From IMG/VR virus record IMGVR_UViG_3300010334_000023, positions 124,001 to 188,000 of that record: a stretch of 64,000 nt of DNA; one strand, written 5' to 3'. Below are positions 1-64,000 of this stretch, in pieces. The position numbers and the translations under genes were made by a program. The notes beneath the pieces were generated by a model. The model was not told the DNA's origin. It made no database searches and saw only the letters and a list, made by a program, of their open reading frames with translations. Numbering within the stretch: position 1 is the first letter of the stretch; each line of letters begins with the position of its first letter.

Positions 1-732
1 GGCAGCTTCCAGAGTGGCCACTTCTTGCAGATGCTTGTTGTCCCAGTTGTTGATCTTGTTCTGCAGATCTTCGATGGCCTTGGCAATCTTCTCATTAGCA
101 GTCTTCACGGTGCGTATGCGAAACTCTTCCTGATCAATCTCAGTCTTGGTGGCCTTGATCAGTTCCTTGAGATTCTCAGCCTTTTGGCTCAGCAGCGTGA
201 TGCCCAGCAGCTCTTCGATGATCTCGCGCTGTTTGGCAGCACCCATGGCCAAGAATGGCTCTGTGTAGGTGTTTAGTGCCACGATGTGCTTGAACAGCGT
301 GTGGCTCATGCCTATGAGCTTGACGATGTCTTTCTGGCTGTCACGCGCATCGCCCTGTGCTTCATCGGTGGCTTCTTCGCCAACCTTGCTCTCATCATCC
401 ACCATCCAGCGGAAGAACTGCGGCTTGCGACCGCGCTCAATGCGATGCGTGTGACCATTGAGCTCGAATTCGATGCTCACGGCCATGTTCTTGCCGTTGA
501 TCTTGTTGACGAGGTTGTCGCGCTTGATGTTGGTCAGTGCTTCACCGTACAGCCCATAGCTGATGGCTTGGAGTATGGTGCTCTTGCCCACGCCGTTGCG
601 CGAACCATTGCCGCCCAGATCCAGATTGTCACCTAATACCAAGGTCAATCCGTTGCGATCCAAGTCCACTGCTTGCGTTACCGCACCAACAGACAAGAAG
701 TTCTTGAGGCTCACGCTTTTCAGTTTCAACAT
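1..732 (-). CDS. gp46: SbcC/Rad50-like recombination ATPase (T4 gp46-like), N-terminal part; runs off the left edge and is absent from the ORF track
   Basis: Manual translation from ATG at 732: MLKLKSVSLKNFLSVG...NGSRNGVGKSTILQAISYGLYG (Walker A), followed by coiled coil; lies directly downstream of the gp47-like gene. Confidence 0.92.
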   Translation of the reverse strand, partial: MLKLKSVSLKNFLSVGAVTQAVDLDRNGLTLVLGDNLDLGGNGSRNGVGKSTILQAISYGLYGEALTNIKRDNLVNKINGKNMAVSIEFELNGHTHRIERGRKPQFFRWMVDDESKVGEEATDEAQGDARDSQKDIVKLIGMSHTLFKHIVALNTYTEPFLAMGAAKQREIIEELLGITLLSQKAENLKELIKATKTEIDQEEFRIRTVKTANEKIAKAIEDLQNKINNWDNKHLQEVATLEAA

Positions 733-734
733 GC

Positions 735-1754
735 TTATATGCTCTGATAGATCTGGATCAACTGCTGCCGATCTATGGTATTGGATTCTATGCTCTGCAG
801 ATGGCTGATCACGATGGTGTCCACGCTCTCAAAGTTGATGTCACCATCTGGTATGGCACCTTGCGCATCTGCTTTGGCCACCTGTAGGTTCACTTCGCGA
901 GCGTTGAGTTCGCGCTCAAACAGCTCCTTAAGGAAGTTGGCTTCTTCATAGGTGATGTCCAGATCCACTGCGATGCGAGCATAGGTCTTGGCATCAATGA
1001 TAGATTCTGGATCTTCCAGCAGCGTGCTCAGAGGCGTTACGCGATATTTTGGAGCACCAGGCCAAGCACGGAACGTGGGATACTTGCCTGGTTCCCAGAG
1101 CATGATGCCTCGGTTGTCATCCCAGGCATCTGAGTAATCATGTGGGAAGCAGTTGCCAGTATACCAAACCTTGCCGCGGTTCTGTCGCTTGTGGAAATGG
1201 CCAGTGAACACCTGCGTTTGGTTAGCAAAATGCGTCTCGTTGAGCAGCCCGTGATCTGGCATCTCCACCATGGCATTCATCTTGAACTTTGGCAGTTCGA
1301 AATGTCCAAACATGTATGGCGCTTTGATCTTTGGCACAGATTTCCAATCATCGCCTACCAACCATGGTATGAAGCTTACGCCATCAAACACCTGTTGTGT
1401 CTCGATCAAGCGGATGTTCGCAAATTCCTTGATGTAAGGGATGCTGTGGATCTCGTACTTGTCCCTGTAGAACAGATCATGGTTTCCTATGAGGAAGAAC
1501 ACATTATCAAAGTAATCGTTCAGCTTTTTGAGCCCGCTCACTGAGTAGTTGAGCGTGCTTACATTGATAGCACTGCGATTGTGATGCCAATCGCCGCCGA
1601 AGATGCAGTTCTTGCTGCCCCATTCTTCGGCCTGCTCGATCATCCATTCTATGAACTGCTCACAGCTGGAGTTGTGCTCGCGGCTGTTGTTTCGCAATCC
1701 ATAGTGGATGTCGGTGAAGTACACTGTCTTTGAGAAGTCTATGTCTTTTGCCAT
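735..1754 (-). CDS. gp47: Mre11/SbcD-like recombination endonuclease (T4 gp47-like)
   Basis: Metallophosphoesterase motifs FTDIHYG, GGDWHH, IGNHD, GHFE, GHFHKR; adjacent to gp46-like gene. Confidence 0.93.
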   Translation of the reverse strand: MAKDIDFSKTVYFTDIHYGLRNNSREHNSSCEQFIEWMIEQAEEWGSKNCIFGGDWHHNRSAINVSTLNYSVSGLKKLNDYFDNVFFLIGNHDLFYRDKYEIHSIPYIKEFANIRLIETQQVFDGVSFIPWLVGDDWKSVPKIKAPYMFGHFELPKFKMNAMVEMPDHGLLNETHFANQTQVFTGHFHKRQNRGKVWYTGNCFPHDYSDAWDDNRGIMLWEPGKYPTFRAWPGAPKYRVTPLSTLLEDPESIIDAKTYARIAVDLDITYEEANFLKELFERELNAREVNLQVAKADAQGAIPDGDINFESVDTIVISHLQSIESNTIDRQQLIQIYQSI

Positions 1755-1787
1755 GCACTTGTATGTTACGGCATCAGCTCATATTGA

Positions 1788-2645
1788 TCAAGTGCTCTCT
1801 TTGGCAGCAGAAGCAGCAGCATCTGCTGCGGCACGAGCCTGTTGGTTCTTCATGTCATGCTCGGTTTGGCGCGTGTAGCTTGGTGTGGCACCATGCATGA
1901 TCAGGATGTCATCTCGGATGTTTTGGTTGCGTTTCTCTATGTTGAGTACGCGAGTGAAGCTGTTGGTGATGGCAGCAGTGTAATAGGCAAATGGATTGGG
2001 AGTCTCGGATCGGCTCTCGTCAAACTGCAGTCCGATCTGGCTGAGCTGTAGCAGAGCTTGGCTCTTCATCTCGTCTATATAAGTGTATCCTCTCCAATTG
2101 CCGCGATGTCCGTAGCGTTCAACCAGCTTCATGAACATCATGGCTAGCTTGTTGGTCATCTTACCATGAGTGATGTTGAAGTGTCCGTTTTCCAATCCAC
2201 CCTGCCAGTGGCTCTTGCCCACGCACATGAATTCACCATCCCTGTATATGAAGTGCTGATATGGTGGAAAGTTGCACTTGATGTGGCGTTCTGCTTCAGT
2301 CTTGGCCTTGTGTAGCTTTTCCTCGTTGATCGGTATGTGATCAAATGTCATCAACCTAACCACGATGTCTTCAACTAACACGCTATTGGGATCCAGTATT
2401 ATCACTGGATTCCTGGTACCGGCTGCTACAGCAGCTTTCTTGGCTACTACAGCCATCTGATCCAGTTTGGTCTTGCGTGCATCTTCCAAGCGTTCTGTGT
2501 TTATTTTAGCAAGGTCGTTGGTGATGATGTCGTAGTTGGCATACTTGGTCTCTATGAATTCGCAATAGCTAGCTTTGCTGCGGTGTATCTCTTCCAACAG
2601 GTCCTTGTTAGTTAGATACTTGATCTTGGTCACTGCTATCGCCAT
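1788..2645 (-). CDS. gp55: T4 gp55-like late-transcription sigma factor
   Basis: N-terminal YLTNKDLLEEI and C-terminal NWRGYTYIDEM...FDESRS..NPFAYYT...NSF.RVLNIEKR match gp55 motifs; gp55-47-46 gene order as in T4. Confidence 0.85.
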   Translation of the reverse strand: MAIAVTKIKYLTNKDLLEEIHRSKASYCEFIETKYANYDIITNDLAKINTERLEDARKTKLDQMAVVAKKAAVAAGTRNPVIILDPNSVLVEDIVVRLMTFDHIPINEEKLHKAKTEAERHIKCNFPPYQHFIYRDGEFMCVGKSHWQGGLENGHFNITHGKMTNKLAMMFMKLVERYGHRGNWRGYTYIDEMKSQALLQLSQIGLQFDESRSETPNPFAYYTAAITNSFTRVLNIEKRNQNIRDDILIMHGATPSYTRQTEHDMKNQQARAAADAAASAAKEST

Positions 2646-2756
2646 CTGCGGCTCACCTCGCTGTATTCTGCGTGACCGTCACGCATAGCTGTAAAGTTGT
2701 CCAAAATCTACCAGTTAAGTCAATTTTGTCCATGAGATATTTGGTGGTTTTATCAC

Positions 2757-2764
2757 CATAAATA
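2757..2764 (+). promoter_or_regulatory. Late promoter (CATAAATA, T4 TATAAATA-like) for the baseplate operon
   Basis: Intergenic, 25 nt upstream of ATG 2790; the same TAAATA core precedes several other genes; gp55-like sigma is encoded next door. Confidence 0.7.
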
Positions 2765-2789
2765 CTAAGCCGGGAAACGTGAGGTATTT

Positions 2790-3599
2790 ATGGCCGAAAA
2801 TGGAAATCCAACAAATGCCACTGCAGCCAGCGCCACTCCTGATTCGGATGCGCAAGGTCGCAGGGTGCGCTTGCGCCCCAAGCCGGCAGCTGTGGATCTG
2901 ATCTATGGTACCTCTGGACTGCTACAGCCCCTGAGGACTACCAACGGTCTCACTTGGCCATATCAACCCACCATCACCTATGACAGCACAGTTGAGTACA
3001 GTTCTATAGACATGGTGCATGTGAACCAAGAAATCCTGGGTTACACCAAGACTCCTGCGATAAAAATGACCGTAGCTGGCGCTTTTAGCGTGCAGAACCA
3101 ACAGGAAGGCATCTATGCTTTGGCTAGCATACACTTCCTTCAGACTGTGACCAAGATGTACTTTGGTACTGGTAGCAATCTAGGCATACCCCCACCTGTG
3201 CTGCTGTTTGACGCATACGGGCAGTACATGTTCAATGCTCTGCCAGTGTTAGTCACCAATTTCACAGTTGAACTGCCTAACGACGTGGATTATGTTCCGG
3301 TCAACCTAGCTAACATACAAACCTATACCCAGCTACAGACACAGACAAACACAGTAGGCTACAGTCAGACGCAGACAACCACCCAGCTGAGTTCATACCA
3401 GAATGCTGCTAGTGCTGCTTATGTGGCCAGCAACATGTTCACAAGCAGCCTACAGAGTCCTGCTGGTTATATATGGTTACCAAGCGTGTTCACGCTCACG
3501 GTAGGTATCACTGTTCAGAACACTGCCAAGCGTTTGCGTGCGTTTAATCTTGAAGACTTCCGCACCGGAGCGCTGATGAAGACAGGTGGTTGGATATGA
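2790..3599 (+). CDS. Putative baseplate / tail-tube initiator-like structural protein
   Basis: First gene of the baseplate cluster; WPYQPTI, PPPVLLFDAYG and LPNDVDYV segments typical of tube-fold baseplate proteins of large phages. Confidence 0.55.
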   Translation: MAENGNPTNATAASATPDSDAQGRRVRLRPKPAAVDLIYGTSGLLQPLRTTNGLTWPYQPTITYDSTVEYSSIDMVHVNQEILGYTKTPAIKMTVAGAFSVQNQQEGIYALASIHFLQTVTKMYFGTGSNLGIPPPVLLFDAYGQYMFNALPVLVTNFTVELPNDVDYVPVNLANIQTYTQLQTQTNTVGYSQTQTTTQLSSYQNAASAAYVASNMFTSSLQSPAGYIWLPSVFTLTVGITVQNTAKRLRAFNLEDFRTGALMKTGGWI

Positions 3600-3904
3600 C
3601 CAAGGTTACCTATGACAAGAATAGCCCTTACTATCAGACTCAACAGATCACCAACTATGTGGGTTATCTTGACTATTGGAACGGACAATACATACTACCT
3701 CAGCCCACAGACAGCATCTACAAGATACCCTTCATCTACAATCACCGTCCTGATCTGCTGAGCTATGAGCTATACGGAACTAGCCAGCTATGGTGGGTGT
3801 TTGCGCTGAGGAATCCAAACCAGTTGATCGATCCAGTTTGGGATTTCGCGAGCGGTCTCACCATATACATACCGGCTCAACAGACACTGCTTAAGGTTAG
3901 CTAA
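3596..3904 (+). CDS. Baseplate wedge subunit, gp53/LysM-like
   Basis: YNHRPDLLSYELYGTSQLWWVFALRN motif; ATGA overlap with the upstream stop places the start at 3596. Confidence 0.8.
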   Translation: MTKVTYDKNSPYYQTQQITNYVGYLDYWNGQYILPQPTDSIYKIPFIYNHRPDLLSYELYGTSQLWWVFALRNPNQLIDPVWDFASGLTIYIPAQQTLLKVS

Positions 3905-6516
3905 TGGCTTCTACATATTTCATAAATGGTCGCGAAGTATCTGCGGAAGAATATCAAGCTTACAAGAAGCAACAGGCAGCTGAAGAGGCTGCGACAAAAA
4001 CAAGATCTGACAGCGTATTCACTATTGGTAGGGCAGCAGACGCACCAGCTGCTAGCAATCCCACTCCCTTGGATCAGAACGCACAAGTTAACAGGCAAGC
4101 TGCAGCTCCGTTGGATACAAAGTTCAATGATCCAAACAAGACCAACAGCAATAGCGTCAATCAGCTGGGACAAAGCCCCAATGCTGCACAGATCACGCCA
4201 GCTAACGGCAGCTTTGAATCAAGGATCGCTACATATGGCCTAACCTTTAATCCCTACCCAAACGCTCTCAATGAGTATGCCAATTACACTTATCACATCA
4301 GATGGTTCATGACTACCGAAGCTGAAGCCTACAACAATGTTGATGGACAGAATCCCAACAGCAGCAGGCTGACCAAGACGGTGATAGCCGAGAGTGGGGT
4401 CACAGCTGGTCTAAACATAGTTGAACTGAGGATCAAGGCCAGTTCTGGTGGCAACAAAGAAAAGCGCAACATGTGGTGCCTGCAGGAGCTGGACATGGTG
4501 CTCAGCGAACCTCTGAATCTCAGCCTCTTTGACAAGATCTACTATTCTGCGCAGGAGATAGGCGTGGTCAATCACGCTAGATGCCCTTATTTCATCGAGA
4601 TCTGGTTCAACGGATACAACGAGGATGGCACTATAGCAGCTCCAAACCTCTTCTATACCTTGTATAGAGTGGGATTCATAGATGTTGAAGCATCTACTAA
4701 CACAGCTGGTACCACCTGGAACATCAAGTTCTATGGTGACAACAGCACAGGTGAGATGAATCAGCTGGCTATACCGCAGGCTGGCCTCAACATACCAGCT
4801 ACCAATCTGGGAGAATTTTTTGATAATCTTACCAGTAAGTTGAACACCCAGGTACCAGAGGTAAACAACGATGGCATCCGACGGGTGATCTACAAGATTG
4901 AATATCCCAACATCTGGAAGACATGGAACATGCGACCTGCCGACACTGACAAGCATGTCAATCGCGCAGGCAGCATGAACAAGGAGGATGGCGCACCCGG
5001 AACTGGTACTGTAGTCAAGATAACCAAGGGTCAAGCTATAGAAAGCATAGTGAACTATGCTGTGTACAGCTGCAAGGAAGCGCAGGATTGGATCACCGGT
5101 AATTCTGGAGCAGCTCAAGGCGGTGCCACCTTCAATGACCACGGTCTCATAGGCTATGTCAGCGTTTATGCCAAGACCAAGATCGTAGGCTTTGATCCTG
5201 TCACACGAGATTACATACGCGAGATTACCTACACTCTGTGGCGCACAGAAAGCACCAAATCTTATACTGACATTCAAGCTGTGAACCAAGCCATGCAGCC
5301 CAGCACACAGCAGGCTAAGCTAGCCTATCTGGTGCAGAACCAGCGATTAGTCAAGAAATATGACTATATCTACACTGGATTGAACACAGAAGTGATCAAC
5401 TTTGACATAAAGATGAACCTAACCTGGATGTTCGTGCAGCCAAGCTGGAGCCAAGGCAACAGCTATGGCCAATACGCTCAACCAGCGTTGGTGAACCAAG
5501 ACAGCCAAGACTTTCGCAAGCAGAAAGGAACCCTGCCGCAGGACAAGACACCTGGTAATGCTCAGCAGCTTAACCAAATCGACAGAGCGCTGGGTGGAGC
5601 TGGCACTCCGCAGGACATTGGCCAGCAATTGATCAATGCTCTACCTCCCGGAGCGCAGGCAGCCAAGGATTATGTAGCCAAGAACCTCGCTGATCCCAAT
5701 ACCAGAGTGATAAAGTTTGATGCCAGCAATGGACAGCTGGCAGTGACGGCTGCTCAAGAGAATGATCCGTTCCTACAGAAATATCTGGCTACGGTGAAGA
5801 ATTATCAAACTCAGCGCCAGTCTCAGCTAGCCACGGCGTTTGTTGAAGATACCAAGCTTGACATAAACTCGGTGGTGTTCCCACCTCTGCCAATGGTAGC
5901 AGTGTTTGACAGCAAGCCAACCACGCAGAACGCACAGCAGAACACGGACCAACGCAAGACCCCTGCTAACACGGACAGCCAGAACTTTCCAAGTGGCACT
6001 GGATTCGTGGGAGCCGTGATGGGCAACATATTCGACGTGCGCACAGAAGCTTTCAACTCCATAGAGATCACCATACGCGGTGATCCTTGGTGGTTGCCTG
6101 GCAGCAACATTGCGCTGAACAACATCGTAACAGGCCTGACCAACAACAACAGTGCGCAGGCATCTCAGCAGAACCAAAACAAGGCCAATTTCCTCGGTGG
6201 AGATAACTGCTTCCTGTTGGAGTTCAGGGTTGGCATGGTACTGGACGAAGCTACTGGTCTGGCAATAAGCACTGCTCAGGGTGGTGCAGATTTCTTCAAC
6301 GGAATATATGTAGTTGATGAAGTTGAAAACATCCTTAGCCATGGCAAGTTCACTCAGATACTCAAGGCACACAAGGATGTGTTGGCACAGAATCCAATCA
6401 GCACACAGAATCTACAGAGCAATAATGGTCCGGGAGGCAGCCAAACCAGCGTTGGGGCTGCAGCCCCTAGCGCTCCTCCCAGTAGCAGCGCTGGAAATCC
6501 CATGGGTCCTAGATAG
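3904..6516 (+). CDS. Baseplate hub protein (gp27/gpD-like), enlarged
   Basis: C-terminal ITIRGDPWW...FNGIYVVDEVENILSHGKFTQIL hub-type motif; sits between gp53-like and gp5-like genes. Confidence 0.65.
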   Translation: MASTYFINGREVSAEEYQAYKKQQAAEEAATKTRSDSVFTIGRAADAPAASNPTPLDQNAQVNRQAAAPLDTKFNDPNKTNSNSVNQLGQSPNAAQITPANGSFESRIATYGLTFNPYPNALNEYANYTYHIRWFMTTEAEAYNNVDGQNPNSSRLTKTVIAESGVTAGLNIVELRIKASSGGNKEKRNMWCLQELDMVLSEPLNLSLFDKIYYSAQEIGVVNHARCPYFIEIWFNGYNEDGTIAAPNLFYTLYRVGFIDVEASTNTAGTTWNIKFYGDNSTGEMNQLAIPQAGLNIPATNLGEFFDNLTSKLNTQVPEVNNDGIRRVIYKIEYPNIWKTWNMRPADTDKHVNRAGSMNKEDGAPGTGTVVKITKGQAIESIVNYAVYSCKEAQDWITGNSGAAQGGATFNDHGLIGYVSVYAKTKIVGFDPVTRDYIREITYTLWRTESTKSYTDIQAVNQAMQPSTQQAKLAYLVQNQRLVKKYDYIYTGLNTEVINFDIKMNLTWMFVQPSWSQGNSYGQYAQPALVNQDSQDFRKQKGTLPQDKTPGNAQQLNQIDRALGGAGTPQDIGQQLINALPPGAQAAKDYVAKNLADPNTRVIKFDASNGQLAVTAAQENDPFLQKYLATVKNYQTQRQSQLATAFVEDTKLDINSVVFPPLPMVAVFDSKPTTQNAQQNTDQRKTPANTDSQNFPSGTGFVGAVMGNIFDVRTEAFNSIEITIRGDPWWLPGSNIALNNIVTGLTNNNSAQASQQNQNKANFLGGDNCFLLEFRVGMVLDEATGLAISTAQGGADFFNGIYVVDEVENILSHGKFTQILKAHKDVLAQNPISTQNLQSNNGPGGSQTSVGAAAPSAPPSSSAGNPMGPR

Positions 6517-6546
6517 ACCATAAATTACTGAGCAGGGGATCAAACC

Positions 6547-9480
6547 ATGGTATTATATCAGAGGACAACAGTAAGCCCAGATGCATATGATCTACAGGCT
6601 GACGGTCGCAGCATTCAGCTAGATGGTATCTATGTTGGATTTGTCAAAGCCGTAGACGACCAGCAGCGCATGGGTCGAGTGCAGGTATGGATCCCTGAGA
6701 TCAGCGGCGATCCTTTGGATACCAGCCAATGGTTTACCTGCAGCTATGCTAGTCCATTTGCTGGCGCTACTAATATCGTCAATGTAACTCCTGGTCCTAG
6801 CTGGCGCAATACCCAGCGTAGCTATGGTTTCTGGTTCGTGCCGCCAGACCTAGAGAACGAAGTGCTGTGCTGCTTTATCAACGGTGACCCTGGACGAGGC
6901 ATTTGGTTTGCCTGCCTCTATCAGCAGAACATGAACCACATGGTACCAGGTATACCTGGTGACAGCGCCAGTGACGGTTTACCTGTGGCTGAATACAACA
7001 AGCTCAAAGCCAACGTGGCAGTCAACACTGCTACTGCGCCTATCTATGCACCATTGGCTGACCAGCTCAAAGTACAGGGTCTTGACAGAGATGCTGCTCG
7101 TGGAGTTAGTGGTAGTGGCGCTAGGCGTGACGAACCAATCAACAGCGTGTTTGGCATACTGACTCCGGGTGGCAGCCAGTTCGTGATGGATGATAATCTC
7201 GATCAGCGCTTCATTAGGCTGCGAACTCAGCAGGGTGCTCAGATACTGATCAATGATACCGAAGGCTTCATCTACATGATCAGCCGCGATGGCAACAGCT
7301 GGATGGAGCTAGGTGTCAACGGAGCCATCAACATCTATGGTCAGCAGGACATCAGCATTCGTTCTCAGGGTACGCTCAATCTGCGAGCCGATCTGGACGT
7401 TAACATAGAAGCAGGGCGCAGCATATTCGTCAAAGCCAGGGGCGAAGTCAGCAGTGTGGTCATCAACGGCGTAGGCCCTGTGAATCCAGACAGCGGCAAG
7501 GTAATCACAGCTACCACTAGTTCAAATGCTCAGGTACCTGCCATACGAGTCCAGGACACACAGGCACAGATAGTTGCCCCTACCAGTGGCATCACAGGCG
7601 AATTCGTGCCAGGCATGGACATCACTGGCATTCCGTGGGCCAACCCAACCACTGATGCGGCACCGCCCATACCAACTCCCACAGGCAACGTGGCAGGCAG
7701 TGGCGCTCCTGTTGTCATAGTAGGTGATCTAGTAGCTGGTGCGATTGGACCAGGAATCGCTTCCAACTATCCTGGTGCTTTAACCAACAGCAGCAACACA
7801 GCTACCACCGGAAACGTGTTAAACACAGTGGTCAGCACATCGTCGGTGCAGAATCCAAACTACGCAGTGGTTAGCGTGGGAGGTTATGACTACAACGACG
7901 GACAGAACAATCCTGGTCAGACCACCGAGAACCTACGTGCCATACGCGAGAATATCAATGCTCTTCACTACATCTGGGTGCTGCCTGATGATCCAAATGC
8001 ACATGCTACAGTATATGGTTTCGCGGTAGGTGCCGGAGATCAGACCCAGGTGATACCCCATGACAGCAGTGGTGCGATAGATACCAATGCGTTGGTCACC
8101 AATATTCTCAACAACATAGGACAGATAGTCACACCAACTCCGCCACCAAACCAAACCAGCACTCAGACCACGCAGCCTCCAAAACAACCAAAGGTCACGC
8201 TGGGCGATGTCAGCAAGAACGAGGATGGTAGCTTGACCTACCTCAACGTGACGTTCTCTCCTGGCAATCAAAGCACGCTGAGCAACGCGGCCGTGATAAC
8301 AGGCACGCTGCAGAACGAAACGACCAACGAGAGCGTGCAGACCACCAACAACAACAGCACGCAAGCTGGCATGATAATGATCAATGCTCACCGTGACATG
8401 CATCTCACTAGCGACAATGACATGTATCTGCAGAGCGCAGGACAGTTTGCTCGCACCAGCCAGAAGAACATGTTTGACTATGCTTATGGCAGCTATGATC
8501 TAGCAGTTGGTGGCTATCTCACCATGCAGAGCAACGGTTTGCTGAGCATAGGCTCCACGAACAACATGGTCCTTGGTGCCAACCGCATAGATCTCAATGG
8601 GCCCGCTCCAGCAGCAGCCAAGACAGCCCCAGCTGCGCTGCAGCCCATAGACACTCAGATCAGGGATGCGTTTACCTTAGCGCCTGCTGATATAACCAAC
8701 AAGCTGATCAATACCATAGTAAGCCAGCTGCCAACGCACGAACCATTCCAGGGCCACGCAGCTACTGCCCAGGGTTACAATGGACATGTGGAGACTGGCA
8801 GCAGCACAGATCCGTTCACTGGTGATCCGTTAGCACCTGGTCAAGTTCTCAGCACCCAGTCTAAACCATTGGATCTCAAGGGTCAGCCCAATCCAACCAG
8901 CCCACCCGGCAACTACCAAGGCAAGGGTTACAGCAGCAACGGCGAACCTCAGTACAGCTTCAACGGTCCGGCCACAGACCAATCTGCTCCGGGCAGCCTG
9001 CGCATAAGCCAAGCAGGTGCTGAGTTCATAGCCAAGTTTGAAGGCAAGAGATCACAGGTTTATAAGGACAGCGCAGGCTTGCCTACCATCGGCATAGGGC
9101 ATCTGCTGCTACCAGACGAGAAGGCTGGAAACTACGTGACCATCAACGGCCAGAAGAGGATGCTCAACAGCCCATTGAGCGACGCTGAGATATTCGCTCT
9201 GTTCAAGCAGGATCTTGCGCCAAGAGAGCAGAAAGTGGCCAAGAGCGTGACAGCCAAGCTGAGCCAGACGCAGTTTGACATGTTGGTCAGCTTTACCTAC
9301 AACATCGGCAACTGCAACAGCATTGCTGCTATACTGAACTCTGGCAGCTATGACGTCACTCAGAAATGGATGAGCTATTGCCACGCTGGCGGTAGGGTCA
9401 TAACCGGACTGCAGAACAGGCGCAGGGCTGAAGTTACCAATTTCTGCGGCGGCAACCCTATCAACAGTGGCGGAGCCTAA
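6547..9480 (+). CDS. Baseplate central spike (gp5/VgrG-like) with N-terminal OB-fold, beta-helix and C-terminal T4-type (GH24) lysozyme
   Basis: DDQQRMGRVQVWIP and SYGFWFVPPDLENEVLCCF (gp5 OB-fold); beta-helix repeats; lysozyme triad E-x8-D-x5-T in FEGKRSQVYKDSAGLPTIGIGH, plus GLQNRRRAE. Confidence 0.88.
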   Translation: MVLYQRTTVSPDAYDLQADGRSIQLDGIYVGFVKAVDDQQRMGRVQVWIPEISGDPLDTSQWFTCSYASPFAGATNIVNVTPGPSWRNTQRSYGFWFVPPDLENEVLCCFINGDPGRGIWFACLYQQNMNHMVPGIPGDSASDGLPVAEYNKLKANVAVNTATAPIYAPLADQLKVQGLDRDAARGVSGSGARRDEPINSVFGILTPGGSQFVMDDNLDQRFIRLRTQQGAQILINDTEGFIYMISRDGNSWMELGVNGAINIYGQQDISIRSQGTLNLRADLDVNIEAGRSIFVKARGEVSSVVINGVGPVNPDSGKVITATTSSNAQVPAIRVQDTQAQIVAPTSGITGEFVPGMDITGIPWANPTTDAAPPIPTPTGNVAGSGAPVVIVGDLVAGAIGPGIASNYPGALTNSSNTATTGNVLNTVVSTSSVQNPNYAVVSVGGYDYNDGQNNPGQTTENLRAIRENINALHYIWVLPDDPNAHATVYGFAVGAGDQTQVIPHDSSGAIDTNALVTNILNNIGQIVTPTPPPNQTSTQTTQPPKQPKVTLGDVSKNEDGSLTYLNVTFSPGNQSTLSNAAVITGTLQNETTNESVQTTNNNSTQAGMIMINAHRDMHLTSDNDMYLQSAGQFARTSQKNMFDYAYGSYDLAVGGYLTMQSNGLLSIGSTNNMVLGANRIDLNGPAPAAAKTAPAALQPIDTQIRDAFTLAPADITNKLINTIVSQLPTHEPFQGHAATAQGYNGHVETGSSTDPFTGDPLAPGQVLSTQSKPLDLKGQPNPTSPPGNYQGKGYSSNGEPQYSFNGPATDQSAPGSLRISQAGAEFIAKFEGKRSQVYKDSAGLPTIGIGHLLLPDEKAGNYVTINGQKRMLNSPLSDAEIFALFKQDLAPREQKVAKSVTAKLSQTQFDMLVSFTYNIGNCNSIAAILNSGSYDVTQKWMSYCHAGGRVITGLQNRRRAEVTNFCGGNPINSGGA

Positions 9481-9552
9481 CAGCTCACACCTCAGATCTT
9501 GGTGGTAAAAAGCTGGCTAAATATCCACATAGACAGAGGTAAAGCTGCCATC

Positions 9553-9951
9553 ATGGCCATAATCGCGCCCAACAGATTGTTCTACGGATTCAGCACGCTG
9601 GATACCACAGCCAAGAACCAAAACTTCGCCGATGTTCCTCTGATCAAGAGAGATCTCTACAACCATTTTAACACCTTGGTTGGTGAGCGCGTGATGATGC
9701 CCAAGTATGGCTGCAGCATCTGGAACCTTTTATTCGAACCATTTGAGGAATCAGTGGTACAACGTATAGTGGCCGAAGCCACGAGGATCGTGGAGACTGA
9801 CAGCAGAGTGCAGCTGCAGAGCATCATAGTCAAACCGTTTAACAACGGAGTGATCGTGCAGATGCAGCTATTCTATCTTCCCTATGGCGTCTCGGACTAT
9901 TTCAACGTGACGTTTGACCAGAATGCAGTAAACCTGGATACAGTGAAATGA
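9553..9951 (+). CDS. Baseplate wedge subunit, gp25-like
   Basis: DLYNHFNTLVGERVMMPKYGCSIWNLLFEP motif; CTAAATA upstream at 9517-9523. Confidence 0.88.
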   Translation: MAIIAPNRLFYGFSTLDTTAKNQNFADVPLIKRDLYNHFNTLVGERVMMPKYGCSIWNLLFEPFEESVVQRIVAEATRIVETDSRVQLQSIIVKPFNNGVIVQMQLFYLPYGVSDYFNVTFDQNAVNLDTVK

Positions 9952-9963
9952 TGAGAGGACCAT

Positions 9964-12900
9964 ATGGCAGTTAGTCAACAACAACGTCAGAAGCAGCTGT
10001 TTGCTGCCGAAGACTGGCAGGTCATCTATCAGGCCTTTACGCAGGTAAACTTCAACGCCTATGATTTTCCAACCATACGCAATGCCATGGTGGAATACAT
10101 TCGCCTCAACTATCCAGAGGATTTCAACGATTGGACTGAAAGCAGCGAGTTTGTTGCCATCATTGACCTGCTGGCCTATCTGGGGCAGAGCTTAGCGTTC
10201 AGGATGGATCTCAACACTCGCGAGAACTTCTTGGACACGGCACAGCGCAGGAGCAGCATATTCCGCCTTGCACGCCAACTTAACTATCAGCCGCAGCGCA
10301 GCATACCCAGTGCTGGACTGCTCAAGATCAACCAGATAGTCAGCAACCAAGACATCTACGATGCCAATGGTATTGATCTCAAGAACACGCCTATTAACTG
10401 GAATGATCCAAATAACCCAGATTGGCAGGAACAGTTCATACTGGTGTTGAACGCTGCGCTCAATAGCACCAACTACTTTGGTAATCCTGCTAAGAGCGGC
10501 ACAGTTGGTACCATACCCACTGAGCTATATGCGCTCAACAACACTGCTATACCCACCAGCGTGATAGGATTCACGTCTGTGGTTGGGGGCAATAGCATGA
10601 ACTTTGAGCTAGCCAATCCAGACTTTAATGCAGCCAGCGGGGGTAATGCCACAGTGCTAGGTACCACTGGCTATTTCTTTGAACGTGATCCTAATCCAGT
10701 AAACAGCTGGTACATCATCTATCAGAACGATGGCAACGGCTATGACAGCAACAACACAGGTTTCTTCTTGTTCTTCAAGCAGGGAACCATGGGCTATTCT
10801 GATTATCTACTAGAGCTTCCCATTGCTAACAGGGTCATAGATGTCAACATTGACGGGGTCAACCAAACAGACGTCTGGGTACAGAACATCAATACCGCAG
10901 GCCTAGTTACCACTCAATGGACAGCTGTTCCTAACGTCAACGGTTTCAACGTTATCTATAACAGCTTAGACAGCAACATACGCAATATCTACAGCGTTAT
11001 CACGCGCGACAACAATGGTGCTGATCAGATCAGCCTGCGATTCGCAGATGGCAACTTTGGTAATGTGCCAGTTGGACTATTGCGAGTTTGGTACCGGGTA
11101 AGCAACGGTCTCCAGTATCAGATCCGTCCCACAGACATGACCAACCTAAAGTTCAACTTTAGCTACAACGACAACCTTTTCAACACCTACAGCGTGGCAT
11201 TCAACACCAACCTGCAGTACACGGTAGCTAACAGCCAGACTACCCAGAGCAACCAGCAGATACAGCTGGCTGCTGAGCAGGTGTATTACACGCAAGATCG
11301 CATGGTCAACGGCGAGGACTACAATCTGTTCCCGCTACAGAGCAGCCAGGCGCTCAAGGTCAAGGCCATCAACAGGGTATACAGTGGACAGAGCCGTTAC
11401 TTAGACATAAATGATCCAACAGGTACCTACCAGAACATCAATGTGTTTGCCACGGATGGGATACTCTACGAAGAGACCGAGCTGAATCAGCAGGAAGTGA
11501 CCATAACCGTTGGCACACCTAACCAAGTCTATGTGGTGGATAACATACAGCCTATGATAAATGGCAGCACGTTGTTCGAAGGCGACTCCATAGAGCTGCA
11601 GAACTTCTACTATGACAAGTTTGCCCGCTACACTGCGCCTGGTTTGTATTGGAATCTAACCACTGCCAACATTGGAAACAGCACCGGATCATTCCAGATA
11701 GGTGGTCAGGCACAGCGCCTAGGCCAAGATGCAGCCGCAGGCAGCGGTGAGCAATACATAGCATCTGGTAGTTTGGTCAAGTTGGTCAATGGTTCAAATG
11801 TTGGATCTTGGACCAGCGTTGTCAGTGTGATAGGTGATGGAACTGGGCTTAACAACTCTGGCGTGTTAGCTAACGGTCTTGGTGCGGTGACCTTGAGCAG
11901 CGTGCCAGATCAGTATAGCACTGTAACCAGCATCTGCGCCCCATGGACTACCACGTTTACTTCAGCTGAGATATCAGCTATCACGGCAGCCATGAACGCT
12001 ACACAGACCTTTGGCATAGGTTACAATCAACAGACAGAAACTTGGTATGTGATAGATAACGACAATTTGGCCACAGGAACTGCCTTTAGCCAGACATACT
12101 CGCAGGATCAAACTGGTACCAATCGAGACAGCAGCTGGCTGATCAGGGTGCTCTATAATACCAACAGCTGGATAATACAGACCAGAGCGCAGCGATACGT
12201 GTTTGAAAGCGTAGATGAAGTGAGGTTCTTCTTCAGCAACAGCGGTAAGACCATTGACAGTGCCACGGGCCAGATTCTCTATGACAGCGTGACCGTGCTG
12301 GGTGTGAATCCAGCACCGCTGCCTCCGTCACCTCCGCCTCCTCTGGGCATAGACTATCGTTGGCAGATATATGGACAAGAGATCTATCCAGACGGGTATG
12401 CGGATCCTGCTAGCGTGCGAGTGACGTTTTGGAGCACTCAGGATCAGCCATTGCCAAACGATCCAGATCAGTTCGTGGCCATAGTAAAACCAACTGAAAC
12501 TCCTCCGCAGAAATTCGTGTTCTGGGTGCGTTATACCAGCGCTGAAGGCTATCAATACTATCAACCGATTGACATACCGCAGACACGCATCTATAGCGTG
12601 CCCAGTGCTGTTCCTGTGCCTCCTGCTGGTAATTGGCACGAAGGTGAGCTTGCTTATATCATAAGCACCAGTGCCTTCCTGCAGTATGTGAACGGTGTTC
12701 TTATCACAGTGACTGGAGACTACAAGGTACGCCTAGGCCGTAACAACATCAGCTATCTGTGGAAGCACTATGCTACCTATCAGCAGCGCATCAATCCCGC
12801 TATAATGAACATCATTGACATATTCATACTCACTACCACATATAACCAAGACCTGCGTAACTGGATAGCCACTGGCGGCAACTCGTACACTAAGCCACAG

Positions 12901-13368
12901 CCGCCTAGTGTTGAAACTCTCAACAGCACATTTGCTTACTTTGAACAGTTCAAGATGATGACTGATCAGATAGTTTGGCATCCTGTGACCTACAAGCTGC
13001 TATTTGGCGCACAGGCTCAGCCAGAATATCAGGTGCTGTTCAAGGTAGTCAAGGTGCCAGGGACCAGCTATAGCGACAACGAAGTAAAGAGCTTGGTCAA
13101 GAGCCAGATAGACACGTATTTCAGCCTCAGCAACTGGGATTTTGGTCAGAGCTTCTTCTTCACCGAGATGGCCACCTTCATACAGATGAATCTGGCTACC
13201 ATCGTGGCAACCATAGTAATGGTACCAACTAGCGGCTCTGCGAGATTTGGTGACTTGTTTGAGATAATTGCTGATCCTGATGAGATCTTCATCAGCTGTG
13301 CTACAGTTCAGAACATCGTTATAGTTGGTAGCCTCACAGAGGCACAGCTGGGGATAACCAATGGTTGA
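9964..13368 (+). CDS. Baseplate wedge subunit, gp6-like
   Basis: DFPTIRNAMVEY...ENFLDTAQRRSSIFRLARQLNY, LRFADGNFGNVP and QDRMVNGEDY motifs of the gp6/baseplate J family. Confidence 0.85.
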   Translation: MAVSQQQRQKQLFAAEDWQVIYQAFTQVNFNAYDFPTIRNAMVEYIRLNYPEDFNDWTESSEFVAIIDLLAYLGQSLAFRMDLNTRENFLDTAQRRSSIFRLARQLNYQPQRSIPSAGLLKINQIVSNQDIYDANGIDLKNTPINWNDPNNPDWQEQFILVLNAALNSTNYFGNPAKSGTVGTIPTELYALNNTAIPTSVIGFTSVVGGNSMNFELANPDFNAASGGNATVLGTTGYFFERDPNPVNSWYIIYQNDGNGYDSNNTGFFLFFKQGTMGYSDYLLELPIANRVIDVNIDGVNQTDVWVQNINTAGLVTTQWTAVPNVNGFNVIYNSLDSNIRNIYSVITRDNNGADQISLRFADGNFGNVPVGLLRVWYRVSNGLQYQIRPTDMTNLKFNFSYNDNLFNTYSVAFNTNLQYTVANSQTTQSNQQIQLAAEQVYYTQDRMVNGEDYNLFPLQSSQALKVKAINRVYSGQSRYLDINDPTGTYQNINVFATDGILYEETELNQQEVTITVGTPNQVYVVDNIQPMINGSTLFEGDSIELQNFYYDKFARYTAPGLYWNLTTANIGNSTGSFQIGGQAQRLGQDAAAGSGEQYIASGSLVKLVNGSNVGSWTSVVSVIGDGTGLNNSGVLANGLGAVTLSSVPDQYSTVTSICAPWTTTFTSAEISAITAAMNATQTFGIGYNQQTETWYVIDNDNLATGTAFSQTYSQDQTGTNRDSSWLIRVLYNTNSWIIQTRAQRYVFESVDEVRFFFSNSGKTIDSATGQILYDSVTVLGVNPAPLPPSPPPPLGIDYRWQIYGQEIYPDGYADPASVRVTFWSTQDQPLPNDPDQFVAIVKPTETPPQKFVFWVRYTSAEGYQYYQPIDIPQTRIYSVPSAVPVPPAGNWHEGELAYIISTSAFLQYVNGVLITVTGDYKVRLGRNNISYLWKHYATYQQRINPAIMNIIDIFILTTTYNQDLRNWIATGGNSYTKPQPPSVETLNSTFAYFEQFKMMTDQIVWHPVTYKLLFGAQAQPEYQVLFKVVKVPGTSYSDNEVKSLVKSQIDTYFSLSNWDFGQSFFFTEMATFIQMNLATIVATIVMVPTSGSARFGDLFEIIADPDEIFISCATVQNIVIVGSLTEAQLGITNG

Positions 13369-16300
13369 GAAACGTCGTGTAATATCGCTGCTGCCAGCTG
13401 TAAACCAGACTGACACGCTGACCAAGTTTTTCTCAGCTACGGTTGATCATCTGTTTCAGCCAGAAAGCGTGGAATTCCTCAGCGGCTACATAGGCAGCAA
13501 GCCTCCATATTACAATGCGAAAACTGATTTCTATGTGGGTGAACCTACCAAGAGCAGGCAGGATTATCAGCTACCTGTATCAGCTATCAGCGCCAACACC
13601 TATAGCGGCAAGGTCACTAACATCATGTTCTATCATGATTTCGTGAATAGCCTGCTGTTTCAAGGAGCTGTGACAGCTAACCAGACCAGATTGTTTGAGC
13701 AGGTATACTACAGTTGGTCGCCACCAATTGATCCTGACAAGCTGATCAATTTCACCAAATATTACTGGGTACCAGTTGGCCCTGCTCCGATCTTGTTGCT
13801 CAATCCAACAAACCTAAGACAGGATGCTGTGGGCAAACCTCACTACACCTATCAGGGTGCTTACCAACTTACGGGAACTAGCGAGATCAAGGTTGGTAGT
13901 TTGGTATTCTCGACTGGTTTGGTAGTCACTCCCACTTCAGACGCCACAGGAAGCATCAATGGCACCGCATACATAATCAACAATGTTGGTCGCAGTATAC
14001 AGCTTCTAACCCTTGATGGATTTGTTGACCCAAACTGGGACACGCGAGGCTGGGATACTCAGGGCTGGGACGGTGATGCTAGCATCTATGTCAAGGACTA
14101 CACCACCATTGGTCGTGGGCCAAATCCCAGCAACCAATGGAGCATCAATAATCGCTGGTTCCATGAAGACGTGTTGTTGGTCAGCGGTACCGGAACATTC
14201 CCACCCTATCAGACCAGAGCTGCGCGACCAATCATCGAATTTGATTACGATCTACAGCTTTACAACAGCGGCAACAGAGGGCGTCCAAGCGTAACGCTGA
14301 TTGCCAGTGACATCGCAGACGTGATGGGAACCATAGTTGGTCAGACCAGCTATACCATAAACGGTCTGGAACTCAGAGACGGATACACATTGCTGGTAAC
14401 CGGTGATGCTGATCCATTGGTGAATAACAGAGTATACCAAGTTGGTGGTTTATCTACGTTGGGCGTGATAACGCTCACGCAGGTTGGCGGAGCACCGGCT
14501 TATGGTGATGCTATATTGGTGAGATATGGAACTGTTGCTGCCACACAGACCATAAGCTACACTGCCCCTGTTCAATATTGGTACGATGGCACCGCATGGA
14601 AGAGGGCACAGCAGCGTGTGCCTTCTGTTGCTCCTTTGTTCAATCTCTATGATCAGTATGGCAATGCTCTAGATGATCCTAGCGTCTATTCCAGCAGCAC
14701 CTTTGCCGGTAACAGCATATTCACTTATGCCTTGGACCAGTATGCTGTGATTGATACAGAGCTAGGAATTCAGATCAAGCTAGATCAATTTGGTGATTAT
14801 GTTTTCAACAACACATTGGTCACTGACACTTACACATATGTCAGCGATGGCAGCGTGGTAGCTATACCTGGTTTCGCCTACTATCGCAACAATGCTAGTG
14901 TTGCCCAATACAACAATGCTTGGTACAGATCTCCAGTGCCTAGCAGGCAGTATATAGTCAATGATTTCACGGTTAATCTACCCACGGCTCAGTTCACCAT
15001 AGACCAGGTTCCAGATCCGCATCCTGGTCCTCTGCCTAGCATTTATGTCTATCTGATCTACGGTGGTAGCAGCCACCTGTTGGTCAACGATGTAGATTAC
15101 ACAGTATCAGCCAACGTGGTTACCCTCACGGTGCCTGCGCTATCAGGACAGCGAGTGCTGGTACGAAGCTGGAATGGCACAGCCGCTCCAATAAACACTG
15201 TTGGTTACTATGAGCTACCTCTGAATCTCACAGCTAACCCTGACAATGAACAGGTAGGCAACGTAGGCTATAGTCAATTTCTGCAGCAGTTTAGCAGCAT
15301 CATAGGTAACCAGCCAGGTTTAATTGGAAATGCACTTGGCAACAACAATTGGCGCGATACCAGCAAGATCCGAGGACTTGGACTGAGCATACTGCAGCAC
15401 AAAGCTCCTATGATCAAACCAATGATACTGAGCAGTGGTAATATCACTGTTGGTATCAATACCGTGATGAACCACACCGAGCCAATGCAGGCCATGCAGT
15501 ACGCTCAGAACCAATATGTGAGATTCTACAATCGCTTCATTCAGAGCCTGTATACGCTGAGCGCCAATGGCTTCACTGCCAATCAACAGCCGAGCGAATG
15601 GGTTAGCGCTGCGCTGAGACAGATCAATCTAGGCAAGACACCTGCTAGCCCATGGGCTAACAGTGGACCAGATGGTCCAAAGGCAGGTTACACCTATCTA
15701 CGCAGCACAGCTCCTACCTGGGTGCCACCAACTGGTACTAGATTAGGAATCACCAAGGCCTATATTCCTACTGTGTACATACAGGGCCTAGACCTATGGA
15801 TACAGTGCCACGATGGTGCACGATTTGTGATGGCCAAGGACGGCCTGCCCCTGGGCAGCATCAGCTATGGTTTAACCAGCACCAGCGACCCACTGCTTCT
15901 CACTGATCCTGTAGCAGGCGCTTGGCTACAGTTTGAGCTTGACCTATTCAACAACATGCCTGATGCCTACAGCGATTCGCAGGCTATCATGGCTTTTGAT
16001 ATCACAGCCTATACACCAGGTAGATGGCGACAGGGCAACTACACCCGCAGCGAATTCCTGCAGGTCACTTATCCTATATTTGATCGCTGGGTGATAACCT
16101 ATCAGGCAGATTATCGAGCTAACACCACTTATGACGTCAACGATCCATTCACTTGGAACTACAGCAATCTGCGCGACAGCGACGGCGGGTTAGTCCCAGG
16201 CTACTGGCAGGGCATCTATCGTTGGTACTATGACACCGATCGGCCTCATCTAGCACCCTGGGAAATGCTGGGATTCAGCCAGCAACCACCTTGGTGGACA

Positions 16301-19300
16301 GAAGAATACGGTCCAGCACCCTATACGCGCGGCAACACCTACATGTGGAGCGACCTAGCTGCTGGTCGTATCAGGCAAGGACCACGTGCTGGCATATATC
16401 TGCCAGGAGTGCGTCCCGGACTGCTATCCTGTATCCCGGTAGACGCACAGGGCAAGCTGCTGCCTCCCACAGAAGCTGGCTGCGTGGTTGGACTTCCCAG
16501 CGTTGCCCAGGCCGCGGCACCATGGGTATATGGTGATGGGTCGCCAGTTGAAAGCGTGTGGATCTACAGCAACGAATACACGTTTGTGACTGCTCAGTAC
16601 AGCTATCTCATGAAGCCAGCTCAATTCATAGAATACAACTGGGACACGCTGCGACAGCAGACTGTTTTTGCTGACCAACCAACTGCCCAGACGATCTACA
16701 TAGACACTGATAATCGCAGGCCCAACAATCAGCTGTATGTGCATCGCGAGAATCCCAGTGCCATAGGCGGCAACCTCAACATTCCAAACGAAAGCACTCT
16801 AAGCTATTATGGTAGCGGAGGCGTCCAGCATTGGATCACTGAGTATATCGTTGGGCAGAATCTCAACGTCACTCAGTATTTTGGTAGCATAGTCAGAGGT
16901 ACGGTAGCGCAACTGGCCCATCAAGCTGGTGGTTTCGTGACCAGCAACCTTTATCTCACAGTAGATAGCTTTGGTCAGATAGGCTATACCAGCCAGATCA
17001 TACCAAGCGAAAATGTTAAGACCTATCTCTACAAGAGCGCTAGCATCAGAGAGAGCTACTATTCTGGCGTGATCCTAACGCAGGTCAAGGATGGATGGCG
17101 TGTGGTTGGGTATGATGCTATAGATCAGTTCTTTACCATCATACCAAGCAACAAGTATGGATCCAAGACAACCATCGTGGTTGGCAATGACAGGGTCTAT
17201 TGGTACAAGGTTGGCGTCACGGCAGCGCAGCAGATATCATATGGAACTGTGTTCAACACCAAACAAGAAGTTTTTGACTTCTTGATAAGCCTTCAGCGCT
17301 ACCAAGAGTTCCAGGGTTTCATGTTTGATCAGTACAACAGCGATGGCAACACCACGCTGGATTGGCTGCAGGCAGGCAGAGAATTCTTGCTATGGAGCCA
17401 AGGCAACTGGGCAAATGGCAACTTCATAGCACTGAGCCCTCTGGCTATACAAGTCAAATACGTGCAGCCTTTTGGCACGGTACAGTTCGTGAATGGTGTG
17501 GTGGGCGGCACGTACCCCGTGATAGACAAGCTTGGTCAGAGGATAGATGGCCAAAATCTCGAGGTTTTGCGCTATGATGATACCATAACCATTACAGCCA
17601 CGGGTATGCAGAACATATATGGCATGCGGCTGTTCGCAAATACATTGGAAAGTGTGCTGGTCTTAGACAATCGCACCAGCTTTGACGACACTGTATATGA
17701 TCCTCTTTACAATCTCTATCAACCAAGGCTTCGGCTCTATGCCTACAGGACCAACGACTGGGACGGCAGGGTTGACGCACCAGGGTTCTTCTTGTACCAA
17801 GCTGGTGCTGATAACCAATGGACTTTGGTGACTAACTTTGAAAAGACTGCCAATGATTTCACCAAGTACTTCAACATTGACCAGCCAAAGAATCACGAGA
17901 CCATAGATCCCGTGACCGGCAATGCTGTGATAGTGAGCACAGAGCTGGCTGCTGTGGATAACCAAGTGATATCGGATCTCAGCAAGCATCAGATAGGCTA
18001 TCAGCACAGGCCATATCTGGCCAATCTGTTGCTGGAAGAAAGCACAGAATTCCAGTTCTATCAAGGTTTCATCAAGCAGAAAGGCACGCTGAAAGCCTTT
18101 GATGCCATCCTCAGAAACCAAGCCATAGTTCCTCCGGGTAGCCACTACGATTACTACGAAGAATATGCCCTACGTACCAGCAGGTTTGGTAGCACAGCTA
18201 TCAACACAGGCATAGATTTCATAGTGCCACAGAACCAGTACATCAATGACCCGCAACAGATACAGGTGTTTGGTCTTCAAAACAATGATCGCGAGTATAA
18301 CGGCATAATCACTCTGATACCTCACGATCCATTGATACTGGTACCGCCGATCAGCTACAGCAGCGAGAATGATCCACTGTTTCCGCTGCGCACTACTACT
18401 GTGCCGAATTACACCACCGACCTACCTACAGCTGGCTATGTGCTAATAGGAGAGACCACGTTTACGGCTGCCAATACTGCCGTGCTTAGCACGTTCTGGG
18501 AGACCCAGAACATCGCAGGTAATCCAATAGTGAATGGCGACACTGTTTGGCAGTTCATAGACAATAAGCAGACTTGGAACGTTTGGAAATTCAGCACTGC
18601 CAATGTAAACATAGTAAACACCACTCCTAGCATAGTAACAGGCCAACCCACAGTTATCAACTGCAGCGGTAACGTTGGGCTCAAGACTGGCGATCTCGTG
18701 GTTCTTGATGGCATCAGCAACGTTACTGCGCTACAGGGATCGTTCTATGTTGGTAATATCGTGGGCGACGGTCGCAGCTTCACGGTACCTGTGAACACCT
18801 TCACCGTCGGCGCAGGCGGTAACATCACTGCTTATAAGAGCACTAGATTTTCAACCACGCAGCAGCGGAACCGATATCCACCGCTGAATGGTTGGCAACC
18901 AGGTGACATCAGCTATGTTGATGTGACCGACTATGGTATCAACGGTTGGACGGTGTATCAGTATCTAAACAACAGTTGGATAGCAATACGTGCTGAAACC
19001 TATGACGTTGATGCTAGCCTCATGCTACAGGCTAAACTGTACAGCGAGAGCCAGGGCACGGTATACACCTATCCAGAATACTATGATCCAGCCAAGGGAT
19101 TCATACCAAGTGAAGCTCGAAAGAATCTGGATCGCATCAGCATGTATGACCCGGCCAGCTATAACACTGGTAACGTGGACATCATTAATCTAGATCCAAT
19201 GCGAGCCTGGGGTCCAGAACACATCGGTGAAACATGGTGGAATCTCAGCAGCGTTCGTTACTTAGATTATGAGATCAGCAGCAATGCCTATCGTTGGCAG

Positions 19301-22300
19301 AACTGGGGCAAGATAGCACCTGGAACCAGCGTGGATGTTTATGAATGGGTACAGAGTCCTGTGTCTCCAGACATGTGGGCATCCTACGTGGCCAACCAGC
19401 AGGATTTCACGCAGTTTGGCATCAACTATACTCCCACAGGCACGGTATACAACAGCAGCGATCCTGCCTATACGCAGGTCACTGCTTATAATGCCAACGG
19501 CGTGTCGCAGTCGCTGTATTATTTCTGGGTAGCTGGTGCTATAACCCTGCCGTTGCCTGCCGGACGTAGCGTGACCACCGTTCAGATCAGCAAGCTGTTG
19601 ACCAATCCTAATGCCTATGGCCTACCTTGGTACGCAGCAATAGACGCACGTACCATCGTAGTCAGCGGCATTGGGCGTTATCTCAGCGGCACGGACACTG
19701 TGCTGAGCTTGCTCTACACGCATAAAACGAACCAACAGATAGATTACAAGCAGTATGATCTAGTACGAGCCAAAGATCCAGACAGCATACCAGAAGACTT
19801 CTTCTGGCTCAAGCTCAAGGACAGCCTCACTGGCAAGGATGGTCAAGACGAGAACGTTCCTGATCCCTATCTCAGCGACATCATGCGTAACGGTACTTTG
19901 ATAAGGCCGCGCCAGAGTTGGTTCAAATACCGTGTCATTGCTGCTGAGACATATGTTGCCGAAGCAAATAAGCTGCTTGGTACCATACTGCTAGTGCCAG
20001 ACATCAATCGCGGTAGTTGGGTCAATTACTTCTATCGGGTACAACCGCCGCCCAGTTCTGACTATAACGTGGGCACCCTAAGCAGCATGTATGCCCTGGG
20101 AGGCACCATACCATCTGGTAGCACCATAACAGTGCTGGCTGGTCCAGATACACAGAACCTATGGAAGCAGTACCAGTATCAGTTCAATGACGGCAAGTAT
20201 CTCTATACCGAGTTGGCTGTTCAGGCCTATAATACGCCAAATTATTGGTATTATGTGGATTGGTATCTGCCAAACAGCGGAGTGACCAGCACAACGGTGG
20301 TCAATTATACCGTGCCAACTGATGCTGATCGCACAGCCTATCAAGGTGTCAACGGGCTATTGATCAAGGTGCTCAATCGAGGCGATGGTTATTGGGCAAT
20401 CTACGAATGGATTGGCACTGCTGCCACAGGCAGCTGGGTCACTGTGGGTTATCAGAATGGCACCATACAGATCAGTACCGGAGTCTATGATGGTAGCATC
20501 AACACCATGCTGTTTGGTACCACACCGTTTGACAGCACAGGATTTGACATATTCCCGCATGTGGAATTTGGCAACATCATAGATGGTCTGCGCTACGCCA
20601 TATTCAATAACCCAAATCCCGCAGTTCCCGGTGAGAGCGTTTATCTAAACCAGCTGTTCTTTGCCATGATCGATTATGTTTTGGTTGAGCAAGGTTTTGT
20701 TGATTGGCTGTTCAAGACCAGCTTCATCTATCTCAGAGGTTTCAACATACCTCTGACAACCAGCCAGTTGTATCAGCCTGATTATGGTGAGGCGCTGCTG
20801 AGCTATCTCAATGAAGTCAAGCCGTACCATGCCAAGATCAGGCAGTTCGTGAACAGTCGCTCATGGACTGACAATGCGCTGATCAGCACCACTGACTTTG
20901 ACAACCCAAGCAATGCTAGCGTGACTACCAACATCGCTTACAGCAGTGCTGCATGGGAACAGAATTATCTTACCAATCCTGAGCTGATCAGGACCCTGAA
21001 GATAAAGATGCTGTTTGATAGAGTGTCGTCTGTGGCCAGAGGCTGGGACCGAACAAGTTGGTCAAGCTATGGCTGGGATGCTACCAGCGTGCCAAGCCAA
21101 GGCGCATTCCACAGGATACAAACATATTACGCTCCAACTGCTGACATGATACGCAAGGATGATCCTGCGCTGATACCAGGAGCTGATTTCCGTGGCATCA
21201 TAATGGATGCTCTTGGCTTTACCTTCGCACCAGGATGGCAGCTTACACCCTGGGACAGCCCAACTGGCTGGGATGCCGGCGAGGATGCGTTCACTGCCTA
21301 TCACGATATATTGGTGCAGGGCGGTATCGCACCAGAATACGACAAGTATTTTGGCACTGGTAACAGGAAGGTTTTCACCCTGAGCCGCATACCTCAGGAT
21401 CCTGCACATGTGGTGGTATGGGCTGACAGCATGCTGGCGCAATACGGGGTTGATTGGGTAATACCAAATAGCGTCAGTGGCCTCCAGCTAGTGTCAGCTG
21501 GACAGGATTACCAGATCGGAGATCAGCTGTATTTGGAATTCTCACCCGTGGTTGCTCCCACGAACATAACCGTGACAGGGATAGATGACCAAGGAGGCAT
21601 AACCGCATGGACCATCAACAGCAGCGGTAGTTACGATATATTCACTGGCCAGGCCATACCGGTTGCCTATCAACCCTACAGCATGGGCGCAGGATCTGGT
21701 GCTAGCTTCTCAGCTGTATGGTCTGGTAATACCTTGGTGTTTTATACTGCGCCTAGCAGCAATGCTTCACCTAATGTATTTGTGCTCTACGTTGGCACTA
21801 CCTTCCTACCAGCACCAACTGGTCCATTGGACATTGTCAATGATGGCAACAACTTCATAGAGCCATATGTGCAGTCTGATCATCCCGAGGAACTATATAC
21901 GACCAAGCTGCCATGGGGTATGAGGATAGACACTTATCAACAGCCAGTTGGCGGATCACCTCTGATATACATGCGAATATATCAGTTGGATGGCAAGAGA
22001 GATCATTTCCCACTGGGCATCGCACCCATGGATCAATCTGCTGTGATAGCGCAGATCGATGGCAAGATGCTGACATACGGTCTTGAAAATGACTATGTGA
22101 TCAACTGGACCACTAACACCATGGTGTTCTTGGAAGCGCCAACTGGTGTTAGCCTACAGATTTTGACCATTGGTGTTGGTGGTTCAGGAACAGGCATCGT
22201 CAGTCCCAAGGTGGTATCATATGGCATCGGTTACCAGCCGGGTGATGTGGTATACCTTGCCGGCGGCGTTACGGTAAACAATGATGCTGCCAGCGTTCAG

Positions 22301-24466
22301 GTAACGGCTGTGCGTGCTGCTCACATAACCATAGTATCTGGCGGTGCAGGTTATGTGCTGGGAGACGTCTTGGTGTTGCAGCCAGACAGCGACACCAGCG
22401 CTATATCATCGCTGGAGCTCACAGTGACCAACGTGATAACTTCTACAGGTACCATAATATCGGCATCCATCACTCAGTCTGGTGCGTACAAGTATCTGCC
22501 AGCAGACACAGTGTTCCTCACCAATGGAAAAGGAACTGGAGCTGAGATCACAGTAGATTGGGGAGTGCGGAGCGTGATCGCTGCTTCTCAGGGTACCTAT
22601 AGCCTCAAGCCAGATCAACCTATCGCACAATCCACCAGCTCTGGTTATGGCCTTGGTGCCACATTTGATGTGCTTTGGAGCGCAGTCAAGTCTACCAACA
22701 CATACACTGCCTCAGGTACACAAAATCAATTTGTCATAGATGTTGCTCCCATCAACAACGATGCCAACCTTCTGTTGGTAACCAGCAATGGTCAGGTACT
22801 CAATGCCAGCAACAGTGACATCACAGTCAATGGCAAGATAGTGACCATCACACCAACACCCACGGCAGGATCTACGGTGAGCATAACCGTGTTCAGCACT
22901 GCAAACTACAGCGTGGTGAACGATCAAGAGATAGTGATACAATATCAAATCTACAGCTATGCGTTGAATGAACCACCAGCCAGCACCCTGCCACCCTATC
23001 TCAGCACCACCGTAGCCTACGATGGTTATTATCTGCGAGGTCCGCAGATGGATGTCTACAGTGCCAGTGGCTATAACAACAGCTTCCCGGTTAGCTTTGT
23101 GCCTCCTGATCCTGCCAATCTGTTGGTATACGTACAGGATTATCTACAGACCTACAATGTTGACTACGTGATCTCTGGCAACAATGTGCTGTTTAATAAC
23201 ATACCTATAGCCAACGAAGTGATAGCTATGGTGGTGGTTGATCCGCTCTACGGATACAATTACCTCATAGGGAACCAAAGGATAGATTTGGTTTATGACC
23301 CACCTGTGAGTTGGAACCAAGGCTATTGGGACAACTATTTTGGATGGGATAGTGAGTATCAGAATCCCACTGCAGGCAGCATCGTCAAGGTAATCACCTA
23401 CAGCGAAGATGTCAGTTATCAGTTCAGGACACAGACTGAGCATGGTCCTTGCTATCCAAATGTTCCGGGTAACACACCTGGTACCTATGTGCTGATAACT
23501 CCGCCATATGACGACAGCACTCTCATGGTATGGCTCTATGATATCATGCAGACTCTGTTGTATGACTATTCCGTGATTACCGTAGATGCCATCCCAGGCT
23601 GGGGCATCACTCCGTGGCAGACCTATGGTTGGCAAACAGAATACCGTGGTGACAAAGCTGTGGTGTTTGCTCCTGGCAAGGCTGTGCTGCCTGGTGATGC
23701 TATCAGCATGCAATACATGACCGCTCTGCCTGAACGTTTGCCAATAGCCTGGCGCACCATAACTACCGGTGATCAGACTACCAGCACAGTGATCAGCGAT
23801 GCCAACAAGACCATATTGCTATCCACTGTATACTCTTACAGCACCAGCATTGAAGTCTTGGATGCCAGCGTGCTTGACCAACCCACTGACACTCAGCCTG
23901 GAACCATCTGGATAGGAGATGAGAGGATCAACTACTGGATGGTAGAACCTGCACCAGTTACGGCCGCATCAAACCGTGCGTTCTTGACACAGCTGATACG
24001 CGGCACCTATAACACTCCTAGTGGCAATGTCTCAGTGGGATATGACACCATATTCTATGATGGCAACGGCACGCAGACTTATTTCCCCACAGCTAGTGGC
24101 ACCCTACCTCCCGGAGGCAACGTGGCAGTGTTCGTGGGCAACCAGATACAGGTCGACTCTGCCATCAACTCCAATGTTGGTACATATATCATAGCAGAGA
24201 ATCCTCAGGGCCAGCGCCCCGGTACCTATGTGGTCTTTGCTAAGCCACCTGCGGTAGGATGGAGGAACGTGCGACTGAGCAGTCCTCGATCAGAGGTACC
24301 TGTGACCAGCCAGATCAGCCATGTGCAGGGCAGCACGGTTTTAGCTGCTGGCGCCGCAGAGACCATACCTGGTGGTTATCAATGGATAGCTGCTCCTAAC
24401 GGGCTGCAGTATGCCTCCTCAAGCCTAGCTAGATTCCTCTTAGAACACAGCGGAACACGCACATAA
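13361..24466 (+). CDS. Giant (3701 aa) baseplate wedge / fibre-platform protein (gp7-like position)
   Basis: Uninterrupted ORF after gp6-like gene; YLNEVKPYHAKIR wedge-type motif; repeated beta-sandwich modules (FGTGNRKVFTL, YDGNGTQTYF and similar); six triple-aromatic motifs. Confidence 0.75.
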   Translation: MVEKRRVISLLPAVNQTDTLTKFFSATVDHLFQPESVEFLSGYIGSKPPYYNAKTDFYVGEPTKSRQDYQLPVSAISANTYSGKVTNIMFYHDFVNSLLFQGAVTANQTRLFEQVYYSWSPPIDPDKLINFTKYYWVPVGPAPILLLNPTNLRQDAVGKPHYTYQGAYQLTGTSEIKVGSLVFSTGLVVTPTSDATGSINGTAYIINNVGRSIQLLTLDGFVDPNWDTRGWDTQGWDGDASIYVKDYTTIGRGPNPSNQWSINNRWFHEDVLLVSGTGTFPPYQTRAARPIIEFDYDLQLYNSGNRGRPSVTLIASDIADVMGTIVGQTSYTINGLELRDGYTLLVTGDADPLVNNRVYQVGGLSTLGVITLTQVGGAPAYGDAILVRYGTVAATQTISYTAPVQYWYDGTAWKRAQQRVPSVAPLFNLYDQYGNALDDPSVYSSSTFAGNSIFTYALDQYAVIDTELGIQIKLDQFGDYVFNNTLVTDTYTYVSDGSVVAIPGFAYYRNNASVAQYNNAWYRSPVPSRQYIVNDFTVNLPTAQFTIDQVPDPHPGPLPSIYVYLIYGGSSHLLVNDVDYTVSANVVTLTVPALSGQRVLVRSWNGTAAPINTVGYYELPLNLTANPDNEQVGNVGYSQFLQQFSSIIGNQPGLIGNALGNNNWRDTSKIRGLGLSILQHKAPMIKPMILSSGNITVGINTVMNHTEPMQAMQYAQNQYVRFYNRFIQSLYTLSANGFTANQQPSEWVSAALRQINLGKTPASPWANSGPDGPKAGYTYLRSTAPTWVPPTGTRLGITKAYIPTVYIQGLDLWIQCHDGARFVMAKDGLPLGSISYGLTSTSDPLLLTDPVAGAWLQFELDLFNNMPDAYSDSQAIMAFDITAYTPGRWRQGNYTRSEFLQVTYPIFDRWVITYQADYRANTTYDVNDPFTWNYSNLRDSDGGLVPGYWQGIYRWYYDTDRPHLAPWEMLGFSQQPPWWTEEYGPAPYTRGNTYMWSDLAAGRIRQGPRAGIYLPGVRPGLLSCIPVDAQGKLLPPTEAGCVVGLPSVAQAAAPWVYGDGSPVESVWIYSNEYTFVTAQYSYLMKPAQFIEYNWDTLRQQTVFADQPTAQTIYIDTDNRRPNNQLYVHRENPSAIGGNLNIPNESTLSYYGSGGVQHWITEYIVGQNLNVTQYFGSIVRGTVAQLAHQAGGFVTSNLYLTVDSFGQIGYTSQIIPSENVKTYLYKSASIRESYYSGVILTQVKDGWRVVGYDAIDQFFTIIPSNKYGSKTTIVVGNDRVYWYKVGVTAAQQISYGTVFNTKQEVFDFLISLQRYQEFQGFMFDQYNSDGNTTLDWLQAGREFLLWSQGNWANGNFIALSPLAIQVKYVQPFGTVQFVNGVVGGTYPVIDKLGQRIDGQNLEVLRYDDTITITATGMQNIYGMRLFANTLESVLVLDNRTSFDDTVYDPLYNLYQPRLRLYAYRTNDWDGRVDAPGFFLYQAGADNQWTLVTNFEKTANDFTKYFNIDQPKNHETIDPVTGNAVIVSTELAAVDNQVISDLSKHQIGYQHRPYLANLLLEESTEFQFYQGFIKQKGTLKAFDAILRNQAIVPPGSHYDYYEEYALRTSRFGSTAINTGIDFIVPQNQYINDPQQIQVFGLQNNDREYNGIITLIPHDPLILVPPISYSSENDPLFPLRTTTVPNYTTDLPTAGYVLIGETTFTAANTAVLSTFWETQNIAGNPIVNGDTVWQFIDNKQTWNVWKFSTANVNIVNTTPSIVTGQPTVINCSGNVGLKTGDLVVLDGISNVTALQGSFYVGNIVGDGRSFTVPVNTFTVGAGGNITAYKSTRFSTTQQRNRYPPLNGWQPGDISYVDVTDYGINGWTVYQYLNNSWIAIRAETYDVDASLMLQAKLYSESQGTVYTYPEYYDPAKGFIPSEARKNLDRISMYDPASYNTGNVDIINLDPMRAWGPEHIGETWWNLSSVRYLDYEISSNAYRWQNWGKIAPGTSVDVYEWVQSPVSPDMWASYVANQQDFTQFGINYTPTGTVYNSSDPAYTQVTAYNANGVSQSLYYFWVAGAITLPLPAGRSVTTVQISKLLTNPNAYGLPWYAAIDARTIVVSGIGRYLSGTDTVLSLLYTHKTNQQIDYKQYDLVRAKDPDSIPEDFFWLKLKDSLTGKDGQDENVPDPYLSDIMRNGTLIRPRQSWFKYRVIAAETYVAEANKLLGTILLVPDINRGSWVNYFYRVQPPPSSDYNVGTLSSMYALGGTIPSGSTITVLAGPDTQNLWKQYQYQFNDGKYLYTELAVQAYNTPNYWYYVDWYLPNSGVTSTTVVNYTVPTDADRTAYQGVNGLLIKVLNRGDGYWAIYEWIGTAATGSWVTVGYQNGTIQISTGVYDGSINTMLFGTTPFDSTGFDIFPHVEFGNIIDGLRYAIFNNPNPAVPGESVYLNQLFFAMIDYVLVEQGFVDWLFKTSFIYLRGFNIPLTTSQLYQPDYGEALLSYLNEVKPYHAKIRQFVNSRSWTDNALISTTDFDNPSNASVTTNIAYSSAAWEQNYLTNPELIRTLKIKMLFDRVSSVARGWDRTSWSSYGWDATSVPSQGAFHRIQTYYAPTADMIRKDDPALIPGADFRGIIMDALGFTFAPGWQLTPWDSPTGWDAGEDAFTAYHDILVQGGIAPEYDKYFGTGNRKVFTLSRIPQDPAHVVVWADSMLAQYGVDWVIPNSVSGLQLVSAGQDYQIGDQLYLEFSPVVAPTNITVTGIDDQGGITAWTINSSGSYDIFTGQAIPVAYQPYSMGAGSGASFSAVWSGNTLVFYTAPSSNASPNVFVLYVGTTFLPAPTGPLDIVNDGNNFIEPYVQSDHPEELYTTKLPWGMRIDTYQQPVGGSPLIYMRIYQLDGKRDHFPLGIAPMDQSAVIAQIDGKMLTYGLENDYVINWTTNTMVFLEAPTGVSLQILTIGVGGSGTGIVSPKVVSYGIGYQPGDVVYLAGGVTVNNDAASVQVTAVRAAHITIVSGGAGYVLGDVLVLQPDSDTSAISSLELTVTNVITSTGTIISASITQSGAYKYLPADTVFLTNGKGTGAEITVDWGVRSVIAASQGTYSLKPDQPIAQSTSSGYGLGATFDVLWSAVKSTNTYTASGTQNQFVIDVAPINNDANLLLVTSNGQVLNASNSDITVNGKIVTITPTPTAGSTVSITVFSTANYSVVNDQEIVIQYQIYSYALNEPPASTLPPYLSTTVAYDGYYLRGPQMDVYSASGYNNSFPVSFVPPDPANLLVYVQDYLQTYNVDYVISGNNVLFNNIPIANEVIAMVVVDPLYGYNYLIGNQRIDLVYDPPVSWNQGYWDNYFGWDSEYQNPTAGSIVKVITYSEDVSYQFRTQTEHGPCYPNVPGNTPGTYVLITPPYDDSTLMVWLYDIMQTLLYDYSVITVDAIPGWGITPWQTYGWQTEYRGDKAVVFAPGKAVLPGDAISMQYMTALPERLPIAWRTITTGDQTTSTVISDANKTILLSTVYSYSTSIEVLDASVLDQPTDTQPGTIWIGDERINYWMVEPAPVTAASNRAFLTQLIRGTYNTPSGNVSVGYDTIFYDGNGTQTYFPTASGTLPPGGNVAVFVGNQIQVDSAINSNVGTYIIAENPQGQRPGTYVVFAKPPAVGWRNVRLSSPRSEVPVTSQISHVQGSTVLAAGAAETIPGGYQWIAAPNGLQYASSSLARFLLEHSGTRT

Positions 24467-24469
24467 ATA
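24462..24469 (+). promoter_or_regulatory. Late promoter CATAAATA overlapping the stop codon of the giant gene
   Basis: TAAATA core ends 5 nt before ATG 24475. Confidence 0.65.
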
Positions 24470-24474
24470 ACACC

Positions 24475-24609
24475 ATGACTGATGAAAACACACGCGATAA
24501 ACAACAAGAAATCACACAGCCAGACGAGGATGGAACCGTGATGGTATATGGTTTCCTTCAGATTAAAGATGCCAAGACTGGTGAAGTCTTGATAAGCACG
24601 AGGTCGTAA
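24475..24609 (+). CDS. Small 44-aa protein missed by the ORF track (MTDENTRDKQQEITQPDEDGTVMVYGFLQIKDAKTGEVLISTRS)
   Basis: Fills the intergenic gap exactly, follows a late promoter, and resembles the N-terminus of the next gene. Confidence 0.75.
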   Translation: MTDENTRDKQQEITQPDEDGTVMVYGFLQIKDAKTGEVLISTRS

Positions 24610-24612
24610 CGC

Positions 24613-25209
24613 ATGCCGATGATTGACCGCAGCGATCAATGGATCCAAGGACACATAGTAATACGCGATTACGTGACCGGGGAAGTTTTAGTCGATAAGT
24701 CTAATGCTATCAACTACGAGAACTTTTCCATCAGTCTAGCACGCACGATCGCTAACAGGCCAGACAGCTGGATACAGGAAATGGTGTTTGGTAATGGCGC
24801 TGCTCAGGTCAGCGAGATAGGAACCATAACCTACCTGCCACCTAACGTGTTGGGGCAGACCGCGGAATTGTATAATCAGACTTATTATCAAGTGGTTGAC
24901 GATCAGAGCCCGTTGGATCTGAATCCCACACAGAACTACATCAGCACTGCGCACATAGACGGAACCTACTACACAGACGTGATAGTTACCTGCCTCTTGG
25001 ATCTGGGTCAACCTGCTGGACAAGAAGCATTTGACACTGCTACAAACATCGGTGGCACCTATGTTTTCAATGAACTTGGCCTAAAAGCTTACAGCGCCAA
25101 CGGTCCAAACACTGGACGATTGCTAACACATGTGGTATTCAGTCCAGTGCAAAAGAGTTTGAATAGGCAGATCCAGATAGTATATACTATAAGGATACAG
25201 ACGGTATGA
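24613..25209 (+). CDS. Baseplate / tail-fibre attachment structural protein
   Basis: VFNELGLK...LLTHVVFSPVQKSLNRQIQIVYTI motif; position in the structural operon. Confidence 0.6.
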   Translation: MPMIDRSDQWIQGHIVIRDYVTGEVLVDKSNAINYENFSISLARTIANRPDSWIQEMVFGNGAAQVSEIGTITYLPPNVLGQTAELYNQTYYQVVDDQSPLDLNPTQNYISTAHIDGTYYTDVIVTCLLDLGQPAGQEAFDTATNIGGTYVFNELGLKAYSANGPNTGRLLTHVVFSPVQKSLNRQIQIVYTIRIQTV

Positions 25210-25252
25210 TCTACGGTGCTAAATATGCTTACAATCATGGCAGGTGAACGAA

Positions 25253-26020
25253 ATGTCAGAGAACATTTATCAATTTAATGGTACGCTGTTGGTCAGCGTG
25301 CCGGATGGTGCGCTGAACACAAGCGCTGCACCAATCGCATTCCCGGGTAGAGGATACACTAGCTATGGTGCGCCAGTGCTGCAGAATACCCTGTGGACCA
25401 TGCAGAACTTTGCTGGCACGGTAGCTCCAACTCCGCTGCTCCAGGGCGTGGAATGGTACAACAGCAACACCAACGAGCTGCAGGTATACACTGGCAGCAC
25501 ATGGTCAGTGCTGTTCAAGGACAATCAAGATAACATGCCAGCTGCCAATAACTCATACGATCTCGGATCAAGCAGCAAGAAGTTTGCTGCTGTATACGCA
25601 ACCACTTTCAACGGCACTGCCACGCAGGCACTGTATGCTGACGTGGCAGAGCGCTACGCAGCTGATGCTGTGTTGGAAGTAGGTGATGTTGTTAGGCTTG
25701 GAGGAGAAGCTGAGATAACCCTGACCACAGTTGACTGTGATACCAACGTGTTTGGTGTCATATCAGACAAGCCAGCCTACAAGATGAACAGCGACGCTGG
25801 TACAGATAAGACACATCCATATGTGGCACTGCTGGGACGTACTCCCTGCAAGGTAGTAGGGCGCACAGCCAAAGGTGATCGCTTGGTAGCCAGCAGCATC
25901 CCAGGTGTGGCACGCGCAGCAGATGGTGGTGAGGATCCTCACAGCATCGTTGGACGTGCGCTAGCAGCCAAAGAAACCGAAGAAGTTGGTTTGGTAGAGA
26001 TAGTAATAGGACGAAGCTGA
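25253..26020 (+). CDS. Short tail-fibre-like protein with C-terminal intramolecular-chaperone-like domain
   Basis: ALYADVAERY...VFGVIS...VALLGRTPCKVVG...KGDRLVAS motif; CTAAATA at 25219-25225. Confidence 0.65.
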   Translation: MSENIYQFNGTLLVSVPDGALNTSAAPIAFPGRGYTSYGAPVLQNTLWTMQNFAGTVAPTPLLQGVEWYNSNTNELQVYTGSTWSVLFKDNQDNMPAANNSYDLGSSSKKFAAVYATTFNGTATQALYADVAERYAADAVLEVGDVVRLGGEAEITLTTVDCDTNVFGVISDKPAYKMNSDAGTDKTHPYVALLGRTPCKVVGRTAKGDRLVASSIPGVARAADGGEDPHSIVGRALAAKETEEVGLVEIVIGRS

Positions 26021-26021
26021 T

Positions 26022-26972
26022 ATGACCTATGTCGCTGGTGGACTGATACAAGCAGCTGATTTTGACGGCTTCTCTGGACCTTTACCGCCCTCACAGGCCT
26101 ATACCAGCCCATCAGCAGCAGCTGATCACATGGCAGCGCTGATTGGCGTAGGCTATGGCGACAGAGGTTATGGTCAGACCAGCACCACTCTGCCAGCTGT
26201 GACAGCGGGACAGATAATCTCGGCTGCGACATGGAATAATCTCTTGAACACCATGGGAACCAGCAACACTCATCAAGGCAGTGGCTTAACCCTGCAGCCA
26301 ACCGTTGCTACAGGCGGTAGGATCATCGCACAGGATGGTAACAATGGCACTGTTAGCATAAGCTCTCTGATCAACACTCTGGACAGCAACAGGCTCAATG
26401 CCAATGTAACCGAAATGACGGTCAGCAGCGTGCTGATCAGCAGCACTAGCACACCATGGGGCGGCGTGATAAATCACGTTTTCACGGTTAATTTTGGCAC
26501 CGAGGATGCGGCTAGGTACTTCTTCAACAGCGGCGGACAGATAAGGTTAAGTGGCGCAAACGTTGGCGGCACCACCCCGGATGCGGCTAGCTGGGCATCA
26601 CTGCTGAGCCAGATGGGAACCATCAAGTTTGGAGCTACTACCACTACCTACACCGGGTCTGGTGGTACTGTGGCCAGCATAGGTTACTATGGAATGACTG
26701 GCAGCAACCAACAGCTGTTCATACACTATGGATCTGGCACGCACTATGCTGGTAATTATTATGCCATACAGGCCTATCGCAGCAGCTACACGGGAGCCAA
26801 TGGCGGCAATGGCAGCCTTTTAACCTTCACTGCTACCTTCAACAACACATCGGGCTATTATTATCATGGTAGCACGGTCAATGGTACTACCACTAGCTAC
26901 GTAGACCAATACAAGGCCACTGGTGTGCTGAGCATCCAGAATCCAAACTTCACGACCACAACACCCCTCTGA
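26022..26972 (+). CDS. Virion structural protein (tail-associated, G/T/S-rich)
   Basis: GYGQT and ARYFFNSGGQIR segments; composition and position at the end of the structural operon. Confidence 0.55.
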   Translation: MTYVAGGLIQAADFDGFSGPLPPSQAYTSPSAAADHMAALIGVGYGDRGYGQTSTTLPAVTAGQIISAATWNNLLNTMGTSNTHQGSGLTLQPTVATGGRIIAQDGNNGTVSISSLINTLDSNRLNANVTEMTVSSVLISSTSTPWGGVINHVFTVNFGTEDAARYFFNSGGQIRLSGANVGGTTPDAASWASLLSQMGTIKFGATTTTYTGSGGTVASIGYYGMTGSNQQLFIHYGSGTHYAGNYYAIQAYRSSYTGANGGNGSLLTFTATFNNTSGYYYHGSTVNGTTTSYVDQYKATGVLSIQNPNFTTTTPL

Positions 26973-26976
26973 TATC

Positions 26977-27005
26977 TTGACACTGTGAGCATTTGCAGCC
27001 ACAAT
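26977..27005 (+). promoter_or_regulatory. Sigma70-type promoter TTGACA-N17-CACAAT for the glycosyltransferase operon
   Basis: Consensus -35, 17-nt spacer, intergenic; GGAG RBS and ATG 27032 downstream. Confidence 0.55.
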
Positions 27006-27031
27006 CGCTAGATAAGCGATTGGAGATCAGC

Positions 27032-27388
27032 ATGGATGAAAGACTAGAGAAAGCCCTGGAATTCAGCAGGTATCGTATCAGCCTTTTCAATCGCAAAGAA
27101 GACCTCAAACTGAGGCTCAAGAACATGCTGCTTCATGCCACAGACGGTGGTATCTTCACCATTGATCAACAGCTCATCACCTTCGTAGAGATGTTGGTCA
27201 GCAAGGGTAGGATGCAGGCTGTGCTGCTTGATGACAACGGTAATCCGATTGAAATCGCTGATCTAGCTCAGTTTGCTGACGACATAATTGGCAAGTATTT
27301 TGAATCGACCAATCTCTATTATGCGGAATATGCCAAGCTTCGCAGTGCCCGCACGGTAAAGAGCATATACGAGTTCGTTGATGACTGA
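27032..27388 (+). CDS. Hypothetical phage protein, first gene of the GT operon
   Basis: GGAG RBS before ATG 27032; overlaps the next gene. Confidence 0.7.
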   Translation: MDERLEKALEFSRYRISLFNRKEDLKLRLKNMLLHATDGGIFTIDQQLITFVEMLVSKGRMQAVLLDDNGNPIEIADLAQFADDIIGKYFESTNLYYAEYAKLRSARTVKSIYEFVDD

Positions 27389-28289
27389 TTATCCCAGAGA
27401 ATTTAGGCTGGATCGCGGTTTCGTGATGTTTGCCTACAACAACTCCAACATAGACTACGCATCGCTGGCATTGGTAAATGCTCTGCTGATCAAGAAAAAC
27501 CTCAAGACCAATGCCGTGGCCCTGATAGCAGATCACAATGCTGTGTATCACCTGGAGTCGCTATACAACACTGAAGTCATCAGCAGGGCTTTTGATCGCA
27601 TCATCATTGACGAGCCCACGGACATCAATGTTGGCAAGCGCAGGTTCCATGATACTAGGTACACAGCGTTTACCGACGGCTATCGCAACACCAATCGCGC
27701 CAGTGTCTATGATTTAAGCCCTTTTGAAGAGACCATGCTGATAGACAGTGACTATCTCATGCTTGACTCTAGCTTTGACATGGTCTGGGGCAGTGTCGAG
27801 GGCATGATGTGCAATAGGCACACCAGAGACTTGGACCACGGTGTAGACAAGTTTGGCTTTGACAATCGCTTCAACGATATGAGCATACCGCTCTATTGGG
27901 CTACAGCAGTCTATTTCCGCAAGACTGACAGGAGCAGGTTGATATTTGAGCTTATGAACTTCATCAAGGAGAACTATGCCTATTATCAGTATCTCTATAG
28001 GTTCAATCACAGCGGCTACTTCCGCAATGACTATGCTCTGAGCATGGCACTGCACATGACCAACAATCTCATTGAGCATGACAACATATCAGCACTGCCA
28101 GTTGACCACATCATGTTCAGCATGGAAAACGATGAGATGCACGGTTTCAAGGATGGATGTTGCTTGATGACCAGTGAGCCCACGCAGGGTGATTTCCGTA
28201 TCCATAACGTTGACTACAACGTGCATGTGATGAACAAACGTGCTATACTGCGACTCAAGGATGACTTCATTGCCTACGCTCTCAGCTGA
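27381..28289 (+). CDS. GT-A fold glycosyltransferase (GT8-like)
   Basis: DxD motif in SPFEETMLIDSDY; YWATAVYFRK and FRNDYA; paralogous to the next gene. Confidence 0.7.
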   Translation: MTDYPREFRLDRGFVMFAYNNSNIDYASLALVNALLIKKNLKTNAVALIADHNAVYHLESLYNTEVISRAFDRIIIDEPTDINVGKRRFHDTRYTAFTDGYRNTNRASVYDLSPFEETMLIDSDYLMLDSSFDMVWGSVEGMMCNRHTRDLDHGVDKFGFDNRFNDMSIPLYWATAVYFRKTDRSRLIFELMNFIKENYAYYQYLYRFNHSGYFRNDYALSMALHMTNNLIEHDNISALPVDHIMFSMENDEMHGFKDGCCLMTSEPTQGDFRIHNVDYNVHVMNKRAILRLKDDFIAYALS

Positions 28290-29151
28290 CATCAACCATA
28301 GACCTCGCGGTTTCTTTACCTTCGCGCAGAACAACGAACGCACGGATTATCTGCGCATGGCCTATGCACTAGCCCTGAGCCTCAAGGTGTCGCAGCAGAG
28401 TGTGCCCTATCTCACTGTTGGCATAACGCCTGGCATGACAGTTCCAGATCAATATGCTTGGGCCTTTGACAATATCATAGAGATTCCTTGGGGAGACCAT
28501 GCGGCAGACAGCAGCTGGAAGCTGGAGAACGAGTGGAAGTCCATATACATGACGCCCTATGAAGAGACTATCAAGCTGGACTGTGACATGCTGTTTTTCA
28601 CAGATCTCGGTAGGATCTGGGATCAGCTGAGCCAAAGAGATTTCGTGATATGTAACCAAGTGTTGAACTACAAGTCAGACGTAATAACCAGCGACGTCTA
28701 TCGCAAGGTATTCACAGACAACCAGCTACCAAATGTCTACACGGCATTCATGTATTTCAAGAAGACCACAGAGACACATGAGATATTTGACTTAGCTAAG
28801 TTCGTTTTCAGGAACTGGGAAACCATGTTCCTGGAGACCATGAAACCAGAAAATCGGCCTAACTATGTCAGCACTGACGTGGTTTTTGCTCTGGTGCTCA
28901 AGCTGTTGGACCTGGACCAACACTGCTATACAGCACGAGCAATACCTACCTTCACGCACATGAAGAGCCAACTGCAGGGATGGGGCACAGGTATCACAGA
29001 AGACTGGACCAAGCACATGCCAGTGTTTTTCAATCCTAGATTGGAATGCAAGATAGGAAATCATCTGCAGTTCCATCCACTGCACTACCATATCAAGGGA
29101 TTCGTAACCGACGAGATATTGGAATATTATGAGCGAGCAGCAGGAAGATAA
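28261..29151 (+). CDS. GT-A fold glycosyltransferase (GT8-like)
   Basis: TPYEETIKLDCDM (DxD), VYTAFMYFKK, STDVVFA, FTHMK; exact start uncertain (28240 or 28261). Confidence 0.7.
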   Translation: MTSLPTLSADINHRPRGFFTFAQNNERTDYLRMAYALALSLKVSQQSVPYLTVGITPGMTVPDQYAWAFDNIIEIPWGDHAADSSWKLENEWKSIYMTPYEETIKLDCDMLFFTDLGRIWDQLSQRDFVICNQVLNYKSDVITSDVYRKVFTDNQLPNVYTAFMYFKKTTETHEIFDLAKFVFRNWETMFLETMKPENRPNYVSTDVVFALVLKLLDLDQHCYTARAIPTFTHMKSQLQGWGTGITEDWTKHMPVFFNPRLECKIGNHLQFHPLHYHIKGFVTDEILEYYERAAGR

Positions 29152-29686
29152 ACAGGCCTGGGTTTGGTATGACAGGGTTACCCTGCAGCTGAAGCATGTG
29201 AGCTTCAATCTGAATGGTCACCAAGGCAATGATCTGGAAAAGATGCCGATGCACTATGACAGCGCATTGGACATCGCCAACGGCAAGAGCAGGCTTTTTG
29301 AATACGAGCTGGTTGATGCGCAGGGAGAGCTAACTGTGCGTTACAAGAGGCACAAGATTCCTTTCAAGAAGTTCTGGCAACTGGTTGATCTCAATATAGA
29401 GAACAAGTTTGATGGATATTTCAACGACGCTGAATCTGCTCGCAGTCCAGTGCAGATATCAGATCTTTCTCCTGCTGGCTTTACCGTTGGTGTGCGTGAT
29501 ATGGTACGCAACATAGTGTTCTATATCACCATGAAGAACGATCCAAACTATCTCATCAAAAAGATCGATCTCTATCCACTTGCCGAGGATGCTGCTAGCA
29601 CCACTGGTATCTTCGTGCCAGTTGATCTTGATGAGCCGTATAGCATATATGTGAAGTATGACGAAGTGAGGTACGATGCTACATGA
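29129..29686 (+). CDS. Hypothetical protein within the GT operon
   Basis: Intact ORF overlapping both neighbours. Confidence 0.6.
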   Translation: MSEQQEDKQAWVWYDRVTLQLKHVSFNLNGHQGNDLEKMPMHYDSALDIANGKSRLFEYELVDAQGELTVRYKRHKIPFKKFWQLVDLNIENKFDGYFNDAESARSPVQISDLSPAGFTVGVRDMVRNIVFYITMKNDPNYLIKKIDLYPLAEDAASTTGIFVPVDLDEPYSIYVKYDEVRYDAT

Positions 29687-30581
29687 GATGAACGAATTCG
29701 ACTTTGTGTTCCTAAGCTATGATGAACCCAATGCCGAGATTCTCTATGCTGAGTTGGTGAACAAGGTACCGTGGGCCAAGCGAGTTCATGGTGTGCGCGG
29801 TTTTGACTCAGCACACAGGGCCTGTGCTGACATAGCTGATACTGATTTCTTCGTGACTGTGGACGGCGATAATCGCGTGCATGACAGCTTCCTCAACACC
29901 AAGATAGAGATAAACAATGGGCAAGAAGACCATGCATGGACATGGGCAGGTCGCAATCACGTTAATGGTTTGGTCTATGGCAATGGTGGACTGAAGCTGT
30001 GGAGCAAACAGTTTGTGCGCAGCATGAACAGCCACGAGAACAGCAACAGTGATGCTGGCAAGGTTGACTTCTGTTGGAACATGAGATACCACGAAGTGTT
30101 TGGCACACACAGCACCAGCATGATCAATGCCAGCCCCTATCAGGCCTGGCGAGCTGGTTATCGCGAAGGCGTGAAGATGAGCCTAGAGACTGGACGCAAG
30201 GTTCCATATCAGGATTTTAGCAGGAAGATCTGGATCTATAATCTCCACAAGCTGCTGATCTGGTGCAGTGTTGGAGCTGACGTGGAGAACGGCATATGGA
30301 GCATGCTGGGTGCTAGGCAGGGCGCACACGACTGCAATCTCACAGATGACGATCACACCAAGATCAGTGACTATGGTTGGTTTGAAGAGAAATGGCACAG
30401 CACCAAGGACTGTGATCCGCAAGCACAGTGCCTCATGCTAGGGCAGCTGCTGAGGCAGAAACTTGGCATAGAGATAGCTGACTTAGATGCTGATCAAAGC
30501 AGATTCCACAAGCGCATATACATAAATCCACCCAGGCCCATGGTCAGCTATGAGCAGATCAAACATCTATCGGCAGTCTGA
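29676..30581 (+). CDS. Glycosyltransferase-like protein (SYDEPN / VDGDN family), paralog 1
   Basis: FLSYDEPNAE...RVHGVRGFDSAHRACA...FVTVDGDN (GT-A-like DxD); YGNGGLKLW; WRAGYREGVKM. Confidence 0.65.
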   Translation: MLHEMNEFDFVFLSYDEPNAEILYAELVNKVPWAKRVHGVRGFDSAHRACADIADTDFFVTVDGDNRVHDSFLNTKIEINNGQEDHAWTWAGRNHVNGLVYGNGGLKLWSKQFVRSMNSHENSNSDAGKVDFCWNMRYHEVFGTHSTSMINASPYQAWRAGYREGVKMSLETGRKVPYQDFSRKIWIYNLHKLLIWCSVGADVENGIWSMLGARQGAHDCNLTDDDHTKISDYGWFEEKWHSTKDCDPQAQCLMLGQLLRQKLGIEIADLDADQSRFHKRIYINPPRPMVSYEQIKHLSAV

Positions 30582-32428
30582 TGTTTGACATCTTTTTCGT
30601 GAGCCGACATCCCAGCGATCGTTCACTTCACTCTGAGTTCTGCAGGCGTTTTCCGGCTGCTATGCTGCTGCGAGGTCAGGACAACGTCTGTGATGTGATC
30701 AACTCTGCGAGGACTCGCAGCCTAACCAGCATGTATTGGTTGGTAACTGATGATGCGATTCTGCCAGATGAAATGGATCTAACTTGGAAACCAGAAACCT
30801 GGGACAGCCACTATCCGCACCATTGGCCAACAGCAGACCAACTTGACGAGTCTGGTAAAGAATTCTCTGGGGCCTATCTCATGCCAAGGTCTTATAGACC
30901 AACCGCTGAAGAGCTATCATCTGGCATACTGCGCGAAGTCAAACATATGACAGGTCATCTGACAGTCAGACCCTATGACATTGTCTTAGCCAGCCGGCAT
31001 AGCAAGAACTATCAGGCATTTGAGGATTTTGCTCTGCGATATCCCAAAGCCAACTATCTGCCAGACCAGACCAGCATTGAATCAGCAGTGGCTGAAAGCA
31101 AGGAGATCTGCCGTACACGCATGTATTGGTTGATCACCGATGATGTGTTCCTACCTGATGAGCTTGATCTCAGCTGGAGACCTCCGGTCTGGGATCGGAT
31201 CTATACACATGTTTGGCCAACGCAGCCTACTTCGGATCCGCAATCATGCGGGTCGTCTGGTGTTTACCTCATTCCATGCAGCGTTGAACGAGATTTCCTC
31301 GATCAGTGCAAGCATGTACCAGCTCCGAGCTGTTCAGTGATACCCTATGATCGCATCATGAGCCTCAGCACCACATCTGATCCCTGTGACAAGGTAGTGC
31401 ATAACAACGATCTTTTTGATGCATGCGTACAAGCCAAGGAGCTAGCTGTCACGGAGATGCATTGGCTGGCGCTGGGAGACATAAACATATTGCCAGATTT
31501 TGATCTCAGCTGGAGACCAGCAGAATGGGACCGTGACTATGTTCACATATGGCCAACCATAGGTCTGGACGGTCAGATAACCTATGAACAGGAAGGTATC
31601 TATCTCATACCAGGTGATCACACGCCTCGAGCTTCTAGGTCTGGAAGCTATCTAGGTCGCAGCAAGACCATGGATCAGCCTGCTGCTATACAGCTGCCAT
31701 TTGACATATTCTTCATCAGCTACGACGAAAGCTATGCTGAAGAAAACTGGCAGGATCTGGTTGAGCGATATCCTAGGGCCAAGAGGGTCCATGGAATCAA
31801 GGGTATACACAACGCACATCGATGCTGCGCCGGTCAGTCGCGTACCAGCATGTTCTATACCGTTGATGCAGACACGGTGTGCAGTTCCGGCTGGGATTTC
31901 AGCTATCGTCCTCCAAGGCACGACAGGGATTATCTACATGTTTGGTACAGTGAGAATCCCGTGAATGGTCTCTGCTATGGCTGGGGCAGCATCAAGCTGT
32001 GGCCCAAGATGGCAGTGCTGGAGTTTGATCAAAACTGGTTGGATTTCACTACTACAGTGGGCAACATCAAGGTAATACCAGAGACCGTAGCCGAGACCAG
32101 ATATAACAGGGATCAGCTCACTACTTGGCGCAGCGCCTTCCGTGAGAGCGTGAAGCTATGCCAGAACGTGGCCATGGGTGAAACTGGAGAAAGCCTGGAT
32201 AGGCTGCTGGTATGGCTGAACGCTGACAGTGCCGCAGACTGGTCTGATGACAGCAGGCAGGGTGCTGCCGATGGCCTGAGATTCTATCAGGAGTCGCAGG
32301 ACTCGTCTGACACACCTCTGACACTGATCAATGATTTTGATTGGCTCGCAGATAGATTCAATAATCGCATTAGAGACCTGGACGACTTTGATCGAGATGA
32401 TCTGCTGGACCTGCTGGGAACGGATTGA
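30581..32428 (+). CDS. Multidomain glycosyltransferase-like protein: three degenerate repeats plus one complete SYDE/VDAD domain
   Basis: Three copies of T.M[YH]WL...D...LP...DL.W.P..WD..Y.H.WPT, then FISYDESYAE...RVHGIKGIHNAH...TVDAD...WRSAFRE. Confidence 0.65.
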   Translation: MFDIFFVSRHPSDRSLHSEFCRRFPAAMLLRGQDNVCDVINSARTRSLTSMYWLVTDDAILPDEMDLTWKPETWDSHYPHHWPTADQLDESGKEFSGAYLMPRSYRPTAEELSSGILREVKHMTGHLTVRPYDIVLASRHSKNYQAFEDFALRYPKANYLPDQTSIESAVAESKEICRTRMYWLITDDVFLPDELDLSWRPPVWDRIYTHVWPTQPTSDPQSCGSSGVYLIPCSVERDFLDQCKHVPAPSCSVIPYDRIMSLSTTSDPCDKVVHNNDLFDACVQAKELAVTEMHWLALGDINILPDFDLSWRPAEWDRDYVHIWPTIGLDGQITYEQEGIYLIPGDHTPRASRSGSYLGRSKTMDQPAAIQLPFDIFFISYDESYAEENWQDLVERYPRAKRVHGIKGIHNAHRCCAGQSRTSMFYTVDADTVCSSGWDFSYRPPRHDRDYLHVWYSENPVNGLCYGWGSIKLWPKMAVLEFDQNWLDFTTTVGNIKVIPETVAETRYNRDQLTTWRSAFRESVKLCQNVAMGETGESLDRLLVWLNADSAADWSDDSRQGAADGLRFYQESQDSSDTPLTLINDFDWLADRFNNRIRDLDDFDRDDLLDLLGTD

Positions 32429-32429
32429 G

Positions 32430-33119
32430 ATGTATGACATAGTTTTTATCAGCTACGAAGAATCAAATGCTGCTGCTAATTGGCAGCTGCTCAAGGACAG
32501 ATTTCCTGCTGCCAAGAGGTTGCATGGCATCACAGGGCTTCATCAAGCACACATCACGGCTGCTAACATGGCCCAGACTGACATGTTTTATGTGGTAGAT
32601 GGTGATGCTGTGATTGAACCCGACTTTGTTTTTGACCACGTGGTTCCGGAACATCAACTGGATCATGTGCATGTGTTCCGTGCTAGGAATCCAATCAATG
32701 ACCTAGTCTACGGCTACGGTGCTGTAAAGCTACTGCCAGTGGCCGAGGTCAAGCGATTGGTGGAGAGAGACTTCAAACCGGACATGACCAGCAGCATCAA
32801 TCGCAAGTACAAGATCATACATCAGCTATCAAATGTCACAGCGTTTAACACTGATCCCTACAACACTTGGCGCAGCGCTTTCAGAGAATGTGCCAAGCTG
32901 GCCAGCGGCGTCATAGATGGGCAGGTTAACATCGAGACAGAGCAGAGACTAGAGATTTGGTGCACCAAAGGCAGTGGCAGGGACTATGGCTATTGGTGTC
33001 TGCTTGGTGCGCAGGCCGGCAGGCAGTTTGGCCTGGACAGCCGAGGCACTGATCAGCTGATGAAGATCAACGATTGGACATGGCTTCGCCAGAGATACGA
33101 GGAGAGCGGACTGAAATGA
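32430..33119 (+). CDS. Glycosyltransferase-like protein (SYEE / VDGD family), paralog 3
   Basis: MYDIVFISYEESNA...RLHGITGLHQAH...VVDGDA...YGYGAVKL...WRSAFRECAKL. Confidence 0.65.
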   Translation: MYDIVFISYEESNAAANWQLLKDRFPAAKRLHGITGLHQAHITAANMAQTDMFYVVDGDAVIEPDFVFDHVVPEHQLDHVHVFRARNPINDLVYGYGAVKLLPVAEVKRLVERDFKPDMTSSINRKYKIIHQLSNVTAFNTDPYNTWRSAFRECAKLASGVIDGQVNIETEQRLEIWCTKGSGRDYGYWCLLGAQAGRQFGLDSRGTDQLMKINDWTWLRQRYEESGLK

Positions 33120-33985
33120 GCGAGTATTGGCCCAGAGATATAGATGCTTTCTACATCAGCTATGACGAACCAAACTGCGAAGACAACTGGGCCAGGGTGC
33201 TGGACATGCTACCTCAAGCCAAGCGCACGCACGGAGTCAAGGGATTTGATGCTGCACACAAGGCCTGTGCCGAGGCCAGCCAGACAGAGAGATTCCTCAC
33301 CATTGATGGTGATAACTGGCTGTTGGCTGACGGATTAGACACAAAGCTAGACGACACTGGAATGGAAGACGTGGTCTTCAGCTTCAAGAGCAGGAATGCG
33401 GTCAATGGTCTTGAATATGGTAACGGAGGTCTAAAATGCTGGCGCAGAGATGTGTTGCTGGCTAGCAACACACATGAGAGCAGCGACAACACAGACTTCT
33501 GCTGGGATCTGCGCTACTATCAAGTTGATGTGTTGAGCAGCATTGGCGTTAACAACGCCACGCCTTACCAGGCTTGGCGAGCCGGTTATCGCGAAGGCGT
33601 GAAGATGAGCTATGTGAATGGCAAACCCATGTCTGATCCAATCGCCGATCGCAAGCTGATAGCTCACAGTAACCATAGCAAGCTGCAGATATGGATGACC
33701 TTGGGCAGGGACGTGACCAACGGAGCATGGGCCATGCTGGGAGCAAGGCAAGGCTTCTGCGATCTCTATAGCGGTACCATAGGCAACACTGTGATCAATG
33801 ACTATGATTGGTTCGCAGAGAAATGGAAGAAGATCCAACACCTCAACACAGATGCTGCGCTATCTCAGCATGCTCGCAGACTTCGAGACGAGTTTGATTT
33901 TTTCGTTCCGGAACTTGATCAACTGACCAGCCAGTGGTTCAAGAAAACCTATGTGCATCCGCAGCGACGAGGTCTGATGCTATGA
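33116..33985 (+). CDS. Glycosyltransferase-like protein (SYDEPN / IDGDN family), paralog 4
   Basis: YISYDEPNCE...HGVKGFDAAHKACA...TIDGDN...YGNGGLKCW...WRAGYREGVKM; ATGA overlap with upstream stop. Confidence 0.65.
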   Translation: MSEYWPRDIDAFYISYDEPNCEDNWARVLDMLPQAKRTHGVKGFDAAHKACAEASQTERFLTIDGDNWLLADGLDTKLDDTGMEDVVFSFKSRNAVNGLEYGNGGLKCWRRDVLLASNTHESSDNTDFCWDLRYYQVDVLSSIGVNNATPYQAWRAGYREGVKMSYVNGKPMSDPIADRKLIAHSNHSKLQIWMTLGRDVTNGAWAMLGARQGFCDLYSGTIGNTVINDYDWFAEKWKKIQHLNTDAALSQHARRLRDEFDFFVPELDQLTSQWFKKTYVHPQRRGLML

Positions 33986-34743
33986 TCAAGTCTCCTCCTA
34001 GGAGATTGATACGATCGCTGCTGGGACACCTAGACCAGGAGGGTCTGTCTCTGCCTCTGTTGCGGTTCATGCTAGGCAACTTTGACAGCTATGATGATCA
34101 CTTGGTCATGCTCAAGCAGGTCATGGCAGTGTCGCAGCTGGATACTGAGCTGGTTGGCAAAGATGCATGGAGCGAAGGTCAGCTGCTGAGCAAGCATTGG
34201 CTGTGCGAACAGCTATCAAACCTGGACAAGAACCTCGGAGAGATATGGATAGCCTGTGGATGGATAGGATCTCTGGCTTTGATGATCGACTGTTATAGAC
34301 CACATCTGCGTTTCAAGAGCCTGCGCAGCTTTGATATTGACAGTCGCTGCGCTGATCTAGCTGACGCGCTTAACAAGCGCATGCTGCTGGATGATTGGCG
34401 TTTCAAGGCCAGCACTGCTGACGTGAACGATCTCACCTACGATGACCACCTGTGGCTCACCAGCAGGTCACAGAATAGGACTGAGCGCATGGTTGGAACC
34501 GCAGACACCGTGATCAATACCAGCTGTGAACATCTAGCTGATTTTGACTTTTGGTTTGGTCGCATACCAACCGGAAAGCTCGTGGTGCTTCAATGTAGCA
34601 ATCACGACAGCTATGCCGGACATGTCAATCACATGGACAGCATGACTGAGCTGGCCATGAGAGCTCGATGCCGCCGCATCATGTACAAGGGCACGCTGGA
34701 CTGCGGGCCCTACCAGCGCCACATGTTGATAGGAGTGAAATGA
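33982..34743 (+). CDS. Class I SAM-dependent methyltransferase-like protein
   Basis: IACGWIG (motif I-like), RSFDID, DTVINTSCEH, GKLVVLQ; ATGA overlap. Confidence 0.65.
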   Translation: MIKSPPRRLIRSLLGHLDQEGLSLPLLRFMLGNFDSYDDHLVMLKQVMAVSQLDTELVGKDAWSEGQLLSKHWLCEQLSNLDKNLGEIWIACGWIGSLALMIDCYRPHLRFKSLRSFDIDSRCADLADALNKRMLLDDWRFKASTADVNDLTYDDHLWLTSRSQNRTERMVGTADTVINTSCEHLADFDFWFGRIPTGKLVVLQCSNHDSYAGHVNHMDSMTELAMRARCRRIMYKGTLDCGPYQRHMLIGVK

Positions 34744-36020
34744 ACATGCGATTGAACGACAAGGAACTGCTGGTCAAGATCAAGAACGATAACCGTTTGC
34801 TTGAATTTAGGCATCTACTGACAGCTGAGGACCGAGCAACATTTGCAGACGTGTACAAGTGGTCGCCTGCTCTCATCGGCATATTAGCCAGTGACCATAG
34901 CTTCTTCGCACTGCTCAACAGGTTAAATCCAAACGATCGCAAAGCGATTGGGTTAGTCTGCGTTTGGTCTCCAGAGTTGATAGGAATATTGGCCAGCGAC
35001 CAGAGCGGAATCTTTGCGCTGCTGAAAAGGTTAGATCAGACCGATCGCAAAGCGGTTGGGTCAGTCTGTGCTTGGTCTCCGGAGTTGATAGGAATATTAG
35101 CCAGCGATTACAGCATCTTTGTGCTGCTTAACAAGCTAGATCAGACCGATCGCAGAGCTCTAGCGTCAGTCTGTGATTGGTCTTCCGCACTAATTGGTAT
35201 CATGACCAAGAACGAACATGCACCGCTATCTTGGTTGAATAAGCTCAGCCGAAGCGAACTTGATGGTTGCCGAGATGTCTGGAACTGGCCCATTTATATT
35301 CTAGACAGGCTCTATGTTGAACCTCAGCACATCTTGCCCTTCTATTACATGTGGGACCTAGTTGCTGATCATGCCGAGTTCATCAAGAACTATTTCCAAA
35401 TAAACGATAACCAACTATATGACAAAAACCACATGATAGATGCTTGGTCGCGAGGACAGGTCAACAGCAAGGCTTGGCTATGCGCCACGGCTGCTATACT
35501 TGGCATCAAACTTGGCAAAACCTGGGTACTCTGCGGATGGCTAGGAACGTTGAGCTATTTTATGTTGGTACGTAGGCAACAGCTGGGAATCACACACATA
35601 CGTAGCTTTGACATAAACCCCGATTGCTGCCAACTAGCTGATATACTAAACAAGAATTTTGTCAAGGATGGGTGGAAGTTCAAAGCCACAACACTTGATG
35701 TCAACAGTCTGTCATATGACAATTTTTGTTATCAGACAGTGAAGCACGACGGTACCTTGATAAATGCTCTCGGATCAGCTGATACCATCATTAACACCAG
35801 CTGCGATCACATGGGAGAAGATAAGACCTGGTGGGATCGCATACCAAATGGTAAGTTGGTAATACTACAGAACAATGATTGGCATGAGAATGACCAACAC
35901 AACAATAGCGTGAAGGATTTAAGTGAGTTCAAGAGACATTATCCAATGAGCGAATTGCTTTATGAAGGGGAACTAGACTGTATATTGTATACGAGATTCA
36001 TGCTCATAGGACGCAAATGA
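34740..36020 (+). CDS. Class I methyltransferase-like paralog with N-terminal tandem helical repeats
   Basis: VLCGWLG, RSFDIN, DTIINTSCDH, GKLVILQ; AGGAG RBS and ATGA overlap at 34740. Confidence 0.65.
   Translation: MNMRLNDKELLVKIKNDNRLLEFRHLLTAEDRATFADVYKWSPALIGILASDHSFFALLNRLNPNDRKAIGLVCVWSPELIGILASDQSGIFALLKRLDQTDRKAVGSVCAWSPELIGILASDYSIFVLLNKLDQTDRRALASVCDWSSALIGIMTKNEHAPLSWLNKLSRSELDGCRDVWNWPIYILDRLYVEPQHILPFYYMWDLVADHAEFIKNYFQINDNQLYDKNHMIDAWSRGQVNSKAWLCATAAILGIKLGKTWVLCGWLGTLSYFMLVRRQQLGITHIRSFDINPDCCQLADILNKNFVKDGWKFKATTLDVNSLSYDNFCYQTVKHDGTLINALGSADTIINTSCDHMGEDKTWWDRIPNGKLVILQNNDWHENDQHNNSVKDLSEFKRHYPMSELLYEGELDCILYTRFMLIGRK
34860..35205 (+). repeat. Intragenic tandem repeat of 105-108 bp (35-36 aa), about three copies
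   Basis: Units start at 34905, 35013 and 35118: F.LL.[RK]L...DR[KR]A...VC.WS..LIGI. Confidence 0.85.
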
Positions 36021-36262
36021 TCACAGACCTAACTCTGCTATCAACAAGACAGCTGCAGACCGAAGCAGCTCGTGCCCTGTCAGCTGGTGATGGTTTTGGG
36101 AATCATGACTTGGTGAGATTCAACAAGGCAGCACATCATGACAGCCATGCTTGGTATCGCGCGGTGATAGAATGGTACGTGAGCGTTCACGGTGATCTGC
36201 CCAGCAGGGTTGGTCCAGGCATGACAGTGAAGCTGCTGGTGGAGGATGAACATGATCTATGA
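36017..36262 (+). CDS. Small hypothetical protein
   Basis: ATGA overlap upstream; overlaps the radical-SAM gene downstream. Confidence 0.6.
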   Translation: MITDLTLLSTRQLQTEAARALSAGDGFGNHDLVRFNKAAHHDSHAWYRAVIEWYVSVHGDLPSRVGPGMTVKLLVEDEHDL

Positions 36263-37352
36263 TTACTCTGAGATTACTAGCGTGCACCTCGAACTTACCA
36301 GCAAGTGCAATGCCAGCTGTCCCATGTGCGCACGCAACAAGTTTGGCGGGCCAGAGAATGAGTTCCTGCCTCAAGCAGAACTGAGCCTGACTGATATACA
36401 GCGCATCATGCCCGAGGCATTCGTGAGGCAGCTGAGCAGGCTCTACATGTGCGGCAACTATGGAGATCCCATCGTGGCCAATGACATGCTGGAAGTCTAT
36501 CAGTGGCTGCGCAAGGTCAATCCCAGCATCAAGCTGGGACTGCACACCAATGGTGGTGCCAGGACTCCCACATGGTGGAGCAATCTGGGCATTGTGCTCA
36601 GTGCCAAGGGCGATTACGTGAAGTTTGGCATAGATGGCTTGGAGGATACCAACCACATCTATAGGCGCGGTACCAACTGGTCCAAGATCATGGACAATGC
36701 CAAGGCCTTCATAGCTGCAGGCGGTATTGCCCAGTGGGAATACATCGTGTTCAAGCACAACGAACATCAGGTGGATGAAGCCCGTGCGCTGAGCGAGCAG
36801 CTGGGCTTCGCACAGTTCCGCACCAAGAAGACAGGTCGCTTCTTCAGCAACACTAGGTTACAAGGCAAGGACAGCCAAGAGGTATGGAACCGCAATGGCA
36901 TGGTGGAGTATCTCTTGGAGAAACCAACCAACGAGCTCTATCACAATGACAGCTTGATCAAGGAACAGAGCCTGGTGGACCGCTTTGGCAGCATGCAGGC
37001 CTACGTGGATCAAACCTGCGTGAAGTGCAAGGTTGGCGAGGAAAAGAGCCTGTACATCTCAGCAGAAGGTCTGGCATTTCCTTGCTGTTGGACGGCTAAC
37101 CAGCTGTATGTTTGGTATTGGCCCCACAAGCAGAGCGAGATGTGGACGCTGCTGGATCATGACACTCACAACGTGAACGCCCTGGAAAACACACTAGAAT
37201 CTATAATAAATGGTCCATATTTCAATAAGATAGCTGATAGCTGGTCAAAACCCAGCATCAGTGATGGCAAGCTGAGAGTATGTGCCAAAACCTGCGGAAC
37301 TGGGTTCGATCAGTTCGCTAGCCAATTCACGGAAGCTGTAAATAGATCATGA
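36246..37352 (+). CDS. Radical SAM protein with C-terminal SPASM/twitch-like Cys domain
   Basis: CNASCPMC (CX3CX2C), GNYGDP, HTNGG, GIDGL; C-terminal CKV...YISAEG.AFPCC...CAKTC. Confidence 0.9.
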   Translation: MNMIYDYSEITSVHLELTSKCNASCPMCARNKFGGPENEFLPQAELSLTDIQRIMPEAFVRQLSRLYMCGNYGDPIVANDMLEVYQWLRKVNPSIKLGLHTNGGARTPTWWSNLGIVLSAKGDYVKFGIDGLEDTNHIYRRGTNWSKIMDNAKAFIAAGGIAQWEYIVFKHNEHQVDEARALSEQLGFAQFRTKKTGRFFSNTRLQGKDSQEVWNRNGMVEYLLEKPTNELYHNDSLIKEQSLVDRFGSMQAYVDQTCVKCKVGEEKSLYISAEGLAFPCCWTANQLYVWYWPHKQSEMWTLLDHDTHNVNALENTLESIINGPYFNKIADSWSKPSISDGKLRVCAKTCGTGFDQFASQFTEAVNRS

Positions 37353-38743
37353 CCAACCAATTACCAAGTGACACTTTCTGCGCTCTACCCTGGGTGCATC
37401 TCAGCAGCCGACCAGATGGAACCATGCGCGTCTGCTGCACAGCCAACGCCAGCAGCGTGCAGGATCCAGACAGCACCAAGAAGCTGAGCGGTGGACAGAT
37501 AGGCGTGCTGCGCACTGCTGATGGCACTCCTGCTAACCTCAACAACACCACGCTGATGGACGCATGGAACAATGATTACATGCGCAACGTGCGCAAGATG
37601 ATGCTCAGGGGCGAACAGCCTCCCAGCTGTGTGAAATGCTACAAGGAAGAATCTTCTGGTGTGCAGAGCAAGCGCAACTGGGAGACTCGCTACTGGGTTG
37701 AGCAGCTGGGATTGGATGACATCATAGGTGATACCACCGAGGATGGCGAAGTCAGCCCGAGAATACGCTATCTTGATCTGCGCCTGGGCAGCAAGTGCCA
37801 GCTGGCCTGCGTGATGTGTAGCCCGCATGACAGCAGCGGTTGGATCAAGGAATGGACAGAAATCTATCCACAGATAACCAATGACCGACTCAAGCAGAGC
37901 TGGGGCTGGGCTGACAAAGGCAAGCAGCACGGCGCTAGCTACAACTGGCATCTCAACAATCCTGTTTTCTGGGATCAGCTCTACGATCAGATACCTCACA
38001 TGAAGCAGCTGTATTTCGCAGGCGGTGAGAGCACCATCATCGAAGAACACTACACGCTGCTGGAGGAGGTCATACGCCGCGGCTATGCCCCGCAGATAGA
38101 GCTTAGGTACAACAGCAATGCAGTTGAGCTGCCACAGCGTCTGTTCGACTGCTGGAGCCAGTTCCGAGAAGTCAAGTTCCACTTCAGCGTGGACTGCATA
38201 GGTGCCAAGAATGAATATATTCGCTATCCCAGCAACTGGGATAACATGGTCACTCACATGCATCTGTTGGATCAGACTCCCAACATCATAGTGACCACTG
38301 CTGTCACGGTAATGGCACTCAACATCTATTACCTGCCAGACGTGATCAAGTGGAAGCTCACGCAAGGGTTCGTGAAGTTCAACGAATGGCCCAGCGGCGG
38401 TGGCATGATCAACTGGCATCTAGCCTATTGGCCTCCTCAGCTCAACGTCAAGGTGCTGCCCAAGTGGGCCAAACAGATGGTGCGAGCCAAGTTTGAAGAG
38501 CTGTTCGTTTGGTTGGAAGATAATTGGCAGCTGTGCACCGGACTGCCAGAAGGCATGGACAAACACACCGTGCTGAACACTGGATACGGTATAAAGAGAT
38601 TACGCAGCCTATTGGATTTCATGGACAAGGAAGATTGGAGCGAGCGCATGCCTGAGCTCAGGGAATGGATACGAGTCCTTGACAAGACACGCGGATTGGA
38701 TTTCAAAGCCACTTTCCCTGAGATGAGTGGGCTCTTAGATTGA
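37349..38743 (+). CDS. Radical SAM protein with N-terminal twitch/SPASM-like domain
   Basis: N-terminal FCALPW...DG.MRVCC...CVKC; core CQLACVMC, FAGGE, YNSN, FSVD. Confidence 0.9.
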   Translation: MTNQLPSDTFCALPWVHLSSRPDGTMRVCCTANASSVQDPDSTKKLSGGQIGVLRTADGTPANLNNTTLMDAWNNDYMRNVRKMMLRGEQPPSCVKCYKEESSGVQSKRNWETRYWVEQLGLDDIIGDTTEDGEVSPRIRYLDLRLGSKCQLACVMCSPHDSSGWIKEWTEIYPQITNDRLKQSWGWADKGKQHGASYNWHLNNPVFWDQLYDQIPHMKQLYFAGGESTIIEEHYTLLEEVIRRGYAPQIELRYNSNAVELPQRLFDCWSQFREVKFHFSVDCIGAKNEYIRYPSNWDNMVTHMHLLDQTPNIIVTTAVTVMALNIYYLPDVIKWKLTQGFVKFNEWPSGGGMINWHLAYWPPQLNVKVLPKWAKQMVRAKFEELFVWLEDNWQLCTGLPEGMDKHTVLNTGYGIKRLRSLLDFMDKEDWSERMPELREWIRVLDKTRGLDFKATFPEMSGLLD

Positions 38744-38777
38744 GGTAAACGATCATGCAATTTGGACTGCCTGGAAC

Positions 38778-38785
38778 CATAAATA
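38778..38785 (+). promoter_or_regulatory. Late promoter CATAAATA
   Basis: Intergenic, upstream of ATG 38815. Confidence 0.6.
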
Positions 38786-38814
38786 GTAGCGTAAGTTCAC
38801 ATGGGATCACTGTA

Positions 38815-39183
38815 ATGGCAAGTTCCCCCAAGAAGCCAGTTGATAAAGCCGCTGATGCGGTCTGGGAAGACATATTCAACAATCTTACCATTGAGAACGA
38901 ACCTCCCACTAGATACATCAAGAGCGTGATCATACAGACCAAAGACGGGTCAGTGCTCAAGGTAAGTGGTCGAAGCTTTGCTGAGATCATAGAGCAAGAA
39001 CGCCATCTCTCTCCTGGACAGAGCGAGATATACAGCTGCAGGATGACCATCAATTTTCCCAAGCTGCGTGCGGATGTGGAAACATGGTGCGGTGATCTGT
39101 TTACCGAGTTAAACACATCTGACAGCTACAAGGTGACGGTTAAATCCAAGCGCAAAGCTGCCAAGAAGACAAAGCATGATTGA
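38815..39183 (+). CDS. Hypothetical protein
   Basis: ATG after late promoter; basic C-terminus. Confidence 0.6.
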   Translation: MASSPKKPVDKAADAVWEDIFNNLTIENEPPTRYIKSVIIQTKDGSVLKVSGRSFAEIIEQERHLSPGQSEIYSCRMTINFPKLRADVETWCGDLFTELNTSDSYKVTVKSKRKAAKKTKHD

Positions 39184-39208
39184 CTAGTTTCTACGGATTA
39201 GTCATACT
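39180..39208 (+). promoter_or_regulatory. Sigma70-type promoter TTGACT-N17-CATACT, 5 nt before the thyX ATG (leaderless geometry)
   Basis: Direct sequence; no Shine-Dalgarno between -10 and ATG. Confidence 0.6.
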
Positions 39209-39213
39209 ATATC

Positions 39214-39864
39214 ATGACAGTCAAGCTCATAGCCATATCACAACCGACCATTGACGAATGCACCACAGCTGAAGAGCTGGTGGCATACTGTGCCAGGGTC
39301 TCAAACCCAGCCAACCAAGACAACCATGGTACCAGCGCCAAGCTGATACGATACCTCATAAAAAACGCACATTGGTCTCCCTTGGAGATGGTACACATGA
39401 CCATGGAGATCAACACCACACGTGACATAGCAAGGCAGATACTGCGACATCGCAGCTTCAGCTTCCAGGAGTTCAGCCAGCGCTATGCCGACCCTACCAA
39501 GAGCCTGGGTTTCGTAACCAGAGAAGCACGCCTGCAGGATGCCAAGAACCGGCAAAACAGCATCGAAGTTGACGATGCTGAACTGGCTGATCTGTGGACT
39601 GGCATGCAGGAGTTAGCCATAGAAAATGCGCAGAGGCAGTATACCAAAGCAATCAACATGGGTATTGCCAAGGAACAGGCCCGTGCGCTGCTGCCAGAAG
39701 GTCTAACAGAGAGCCGTATCTATATGGCAGGCAGCCTCCGCAGCTGGGTACACTACTGTGATCTGCGCCGTGCTAACGGTACCCAGAAAGAACATCGCGA
39801 GATAGCAGAAGCCTGCTGGAGCATCGTGGTTGATCAATTCCCCATGCTAGGACAAGGAGATTGA
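39214..39864 (+). CDS. thyX: Flavin-dependent thymidylate synthase
   Basis: HWSPLE, RQILRHRSFSFQEFSQRY (RHRxxxxxxxS signature), EQARALLP, TQKEHR. Confidence 0.96.
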   Translation: MTVKLIAISQPTIDECTTAEELVAYCARVSNPANQDNHGTSAKLIRYLIKNAHWSPLEMVHMTMEINTTRDIARQILRHRSFSFQEFSQRYADPTKSLGFVTREARLQDAKNRQNSIEVDDAELADLWTGMQELAIENAQRQYTKAINMGIAKEQARALLPEGLTESRIYMAGSLRSWVHYCDLRRANGTQKEHREIAEACWSIVVDQFPMLGQGD

Positions 39865-39865
39865 C

Positions 39866-40339
39866 ATGAAGATATTGATAATGGGTTTGCCTGGTAGCGG
39901 TAAGACAACCTTGGCCAGGGCTCTGGCACCGAGGCTAAAGGCCGTGCATTGGAACGCAGATGCCGTGCGAGGCAACCTCAATGCTCATCTGGGTTTCAGT
40001 GAGGATGATCGCATCGAACAAGCACGCAGGATGGGATGGTTATGCGATCAGGTAACCGCAGCTGGACAGGTAGCTGTGGCAGACTTCGTGTGTCCTACAC
40101 CAGCTACTCGAGCAGCTTTTGGCAGAGCCGACTGCACCATCTGGCTTGACACCATCAAAGAAGGCCGCTTTGCTGACACAAACAAGTTATTCGTAGCACC
40201 CGAGGTGACCGGGGGCGACTATCGCGTGGACACTCAGGACTGCGAGTTCTGGAGCAAGATGATATTTGAAGATCTGGATTATCGACTGCGCCCAAGCTGG
40301 GGCAAGGCTTTCATGCTGGGACTGAGAAACACGCTATGA
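39866..40339 (+). CDS. Adenylylsulfate-kinase (CysC)-like P-loop kinase
   Basis: GLPGSGKTTLA, NADAVR, LGFSEDDRIEQARR, ADFVCP match the APS kinase pattern. Confidence 0.75.
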   Translation: MKILIMGLPGSGKTTLARALAPRLKAVHWNADAVRGNLNAHLGFSEDDRIEQARRMGWLCDQVTAAGQVAVADFVCPTPATRAAFGRADCTIWLDTIKEGRFADTNKLFVAPEVTGGDYRVDTQDCEFWSKMIFEDLDYRLRPSWGKAFMLGLRNTL

Positions 40340-40755
40340 AGATTGGACTTAGCTTCAGCCGTTGCCTGCGAGATATAGTGGATGGTAAGGTCAACATGGA
40401 TGATGTGCTGGTAATAATCGCGCGCACAGATTTTGATCCAACCAACGACGAAGAGTGGAACAACATCTGGAACGGATACTATCATGGAACCGGACTGTCA
40501 CATCCAGAATGGCAGGATTATCCGCATGATGCTGAGGCACTGTTTAGGAACGTAGCCACGCAGCTTTGGCAGGATGGCAAGCTGCACCAACCTCGACGGT
40601 TCGGAGCTCGAGTGCTGCGCAGACCTGAGATATGGCTTGAAACTGTGCTGCTGGATGATGATCTGGATAACAAGCCCTTGGCCAAAGAGGCCTGGGAGGG
40701 ATTCAAGATGGCAGCAGCTCTCACAGGCTGCAAAATTGACAGGGAATATCACTGA
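40336..40755 (+). CDS. Hypothetical phage protein
   Basis: Intact ORF coupled to both neighbours. Confidence 0.65.
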   Translation: MKIGLSFSRCLRDIVDGKVNMDDVLVIIARTDFDPTNDEEWNNIWNGYYHGTGLSHPEWQDYPHDAEALFRNVATQLWQDGKLHQPRRFGARVLRRPEIWLETVLLDDDLDNKPLAKEAWEGFKMAAALTGCKIDREYH

Positions 40756-41144
40756 TGACCAAGAAATGGGAAAACAACAAGCCAACTGTGCAGATGTTGG
40801 GCCGCTGGCAGCCATGGCACGATGGACACTTCGCTCTGTTCGAACGAGCAGTGGCCAAGACCGGACAGGTTGCTATCATGGTCAGAGACACAGGTGGTAC
40901 AGACGAGAAGAATCCATTCTACTACGATGTTGTGCGCGATCGCATCATATCTGAGCTGGGCAAGAAGGGCTACATGCATGGCAGTGACTATGTTGTCATG
41001 CTGATGCCAAACATCGTAAATATCACATACGGGCGCGATGTGGGTTACAAGATTGAGCAGGAAGTGTTTGACGAAGAAATACATGCCATATCTGCCACAA
41101 AGATTCGTGAAGAGATGAAACTCAAAGGAACAGACAATGAATAA
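40755..41144 (+). CDS. Minimal HxGH nucleotidyltransferase (cytidylyl/adenylyltransferase superfamily)
   Basis: MLGRWQPWHDGH and ISATKIR motifs. Confidence 0.8.
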   Translation: MTKKWENNKPTVQMLGRWQPWHDGHFALFERAVAKTGQVAIMVRDTGGTDEKNPFYYDVVRDRIISELGKKGYMHGSDYVVMLMPNIVNITYGRDVGYKIEQEVFDEEIHAISATKIREEMKLKGTDNE

Positions 41145-42153
41145 GATTGGAACCATAGCAGCACTGCTGGCAGTGATGTTTGTAGGCTCAGCTCATGCTG
41201 AGGAAGTGACTACATTGAAGAACAGTGCTGCGGATTTGAATCCCTACGTGGCACAGCGAGACGGCATCTTTCTTGGACTGCTGTTTGAAGCTGTGATGGG
41301 TGGTCCTCAGACCAAGCTCAAGACCAGCACAGAATCCTGGATGGATTCCAGCAACAACACCATAGTGCTCAGCAAAGTACCCTATGTCAGCGGCACGGTA
41401 TATGCCAAGGACATTGATGCTGCTGGCAGCGTGTTCTCAGTCACCAAAGATGCGCACTATCGCTATTTCAAAGGCAACGGTCTCCCCAGCACTCCCATGG
41501 GCAAGTTCCCAGTTGAACAGGGCACAGCTGCCTATAGCTATTATTCTGCTGCACCCGCTGGACACGATCCTAGGACTGGCATACCAGGATCGGATTACAG
41601 CAGCGCTGCTGCTATCGGTGTGAGCCCATACAATCTTGACGTGATGGTACCACTGCATCCGCGATACAGCAAGATTCCAAATCCCATTGATTCACTGGTT
41701 ACCGGAGTGGCGCTAACTGGCACTGTATGGCATGTTGAGGTAGCCAATGCCAGCAGCACAGATTGGTACAACCCACTGTCAATCCTGCCATTGGATGACT
41801 GCTTTGGACATCCCTACAGCCAGCAGTATCATCTGCACAGCTATTCATGGAAGTGTTTCCCTAATCAGGGTACCACAGGCCCCAGCCCGCTGGTTGGTTA
41901 CGCTCTGGATGGATTTGGCATCTATGGCCCACGCGGCGAAGATGGCAAGATGATAACCAATGCACAGCTTGATGAATGCCATGGCATGATCAGCAAGGTA
42001 ATGTGGGAAGGCAAGCTTACCAAGATCTATCATTACGTGCTGAACAACGAATATCCCTACAGCATTGGCTGCTTCAGGGGCGTGGTCAATACCAGCTTGG
42101 CTCTGCTGAAGACTACCAAGCATTCGCATGGTATGTTAAAGAGCATGCACTGA
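41137..42153 (+). CDS. Secreted YHYH-domain protein
   Basis: Signal peptide ending SAHA; DDCFGHP, YHLH, GYALDGFGIYG, LDECHG, YHYV, YPYSIGC. Confidence 0.75.
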   Translation: MNKIGTIAALLAVMFVGSAHAEEVTTLKNSAADLNPYVAQRDGIFLGLLFEAVMGGPQTKLKTSTESWMDSSNNTIVLSKVPYVSGTVYAKDIDAAGSVFSVTKDAHYRYFKGNGLPSTPMGKFPVEQGTAAYSYYSAAPAGHDPRTGIPGSDYSSAAAIGVSPYNLDVMVPLHPRYSKIPNPIDSLVTGVALTGTVWHVEVANASSTDWYNPLSILPLDDCFGHPYSQQYHLHSYSWKCFPNQGTTGPSPLVGYALDGFGIYGPRGEDGKMITNAQLDECHGMISKVMWEGKLTKIYHYVLNNEYPYSIGCFRGVVNTSLALLKTTKHSHGMLKSMH

Positions 42154-42176
42154 CGGTTACGAGAATACCGATAATG

Positions 42177-42206
42177 AAAAAGGACGGATTGCTCCGTCCT
42201 TTTTTT
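42177..42206. terminator. Bidirectional rho-independent terminator
   Basis: AAAAAGGACGGA-TTGC-TCCGTCCTTTTTTT between convergent genes at the strand switch. Confidence 0.9.
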
Positions 42207-42227
42207 GTATCTAATTATCAGTTTAAT

Positions 42228-42944
42228 TCACTTCTTGGCAGCAGTCTTCTTGGCTGCTGGTTTCTTGGCAGCGGCCTTGGGTGCTGCTATCTTGGCAGTC
42301 GGAGCTGCTGCTTCTTCCAACCACGAACCACCATTGGCCTTGGCTTTGTGGCCAGGGTTTAGCGTGGGATCGATAGCATAGGCCTGTGCGCGGCGTGCTG
42401 TAGCATCAGCTTCAAGCATCTCTGCCATGCGGATCAAGTCTCGTGCTTCCTGTGCTCGGCCATCAGCAGTGGTGCCTTCCAAGTTGCTCTGATGCACGTT
42501 GAATTTGCCCATCTCTGCTAGCACTGCTGCGCGAGTGGCTGGATCCAGATCATTGAGGTCTGGCGGAGTAGCGTCGTCAACAGTTTTCATGGCAGCCAGG
42601 ATCTGGCGCAGAGGAAACTTCATGCCGCGAGCCGGTGTCATGTGTACGAGATCAACAGGAACCTTGTCCAAGCGCTGGGCAGCATGCAGCTTCTGGAGCA
42701 TGGTAGCGCCAGTGCCATCCGGAGCAGGGCGGCGGCCCAGTAGTTCGCCTAGGTCCTTGCTCTGTTGACCTTCCACGCTTTCTACTATCTTGCGGAGTGC
42801 TTCGTTGTACTGATCAGGCAGCGCATCTGTGTCTATGACCAGTGCATGTTCATCATCGCCTGGCAGGCTCATGAATACCACTACTACCTGCTTGCCAGTG
42901 TTCTCCAACTGGCCTATGTGCTTCATCATATCAGCCATTGGCAT
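42228..42944 (-). CDS. Hypothetical protein with K/A/P-rich histone-H1-like C-terminal tail
   Basis: Ends AAPKAAAKKPAAKKTAAKK. Confidence 0.7.
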   Translation of the reverse strand: MPMADMMKHIGQLENTGKQVVVVFMSLPGDDEHALVIDTDALPDQYNEALRKIVESVEGQQSKDLGELLGRRPAPDGTGATMLQKLHAAQRLDKVPVDLVHMTPARGMKFPLRQILAAMKTVDDATPPDLNDLDPATRAAVLAEMGKFNVHQSNLEGTTADGRAQEARDLIRMAEMLEADATARRAQAYAIDPTLNPGHKAKANGGSWLEEAAAPTAKIAAPKAAAKKPAAKKTAAKK

Positions 42945-43152
42945 TACCTGCTGGTTGATCGCCGCTGGTCTGTTGTGCTGCGGCTGCGTCTACGAATTTC
43001 TTGAACTTGTTGTATAGCTGGCCAACTGGCTCAAGCTCTGCACCACGGAACGCACCGCGGCTGCTAGCGAGATCCAGCACAGTCAGGATGTTCTGTAGAT
43101 CTGCAAGATTGATTGTACTATCTTGCTGTGGTTGTGTAACTTGATCGTTCAC
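42931..43152 (-). CDS. Small hypothetical phage protein
   Basis: GAGGAGG RBS before GTG; DLASSRGAFRGAELEPVG. Confidence 0.7.
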   Translation of the reverse strand: MNDQVTQPQQDSTINLADLQNILTVLDLASSRGAFRGAELEPVGQLYNKFKKFVDAAAAQQTSGDQPAGNANG

Positions 43153-43221
43153 GGTTTTGCCTCCTCATGGACATGGTAACATATATTAACCATGGCGACT
43201 GGGAGATCAAATATCTTTTTG

Positions 43222-43398
43222 CTAGGTTATGGCATTCCAGATGCGCAGCACGGTGATGCTCATGGTACCAAAGCTGGTTATGAAGGCTCCCGTGCTGAAC
43301 GCAAGATCGTTGTGCAGAGTCTCGCATGACAGTCCTACCAACCCTGCTGCTACGAAAGCGGCAAACAGCAATACTGCGATGCAGATAGTCTTGATCAT
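43222..43398 (-). CDS. 58-aa two-helix membrane protein missed by the ORF track (holin-like candidate)
   Basis: MIKTICIAVLLFAAFVAAGLVGLSCETLHNDLAFSTGAFITSFGTMSITVLRIWNAIT; GGAG RBS; perfect TATAAATA upstream. Confidence 0.6.
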   Translation of the reverse strand: MIKTICIAVLLFAAFVAAGLVGLSCETLHNDLAFSTGAFITSFGTMSITVLRIWNAIT

Positions 43399-43428
43399 GC
43401 TGCTACGACTCCGGTTAGATACCAGAAC

Positions 43429-43436
43429 TATTTATA
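43429..43436 (-). promoter_or_regulatory. Late promoter, perfect T4 consensus TATAAATA
   Basis: Intergenic, upstream of ATG 43398. Confidence 0.7.
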
Positions 43437-43449
43437 GTAGCATGCCTGA

Positions 43450-43650
43450 TCAGCGTTTCTGCAGGGCCTTGATAGCATCTAGAACCACCATGCGATCCTT
43501 GGCCTGCATATCAAAGAAGGTCTTGGGCATCTTGGGTGTACCAAGCTGTGTAAGCATCTGCCCTATGCGAGCCCATTCGCAGCACTGTTTGTCATCCTTG
43601 AGATCGCCGCTGCGTGACATCATCTCACGTCCAAGTTCCATGGCATCCAT
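43450..43650 (-). CDS. Hypothetical protein
   Basis: Fits minus-strand gene packing; AGGA upstream. Confidence 0.6.
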   Translation of the reverse strand: MDAMELGREMMSRSGDLKDDKQCCEWARIGQMLTQLGTPKMPKTFFDMQAKDRMVVLDAIKALQKR

Positions 43651-43659
43651 CTGTGTGTC

Positions 43660-43911
43660 CTATTGTTCGTGTCTCAGGTGAAAGTCTATAGCATCTTCTC
43701 TGTTGTTGAATTTTATCTCTACCATGTTAGTGCGGTATTCATCCAACAGTATCTTGCGATCTATCTTGGCAGTGGGCCAATCTATCATCAGCTGCTGTTC
43801 CAGCAAGCTGACGTTGAAGTCAAAGCTGGCAGGATTCAGTTCAGCTACTATGAGATTTCCCAACAGCTGAGTGCGACGTATCAGTCTTTGCCTATGAACT
43901 TCTTGGCCCAT
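43660..43911 (-). CDS. Hypothetical protein
   Basis: Fits gene packing; GGAGG upstream. Confidence 0.55.
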   Translation of the reverse strand: MGQEVHRQRLIRRTQLLGNLIVAELNPASFDFNVSLLEQQLMIDWPTAKIDRKILLDEYRTNMVEIKFNNREDAIDFHLRHEQ

Positions 43912-44159
43912 GTGTCAGCCCATTCCTCCAAGTGCTCTTCTAGATAGGCCACACCCTGCGCACTGTGCAGGCTAGCTGTCTTTTCTATGCTGTTGGTCAC
44001 CACCACAGGCAGCTTGTCTTCGATCATGTCGATGATCTTCTGTCGCTCCTGCGGGGGCATGTCCCTGGTCCACATAGCCAATCGTTCGGCTACCATGGCA
44101 CACAGCTGGGCACTAAGCTGAGCCAGCTGTGGTCGAAATTCTCCTGGTGTACCTTCCAT
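43881..44159 (-). CDS. Hypothetical protein
   Basis: TAATG coupling to the upstream gene. Confidence 0.6.
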   Translation of the reverse strand: MEGTPGEFRPQLAQLSAQLCAMVAERLAMWTRDMPPQERQKIIDMIEDKLPVVVTNSIEKTASLHSAQGVAYLEEHLEEWADTWAKKFIGKD

Positions 44160-44350
44160 TACTCGCTTGCCTTCTTGTGCTGATTATCTGCACTAAGTTT
44201 AGCGATCTCATCCTTGAGAGCCAACTTCTTCTTTTTGAGTTGGTGTATAGCATCGTCGTCGTATCGACCTGTGCGTTCCCTGCGATCAATCTCATGGTCC
44301 AAGGCTTGATGTTCTGTTACCAAACGATTGATGTGATTCTCTAGGCTCAT
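44159..44350 (-). CDS. DUF465/YdcH-like small coiled-coil protein
   Basis: MSLENHINRLVTEHQALDHEI...DDDAIHQLKKKKLALKDEI pattern. Confidence 0.75.
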   Translation of the reverse strand: MSLENHINRLVTEHQALDHEIDRRERTGRYDDDAIHQLKKKKLALKDEIAKLSADNQHKKASE

Positions 44351-44377
44351 GCTGTGCTCCTGTTGGTGACAGGCTGC

Positions 44378-45652
44378 TCAAGCAGCCTGTCCGATCTCTT
44401 CCACACCCGTGTCGTGATCATAGTAGGCATACTGACCAAACGGTGGCTTCACGCGAGTCTTGTGACCCTCTGTGATGATCCACAGCGTGTCGCAGTAGCT
44501 CTCTGGGCCCCAAGTACCAAACGGATAACCGTCTGTGAACACCACTGCTTTCTTGGGCTCGATCTGCTCACTCATCCAATAGTTCCAGAACGCCATGAAA
44601 TCTGTACCGCCGCCACCCTTGCATTCATAGTTCAGCAGGTCGTCTGCGCTGTCCTTGGTGAACTTCTGGAAGTTATAGACCTGTGTGTCAAAGCAAAGGA
44701 TGCTGATGGTGAAGTCATTGTACATGCTCATGATGCCATAGACTTCACTGAGAAAGTCCTTGGCCATGCTGTCGCTGATGGAACCACTCATGTCGATAGC
44801 AATGGCAATGTCAATGGTATCGTCCTTGTCCAGTGTTGGCAGGAAGATGCCACCATACATGTGCTTGCGATTGGGGCGCATCCAGGTAAAGTCATCAGTG
44901 ATGCAGCTCTGGATGTTCTGCTGCAGGAGATCGCGCCAGTTGATCTTTGGCTCTACCAGATCATCAATGATGCGCTGTAGGCTAGCTGGCATCTTGCCAG
45001 CACTAGCCTGCGCTGCCTGCAGCACCTTGTTCTTCATCTCTTCGCGGATCTTCTTGAGATCTTCTTCGCTGACCTTGATTGGATTGCCATCCTTGTCCAC
45101 GGCCTGTCGACCCTTGCCATCCTTGCCGTTGCTGTCACCGCCAAGCTCCAGATGCACGTCCATGGTCAGCTGCTTCTTGACCTTGCGCTTTTCGAGATCA
45201 TCATAGACTGCCTCAGAAGTCCAACCCAGATACTTCTCATCATACAAGCCCACACGCTGGTTGGTCTCGCCCTTGTCGTCAACCTCGGTGACCTTCTTGG
45301 TAGGCATCTTGCCGATCTTATCTGAGGTAAGCATGCCGTTGATCACATAGTCGTTGGCCATGTTCCACCAGCTGGGGTCGCGGTGCGTGCGGCGACCAAA
45401 ATGGTCCAGAGCCACGTGCAGCACCTCGTGGCACAGCACGAACTTGATCTCGTCGATGTCAAGGTCCTTGAAGAAGTCTCGATTGTAATAGATGTTGCGG
45501 CCGTCCACGGCTGCAGTGCTGCACCAACCTGCGTCAGTGGCATCTACCAAAGGCAGCTGCATGGTCAGCGTGCCAAAGAACGGCGTCTTGAACAGCAGTT
45601 CCAGTCGCGCTTGGCTGATCTTCTTGGTGATTGGATCTCGTTGAATTGACAT
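44378..45652 (-). CDS. HExxH metallopeptidase-like plus vWA domain protein (DUF2201-type)
   Basis: TAAVDG, LCHEVLH, WNMANDYVIN; MIDAS IDMSGSI, GGGGTDF, VFTDGY; GGAGG RBS before ATG 45652. Confidence 0.85.
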   Translation of the reverse strand: MSIQRDPITKKISQARLELLFKTPFFGTLTMQLPLVDATDAGWCSTAAVDGRNIYYNRDFFKDLDIDEIKFVLCHEVLHVALDHFGRRTHRDPSWWNMANDYVINGMLTSDKIGKMPTKKVTEVDDKGETNQRVGLYDEKYLGWTSEAVYDDLEKRKVKKQLTMDVHLELGGDSNGKDGKGRQAVDKDGNPIKVSEEDLKKIREEMKNKVLQAAQASAGKMPASLQRIIDDLVEPKINWRDLLQQNIQSCITDDFTWMRPNRKHMYGGIFLPTLDKDDTIDIAIAIDMSGSISDSMAKDFLSEVYGIMSMYNDFTISILCFDTQVYNFQKFTKDSADDLLNYECKGGGGTDFMAFWNYWMSEQIEPKKAVVFTDGYPFGTWGPESYCDTLWIITEGHKTRVKPPFGQYAYYDHDTGVEEIGQAA

Positions 45653-45671
45653 TGTGTACCTCCAATGAACC

Positions 45672-45699
45672 ATGATAGCACATATTACCAGGGCGTCAA
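45672..45699 (-). promoter_or_regulatory. Sigma70-type early promoter TTGACG-N16-TATCAT
   Basis: Intergenic; TGC immediately before the -10, shared with sister promoters. Confidence 0.65.
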
Positions 45700-45726
45700 C
45701 CACTAAGCTGACGCCCTGTGAGTTAT

Positions 45727-46920
45727 TTAGATGCTAGGGATGAGATCGCTGTAACGCTTGCAGAACTCTACCCAGTTCTTCAGCTTTGGCGCCTGCAGAG
45801 GCAGCTTGTAGGTACCCATGATGGTCTTGGCACCCATCACAGCCAGCTCGTCTTCAAAGTTGTCCATGATGAAGCGGAAGAACGTGTCTACCTTGGCTTG
45901 GAAGGCGTCATTCTTCTTGTTGTCTTCCTTGACACCTTTGCTGGCATCAGTGAGCTCGTAGCACAGCGCAGTGGTCAACGCATACATCACGTCGATCTGC
46001 TTGGTGTTGAGCTTGGTGACCTTGCCTTCCAAGATGTCCTTGGCATTGGGCAAGTTAGCAGCCTGCTTGCGATAGGTCATGAACTTGATTCCGGGACCTT
46101 CGCCCACTGTGCCCTTGATGAGATCACCCAGAGACTCGTCTGTCAAGCGCACGTCTACCATGTCGCCGTCCTTGTTAGGCTCCTGCAGCAGCTCGCTAGC
46201 AAAGAACCATGAACGAGGCGTGGCGAACGCATAGCTGTCCGCGCTGGGTTGGAAGTTCATCAAGTCGTTGGGCTGGAAGCTGAGATAACCAACCACGTCC
46301 TTGTGCACGCGGTTCAGCAGAGCCCATTCTTTCCAGTCGTCAATGCTGACATCCAAAGTTACGTGCGTGAAGCGGTTAGCCAGAGGCATGGGCATGTTGT
46401 AGGCCACGCCCTTGTCCTTGACACGGTTGCCTGCGGCAACGATCACCACATCCTTGGGCAGCTCGTAGGTACCAATCTTGCGATTGAGGATCACCTGATA
46501 GGTAGCTGCCTGCACGCTGGGAGGCGCTGCGCTCATCTCGTCAAAGAACACCAATGCGCGGCTGTTGGGGTCTGTGGGCAAATCGCTGGGATTGCTCCAC
46601 TTAAAGACCTTCTCTGTCAGCGGCACGTTGGCTTCGTCGCGCACCAAGTTTCCTTGTGCGTCGTATACCTTGACCTCAGCGAGATAAGGGATACCGCGCA
46701 CGTCTGTGGGCTCCATCAGAGGCAGTCGGATGTCGATAAGTGGGCGATTCTGTTCGCGTGCTACCTCAGCAACGATATCAGATTTGCCAATGCCCGGTGG
46801 ACCCCAAACGAAGATAGGACGCTTGCGGTTGATGCTGTGGGTCAGCGCAGTCTTGAGGCGTGATGGGGAAATGCCAGTGTTTTCCAGCATGCGAGTCTTG
46901 GTAGCAGAAGCGTTAGCCAT
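45727..46920 (-). CDS. MoxR-like AAA+ ATPase
   Basis: Walker A GPPGIGKS, Walker B FFDEM, AAGN, LANRF, TPRSW; adjacent to the vWA gene. Confidence 0.88.
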   Translation of the reverse strand: MANASATKTRMLENTGISPSRLKTALTHSINRKRPIFVWGPPGIGKSDIVAEVAREQNRPLIDIRLPLMEPTDVRGIPYLAEVKVYDAQGNLVRDEANVPLTEKVFKWSNPSDLPTDPNSRALVFFDEMSAAPPSVQAATYQVILNRKIGTYELPKDVVIVAAGNRVKDKGVAYNMPMPLANRFTHVTLDVSIDDWKEWALLNRVHKDVVGYLSFQPNDLMNFQPSADSYAFATPRSWFFASELLQEPNKDGDMVDVRLTDESLGDLIKGTVGEGPGIKFMTYRKQAANLPNAKDILEGKVTKLNTKQIDVMYALTTALCYELTDASKGVKEDNKKNDAFQAKVDTFFRFIMDNFEDELAVMGAKTIMGTYKLPLQAPKLKNWVEFCKRYSDLIPSI

Positions 46921-46948
46921 TGTATGTGGTCTCCGTTGTTGTGATCTT

Positions 46949-46976
46949 ACACTAGCATGTTTTGTATACCTGTCAA
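46949..46976 (-). promoter_or_regulatory. Sigma70-type early promoter TTGACA-N16-TAGTGT
   Basis: Intergenic; same architecture as neighbouring promoters. Confidence 0.6.
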
Positions 46977-46985
46977 CCAGAAAAA

Positions 46986-47261
46986 TCAAGAGCTCCAGTA
47001 GCTCTCGCTTCTGGGACTGGCATGATAGGGAGTGTCGTAACGTTCGTGGAATTCCCTGCCAGTGATGATGTTCTTGCGCATCACCATGGTCTCATGTATC
47101 TCAAAGCTGAAGCCCTGGGCCGAGGGATAGAGATGCAGCAGCTCGCGCACTTCGCGCGTCATTGCCGCGAGATCGGGCCTATCGTAGTCATACTTGCCGC
47201 AGAGCCGCTTTCCGCTCTTTTGGCGCTTGTCGACCTTCCAGATTTCCATGGTGTAAAGCAT
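46986..47261 (-). CDS. Hypothetical early protein
   Basis: GGGAG RBS, own promoter; C-terminal DTPYHASPRSESYWS. Confidence 0.7.
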   Translation of the reverse strand: MLYTMEIWKVDKRQKSGKRLCGKYDYDRPDLAAMTREVRELLHLYPSAQGFSFEIHETMVMRKNIITGREFHERYDTPYHASPRSESYWSS

Positions 47262-47286
47262 ATGCCTGCTCCCTGTTATCTATGCT

Positions 47287-47314
47287 ACATTAGCATGTAT
47301 CTAGGGACTGTCAA
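47287..47314 (-). promoter_or_regulatory. Sigma70-type early promoter TTGACA-N16-TAATGT
   Basis: Same architecture, TGC before the -10. Confidence 0.65.
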
Positions 47315-47711
47315 CCGGTATTTTTGCCTTTGATTTCAAGTAGCTAAGCGTCATGCTGACAGCAAAAATAGCTTGAAAATAACGTTTTCCTGTGGCCATT
47401 GCCCAGCATTCTCTGGTGTATCTGTCCGCAGTTTCTGCTAGTATCTCGTCCAATTTAGCAGCCCAATATTCGCGGACTGCACAGCCTGTGGCAATGTCAT
47501 CTGCTGTGATCTTGCTGAGATCGCGCTGTTCTATCACGCGCCCAAGCACGTCGCCGTAGAGCTCATCAGAGTGAGGAACATCTATGGTAGTCCTATACAG
47601 ATGAGCTGCCCAACCCCAGTCACGATCACTGCTCAACTGGAACCTCGTGATCCATCCACTGTGCGCAGAAGGCTTCGGTATAGATTGGCTTCTCAGCTGG
47701 GCCAAATCCAA
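47301..47711 (-). CDS. Hypothetical protein; true start probably near 47634
   Basis: ORF track; overlaps 47626..47817; possible TTG start with GAGG upstream. Confidence 0.45.
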   Translation of the reverse strand: MDLAQLRSQSIPKPSAHSGWITRFQLSSDRDWGWAAHLYRTTIDVPHSDELYGDVLGRVIEQRDLSKITADDIATGCAVREYWAAKLDEILAETADRYTRECWAMATGKRYFQAIFAVSMTLSYLKSKAKIPVDSP

Positions 47712-47817
47712 ACCTTGACCTAAAGCTGTCTCGGAATGCTGACCAGAGATCTGGATTGACCACGTAGCAGGGATTGTCGCTTGGTAACGCAGGGCTCTGT
47801 GTGTGTTTCCATTTCAT
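47626..47817 (-). CDS. Small hypothetical protein
   Basis: ATG 6 nt after a TATTGT -10 element. Confidence 0.5.
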   Translation of the reverse strand: MKWKHTQSPALPSDNPCYVVNPDLWSAFRDSFRSRFGFGPAEKPIYTEAFCAQWMDHEVPVEQ

Positions 47818-47823
47818 AGTCAC

Positions 47824-47851
47824 ACAATAACAGATTATCTGAGACTGTCAA
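47824..47851 (-). promoter_or_regulatory. Sigma70-type early promoter TTGACA-N16-TATTGT
   Basis: Same architecture as neighbouring promoters. Confidence 0.6.
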
Positions 47852-48267
47852 GCGTGTTTTTTGAAGTTCACGAACTGTTGTGCGCTGCCATCCACCATCT
47901 GTAGCTCAAAGTGTAACATTGGCTCAAACACTATCAGGCTCTTGCCTCGCACCGCCCATGGTCCTCGCAGAGCATCTTCTAAGCCCAGCAGCACTCGTCC
48001 TGTCATGATGTTGTTGTCGTCGCTGTTGGCCACGTAGCTGTTGTATCTCTCTCCAAGCAGCTTGAGACCAGCTGACGTGAGCCGCCATCCTTGATTAACA
48101 AACAGTGCTTTTCGCAGCCTGGCTATAGCATGGTCAGTCAAGGGATCTTCCGGATCGATGAGCCTGGCTTGATAGCAGATATCGATGCCGTGTTTGGTCA
48201 ACCAAACATAGGGACCCTGAGGTCCGAGATCGCGGAGATCACCATGGGGCCAATCTGTCTTTTCCAC
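47848..48267 (-). CDS. Hypothetical protein
   Basis: Intact ORF; TAAATA 4 nt upstream of GTG. Confidence 0.6.
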   Translation of the reverse strand: MEKTDWPHGDLRDLGPQGPYVWLTKHGIDICYQARLIDPEDPLTDHAIARLRKALFVNQGWRLTSAGLKLLGERYNSYVANSDDNNIMTGRVLLGLEDALRGPWAVRGKSLIVFEPMLHFELQMVDGSAQQFVNFKKHA

Positions 48268-48283
48268 CCATTATTTAATGGGA

Positions 48284-48505
48284 TTAGAACCTGCCGCCGT
48301 CCTGTTTTACCTCAGCAGTGAGGATCTGCTGCTGTAGATCGATGATCTTTTGGTTCATCTCGTTCTCACGCGACAGCATCACAGCAATGCTTGCGCTGAG
48401 GAGATCAGCTTCGTGCATGGTCAACCGGATCTCTCTGCTGTTGCTGATCTTGGCTACTCTGTGCTTTTCAAGGAAAGATCTAACTTGGTTCTTTTCGTCC
48501 GTCAT
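48284..48505 (-). CDS. Hypothetical protein
   Basis: ATGA coupling; ends DGGRF. Confidence 0.65.
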   Translation of the reverse strand: MTDEKNQVRSFLEKHRVAKISNSREIRLTMHEADLLSASIAVMLSRENEMNQKIIDLQQQILTAEVKQDGGRF

Positions 48506-48981
48506 GCTTTGCTGATCCTTTTCTTTTGGCTCATGGCATTCTGCATCTCCAGCTTGGTGCGGAACGGGCCTATGAACTCATTCTCTTCCAAGGTCTGTGT
48601 GCGCGGGCAGTAGCTGCCAGTCCAGCCATGTTCAAAATCCAACGCATAGTATCCCGCAGCGAATCTGGCCTTGCCCTTGGCGGTCTTAGCATAGGTAACT
48701 ATAGCACCTTCTTCCACATCAAACACTGCCTTGTGCTTGATTGGATAGCCGTTGATCTGGCCAATCTCATCGTCCTTGTCGTCATCAGTTTCACGTGCTT
48801 CTATCTGCAGGTTACCACCTAGAAAAGCAGTTAGCTCGTCGGCGTCTGCGAACAGCTTGCGATCAAACGGACCAATGACCTTGAAGCCTTCCACAGTTAC
48901 AGTGACCAACCCAGCATTGCTGCCATCCTTTTCAAGGATGTAGCTGGCTTCCGTGATTTCCTTTAGCTTGTAGCTGCTCAT
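48502..48981 (-). CDS. Hypothetical phage protein
   Basis: ATGA coupling to the nuclease gene; FAAGYY...CP...FIGPFRTK. Confidence 0.7.
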   Translation of the reverse strand: MSSYKLKEITEASYILEKDGSNAGLVTVTVEGFKVIGPFDRKLFADADELTAFLGGNLQIEARETDDDKDDEIGQINGYPIKHKAVFDVEEGAIVTYAKTAKGKARFAAGYYALDFEHGWTGSYCPRTQTLEENEFIGPFRTKLEMQNAMSQKKRISKA

Positions 48982-49967
48982 GCTGTTTCCATCCTCAGTT
49001 GCCCATCGTATTGTGCACTGAAACAGGGTGCGAAGTCATTCACGTTCTTTTCGATCCTGACCAAGCCGTTGATGTTGCAGTAGCGCATGAGGGCCAGTCC
49101 GATCTGCTTCTTGACTGATTGGTTGACTTCGTCGATGATCAGCCTGTCAAACTTGTCTATGAGATCCAACGGCTGTTGAGTTAGGTCGATCAACATGCGA
49201 TTTCTCTCGTAGTCGTCCCGCACTCTGTGTTCTACATTCTCGTGATCTAACCACTTGCTAAGCATGAGGTTATTCCACGCATATCCGCGATTATGTCGGT
49301 CTTCGTAGGCAGCTTCTAGCTTGGTCTTGCGCACACCTGGGAACGCACTCATCACGTTGTCGCTGTCATCCCCGCGCATGCACTTTTCAAACAGTATCCA
49401 TTCTGGATTTGGCACAGGCATTGGCTTGCCTTGCTTGTTGATTGCCAGCTTGCCATCTTGATCATAGATGCCTGTGTGAGTGTATAGCAGGCTAGCTATG
49501 CCATTGTATAGTATGACATTTTCTGCGATCAGCTGCTGGAAATCACTGTCGCTGCTGATGATCACGTGCTTGTCATCTGGATGCAGCTGTATCCAGCGTG
49601 CGATCATGTCGTCTGCTTCAGCGTTTGGATGGCGCAGCACCGTGCAGTTGGTCTTGTTCTTGATGAATTCCACGAATCCATCCATGCTTTCGAAAAACAG
49701 CTGGTCTTCTTCGATTTCTCGTTCTGTGCGTTTGGCAGCTGCTACCTTGCGGTTTGCCTTGTATGGCGTATACACATCCTTGCGCCAGCTTCGTCCTTCC
49801 AAGCAGAAAACGGTATGGCTGCCACTGAATTCTGTCCATACCTTCTTGATGCTGTTGAATATTATGTGCTGCGCCATGCCCAACTGAAGTTCAGTGCTAG
49901 GAGCTCTCACACCATGGCGCACTCTCATGAATAGGTTCTGAGTATCAATTATTAGATAAGTTGCCAT
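48978..49967 (-). CDS. rnh: T4 RNase H-like 5'-3' exonuclease / flap endonuclease
   Basis: LIIDTQN, SWRK..Y..YKANR, EADDMIA, ISSDSDF.QL, GDDSDNV; GGAGG RBS. Confidence 0.9.
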   Translation of the reverse strand: MATYLIIDTQNLFMRVRHGVRAPSTELQLGMAQHIIFNSIKKVWTEFSGSHTVFCLEGRSWRKDVYTPYKANRKVAAAKRTEREIEEDQLFFESMDGFVEFIKNKTNCTVLRHPNAEADDMIARWIQLHPDDKHVIISSDSDFQQLIAENVILYNGIASLLYTHTGIYDQDGKLAINKQGKPMPVPNPEWILFEKCMRGDDSDNVMSAFPGVRKTKLEAAYEDRHNRGYAWNNLMLSKWLDHENVEHRVRDDYERNRMLIDLTQQPLDLIDKFDRLIIDEVNQSVKKQIGLALMRYCNINGLVRIEKNVNDFAPCFSAQYDGQLRMETA

Positions 49968-49983
49968 GCTCGCCTCCATCCTG

Positions 49984-50011
49984 AGTATAGCACAGCTGCG
50001 ATCTATGTCAA
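49984..50011 (-). promoter_or_regulatory. Sigma70-type promoter TTGACA-N16-TATACT
   Basis: Near-consensus with TGC before the -10. Confidence 0.7.
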
Positions 50012-50014
50012 CTG

Positions 50015-50596
50015 TTAGTTCTTGCGCCAGTACCAACCATCGTTGGCAACCATGCGCACCTGCTTGCTGGGTATACCCTGGGCTTTGGCCCAGCTGGTAA
50101 CTGCGAAATTAACTGAAAACAGGTTAGCATCATGTCCAGCGACCAATCCGCCTGGGCGCACTTTTGGTACCCAGCTGTCCAAATCGGTTAGAACCTGCTT
50201 CATGCTGTGACCACCATCTATGAACACGAAATCATATGCTTGGTCTTCCAGCAGTGCTGCGGCTTTTTGGCTGTCTTCGCGTATGAAGTTGAACCTGTCG
50301 CCCATCAGAGGTAGGTTGGCCTGCAGTATGGCATAGTTGGCTTCTGCTTCCATCCTGCTCACTGGTTTGTCCCAGTCGTGATAGGGTGCGTAATGATCAA
50401 TGCCTGTCAGCATGGCTATGTTTGGACATTCGTTGAGCATGAACCAGCTGTTGATACCAAGACCCACACCTATCTCGATGCCTATAGCAGGATAGGGCAT
50501 GCTCTTTAGCTCGTCCAGGATGCCTCTGCTGGCCTGCTGCCTATAGATGCGAGGCCAATCCGGGCTGTCAAACAGTGTTGTAAGTGTCTGGTTCAC
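50015..50596 (-). CDS. Class I SAM methyltransferase (Methyltransf_24-like)
   Basis: EIGVGLG, GIDHY, DFVFIDGGH, PGGLVAGHD; CATAAATA 4 nt upstream. Confidence 0.8.
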   Translation of the reverse strand: MNQTLTTLFDSPDWPRIYRQQASRGILDELKSMPYPAIGIEIGVGLGINSWFMLNECPNIAMLTGIDHYAPYHDWDKPVSRMEAEANYAILQANLPLMGDRFNFIREDSQKAAALLEDQAYDFVFIDGGHSMKQVLTDLDSWVPKVRPGGLVAGHDANLFSVNFAVTSWAKAQGIPSKQVRMVANDGWYWRKN

Positions 50597-50611
50597 CCTG
50601 TATTTATGGTA

Positions 50612-51205
50612 TTAGCTATGCTCGGTCTTACCATCCTCTCGCCGAATGCGACGAACATTGCTGACAAACTCTGGATCAGTGGGGGCCATCTCTGCTAGTA
50701 TGCTGTTACAGACATCGTTTAGCCAGCGGTTGATCACGTCCTCGTCGCTGCCCTGATAGTTATTAGCTCGCAGAGACTGCACGAATGCATCGTTGTAATC
50801 TAGCTCAAAGAAGGTCTTGCTGGGATCAACCGGGTCCCAGCTGATCTTGGGCATGGCCATGTAGGGTTCGTTCTTGATGTCTGCGGCCTTGCGTTCGTGT
50901 TCTGGTGCGCTTATGCGATTGTGCTTGAGTTCCACATCCAGCTTGGCCAGTGCCAACGCAGTCTCGTCAGAGTTGTCTAGTTCTGCCAATCTGCTATCGC
51001 GATCATAGGCGCTGATCTTGCCGTAAGCCAGATCGATGTCCAACACGCTCTTGGTAAAGGCCGGGCTATCTAGCCCGTGGCCGATCCGGGCCTTGGCAAT
51101 GTCTAGATCATAGCCTGTGAGATAGTATTCAGCTTCTGCCAGTTCTCGGCTCTTGCCTTTTAGTCCCCAGGCAGCTGGTAACCAACCAAACGGTATCTTG
51201 CTCAT
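50612..51205 (-). CDS. Hypothetical phage protein
   Basis: Start at MSKIPFGWLP; FFELDYND...INRW. Confidence 0.65.
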   Translation of the reverse strand: MSKIPFGWLPAAWGLKGKSRELAEAEYYLTGYDLDIAKARIGHGLDSPAFTKSVLDIDLAYGKISAYDRDSRLAELDNSDETALALAKLDVELKHNRISAPEHERKAADIKNEPYMAMPKISWDPVDPSKTFFELDYNDAFVQSLRANNYQGSDEDVINRWLNDVCNSILAEMAPTDPEFVSNVRRIRREDGKTEHS

Positions 51206-51207
51206 GC

Positions 51208-52119
51208 TTATCTTCCTATCACGTTGCTGAAGATCCAGCAGTGTATGCGAGCTGCTACGTTGTAGCCGCGCTTGAGCGCTTCTTCCGTGACCCACATCTG
51301 CACGTCTTCCTGTTCTTCTCGAGTAGCCCCCACAGGCATGACCCACACTGGCCAGTTCACGTCTGCTGCGCGGAAAGCATCAACTGCTCGCTCTAGTTCA
51401 TCCCAGGTCAGTGGATTCTTGTCAAGCACGAACTTCAGCTGTCCGTGATTGCTGATCAGCCTGTATTCGCGCACGATCTCTGGCTTGATAGCATCTGTCC
51501 AGCTCTCGCCTGAAGTGCCCAGCTTGGGGCTCACGCTCCAGAACAGCTCGCCATTGTACATGCCGCGATTGTTAAAGAACTCATCAAAGTTCTTGCGCAC
51601 AGCCTGCGTGCCGTTGGTCTCTATGGTGATGTGGCGAGGCATGTCCATCTGCATGCGAAGCGTCTGCATGATGTCCACGATGCCTGTCTGGCTCATCATG
51701 GGTTCGCCGCCGGTGAATGCTAGATGCACGTCCTGTCCGCTGCGAGGATGCACAAATGATCCTCCCTGCAGCCTGCTGCGAAAATCTGCGCAGATCTCTT
51801 CTGCTGTGCTCTGATGTGCCAGATGGCCATACTTGGTGCTCCAGCTGTAGCTGCTATCGCAGCCAGTTGTCCACACCGGCAGATCATCCATCTTGGTGAT
51901 GCCGTTGGCCTGAGGGTCGTATTCCTGATAATCTAGCTTGTAGGTGCTGCGATCTCTGGGATTAGCCTGTCCAAATCCGTCACAGTTGAAGTTGCAGCCC
52001 CAGAAGCGTATCCAAACTGTGGGATGACCAGCATACCTGCCTTCGCCCTGTATGGTAGGAGTAGGACCAGCGTTGCCTCCAAAGGTCTCGCTGTAACGGT
52101 ACTTCTTGGCAGTGCTCAT
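51208..52119 (-). CDS. queE: 7-carboxy-7-deazaguanine synthase (radical SAM)
   Basis: TIQGEG..AGHPTVWIRFWGCNFNC...CDS, FTGGEP, IETNGT, SVSPKL, RIH; clustered with queD and folE. Confidence 0.9.
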   Translation of the reverse strand: MSTAKKYRYSETFGGNAGPTPTIQGEGRYAGHPTVWIRFWGCNFNCDGFGQANPRDRSTYKLDYQEYDPQANGITKMDDLPVWTTGCDSSYSWSTKYGHLAHQSTAEEICADFRSRLQGGSFVHPRSGQDVHLAFTGGEPMMSQTGIVDIMQTLRMQMDMPRHITIETNGTQAVRKNFDEFFNNRGMYNGELFWSVSPKLGTSGESWTDAIKPEIVREYRLISNHGQLKFVLDKNPLTWDELERAVDAFRAADVNWPVWVMPVGATREEQEDVQMWVTEEALKRGYNVAARIHCWIFSNVIGR

Positions 52120-52337
52120 GGTTGCTCCTTGCTCAGCTTATAGATCATTATAGCTTGATCCAGCACTTCGCGCAAGGCTGGATTATCTTTGGCTGCGTGC
52201 TTCATGTCATGCCATAGATATAGGTTTTGATAGTAGGGATCTGAAGGATCGCGCTTGACTAGCCAGCGATCCATGTGTCCAAGCTCCCTGGCATACACAG
52301 TCTTACCATCATCTGGGCTTTCAAAGATCAGCGGCAT
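52116..52337 (-). CDS. Hypothetical protein
   Basis: IFESPDDGKTVYARE; coupled to neighbours. Confidence 0.65.
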   Translation of the reverse strand: MPLIFESPDDGKTVYARELGHMDRWLVKRDPSDPYYQNLYLWHDMKHAAKDNPALREVLDQAIMIYKLSKEQP

Positions 52338-52531
52338 CAGGGGCCCGCGGGAGCTTCTGGTTCAACTTTGCGCACTATCACATGGCCAGTGGTCTCGTCT
52401 GTTTCCCAGTTGATGGTATCGCCTTCCTTCCAACCAAGCTCTGCCATGAGGTCTTCTGGAAACTGCAGGAACAGCTCACCGTTTTCGTCCTGCTGCACGT
52501 CAACGACCATGCTGCGTTTGGTATCAGTCAT
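52337..52531 (-). CDS. AbrB/MazE-like swapped-hairpin small DNA-binding protein
   Basis: GELFLQFPEDLMAELGWKEGDTINW pattern; GGAG RBS before ATG 52531. Confidence 0.65.
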   Translation of the reverse strand: MTDTKRSMVVDVQQDENGELFLQFPEDLMAELGWKEGDTINWETDETTGHVIVRKVEPEAPAGP

Positions 52532-52757
52532 TCTTTTCTCCAATGCCCAGTGTTGCAGGCGAATGATCCAGGTATGGTTCGCCATTCTTGCTAGTGTAGA
52601 AATACGCATCCTCATCGTTGATGGTAACCATGAGATCGCTGTGATAGATGTCGTAGTCTGTGAACATGCCGTCTGGCTCATAGACTCTGAACACCATTGA
52701 TCCACCTATGGGCAGCAGCACACCTGACATACCGTTGGCATTCTGTGGTTTGGTCAT
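52524..52757 (-). CDS. Hypothetical protein
   Basis: TGATG coupling; FRVY...FTDYDI.H.DL. Confidence 0.6.
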   Translation of the reverse strand: MTKPQNANGMSGVLLPIGGSMVFRVYEPDGMFTDYDIYHSDLMVTINDEDAYFYTSKNGEPYLDHSPATLGIGEKND

Positions 52758-53347
52758 CAGTCATCCTTGCTCAGCGCACGCCATACCTTGGCCTGTTCGC
52801 GCATGCTTTCGTACTCTTGTTCCATGTGTTGGAGCTTGTGCAGCGTGACATCCATGATGGTCTGGATAGCAGCATCCACAGCATCGTCGTAGTCATCACC
52901 CAGCTTGCGCATTGGTTCGTAATCACGTTCCAAGTTGCGATCCCGCTTCATGATGCCCATGAGACGTTCCAAGCGTTCCAAGCGTGCGAACAGTCCGTCG
53001 TCGCTATTCGTGGCACCACCTTGGAAGATGTCACCGTTGGCACTGATGCTTATGGTCTCGCGACCACCAATGGTGGTCCAAGTGTTAGTGCCTCCCGTGT
53101 TAGTCGTTAGCACTTGGTTAGGGTAGCCTGTTCCAACGCCACCGCCTCCACCTGTCACGGTTATGTAGGGTGTTGTCGCACTGGTATAACCGGTACCTGC
53201 GGACGCCATGGTTATGGAACTGATACCACCATGCGCACCGAGGTGTGCGATAGTAGATTTTGTACCAGTGCCGGTGTAGGTAATAGATGTAAATCCACCA
53301 TTGTTAACCACGGTACCGTTAGCGAGAGTGGCAGTTGTTGTGGTCAT
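52757..53347 (-). CDS. Hypothetical protein with T/G-rich N-terminus and coiled-coil C-terminus
   Basis: ORF track and composition. Confidence 0.6.
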   Translation of the reverse strand: MTTTTATLANGTVVNNGGFTSITYTGTGTKSTIAHLGAHGGISSITMASAGTGYTSATTPYITVTGGGGGVGTGYPNQVLTTNTGGTNTWTTIGGRETISISANGDIFQGGATNSDDGLFARLERLERLMGIMKRDRNLERDYEPMRKLGDDYDDAVDAAIQTIMDVTLHKLQHMEQEYESMREQAKVWRALSKDD

Positions 53348-53349
53348 GA

Positions 53350-53643
53350 TCAGCGCCTCAGACTATGCTGCATGATGATGCTGGTCAGCTCTGGACCGAG
53401 CTCGGTATCATCATGTACTATATATAGATCGCGTTCATGTTCACCCCTGCGTTCGTCCCAGTGGCTGATCTCTATGACCCTACCGCCGTGCGCAGCATGT
53501 ATGCGTATGGTAGCTGCTCCTCGCGTGTCCAGTTCATGAGGGGATCGCATTGGCTTAGCAGTTGTAGATATGACATTGTATTCATGGACCGACTCCCAGG
53601 CTTTCTTGGCTTGCCGTTGGAACCATCTGTCAAACCATTTCAT
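53350..53643 (-). CDS. Hypothetical protein
   Basis: ORF track; AGGTG upstream. Confidence 0.6.
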   Translation of the reverse strand: MKWFDRWFQRQAKKAWESVHEYNVISTTAKPMRSPHELDTRGAATIRIHAAHGGRVIEISHWDERRGEHERDLYIVHDDTELGPELTSIIMQHSLRR

Positions 53644-53744
53644 TTGGTCACCTTTTTTTTGATATCGTGTATCCGGGGTGGATCATTGCTGCTGCGTCGC
53701 ATGATCAAACATAGCTATCATGTTTTGAAAATCTGTTTCAGTGT

Positions 53745-54239
53745 TCATATCAGTTCCTCGTTCCACTCCCTGTGTCCTTCTCTAAAGGCCATGTTAGCTT
53801 GCGTTTCGCGCACTTCTACGCGATAGCACCATAGGCGTTCTGACTCGCCTTGGCCCCAGAGATCTGGGATGTATACACTGTTAATATAATTGTATAACAT
53901 GTCAGCTAGGCCTTCGCAACCAAGCCGGGGTAGGATAGTGAGCTTGGCTAGACGCTTGCTTTGTAGCAACTTAAACGTTTCCAGTTCCGGATCATCTTCT
54001 GCTACCAGCAGCGTGTGATCAAACTGGTCTTCCAGGGTCTTCTTGAGTTCCTTGAGACCGCCATAGTCAGCTGCCCAGTTGCGCACATCCAGATCGTTGG
54101 TGCCAAAGTAGAACTTCATGCTGAACGCATAGCCGTGGATCATGTTGCAGTGGCTGTCAGCACGCCACTGGCGATATGCGCAGGGAAATGCATCCACGTA
54201 TTCCTTGGTGCTGGTGTACTTGTAGGTGATTGGTGTCAT
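53745..54239 (-). CDS. queD: 6-carboxy-5,6,7,8-tetrahydropterin synthase
   Basis: SHCNMIHGY (CxxxHG), DYGGLK, FDHTLL, VEVRET; AGGAG RBS. Confidence 0.9.
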   Translation of the reverse strand: MTPITYKYTSTKEYVDAFPCAYRQWRADSHCNMIHGYAFSMKFYFGTNDLDVRNWAADYGGLKELKKTLEDQFDHTLLVAEDDPELETFKLLQSKRLAKLTILPRLGCEGLADMLYNYINSVYIPDLWGQGESERLWCYRVEVRETQANMAFREGHREWNEELI

Positions 54240-54246
54240 GTTTGTG

Positions 54247-54310
54247 CTCCTATGTTGTTATACCATAGGCTGCAGAATTTGTATAGCGGGAATGAAGCCA
54301 AGCGCCGCTT
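54247..54310 (-). promoter_or_regulatory. Structured queD leader: candidate pseudoknot/riboswitch with RBS-sequestering hairpin, overlapping a possible internal promoter
   Basis: AGCGG/CCGCU stem, A-rich linker, loop GGCU complementary to downstream AGCC, CCUAUG/CAUAGG hairpin covering AGGAG. Confidence 0.45.
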
Positions 54311-54317
54311 GTCATAC

Positions 54318-55004
54318 TTATCTTGGTGCGAAATCTTGCTGAAGCTTGACATTGTCGAAGAACTCTTTTTTAGTGCTCTGATCGTTAAAGAACGCGCCTC
54401 GCAACACCGTGGTCTGTGTTAAGCTGCTGTGTGCCATGATGCCGCGATTCTCGCAGCAGCCATGAGAAGCTTGTATGTACACAGCCACGTTCTCGCTGTC
54501 TGTGGCTCTTTGTATCTCTCTGGCTATGTCGTTGCAGAGCTCTTCCTGCAGAGTCCCACGCCTAGCGCACCACTGAGCAATGCGAGTATACTTAGACAGT
54601 CCGATAAGCTTACCAGCGGCAATGATCCCAATATAAGCAACACCGTGAACGGGTTGGTGATGATGGCTACAAACACTACGCAGCTCGCTGCGAACCACAA
54701 GCATACCTTGGTAACGATCTTCGCTGTCATTGGGAAAAGCTGTAGCAGCTGGGATTGGGTCATATCTACCTCGCATCAGTTCCTTGACATACATCTTGGC
54801 CAGGCGTCGGCCCGTGTCATGGCTGTTTGGATCATTCTCGCGATCGATGATCAAGCTGTCTAACACCGCGTCGAACCGTGCATTGAGCTCGTCGATTAGC
54901 TGATCTTGTTCTCCTGGTTCTATGTATGCGCTGATGTTGTCGTTGGCATTGAATCTAGCACCGGCGGCTTTGATACGCTGGCGAATGGTTTCACTTACTG
55001 TCAA
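54318..55004 (-). CDS. folE: GTP cyclohydrolase I
   Basis: DTGRRLAKMY, SVCSHHHQP, IGLSKYTR, LQEEL, HGCCENRG; TTG start with GGGAG RBS. Confidence 0.95.
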   Translation of the reverse strand: MTVSETIRQRIKAAGARFNANDNISAYIEPGEQDQLIDELNARFDAVLDSLIIDRENDPNSHDTGRRLAKMYVKELMRGRYDPIPAATAFPNDSEDRYQGMLVVRSELRSVCSHHHQPVHGVAYIGIIAAGKLIGLSKYTRIAQWCARRGTLQEELCNDIAREIQRATDSENVAVYIQASHGCCENRGIMAHSSLTQTTVLRGAFFNDQSTKKEFFDNVKLQQDFAPR

Positions 55005-55044
55005 CTGTTGTCTCCCGATGTTGTCGCAGTGGGTTGCGTGCGTT

Positions 55045-55073
55045 ATTGTAGTCTATTTAGGCGGTGTGCGCAA
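55045..55073 (-). promoter_or_regulatory. Composite folE promoter: TTGCGC-N17-TACAAT with late motif CTAAATA (55054-55060) inside the spacer
   Basis: Direct sequence. Confidence 0.5.
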
Positions 55074-55646
55074 CTAGAGTTCTGCGCTAGCCGTCCATGA
55101 TCCGGTAGTCATGTCATCGGCTGTGACCCCTGGATGATTGTACATAGGCGGAACCGCTCCGTAGCCTTGCTGATAACCACCGTTGGGACCCATGCTAGTC
55201 GATCCTTGGGCTCCTGTAGCGACAGCAGCACCATGCGGAATTTGAATGGCTGGATTGAGCTGCAGAGTGGAAGTGATCTGATTGATATTTGGCAAGGTAA
55301 TAGTGCCGATGCGCTTTGTGATGTCATCTTGGCTCATGCCAAATCTATCATTTATCCTTTCATTGTCACGCTGCTCCCAGATGCTGGACTGGTGATCATC
55401 TTCGTTCATCACCAGTCCAGCCATGACTGGATCACAGCCTTCGTCTATCATCTTGGTGATGACCTGTCGCATGTTGCTTAACTCGCGGGTTATGCGTGTG
55501 CGTTCGTTTGACAGGTCCAACCTTGACTGTTCGTACTTTTCGCGCAGGTCCTGGCTGTCCTGCTCGTTTTGTTTGAGCTTGTTTAGTGTCTTGCGATAGC
55601 GATAGAAATAGCTATCCATGGCTTCTAGGCGCTGAGTGTCGTTCAT
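55074..55646 (-). CDS. Hypothetical protein with coiled-coil N-terminus and low-complexity C-terminus
   Basis: ATGA coupling to the upstream gene. Confidence 0.6.
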   Translation of the reverse strand: MNDTQRLEAMDSYFYRYRKTLNKLKQNEQDSQDLREKYEQSRLDLSNERTRITRELSNMRQVITKMIDEGCDPVMAGLVMNEDDHQSSIWEQRDNERINDRFGMSQDDITKRIGTITLPNINQITSTLQLNPAIQIPHGAAVATGAQGSTSMGPNGGYQQGYGAVPPMYNHPGVTADDMTTGSWTASAEL

Positions 55647-56170
55647 GCTACGGTATCCTGACCATATGCCGTCCACGGTGTGAAAGTCTTTCGATCCATG
55701 AGATCATGCAGGCTATGCACCCAGACTCCTGGATTGGATGCTTTGAAGCCCGTGTCATCGATCTTCACGCAGGTGTTGTAGTTGGCCAAGCCTGCGTATG
55801 GTAATTTCACAGAGATCTGCGGTATGAACTGGCTGTGGCTGATAGCACTCATCTCAGCAACACCCAGCCAATGTTCGAGATCAAAGTCCAATGTGACCCA
55901 GTAACCTCGATCCAGCAGTGCTACACAGAGGTCATCCCAGCTCTTCCAGGCATCGTAATCTTCGTAACCACTCACTTTGAAGCTTTGGTTAGCACCCAGA
56001 TAGATGTGCTTGCAGACCCTGTATCGAGCCGTGTCAGCAACGTCGTCCACATCCTGCCGACCAACCACGAACAGCGTGTGTGCGCCCTTCATCGGAGTGT
56101 TTTCTACTTCGTAGCCCGTGAAGTACTTCACGTCTGTCTTTACGCCATCAATGTAATCTCGTTCCATCAC
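55643..56170 (-). CDS. Hypothetical enzyme-like protein in the deazaguanine cluster
   Basis: Coupled to the dpdA-like stop; FTGYEVE..TLFVV, HIYLGANQSF, WVTLD, KIDD..F.ASNPGVW. Confidence 0.7.
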   Translation of the reverse strand: MMERDYIDGVKTDVKYFTGYEVENTPMKGAHTLFVVGRQDVDDVADTARYRVCKHIYLGANQSFKVSGYEDYDAWKSWDDLCVALLDRGYWVTLDFDLEHWLGVAEMSAISHSQFIPQISVKLPYAGLANYNTCVKIDDTGFKASNPGVWVHSLHDLMDRKTFTPWTAYGQDTVA

Positions 56171-57825
56171 ATGTCCTCCACGCTCATTGACACATCGTTG
56201 TTGGCATCCATGCCTGTGATGCTCTGCAGCATCTTCTCATGCTTCATTATCAGATCCATGGGGCGTTCACTGGTAAAGATGTCCTCTACTAGATCCTTGA
56301 ACTCCAGCAGATCTGGTGTCAGCAGTTCCTTGGCTTCGCTGATTGGTCTGTCCTGTGCCATGTTGGCTGCCTGTATGGCATTGACATGCAGTTCAGTGTT
56401 GTGGTTCATGGCCAATAGGTAGCTGAAACCATCCATGCTGCTAGGCCACTTCTCTTGATACTTGCTGTGGCTGTCAGCAAAGCGTGCTGTGCCGAGATCA
56501 AACACGCCGCCGTTCTCGTGGCTGTGTATGGCGTACTCCTTGTAGGCTTTGGTCCACTTGAACGGATCATTGGCCTTGCCTTCGGGAGTTGAAGCCCAGT
56601 AGCCGCTTTCGATTTCTTTCTTGGTAAAAGCTACCTTCTTGCTTTCAAGGTCATCATAGCCCCTGCAGCAGATGTCTCCCACGCTGACCTGATCGCCTAT
56701 CCTGCTGCGCACTGGCGTTAGCTTCTTGGGCAGGTTGTTGGCAATCCAATCGTTGAGCAGCTGTGGGTTGTTCTTCAGCTCTTTCTTGTCCACGATTGGA
56801 CCGCCCTTGAAGCCAACATTGTCCGCGCTGAGCTCATGTCCGTAGTACATCTGTCCCTTAGCAGTCATCACAAACGGGCTGGCTGCGTCGAAGCTGATGG
56901 TCAGCTGTGGATCCACATGCTTCCGCAGCGCACGCTGCAGGGATGTGAGAGCACAGCCAGCCTTGATCTTACCGTTACCCAGATAGTGCAGCCACTCACG
57001 TCCTGAGAGATAGTTTTCATCTCTCATGATGATCAGTCTGCGCAGATTAATGGTGAAGTTACTTGCCTGCACGTTGGAGAACGCCCAGCTCTCAAAGGGC
57101 AGGTCCTTGGTGTGCTCCCACCACACGTCACCTTCTTCCATGTTGCGTCCCTGTAGGACGTTGAGGAACTTGGTGGCACCCTCCCTGCGATTCTTGATGA
57201 AGAAGTTGTGGTTGTCCAGGCTGCCAGTCAAGCAATCGCTGAAGCTCTTGAGGCTGGGATGCAGACTCTCGCCTGTGACTGGATCAAGACCATATTTGAC
57301 CAATGCGTAGGTAGGCCAGTCCAATACCATGCTATAGTCTGCCGTGGCTTCTAGCCAACGCAGCAGCTTCATTCGCACATCGTCCTTGTCGTTCTGATGT
57401 TCTTCCGGTGTCTGCTTGGGCTTGGCATGCCATGGATACTTGAGCACACCGGTAGCAGCTTGGAACCCACCTGAATCGCCTAGCAGCACAGTGTTAGCGC
57501 GATCGCGCTGCTGCACCATGCTCTCCTGCACCCAGCTATCCTGCGGATCCAGTATGGCATGTCCAGCTGAATACAGTGCTACTGGATAGTAGAAAAGGCT
57601 GTTAGCGGGATCGAGGAAGTTGAGATCCTTGAGTCCCTGTGGCAAGCCCTCGGGCATGGTGTCGCGCATGTTGTACTGAACCATGCTGACGATCTTGGCA
57701 TAGATCATGCTGATGCTGGGCAAGAACAGGGCATAGTCATTCTGCGTAGCGGCCATGTTCCTGCACTTTGCGTTGAAAGTGAGGTGGTCAGTGTCAAAGC
57801 TGAATCTCTGGAAATCTTTTTTCAT
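56167..57825 (-). CDS. dpdA: TGT-fold guanine transglycosylase, probably DNA-acting (DpdA family)
   Basis: LGDSGGFQ, MVLDWP, NVLQG, HYLG, SFDAASP and late HN match TGT catalytic motifs; no canonical CxCxxC zinc site; clustered with folE/queD/queE in a phage. Confidence 0.8.
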   Translation of the reverse strand: MKKDFQRFSFDTDHLTFNAKCRNMAATQNDYALFLPSISMIYAKIVSMVQYNMRDTMPEGLPQGLKDLNFLDPANSLFYYPVALYSAGHAILDPQDSWVQESMVQQRDRANTVLLGDSGGFQAATGVLKYPWHAKPKQTPEEHQNDKDDVRMKLLRWLEATADYSMVLDWPTYALVKYGLDPVTGESLHPSLKSFSDCLTGSLDNHNFFIKNRREGATKFLNVLQGRNMEEGDVWWEHTKDLPFESWAFSNVQASNFTINLRRLIIMRDENYLSGREWLHYLGNGKIKAGCALTSLQRALRKHVDPQLTISFDAASPFVMTAKGQMYYGHELSADNVGFKGGPIVDKKELKNNPQLLNDWIANNLPKKLTPVRSRIGDQVSVGDICCRGYDDLESKKVAFTKKEIESGYWASTPEGKANDPFKWTKAYKEYAIHSHENGGVFDLGTARFADSHSKYQEKWPSSMDGFSYLLAMNHNTELHVNAIQAANMAQDRPISEAKELLTPDLLEFKDLVEDIFTSERPMDLIMKHEKMLQSITGMDANNDVSMSVEDM

Positions 57826-57830
57826 GTTTC

Positions 57831-57859
57831 AGTATGGCCTATGGCGGTGATCTTGTCAA
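57831..57859 (-). promoter_or_regulatory. Sigma70-type promoter TTGACA-N17-CATACT, 5 nt before the dpdA ATG (leaderless geometry)
   Basis: Direct sequence; identical geometry to the thyX promoter. Confidence 0.6.
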
Positions 57860-58953
57860 GCACGAACCAGCTCTTGGATCAAGGGAGTTGCGGTGAAGAA
57901 CTTGGTACTAACCTGCTCAGCTTCTGAGCTAGCATGGCTTGACAAGCTGTTGCGGTTCATGAGGTAGCGTATGTGAGTGATCAGCTTGTCCTTGTTGGCT
58001 TGATAGCTGTCCCAGTTCTTGGTCCATTCGCTGGGATAGCATTCGCTCCACATCTCTGAGTAGCTGAGTCGGTCTGGCACCATGGGATAGGTTCCAACCA
58101 ACGCTGCTTCATACATTGAGATGCCCAGAGTTTCTTGCAGGTTAGCGCTGAAAGCGATCTTGCTCTCTGCGAGATGCTGATGGTATTCGTCCTTGGAGAG
58201 CTTCTGTTCCTGTGCCACAAACCATTCATATTCTGGCATGGCTTCGGCCAAGTCCTTGAAGATCTCCAGCTGCTTCTCTGGTGCCAGACGATGCGGGAAT
58301 ATGATCTTGTCTCGCTTGGCTGTGGTAGCATAAGGAGCTAGCAGTGGCTGCATGTATTCCATGGGCCAGCCGGTGAGCTTGAGCCGGTTGATCTCAGAGT
58401 CTGGGAAACCAACGATGAACTCTTCGGTCTCATCCTCGGCAAATAATGTCTCTACGCCCAGCAGCTGTCTCAGGAACAGGTTGCTGTGGAATCGCGTGGC
58501 AAACCAGTTGGTGTCATAGGTGTAGAACATGCTGCATTCAGCATTGCGTACCCAGGGTTTATCGCCAACCAGACGTCCCAGGAAGTCCTGTGGATCATAG
58601 CTGCCAGCGTGCCAAAGACCGTGTATCTCAATCTTTTTGCCAAGCAATTCAGCCATGTAGCGCAGCTGGATCACTGTGGGATTCCACGCATCTGTGTAAA
58701 GGAACTTGTCGCCGTCTTGTATCTTGCCATCCCTGAACAGCTGTGCTATCACGCTCAGCTGTGATGATTTGTAGATGTTGGTAGCACCAAAATCCAAGAA
58801 CGCACCTGGCGTTGGTGTGGCAGGTACCTCGTCTCCCTCGATGATGGCCACGGTGTCCACGCCTGCCCCATCCAGCAGGATAGGGATGTGATCATACCAT
58901 TGGCGAGTGTAGCGCGTGTCAATTGGTTCGATGGGGACAACGTACACTGTCAT
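57856..58953 (-). CDS. GT-B glycosyltransferase with QTMAN/GTDC1-like motifs
   Basis: IIFPHRLAPEK and FSANLQETLGISMYEAALVGTYPMVPDRLSYSE (GT4-like E-x7-E signature); TAATG coupling to the upstream T-fold gene. Confidence 0.8.
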   Translation of the reverse strand: MTVYVVPIEPIDTRYTRQWYDHIPILLDGAGVDTVAIIEGDEVPATPTPGAFLDFGATNIYKSSQLSVIAQLFRDGKIQDGDKFLYTDAWNPTVIQLRYMAELLGKKIEIHGLWHAGSYDPQDFLGRLVGDKPWVRNAECSMFYTYDTNWFATRFHSNLFLRQLLGVETLFAEDETEEFIVGFPDSEINRLKLTGWPMEYMQPLLAPYATTAKRDKIIFPHRLAPEKQLEIFKDLAEAMPEYEWFVAQEQKLSKDEYHQHLAESKIAFSANLQETLGISMYEAALVGTYPMVPDRLSYSEMWSECYPSEWTKNWDSYQANKDKLITHIRYLMNRNSLSSHASSEAEQVSTKFFTATPLIQELVRA

Positions 58954-59339
58954 TATTCTGCATCCCACTTCAAGATGGCACCGTTCTCTCCATCTTCTGA
59001 GACTTCAATCCACACTTCGCGTCCTGGCCACTTATCTATTATCTTCTCATATAGTTCTTCACTAATCATCTCACAGCTGCGATAGTTTAGCTGTAAGGTT
59101 TTTTGATCATATAGCTTCTCAAGCCATCTTTTTGCCTGTAAAAATTCCACATCACGGTCATTATGCGTGACAGAGATCCAAACTTGGAAGTGGAAGATGT
59201 GGCGATGCGGATAGCCCAAGAAGCTGACATCGTACTCGTCGCCTGTGGCCAGAGCTGGATCTGTGAGTGCTGCGGGATACTTGTGGATGCCTTCTTTCTG
59301 GAACTTTACCCAGATCATTCTCTTGCGTGGATCTGCCAT
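58953..59339 (-). CDS. dpdL: QueD-like T-fold protein, candidate CDG decarboxylase (DpdL-like)
   Basis: LGYPHRHIF (LxxxHRHxF), RDVEF, SCEMI, VSEDGENG; second T-fold gene in a cluster lacking queC. Confidence 0.65.
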   Translation of the reverse strand: MADPRKRMIWVKFQKEGIHKYPAALTDPALATGDEYDVSFLGYPHRHIFHFQVWISVTHNDRDVEFLQAKRWLEKLYDQKTLQLNYRSCEMISEELYEKIIDKWPGREVWIEVSEDGENGAILKWDAE

Positions 59340-59364
59340 GTGATATCTCCTATGATGATATAAG

Positions 59365-59393
59365 ATGATAACACAGGTCAGAGATTTTCACAA
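59365..59393 (-). promoter_or_regulatory. Sigma70-type promoter TTGTGA-N17-TATCAT for the dpdL-GT operon
   Basis: Intergenic; AGGAG RBS downstream. Confidence 0.5.
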
Positions 59394-59396
59394 GTG

Positions 59397-62300
59397 CTAG
59401 AGATCCAAAGCAGTCCTAACCACCTTTATCACCATGTTTTGGCTGGTATTCGGGGTGAACAGCAGCTCAACTATGCCTCCCACGATGTCAGCAGACCAGA
59501 TGCCGAGGCTGGTGCTGGTATAGATGTCAGCATATTCAGTGAAAAACACATCTGTACCATCTTGGATCAGCATCAGTTGGCTGCTCTGATAGCTGCTGGT
59601 AGCAGTGTTGGTTATCTGCAGCAGATAGTGCGCTGTGCGGAACTGAGTGGTTGGCCACGAATCAACCACAGATTGGAAGGTGCTGTTGCTGGTATAAGCA
59701 TTACCGTCTAAGACCCAGGTGTTGCCGCTAACATAGCCGTTGCTCTGCAGCACCTGTACGTTGGCAAAGCCAATGCTGTTGATCTGGTTGAAGCTGCCTA
59801 TGTTGGCATAGCTAGCAGCAACATCGTTGGTGACCGTGAGATTGCCCAATACTGACAGGTTGTTGTTGAAAATAGTGCTGTTGCTGACTGTGAGATTGCC
59901 TAGCACAGCAAGGTTAGACGCAAAGGTGCTGTCCTTGCTCACTGTGATGTTGCCCAGCACTGATAGATTGCTGTTGAAGAGGCTGTCCTTGCTCACTGTG
60001 ATGTTGCCCAGCACTGATAGATTACTGCTGAAACTGCTGTCAGTGAGAACAGTGATGTTGCCTAGCACAGCAAGGTTAGACGCAAAGGTGCTGTCCTTGC
60101 TCACTGTGATGTTGCCCAGCACTGATAGATTGCTGTTGAAGAGGCTGTCCTTGCTCACTGTGATGTTGTTCTGGAACACAGCAGCATTGGACACGCTTAG
60201 TGCACCGCCCACTGAGAGATCGCTGCTTATGTTGGCAGCATAAGCATATAGTGCTCCGTACACAGCTAGATTGCTGCTGACATTCACGTTGCTGGCTATG
60301 AGGCTTAGATTACCTAAGCCATTGCTGGTGCTGCCGCCGCTGGCCAAAATCCTCGCATCATAGTCGTTGCCAAATATGCTGCTATGGAAATCCACGTATG
60401 GTGTGCCAGCTGTGATCCTATTCTGCTGTCCCAGCTCTATGCTGCCATTGGTATCACCACCGATGATCACAGTGCCTGTGGTACCTGAGCTGGCAGTTAG
60501 GCTGCCACCAACCAGCGCATCCAATCCTATGGCAGCCCCGCCCTTGGTCACAAAGCTAGCTGAGCTTAGACTGCTGCTGTTAACTGTGCTGTTGATCAGC
60601 AGCCCTTGTCCATAGATGAACCTTGCCACTTGATTAGCAGCCGCATTGCCACCTTGGGCAAACACGATGTCGTTGTTGAGCATGGTGCCGAGCACGAGAT
60701 TACCACCGCCCGTGACAGCGTTACCGTACATCAATAGGTAACCATCGTTTGCATGGTCAATGGTAGCTTGGTTCCATCCGCTGCTGTTGATGCCCAGATC
60801 TATGTAGGTGTTGACAGCAGTGCCATTATCCGCTGTGACCACTATGTCTGCGCTGGCGCTGTCACCTGAGCTGTCATTGTGCACGTTTATCTGTGAGCTG
60901 GCATTTACGTTGCCTGCGAACAGTGCTACGGTATTTGGTTGGTAATTGGTATAGTCCTGCACACCAGCGTAGAGCGCAGCAAAGCCGCCGGCTCCGCCTG
61001 TAAACGTGCCGGTCTTGCCACTGATTATGCTGGTATTGCTACCGTTTAAGTTTCCACCTAGCCTGATGTTTAGTCCAACATCCAGGCTGGACACGTTGGC
61101 AGTATTAAGAACAGCGAGATTAGCAGTGTTCAGGCTGACGTTGCCGGCATCCCAGAACAGGCTAGCACTGTTGCCACTGAAGGTATTGCTGTTGCCGGCA
61201 AACTGTATGGTATATTGTGGACCAAAGCTTGGTGTATAGGATGCTGCTGTAACCTGGAAGCTGCCATCTGGGAACAGTATGCCACTGGTAGTTGATGCTG
61301 TGTTACCTATGTGTAGGTTACCATAGACATCCAGTGGATATCTAGCAGTGCTGGTGCCGATACCTATGTTCGAGTTGCTGATCAGCGTGTTAGCAACAAA
61401 GTTTGGCGCAGATATCAGTCCTGTAGCTAGTACATTCTGAGTGAACAGCGTGTTCACGCCTATGATGTTGCCTCCTGATCCAGTAGTAGTGATAGTACCG
61501 CTGGTAACAAGATTACCAACCGTGGCGTTGCCCGTGGACTGTATGGTAGTGTTGCTGATCAGACCATTGACGGTGGCTGTACCGGCGCTCTGTATGCTGC
61601 TGTTGCTGACCAAGCTGCTTCCGATAATAGCACCGTTGGCCTGTATGGTTGTGTTGCTTAGCAAGCTGTTAGCAGTGATGGTATCTGCTGCCTGTATGCT
61701 GGTGTTGCTGATCACTGTGTTGAACAGACCGGTACCAGGTGCCTGGACGTTGCTGCCGCTCACTATGTCATAGAGCTGTGCCAGTCCCAACGACTGTATG
61801 GTAGTGTTGCTGAACAGGCTGTTGCCTGTGATCGATCCGTTGGCCTGTATGTATGTGTCGCTGGCAATGCTGCCTGCGATCACCGCACCGTTGCTGATCA
61901 TGCTCTGACCAGTTATGGTACCATTGGCCTGTATGAAGCTGTTGCTGATAAGATGTGCAGCTCTGACAAAGCCCACAGATTGTACATAGATATTGGTTTC
62001 CAGCAGCTGTCCGTACATGCCAAAGGTTGAGTAGATCTGGGTATTGCTGGTGATTATCTCAGCAACCAAACGCCTGCCGGCTGTGATATTGTCTGCTGAA
62101 ACGTTACCGCTGACATCCAGCCTGCCACCGATGAGCACGTTGCCATATACTTCCAGATTGGCCTCTAACAGCGCACCATTGCCCACCACCAGATTATCTG
62201 TGAACACGGTGTTATCGGCAGTGATGTTGCCGTTGCTGTTGAAGCTGTTGGCTCTGATCTTTCTGCTAGCAGTGAGAAATTCTGTGGTGATGTTGCCGCT

Positions 62301-64000
62301 GTTTACTATGATGTTTGAATAAACTGTATCGATGGTAGCAGCGTCGCTGACTGTGAGATCTGTGGTAGTGATGCTGGTGTTGCTGACTATGCTGTTGGCA
62401 GTTAGCAATGACGACGCGGTGATATCTGGGCTGGTAATGCTGAGATTACCCACGATCACATCTGCCACTAGATTATTGCTCACCGTGACATTGGTCACGT
62501 CCAAAGAAACGTTGGCAGCGATAACATTGGCAGATATCTTGTTGACTGCGCTGATATCAGTGGCACTGATATTGGTATTGCTGTTTAGCGAGTTGACCTG
62601 TGCCAAACCGCCAGTGATCAGCGTGGTAGTTACTATTGTGCTGTTGGCCACCACGTTCTGTGCAGAAACCAACACAGTAGCTTGGACATTTGGCGTGATA
62701 ACAGCTAGATTACCAACCAGCAGGTTACCAGTTATGTTGTTGAGAGCAGTGATACCTGCTGAGGTCACGCTGGTGTTAGCAGCGATTAGATCCCCGCTGA
62801 CTCTGTTGGTCACGCTGATGTTGGTGCCGCTTATCTCGTTGTTGGCATGTATGTTGGAACCAATCACCAATCCCACAGCTGAGATAGCAGTGTTGGAATT
62901 CAGTTGATTAGCTAATAGATCTTGACCAAAACGTCCCTGTCCTGTGGTAGCTATCTGGCCTAGGGCATTGACAGCACCGCCTATGCCCACACCGCCATTT
63001 ACTACCAGCGCGCCGCTGGTGCTGTTGATGCTGATGGTAGCATTGCTAAGCAGCAGGTCACCAAACTGAGCAGCACCATAAACGTATCCTGGTACGCTGG
63101 TAAAAGGATTTACCACATTGCTGATACCTGGCTGCACGTTGGTTAGGTAAACGAACCTACCAGTGCTGTTCTGGAAGCCCATGAATGCGTTGTTGTCGTT
63201 GAGGATGAAATAGTTCATCACAACGCCGCGATCATAACCGTCGTTGTACGTGAGAATATTGCCTTCGCCGTTATCAGATCCGACTTTTATGGTAGGACCT
63301 GTCACGCTGATGCTATTGCTGTTGACGATGGTGCTGTTGCCGCGAACGATGAAGTTACCGCTGACTACCAGATTGCCGGTGAACAGGCTCTGCTGCCCCC
63401 CTACATTGAGATTGCCACCTATGCCCACACCACCTGTGACTATCAGCGCGCCGGATCCGGTGCTACCGCTGGCTGTGTTGTTGGTAATTGTTACAACGCC
63501 GCTGGCAGCGATGTTAGCCGCTGTGATACCCACATTGCTGACTATGGTGTTGCTGCTTAATTGGTTAAGAGCATTGATAGCAGGTGACGTAATACTGAGA
63601 TTGCTGTTGATGGTGTTGGCTAGGATACCTTGTGCTGCTTGTATGCTAGTGTTGCTGGTTATGGTCTGCACCACAGCATTGGTGATGATGTTCAGCGTGC
63701 TAGCAGTGGCTTCTGTGTTGCTGATCAACTGATTGACCACAGCGATGCCAGTGGTCTTTAGTGTCTGGCCTTCTATGAAGCTGTTGCTGCGGACCTGCTG
63801 GCCTGATACAAGCCCGTTGGCACTTACCGCAGCATTGCTGCTGAGAGTGCCTACCTGTGCACCGTTCTCGACTACCAGCGTGCTGGTGGTGCTGTTGTTG
63901 TTGACGATCAGACTGTTTACGTTAGCTAGACCACTGCTCTGCAGGGAAGCACCGAAAACATTGTTGTTGCCTATCAAGCTACTGATCTGTGCCACGCCTG
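59397..64000 (-). CDS. Large tail-fibre / adhesin-like virion protein, N-terminus beyond the window
   Basis: Frame open to the edge; N/S/G/I/V-rich beta-helix repeats; fibre motif YVDFHSS..NDYDARI; C-terminal domain FRTAHYLLQI...TEYA. Confidence 0.75.
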   Translation of the reverse strand, partial: GVAQISSLIGNNNVFGASLQSSGLANVNSLIVNNNSTTSTLVVENGAQVGTLSSNAAVSANGLVSGQQVRSNSFIEGQTLKTTGIAVVNQLISNTEATASTLNIITNAVVQTITSNTSIQAAQGILANTINSNLSITSPAINALNQLSSNTIVSNVGITAANIAASGVVTITNNTASGSTGSGALIVTGGVGIGGNLNVGGQQSLFTGNLVVSGNFIVRGNSTIVNSNSISVTGPTIKVGSDNGEGNILTYNDGYDRGVVMNYFILNDNNAFMGFQNSTGRFVYLTNVQPGISNVVNPFTSVPGYVYGAAQFGDLLLSNATISINSTSGALVVNGGVGIGGAVNALGQIATTGQGRFGQDLLANQLNSNTAISAVGLVIGSNIHANNEISGTNISVTNRVSGDLIAANTSVTSAGITALNNITGNLLVGNLAVITPNVQATVLVSAQNVVANSTIVTTTLITGGLAQVNSLNSNTNISATDISAVNKISANVIAANVSLDVTNVTVSNNLVADVIVGNLSITSPDITASSLLTANSIVSNTSITTTDLTVSDAATIDTVYSNIIVNSGNITTEFLTASRKIRANSFNSNGNITADNTVFTDNLVVGNGALLEANLEVYGNVLIGGRLDVSGNVSADNITAGRRLVAEIITSNTQIYSTFGMYGQLLETNIYVQSVGFVRAAHLISNSFIQANGTITGQSMISNGAVIAGSIASDTYIQANGSITGNSLFSNTTIQSLGLAQLYDIVSGSNVQAPGTGLFNTVISNTSIQAADTITANSLLSNTTIQANGAIIGSSLVSNSSIQSAGTATVNGLISNTTIQSTGNATVGNLVTSGTITTTGSGGNIIGVNTLFTQNVLATGLISAPNFVANTLISNSNIGIGTSTARYPLDVYGNLHIGNTASTTSGILFPDGSFQVTAASYTPSFGPQYTIQFAGNSNTFSGNSASLFWDAGNVSLNTANLAVLNTANVSSLDVGLNIRLGGNLNGSNTSIISGKTGTFTGGAGGFAALYAGVQDYTNYQPNTVALFAGNVNASSQINVHNDSSGDSASADIVVTADNGTAVNTYIDLGINSSGWNQATIDHANDGYLLMYGNAVTGGGNLVLGTMLNNDIVFAQGGNAAANQVARFIYGQGLLINSTVNSSSLSSASFVTKGGAAIGLDALVGGSLTASSGTTGTVIIGGDTNGSIELGQQNRITAGTPYVDFHSSIFGNDYDARILASGGSTSNGLGNLSLIASNVNVSSNLAVYGALYAYAANISSDLSVGGALSVSNAAVFQNNITVSKDSLFNSNLSVLGNITVSKDSTFASNLAVLGNITVLTDSSFSSNLSVLGNITVSKDSLFNSNLSVLGNITVSKDSTFASNLAVLGNLTVSNSTIFNNNLSVLGNLTVTNDVAASYANIGSFNQINSIGFANVQVLQSNGYVSGNTWVLDGNAYTSNSTFQSVVDSWPTTQFRTAHYLLQITNTATSSYQSSQLMLIQDGTDVFFTEYADIYTSTSLGIWSADIVGGIVELLFTPNTSQNMVIKVVRTALDL
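59830..60170 (-). repeat. 54-bp (18-aa) tandem repeat array inside the fibre gene, with an exact 111-bp duplication
   Basis: NL[SA]VLGN[IL]TVS.DS.F.S units; 59896-60006 identical to 60058-60168 (offset 162 = 3 x 54). Confidence 0.9.

Follow-up and report, generated by a model that had tools for sequence, protein, structure and literature searches.

A 64,000-nucleotide stretch (hereafter the window; positions 124,001 to 188,000 of IMG/VR record IMGVR_UViG_3300010334_000023) of an uncultured freshwater jumbo phage encodes the proteins that put 7-deazaguanine into DNA, and a dedicated glycosyltransferase (GT) gene is fixed beside them in this and many other phages. This suggests, but does not prove, the presence of a sugar-decorated guanine analogue, and no paper describing a glycosylated 7-deazaguanine in DNA was found. 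The locus lies on the minus strand and encodes QueE, QueD, FolE, a 552-aa TGT/DpdA-fold protein, a 365-aa GT-B glycosyltransferase and a 128-aa DpdL. Every feature listed in a preliminary description of the sequence was found to be present where it had been placed, and the observation is therefore confirmed. The interpretation offered with it, a glycosylated 7-deazaguanine DNA modification involving a GT resembling QTMAN/GTDC1, is only partly supported. The arrangement is far beyond chance, as the same gene set recurs in hundreds of loci.

The deazapurine biosynthetic genes could be assigned on the basis of profile searches. QueE (51208-52119), the radical-SAM 7-carboxy-7-deazaguanine (CDG) synthase, matches a QueE-like PHROG (2076; E 4.7e-50) and Pfam Fer4_12, and shares 32% identity with QueE of phage PA5oct. 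QueD (53745-54239), the CPH4 synthase, matches Pfam PTPS (E 2.9e-16) and PHROG 2389 (E 9.3e-36), and is the phage variant with C-x3-H-G-Y in place of C-x3-H-G-H, a variant shared with the ACP17 and phiST QueD proteins. FolE (54318-55004), GTP cyclohydrolase I, matches PF01227 (GTP_cyclohydroI; E 2.7e-38) and PHROG 2197 (E 1.1e-44), and is 69% identical to Phosso FolE. Using tblastn with E. coli QueC, no hit was obtained in the window at E < 1, while QueF gave only two chance-level hits (E 0.34 and 0.79), although the window covers only 64 kb of what is probably a much larger genome. The T-fold protein DpdL (58953-59339), a QueD paralogue proposed to decarboxylate CDG to 7-deazaguanine (DG) in the study that defined the family (Cui et al. 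2023; PMC10516641), incorporates the sequence LGYPHRHIF, which fits the LxxxHRHxF motif, and matches PHROG 17812 (E 2.5e-31). It is homologous to phiST DpdL (34% identity), and shares 62, 57 and 51% identity with its counterparts in Phosso, PA5oct and ACP17, respectively, while hhalign against a QueD profile gave an E value of 7e-5.

The TGT/DpdA-like protein (56167-57825) showed no Pfam hit, but its AF2 model (pLDDT 86) comprises a TGT-fold TIM barrel with a C-terminal helical extension, and all nine PDB Foldseek matches at E <= 1e-3 (E 1e-5 to 1e-4) are TGT/QTRT chains or the DNA preQ0 insertase DpdA (7ui4). The motifs GDSGGFQ, H280-x-LG and Y-D313-A-A-S are invariant, hhalign to ACP17 DpdA gave an E value of 9.5e-4 with the motifs in register, and the protein is 31% identical to the 540-aa neighbour of the GT in PA5oct. 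It is presumed to insert the base into DNA. As the superfamily includes tRNA enzymes and DNA rather than RNA specificity cannot be read from the fold, the TGT-fold enzyme and the GT could instead act on tRNA or other RNA, giving a glycosylated deazaguanosine analogous to mannosyl- or galactosyl-queuosine. This appears very unlikely, however, considering that the phage-encoded members studied so far all insert into DNA (PMC10516641), that no QueC or QueF providing a route to queuosine was found in the window, and that the window has no tRNA genes. Furthermore, PA5oct DNA resists cleavage at G-containing restriction sites, and a modified G is suspected but not identified (PMC12191111). No specific likeness of the GT to QTMAN was found either.

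The GT gene (57856-58953) is translationally linked to dpdL, with the dpdL stop and GT start overlapping as TAATG, while the GT stop is situated 30 nt before the dpdA start. The true GT start is the ATG at 58953 rather than the GTG at 58968, as homologues begin with MTVY. The AF2 model (pLDDT 86, pTM 0.84) shows a GT-B fold of the GT4-like retaining type. Pfam Glycos_transf_1 matches only weakly in 18 of 23 family members, with scores below the family thresholds, and a catalytically dead protein serving as a structural or regulatory partner of DpdL or DpdA could be envisaged. This possibility is remote, as the predicted catalytic set is intact, with the diphosphate-binding R222/K227 pair and both glutamates of E274-x7-E282 invariant down to about 30% identity, and as sugar-tailoring genes flank the GT in several lineages; the inference of activity rests on sequence and linkage alone. 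The likeness to QTMAN/GTDC1 claimed in the preliminary description is not supported. The segments on which it was based are the generic GT4 R-x4-K and E-x7-E motifs, no DUF3524 hit appears in any of 23 family members, and GTDC1 is not among the 30 best Swiss-Prot fold matches, which are BshA, MshA, glycogen synthase, PimB/C and ALG2. QTMAN (GTDC1) and QTGAL, which form mannosyl- and galactosyl-queuosine in animal tRNA, likewise decorate a 7-deazaguanine derivative in a nucleic acid, and GTDC1 is classified in CAZy family GT4, but their acceptor is a hydroxyl of the cyclopentenediol of queuosine. The GT also does not group with cellular lipopolysaccharide or capsule GT4 enzymes. It belongs to a small, discrete and almost wholly viral family, with its profile retrieving only 2051 of 1.84 billion representative proteins at E <= 1e-3, while the only close BFVD models are two phage proteins, one from ACP17 and one an unnamed entry.

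Co-occurrence of the GT with DpdL and DpdA, which had been set beforehand as a test of the interpretation, is strongly supported across several unrelated phage lineages. DpdL lies directly upstream of the GT in 75 of 75 GT-seeded IMG/VR loci with upstream DNA, and the GT lies downstream of DpdL in 72 of 72 DpdL-seeded loci with room. All three distant metagenomic family representatives examined (profile E about 1e-54) retain DpdL immediately upstream, one of these on a 67-kb contig that also encodes RusA and SSB. Among 50,697 phage records, 22 hold the GT, 28 hold DpdL and 17 hold both. Six cultured lineages, namely the PA5oct group, Phosso, ACP17, BUDD/X1, BCSR5 and the cyanophage BUCT-ZZ01, keep the GT with the FolE/QueD/QueE/DpdA/DpdL genes, although in Phosso dpdA lies about 170 kb away. 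However, most of the 152 informative IMG/VR loci belong to one large clade with shared synteny and are not independent, so that independent support rests on about seven to nine lineages. Some lineages encode additional sugar-tailoring proteins. These include an LmbE/PIG-L-like protein with a PHVDDE motif in BCSR5 and BUDD, an NDP-sugar epimerase/dehydratase next to the GT in one lineage (L094) and a second GT in BUCT-ZZ01.

This linkage also bears on whether the GT glycosylates something other than the deazapurine, such as another DNA base, a virion or host protein or a cell-envelope glycan, and resides in the cluster only through co-regulation. Fold and motifs fix only the donor side, phages often carry GT4-like enzymes for other purposes, and a remote relative in PhiXhv-12 is located with GlmS and a deacetylase, with no deazaguanine genes within 8 kb. 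Nevertheless, this reading is unlikely, as DpdL-GT adjacency, often with overlapping or abutting ends, persists through extensive rearrangement in unrelated phage types, and within the family proper no GT was found without DpdL, except where the contig is cut. Scans of this region found no pyrimidine hydroxymethylase. In phage DNA, T4 glucosyl-5hmC and the arabinosyl-5-hydroxycytosine of RB69 and DLP3 (PMC13326640) provide examples of phage-encoded transferases placing a sugar on a non-canonical base as an anti-restriction measure, but all known cases are O-linked to a hydroxyl on a pyrimidine, whereas here a purine-type base without a hydroxyl would be modified. A cyanophage DNA alpha-GT model is only a generic GT-B match to the window GT (rank 24, TM about 0.5).

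The best reading, considered about as likely as not, is a phage 7-deazaguanine DNA-modification module with one extra tailoring enzyme. The gene identities, the QueC-less gene complement, the conserved GT motifs and the linkage are supported by the present analysis, and the conversion of GTP to CDG by FolE, QueD and QueE is established biochemistry of these families. By contrast, the conversion of CDG to DG by DpdL has been proposed (PMC10516641) but not shown biochemically, the exchange of guanine in DNA for the deazapurine by a divergent TGT-fold DpdA is inferred from fold and family, and glycosyl transfer from a nucleotide sugar onto the DpdL product is inferred from linkage, without chemical data for any GT-bearing phage. 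In this view, packaged DNA would carry a glycosylated 7-deazaguanine rather than plain dDG, with the expected benefit of protection from restriction and other nucleases. The closest comparable system, that of Cellulophaga phage phiST (FolE, QueD, QueE, DpdL and DpdA3; PMC10516641), uses the same QueC-less route, the same DpdL family, a TGT-superfamily inserting enzyme and the same QueD variant motif, and this pathway gives dDG in phiST DNA. However, phiST gave no tblastn match to the GT, and its DpdA3 is 259 aa in length, while the DpdA of the window is not detectably DpdA3-like (hhalign E 0.18) and is followed by an additional conserved protein, p175. The DpdL of RHph_I1_18 is 60% identical to that of the window, yet no GT match was found in that genome by tblastn at E <= 1e-3, which suggests that the GT is an add-on acting after an unchanged DpdL step.

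As DG has no hydroxyl group and offers no ordinary O-acceptor, the exocyclic N2 amine is the most plausible acceptor, with C7 a more exotic alternative. N- or C-glycosylation of a deazapurine by a GT4-like enzyme has a precedent only in secondary metabolism. In the actinomycete huimycin and dapiramicin pathways, HuiG, a GT with the Glyco_transf_4 domain, glycosylates a preQ0-derived 7-deazapurine base, a 7-deazaguanine-type heterocycle made by FolE, QueD and QueE, using UDP-GlcNAc (bioRxiv 10.64898/2026.04.15.718813). The sugar is placed on the 2-amino group in these pathways, which act on a free base with no DpdA and no nucleic acid target. Transfer to the free base before insertion is slightly favoured over transfer on DNA, as the GT is tied more tightly to DpdL than to DpdA, its nearest structural relatives act on small molecules (BshA on malate and MshA on inositol phosphate), and it is strongly acidic (pI 4.9, net charge about -18), which does not favour direct DNA binding. 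The DpdA-like protein is acidic too, and a structure-based test of a DpdL-GT complex gave no answer. The same properties, together with the distant dpdA in Phosso, the HuiG precedent and the phosphoribosyltransferase-like genes in some clusters, would also be compatible with a soluble glycosylated 7-deazapurine, either a huimycin- or dapiramicin-like metabolite or a storage or transport form of DG, with DpdA inserting plain DG. This alternative is considered unlikely, as the DpdA-like gene co-occurs in every GT-bearing lineage examined and a lytic phage has no obvious use for a secreted metabolite. Furthermore, ACP17 DpdL plus DpdA without the GT gave no dDG (PMC10516641), which fits a DpdA that needs the glycosylated base.

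The best structural matches to the GT, BshA and MshA, are retaining GT4 GlcNAc transferases that are paired with the LmbE-family de-N-acetylases BshB and MshB, respectively, although these thiol-cofactor pathways use malate or inositol phosphate as acceptor. Relatives of the GT in BCSR5, BUDD and PhiXhv-12 are situated beside LmbE/PIG-L-like genes, and in the BUDD and BCSR5 lineages this suggests GlcNAc transfer followed by de-N-acetylation. No LmbE-like gene lies in the window or in the loci of its clade.

Three further proteins are encoded alongside these genes on the minus strand. The p175 protein (55643-56170) occurs directly after DpdA in 66 of 67 GT-seeded loci that hold DpdA, and a homologue is located just upstream of ACP17 dpdA (HMM E 4e-27). 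It has no Pfam, PHROG, NCBIfam or PDB hit, but may be a DpdA accessory protein. The p244 protein (50612-51346) follows QueE in 53 of 80 loci as well as in PA5oct and Phosso, with only viral unnamed clusters being observed in the Atlas. By contrast, p200 (55074-55676), for which no family hits were obtained, is found only in the closest relatives of the window, in 4 of 80 loci.

Within the window, positions 42-64 kb are transcribed on the minus strand, and the genes follow one another in the order of transcription as a 1532-aa repetitive protein, fibre-like by its repeats (59397-63995), DpdL (58953-59339; 128 aa), the glycosyltransferase (GT; 57856-58953; 365 aa), a 552-aa DpdA-like protein (56167-57825), p175 (55643-56170), p200 (55074-55676), FolE (54318-55004), QueD (53745-54239), four small unknown genes (52116-53643), QueE (51208-52119), p244 (50612-51346), a Methyltransf_24 protein (50015-50596) and a 5'-3' exonuclease / RNase H (48978-50036). 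The stop codon of DpdL and the start codon of the GT share one base, as TAATG, while the GT stop is located 30 nt before the start of the 552-aa gene. For the GT, the ATG at 58953 was preferred over an alternative GTG start at 58968. Comparison by tblastn with E. coli QueC found nothing in the 64 kb, while QueF gave only chance-level hits, and no tRNA genes are present in the window. The preliminary description, which had listed folE, queD, queE, a TGT/DpdA-like gene and a GT-B gene translationally coupled to a T-fold gene with the LxxxHRHxF motif, with no queC or queF, is thus correct in every particular. Megablast comparison of the 8.1-kb region against phage records gave no match.

The DpdL protein carries the signature LxxxHRHxF, in place of the CxxxHGH of QueD, which Cui, Hutinet and colleagues used to define the family (PMC10516641). 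This is present as LGYPHRHIF in the window protein, and H45, R46, H47 and F49 are invariant in the DpdL alignment (A6). Homology to the founding member of the family, phiST CGPG_00067, was observed both by tblastn (34% identity, E 6e-11) and with a family HMM (E 6.9e-21), and the protein is likewise homologous to the ACP17 protein tested by the same authors. The genomic context of FolE, QueD, QueE and a DpdA-like gene without QueC, as far as the 64-kb window extends, is that of the DpdL family. With regard to a T-fold related to that of QueD, alignment of the DpdL profile against a QueD profile with hhalign gave an E value of 7.3e-5 and a probability of 63% over 43 C-terminal columns, while no Pfam PTPS hit was obtained. 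In the Vibrio phage Bakedbeans (L176, 5221-6372) and the Chryseobacterium phage MA9V-3 (L179, 5470-6351), DpdL appears as the C-terminal part of longer annotated proteins of 383 and 293 aa, respectively, which suggests fusions to unknown N-terminal domains. The QueD of the window carries C-x3-H-G-Y in place of the canonical C-x3-H-G-H, a variant shared with the QueD proteins of ACP17 and phiST and with nine of the ten IMG/VR relatives aligned, while the QueD of locus L093 has the canonical form.

The 552-aa protein could not be recognised on the basis of sequence alone, with no hits in Pfam, NCBIfam or PHROGs, or among PDB entries using phmmer and hmmsearch, and it was identified only through a fold search. 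A confident AF2 model (pLDDT 86) has nine PDB Foldseek matches at E <= 1e-3, all of which are bacterial TGT, QTRT1/2 or the DNA preQ0 insertase DpdA (7ui4), with TM scores by target of 0.42-0.53. The motif G116-D117-S-G-G-F-Q and a later aspartate, D313, are invariant and align with the DSGGLQ and SYDS motifs of ACP17 DpdA. The protein belongs to the TGT/DpdA superfamily, but it could not be placed in DpdA3 or in another of the named subfamilies (DpdA1-4), with hhalign E values of 9.5e-4 to ACP17 DpdA, 0.017 to BUDD and 0.18 to phiST DpdA3, and it may form a further subfamily. Its action on DNA rather than tRNA is inferred, the only evidence being the indirect observation that PA5oct DNA is resistant to restriction. 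The gene is followed in 66 of 67 loci by p175, a 175-aa protein with no detectable family and a homologue directly upstream of ACP17 dpdA, which may represent a DpdA accessory subunit, although it was not found in the PA5oct, Phosso or BUDD regions examined. A PDB profile search with p175 returned nothing, and comparison of p175 and p244 against the protein Atlas gave only sub-threshold leads (glycoside-hydrolase-like fragments at 0.88) or unnamed viral clusters.

The GT gives a confident GT-B model with two Rossmann-like domains (AF2 pLDDT 86, pTM 0.84). Three rows derived from annotated GenBank loci were left out of the alignment used for the structure prediction. There are 174 PDB matches at E <= 1e-3, led by glycogen synthase, BshA and MshA with TM scores of 0.55-0.65, and the Swiss-Prot neighbours agree, with the best matches across the two databases being the retaining GT4 enzymes BshA, MshA, glycogen synthase, PimB/C and ALG2. 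The Arg/Lys pair that binds the donor diphosphate (R222 and K227) and the glutamates of the C-terminal E-x7-E motif (E274 and E282) are invariant in two family alignments (A1 and A2) and are kept, invariant or nearly so, in the 20 distant members of a third (A4), even among members about 30% identical. The enzyme therefore looks active, although glycosyl transfer itself is inferred from fold and motifs. At the level of sequence it is a divergent outlier of the superfamily, as the window protein scores only 14.2 bits against the Pfam Glycos_transf_1 gathering threshold of 26.4, and eighteen of twenty-three family members match weakly (best E value 1.7e-5). A PDB profile search with the GT returned a single weak hit to a putative GT (8xsg, E 0.013). 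A likeness to the queuosine-tRNA mannosyltransferase GTDC1/QTMAN had been proposed in the preliminary description, but is not supported. The segments on which this was based are the generic R-x4-K and E-x7-E motifs of GT4 enzymes, no hit to DUF3524, the N-terminal domain of GTDC1, was found at E <= 1 in any of the twenty-three family members, and GTDC1 is absent from the 30 best Swiss-Prot AlphaFold matches. In the absence of QueC, QueF and tRNA genes in the window, queuosine is also not the expected product, although the analogy to glycosylated queuosine remains useful as an idea.

The co-occurrence of the GT with dpdL and dpdA, which had been set out in advance as a condition that could refute the proposal, proved strongly positive. 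Among cultured phages, tblastn found the GT in 22 records, DpdL in 28 and both in 17. In PA5oct, Phosso, ACP17, BUDD and BCSR5 the GT is located inside the FolE/QueD/QueE cluster beside DpdL, and in all but Phosso it is also found beside a DpdA-like gene. The T4-like Synechococcus phage BUCT-ZZ01 was missed by tblastn, and would on that count have been considered a DpdL phage lacking the GT, but the family HMM finds the GT (E 1.6e-22) starting one base after DpdL ends. The remaining apparently GT-less lineages were checked only by tblastn and, except for Bakedbeans and Ahp1, by annotation of the local context. Among 80 GT-seeded IMG/VR loci, 75 have DpdL directly upstream, with the other five cut within about 400 nt of the GT, while 72 of 72 DpdL-seeded loci with room have the GT downstream. 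Most of these loci belong to one large clade which shares the order DpdA, p175, DpdL, GT, FolE ... QueE, p244, RNase H with the window, and they are thus not independent. Independence comes from the cultured lineages and from three deliberately distant representatives (profile E about 1e-54), all of which keep DpdL immediately upstream, one of them on a 67-kb contig that also encodes RusA and SSB. The family is also sharply bounded, with a profile search of 1.84 billion representatives returning only 2051 proteins at E <= 1e-3, and with the ACP17 protein and one unnamed phage entry as the only close viral structure models. This is not an LPS or capsule enzyme that happens to lie nearby, and the functional coupling of a dedicated GT to the DpdL/DpdA pathway is well supported.

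The genes found alongside the GT in other lineages provide indirect hints about the sugar. In BCSR5 (positions 6806-7513 of locus L089) and BUDD (from about 6830 of locus L006, where the annotated start omits the motif), an LmbE/PIG-L-like protein with a PHVDDE motif is encoded two genes upstream of the GT-DpdA pair, which recalls the BshA/BshB and MshA/MshB logic of GlcNAc transfer followed by de-N-acetylation. A gene of this type also lies beside the family member of PhiXhv-12 (L090, 7276-7884), where GlmS, deacetylase and GT stand as a trio without deazaguanine genes within 8 kb, so that an acceptor cannot be inferred from this context. In locus L094 the GT is followed by an NAD-dependent NDP-sugar epimerase/dehydratase. 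The cluster of BUCT-ZZ01 (L177, 1453-7527) comprises QueE, xanthine-guanine phosphoribosyltransferase, QueD, FolE, a second GT (447 aa), DpdA, DpdL and the family GT, and weaker phosphoribosyltransferase-like genes also occur in L094 and PA5oct. It may be inferred that such an enzyme could recycle the guanine released by DpdA back towards GTP. The LmbE-like, epimerase/dehydratase and second GT neighbours argue that the product is a stable, further-tailored glycoconjugate. However, the clade of the window shows none of the LmbE-like, epimerase/dehydratase or second GT genes, and the sugar may thus differ between lineages. A uracil-DNA-glycosylase-superfamily protein (Pfam UDG, E 1.9e-5) follows the GT in L093 (9110-9619), and a protein annotated as 'glycosylase' precedes DpdL in Phosso (L001, 8017-8550).

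In terms of mechanism, the synthesis of CDG by FolE, QueD and QueE is shown by homology, whereas the conversion of CDG to DG by DpdL is a proposal of the literature, not shown biochemically even for phiST, which has dDG in its DNA and gave no match to this GT. Action of the GT on the DpdL product, the transfer of a sugar from a nucleotide donor and the insertion of the base into DNA are inferred here. The DpdL of the Rhizobium phage RHph_I1_18 is 60% identical to that of the window, yet this complete genome gave no tblastn match to the GT, and DpdL thus probably has the same function with or without the GT, with the latter an added downstream step. The gene directly after DpdL in this phage (L004, 8408-9232) is annotated as an Appr-1-p processing (macro-domain) protein, but a Pfam scan did not confirm a macro domain. 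As DG has no hydroxyl, the 2-amino group is considered the most reasonable acceptor. The huimycin enzyme HuiG glycosylates a preQ0 derivative with UDP-GlcNAc; in huimycin the sugar is carried on N2. The evidence does not decide between transfer before and after insertion, but leans slightly towards the free base, considering the tighter tie of the GT to DpdL than to DpdA, which Phosso keeps about 170 kb away, the small-molecule acceptors of the nearest structural relatives, and the acidity of the GT. Net charge was rejected as a decisive indication of DNA binding, however, as the DpdA-like protein is acidic too, and a predicted complex of a DpdL trimer with the GT gave no answer and is not used either way.

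The interpretation offered in the preliminary description, that the phage may carry a sugar-decorated deazaguanine in its DNA through a QTMAN-like enzyme, is therefore supported in part: a glycosylated deazaguanine is the best single reading but, on present evidence, about as likely as not. It would explain two loose ends, namely that ACP17 DpdL plus DpdA gave no dDG in E. coli, for which the authors suspected missing enzymes, and that DNA of the phage-therapy candidate PA5oct resists several enzymes with G in their sites through a suspected G modification that has not been identified. Literature searches found no report of a glycosylated deazaguanine in DNA, and the 2023 paper (PMC10516641) does not mention a glycosyltransferase. 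Eight 7-deazaguanine derivatives are known in phage DNA, none of which carries a sugar, while known DNA glycosylations are all O-linked to hydroxylated pyrimidines. A wider possibility, which is tentative and slightly less likely than not, is that a very large and widespread group of phages replaces guanine in its DNA with a sugar-bearing 7-deazaguanine, including the therapeutic Pseudomonas jumbo phage PA5oct and its relatives, Phosso, ACP17, BUDD/X1, BCSR5 and the cyanophage BUCT-ZZ01, as well as thousands of uncultured phages in public metagenomes. This would be the first glycosylated purine-type base in any DNA and would need unusual N- or C-glycosidic chemistry, as the base has no hydroxyl. 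In this view lineage-specific sugars are likely, such as GlcN through an LmbE-type deacetylase, a deoxy or epimerised sugar, or a disaccharide where a second GT is present. The GT family is abundant, with at least 8000 clusters at 90% identity, many on contigs of 100 to 500 kb, and such a modification would affect how much environmental phage DNA can be sequenced and cut, as well as presenting a target for modification-dependent defences such as END nucleases and DNA glycosylases.

The phage of the window is from fresh water and, on the basis of the region 54300-59400, occurs in many freshwater and lake metagenomes from 2017 to 2023. Contigs from a lake metatranscriptome library cover most of the operon at 100% identity, which fits expression in nature but does not prove transcription. 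A 24.6-kb IMG/VR contig (L007; IMGVR_UViG_3300009151_005895) encodes a GT 100% identical to that of the window, with the same gene order from DpdL to p159, and is probably the same phage. By synteny the lineage is related to the jumbo phages PA5oct and Phosso (RNase H 47% and 43% identical, respectively; AAA ATPase 49% identical to PA5oct). The class I SAM methyltransferase just downstream of the QueE-p244 pair (50015-50596, minus strand; Methyltransf_24, E 1.5e-18) is present in only 4 of 80 related loci. The protein encoded directly upstream of dpdL (59397-63995, minus strand) is highly repetitive and Asn/Ser/Thr-rich. Elsewhere in the window, a 3701-aa open reading frame (13361-24466, plus strand) is located downstream of the baseplate wedge and hub genes, a 464-aa protein (37349-38743, plus strand) has a weak radical-SAM PHROG match (E 4.5e-7), and a 441-aa HNH endonuclease (44378-45703, minus strand; E 4.5e-116) is possibly a homing endonuclease.

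Follow-up and report, generated by a model that had tools for sequence, protein, structure and literature searches.

The stretch of DNA examined here (the window) comprises 64,000 nucleotides of IMG/VR virus record IMGVR_UViG_3300010334_000023, and all coordinates refer to it. On its minus strand, a gene for GTP cyclohydrolase I (folE; PF01227, E = 2.7e-38) is followed, after a 78-nt spacer, by a gene of the QueD/PTPS (6-carboxytetrahydropterin synthase) family (PF01242, E = 2.9e-16). A QueE-like radical-SAM gene lies further downstream. The original prediction placed in the spacer a small pseudoknot resembling a preQ1-I riboswitch, together with a competing hairpin that buries the Shine-Dalgarno (SD) sequence. 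Every element that it described was found, as listed here.

54318-55004 (-): folE, the upstream neighbor, not part of the element
54320-54318 (-): folE stop codon TAA
54309-54305 (-): P1 5' strand, AGCGG
54304-54300 (-): L1, CGCUU
54299-54296 (-): P2 5' strand, GGCU, inside the P1 loop
54295-54290 (-): L2, UCAUUC, ending in a C next to the P1 3' strand
54289-54285 (-): P1 3' strand, CCGCU
54284-54272 (-): L3, a 13-nt linker, AUACAAAUUCUGC
54271-54268 (-): P2 3' strand, AGCC, whose CC is shared with the 5' arm of the hairpin
54269-54249 (-): predicted sequestering hairpin, with arms CCUAUG (54269-54264) and CAUAGG (54254-54249) and a 9-nt loop, covering AGG of the SD
54251-54247 (-): SD sequence AGGAG, 7 nt upstream of the AUG
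54285-54257 (-): sigma-70-like site, TATACA (54285-54280), a 17-nt spacer, and TGG-TATAAC (-10 at 54262-54257)
54239-54237 (-): queD start codon AUG
53745-54239 (-): queD, the putatively regulated gene

The folE-queD spacer and its surroundings

Folding of the single sequence was uninformative. The minimum free energy (MFE) of the spacer was -19 kcal/mol, with a z-score of -0.50, and 58 of 200 shuffled sequences folded as well; z-scores for four relatives were -0.54, -1.34, +0.13, and -0.16. A search of Rfam 15 at E <= 10, using 3 kb and 121 nt of the window and 121 nt of each of two other variants, returned only chance fragments of miRNA, snoRNA, or lncRNA families. This search covered the preQ1 families, a match to which had been named beforehand as a test of the riboswitch idea, and none of preQ1-I (RF00522), preQ1-II (RF01054), or preQ1-III (RF02680) was listed. 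An intrinsic terminator for folE was also rejected, as P1 has only 5 bp and no U-run, and a terminator scan found none. The evidence that the structure is more than chance is comparative.

Some features of the surrounding genes are also worth recording. The folE open reading frame (ORF) is listed from a TTG start, but its Pfam match begins only at residue 56, and the true start may lie further downstream. The ORF listed downstream of queE (50612-51346, minus strand) overlaps queE (51208-52119, minus strand) by 139 nt and hits phrog_13349, a virion structural protein family; its listed GTG start is probably too far upstream. At 44378-46989 (minus strand), a DUF2201 metallopeptidase/VWA-like protein lies next to an AAA ATPase, a pair that resembles a MoxR-type ATPase with a VWA partner. 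A 1,532-aa ORF with no Pfam match (59397-63995) is on the same strand as the que genes. On the plus strand, a single 3,701-aa ORF with no Pfam domain (13361-24466) lies just downstream of a baseplate-hub/lysozyme protein (6547-9480; Phage_base_V plus Phage_lysozyme) and a 1,134-aa ORF, and may be a giant tail or host-recognition protein.

A conserved, covarying pseudoknot upstream of queD

The window matches a 216-kb IMG/VR contig with 100% identical QueD and FolE proteins and has hundreds of relatives among aquatic viral contigs. In contrast, blastn of the gene pair found only distant gene hits among 50,697 GenBank phage records, and blastn of two motif variants found nothing there. The four nearest queD genes of cultured phages overlap their upstream gene and have no leader. 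The commonest motif variant, the only one scanned against one genome from each of 185,579 bacterial and archaeal species, gave a single hit, which is a chance match inside a coding region with no P1.

We next asked whether the element belongs to queD or to the folE-queD junction. Direct adjacency of folE and queD is rare among relatives, in which the two are usually separated by 0.4 to 2.8 kb of other genes. However, the roughly 85 nt before the queD start are conserved in all 75 distinct upstream regions, whatever gene precedes them. A covariance model built from the aptamer gave one hit in the window at 49.6 bits (E = 6e-17), with the next best at 7.7 bits, and exactly one strong hit (35 to 67 bits) in each of 80 IMG/VR loci chosen only by QueD homology, always on the queD strand just upstream of the gene. 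The core 19-mer likewise occurs once in the 64 kb, against 0.01 expected. With a single copy per window and per locus, a generic repeated phage promoter or regulatory box was rejected.

In the reverse test, a search of IMG/VR with the RNA core alone returned 120 loci, of which 118 had a readable downstream ORF. In 115 of these, that ORF is a QueD homolog, 35 to 91% identical to that of the window. The other three have one inserted ORF and then queD: a 113-aa cupin-like protein in locus L198 (35 to 377 nt after the motif) and, in loci L229 and L235, a protein of 282 to 293 aa (about 50 to 930 nt after the motif) that looks GIY-YIG-like by eye and is possibly a homing endonuclease. A second scan that excluded the commonest P1 found 95 more copies with complementary P1 strands, AGAGG/CCUCU and AGUGG/CCACU; judging from their N-terminal sequences, the ORFs behind these look like very different QueD types. 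One relative (L025:80-130) has an intact L2, P1 3' strand, L3, and P2 but no complementary P1 5' strand, and may be a degenerate copy or a recombination breakpoint close to the contig end. Overall, the proteins behind the motif span 23 to 100% pairwise identity, with a median of 47%.

Absence of covariation among homologs had been named in advance as an outcome that would overturn the pseudoknot. We tested this in two alignments, A1, with 149 distinct aptamers, and A2, with 70 loci chosen by protein homology alone. In A1, 93.0% of cells formed a standard pair, against 70.8% with shuffled partners, and the covariation score was 0.565 against 0.162; in A2, the corresponding values were 90.2% against 71.4% and 0.467 against 0.145. 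In neither alignment did any of 500 shuffles reach the observed score, and sliding the partners by 1 to 3 columns gave at most 0.143 (A1) and 0.127 (A2). Because our motif searches required P1 complementarity, A1 is biased for P1, whereas P2 was never used for selection; A2 was selected by protein only, but was aligned with a model that encodes P1 only and was itself built from A1. Both helices of the H-type pseudoknot are thus confirmed by covariation.

Three of the five P1 pairs show changes on both sides (AGCGG/CCGCU, AGAGG/CCUCU, AGUGG/CCACU, ACCGG/CCGGU, and UGCGG/CCGCA), with over 99% of cells paired and the top pair G-C in all sequences. All five P2 columns show compensatory changes, with up to six pair types in one column; examples are GGCU/AGCC, GGCA/UGCC, GGCG/CGCC, GGUG/CACC, GACAU/AUGUC, GACUU/AAGUC, and GACGC/GUGUC. 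An unconstrained best-helix test for P2 was noisy because of a competing GCAU/AUGC match. It was replaced by a register-constrained partner-shuffle test, in which 0 of 1,000 shuffles were as good as observed. P2 is short, and in the subtype of the window (type A, below) it is often only 3 to 4 bp with mismatches; nevertheless, within type A it averaged 3.52 bp against 3.12 ± 0.08 bp, and within types B and C, 5.10 against 3.71 ± 0.13 bp. G.U pairs outnumber A.C mismatches 87 to 21 on the queD-sense strand, indicating an RNA that folds on that strand rather than a DNA cruciform or an antisense RNA.

The unpaired parts of L2 and L3 are nearly invariant. L2 follows U-C-A-(U)-Y-C and is mostly UCAUC in relatives; in the 70 loci of A2, the U, C, and final C are invariant, A is present in 66, and the base preceding the final C is U in 62. 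L3 has the consensus N-U-A-N-A-W-A-Y-U-C-U-G-C, with an A-rich first half and a conserved YUCUGC, and is 13 nt long in nearly all copies. Some invariant L3 columns in A1 were imposed by our search patterns, but A37, A43, U45, C46, and G48 are also invariant in A2, where the selection step avoids this. L1 varies in length (4 to 10 nt), usually reading N-C-U-U plus 0 to 6 variable bases, with the CU at positions 2 and 3 conserved in at least 90% of the 149 sequences; the window is atypical here.

Competing helices and sigma-70-like sites

Three downstream designs were observed. In type A (the window and 98 distinct relatives), the hairpin CCUAUG-loop-CAUAGG hides the SD. In types B and C, the P2 3' strand plus the next three or four bases pairs with the start codon and the following codon, as in AAGUCAUC with GAUGACUU, UGUCAUC with GAUGGCA, and UGCCAUUG with CAAUGGCA. 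The helix between the P2 3' strand region and the SD/AUG region averages 6.04 bp, against 5.13 ± 0.07 with shuffled partners (0 of 300 as high), and appears in the nested MFE folds of four representatives. In every design the P2 3' strand is shared, so that the knot and the sequestering helix exclude each other. In the window, the hairpin has an energy of -7.3 kcal/mol, against -4.2 kcal/mol for the bare P2 duplex, and the AGG of the SD is paired with a probability of about 1.0 in the nested ensemble. The type A arms are almost invariant and their covariation is thin, although variants keep the pairing (UCUAUG/CAUAGG, 7; CCUAUA/UAUAGG, 2; CCUAUG/UAUAGG, 2); as an inverted repeat around a -10 box, they could also be a DNA operator. 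In type B and C loci (e.g., L296:4022-4105), the pentamer UCAUC occurs twice, in L2 and in the bases after the P2 3' strand (GUCAUC), and both copies are complementary to the GAUGR around the start codon. L2 could therefore also contact the start region in these types, which type A start contexts do not allow.

The original prediction also offered an alternative, that TATACA-N17-TATAAC is a promoter whose transcript starts within the hairpin and frees the ribosome-binding site, as in T4. In a 350-nt frame around the motif, sigma-70-like sites cluster at only two positions. At the first, the -10 hexamer starts 11 to 25 nt before P1, in 29 of 96 type B/C copies and 7 of 98 type A copies, which would put P1 at the very 5' end of the mRNA, as expected for a leader element. 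The second is internal, 45 to 54 nt after the start of P1, in 86 of 98 type A copies and 1 of 96 type B/C copies. There, the first half of L3 reads TTTACA and the hairpin loop holds TGnTATAAT, an extended -10; the usual form is TTTACA-N17-TATAAT, and loop variants keep the TA...T of a -10 box. The window's own TATACA-N17-TGG-TATAAC lacks the last T of the -10 and fails a scan for hexamers with a 16- to 18-nt spacer that keep A2 and T6 of the -10. With the window failing, most type A relatives passing at the same place, and no 5'-end data in existence, these observations do not settle whether a sigma-70 promoter operates here. The promoter alternative was also partly right, but a promoter cannot explain the covariation of P1 and P2.

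It had also been proposed that queD transcripts starting only downstream of the stem would count against the RNA element. The transcript evidence on this point is weak. Only one metatranscriptome run, from a lake, holds the region, as low-depth contigs without strand or end information. One contig (depth, 2.4) covers the P1 loop (54292-54299) and carries the 1-nt deletion and 2-nt insertion typical of a relative's L2 and L1; DNA carry-over is not excluded, but a related copy is present in an RNA library.

Interpretation as a probable queD leader switch

Taken together, we regard with high confidence the queD leader as a conserved, structured, queD-specific RNA with two mutually exclusive folds that control ribosome access. 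The analysis itself demonstrates the H-type pseudoknot, with a 5-bp P1 and a P2 joining 4 to 5 loop bases to those that follow the 13-nt linker; the near invariance of L2 and L3 beside two covarying helices; and the reuse of the P2 3' strand as the 5' strand of a second helix that pairs with the SD in type A or with the AUG and next codon in types B and C. What follows is inference. Without help, the sequestering helix would win and queD would stay untranslated, whereas a factor that stabilizes the knot would free the ribosome-binding site and turn translation on. That factor is most likely a small molecule bound at the P1/P2 junction by the conserved L2 and L3 bases, which would make this a riboswitch with ON logic (probability of about 0.55, a moderate confidence). 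The element has the general features of a riboswitch, namely a conserved aptamer with covarying helices and invariant junction bases, in the 5' leader of a functionally coherent gene set, joined to an expression platform with mutually exclusive pairing. Direct, protein-free ligand binding was not assayed, no ligand is known, and an ON switch on a biosynthetic gene is unusual for the queuosine pathway, in which all known preQ1 riboswitches are OFF switches. The invariant C next to P1 suggests a ligand with a guanine-like face, such as a 7-deazaguanine or pterin pathway compound (dihydroneopterin triphosphate, a reduced folate or pterin, or preQ0), although its identity is speculation. In type A relatives, the internal promoter probably coexists with the switch; a transcript starting about 7 nt after its -10 would lack the knot and the 5' arm of the hairpin and so have a free ribosome-binding site, an unregulated bypass. 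The window's copy of this promoter looks weak.

The original prediction was therefore accurate as an observation. Its interpretation is partly supported: the pseudoknot, the competition between P2 and the helix that hides the ribosome-binding site, and the tie to queD all hold, while membership in the preQ1 families is not supported, and its suggestion that a pathway metabolite is sensed was not put to the test here.

The main rival, which we consider less likely, is that the same switch exists but is not thrown by a small molecule. The trigger could be a protein (a host factor such as ribosomal protein S1, a phage translational regulator, or QueD itself), or the switch could be kinetic, with the knot forming first on the nascent RNA and allowing a burst of translation before the mRNA relaxes into the sequestered form. 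Nothing in our data identifies the trigger, the knot lies upstream of its competitor and is transcribed first, and leaders that bind proteins can be equally well conserved. The S15-rpsO operator, an mRNA leader that alternates between a pseudoknot and hairpins, is a precedent for a protein selecting one of two folds (PMC3985624). In rpsO, however, the pseudoknot is the repressed, protein-bound form, whereas here the knot is the form with a free ribosome-binding site, and no binding protein is known. The motif sits in front of QueD proteins as little as 23 to 35% identical, on contigs of about 5 to 380 kb, making a common phage-encoded binding protein unlikely, and autoregulation by QueD would need a conserved RNA-binding surface. 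In addition, about 15 near-invariant unpaired bases are more than a purely kinetic trap needs.

It is also possible, but unlikely, that the element is a divergent preQ1-I riboswitch that binds preQ1 or preQ0, or shares ancestry or a pocket layout with that family. Of the defining features of preQ1-I (PMC11625349), it has a very small H-type pseudoknot with short P1 and P2, a G-C closing pair of the 5-bp P1, and a C directly 5' of the P1 3' strand that is preceded by U, as in type I (types II and III have A); whether this C reads a ligand was not examined. The A-rich start of L3 with invariant adenines, the location in front of a queuosine/7-deazaguanine biosynthesis gene, and control of translation are also shared. 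Other features disagree. Beyond the lack of a covariance-model match, the L1 base directly after the P1 5' strand is not a conserved U (A 57, U 55, C 36, and G 1 of 149), with the conserved CU following one base later, and L1 is longer. L3 is 13 nt rather than about 6 to 8 nt and ends in UCUGC, so that the base before P2 is C and not the ligand-reading A. P2 ends 7 or more nt before the SD instead of P2 or the tail including it (or a terminator competing), and a separate helix hides the SD or AUG, so that knot formation should switch translation ON rather than OFF. Binding of preQ1 was not measured. The element was found only on phage contigs here, and we do not file it as a preQ1-I member. 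As for preQ1-II and preQ1-III, these have a larger HLout-type pseudoknot, and the element has only two helices in about 55 nt.

An effect at the DNA level only, with the internal site as promoter and the CCTATG/CATAGG repeat that brackets its -10 as operator, is very unlikely, as it cannot explain the compensatory changes in P1 and P2, which lie upstream of the -35 and in the spacer, the excess of G.U over A.C, or types B and C, which keep the knot, L2, and L3 without this site in all but 1 of 96 copies.

Two other kinds of system can be compared. In other pseudoknot riboswitches with ON logic at translation (e.g., guanidine-III, ZTP, and fluoride), a ligand-stabilized tertiary pairing likewise competes with a structure that blocks expression, and conserved junction bases sit beside covarying helices, but there is no sequence or model similarity and the gene context differs. 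In phage T4-type translational control by alternative transcripts, as in type A relatives if the internal promoter is active, a transcript would start inside the sequestering hairpin and free the ribosome-binding site. Here, however, the upstream part of the leader is itself a conserved, covarying pseudoknot rather than just the other arm of a hairpin, and types B and C have no such promoter cluster. The T4 mechanism itself was not tested in this analysis.

The best reading is thus a new phage-specific riboswitch-like class with an unknown ligand, which differs from the known preQ1 riboswitches in linker, platform, and inferred logic. Literature searches, in a collection that omits most subscription journals, found no description of this motif. 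Riboswitch classes confined to viruses are almost unknown, and every known queuosine-pathway riboswitch is an OFF switch in bacteria. This would be an abundant, very small RNA of about 55 nt with ON logic, offering a new aptamer fold or ligand to study and a compact ON-switch part for synthetic biology, and its hundreds of natural variants and three natural expression platforms make the hypothesis directly testable. It lies in front of the enzyme that commits GTP-derived pterin to 7-deazaguanine synthesis, a pathway linked in other phages to protection of phage DNA from restriction (PMC6884629). More tentatively, a new riboswitch class found only in phages so far, with a minimal pseudoknot aptamer, may turn on queD translation in response to a guanine-faced metabolite, for example, the QueD substrate dihydroneopterin triphosphate, a reduced pterin or folate, or a 7-deazaguanine. 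Such a switch would let the phage gate the first committed step of its 7-deazaguanine DNA-modification pathway according to the metabolic state of the host, and would show that phages regulate DNA-hypermodification genes after transcription.
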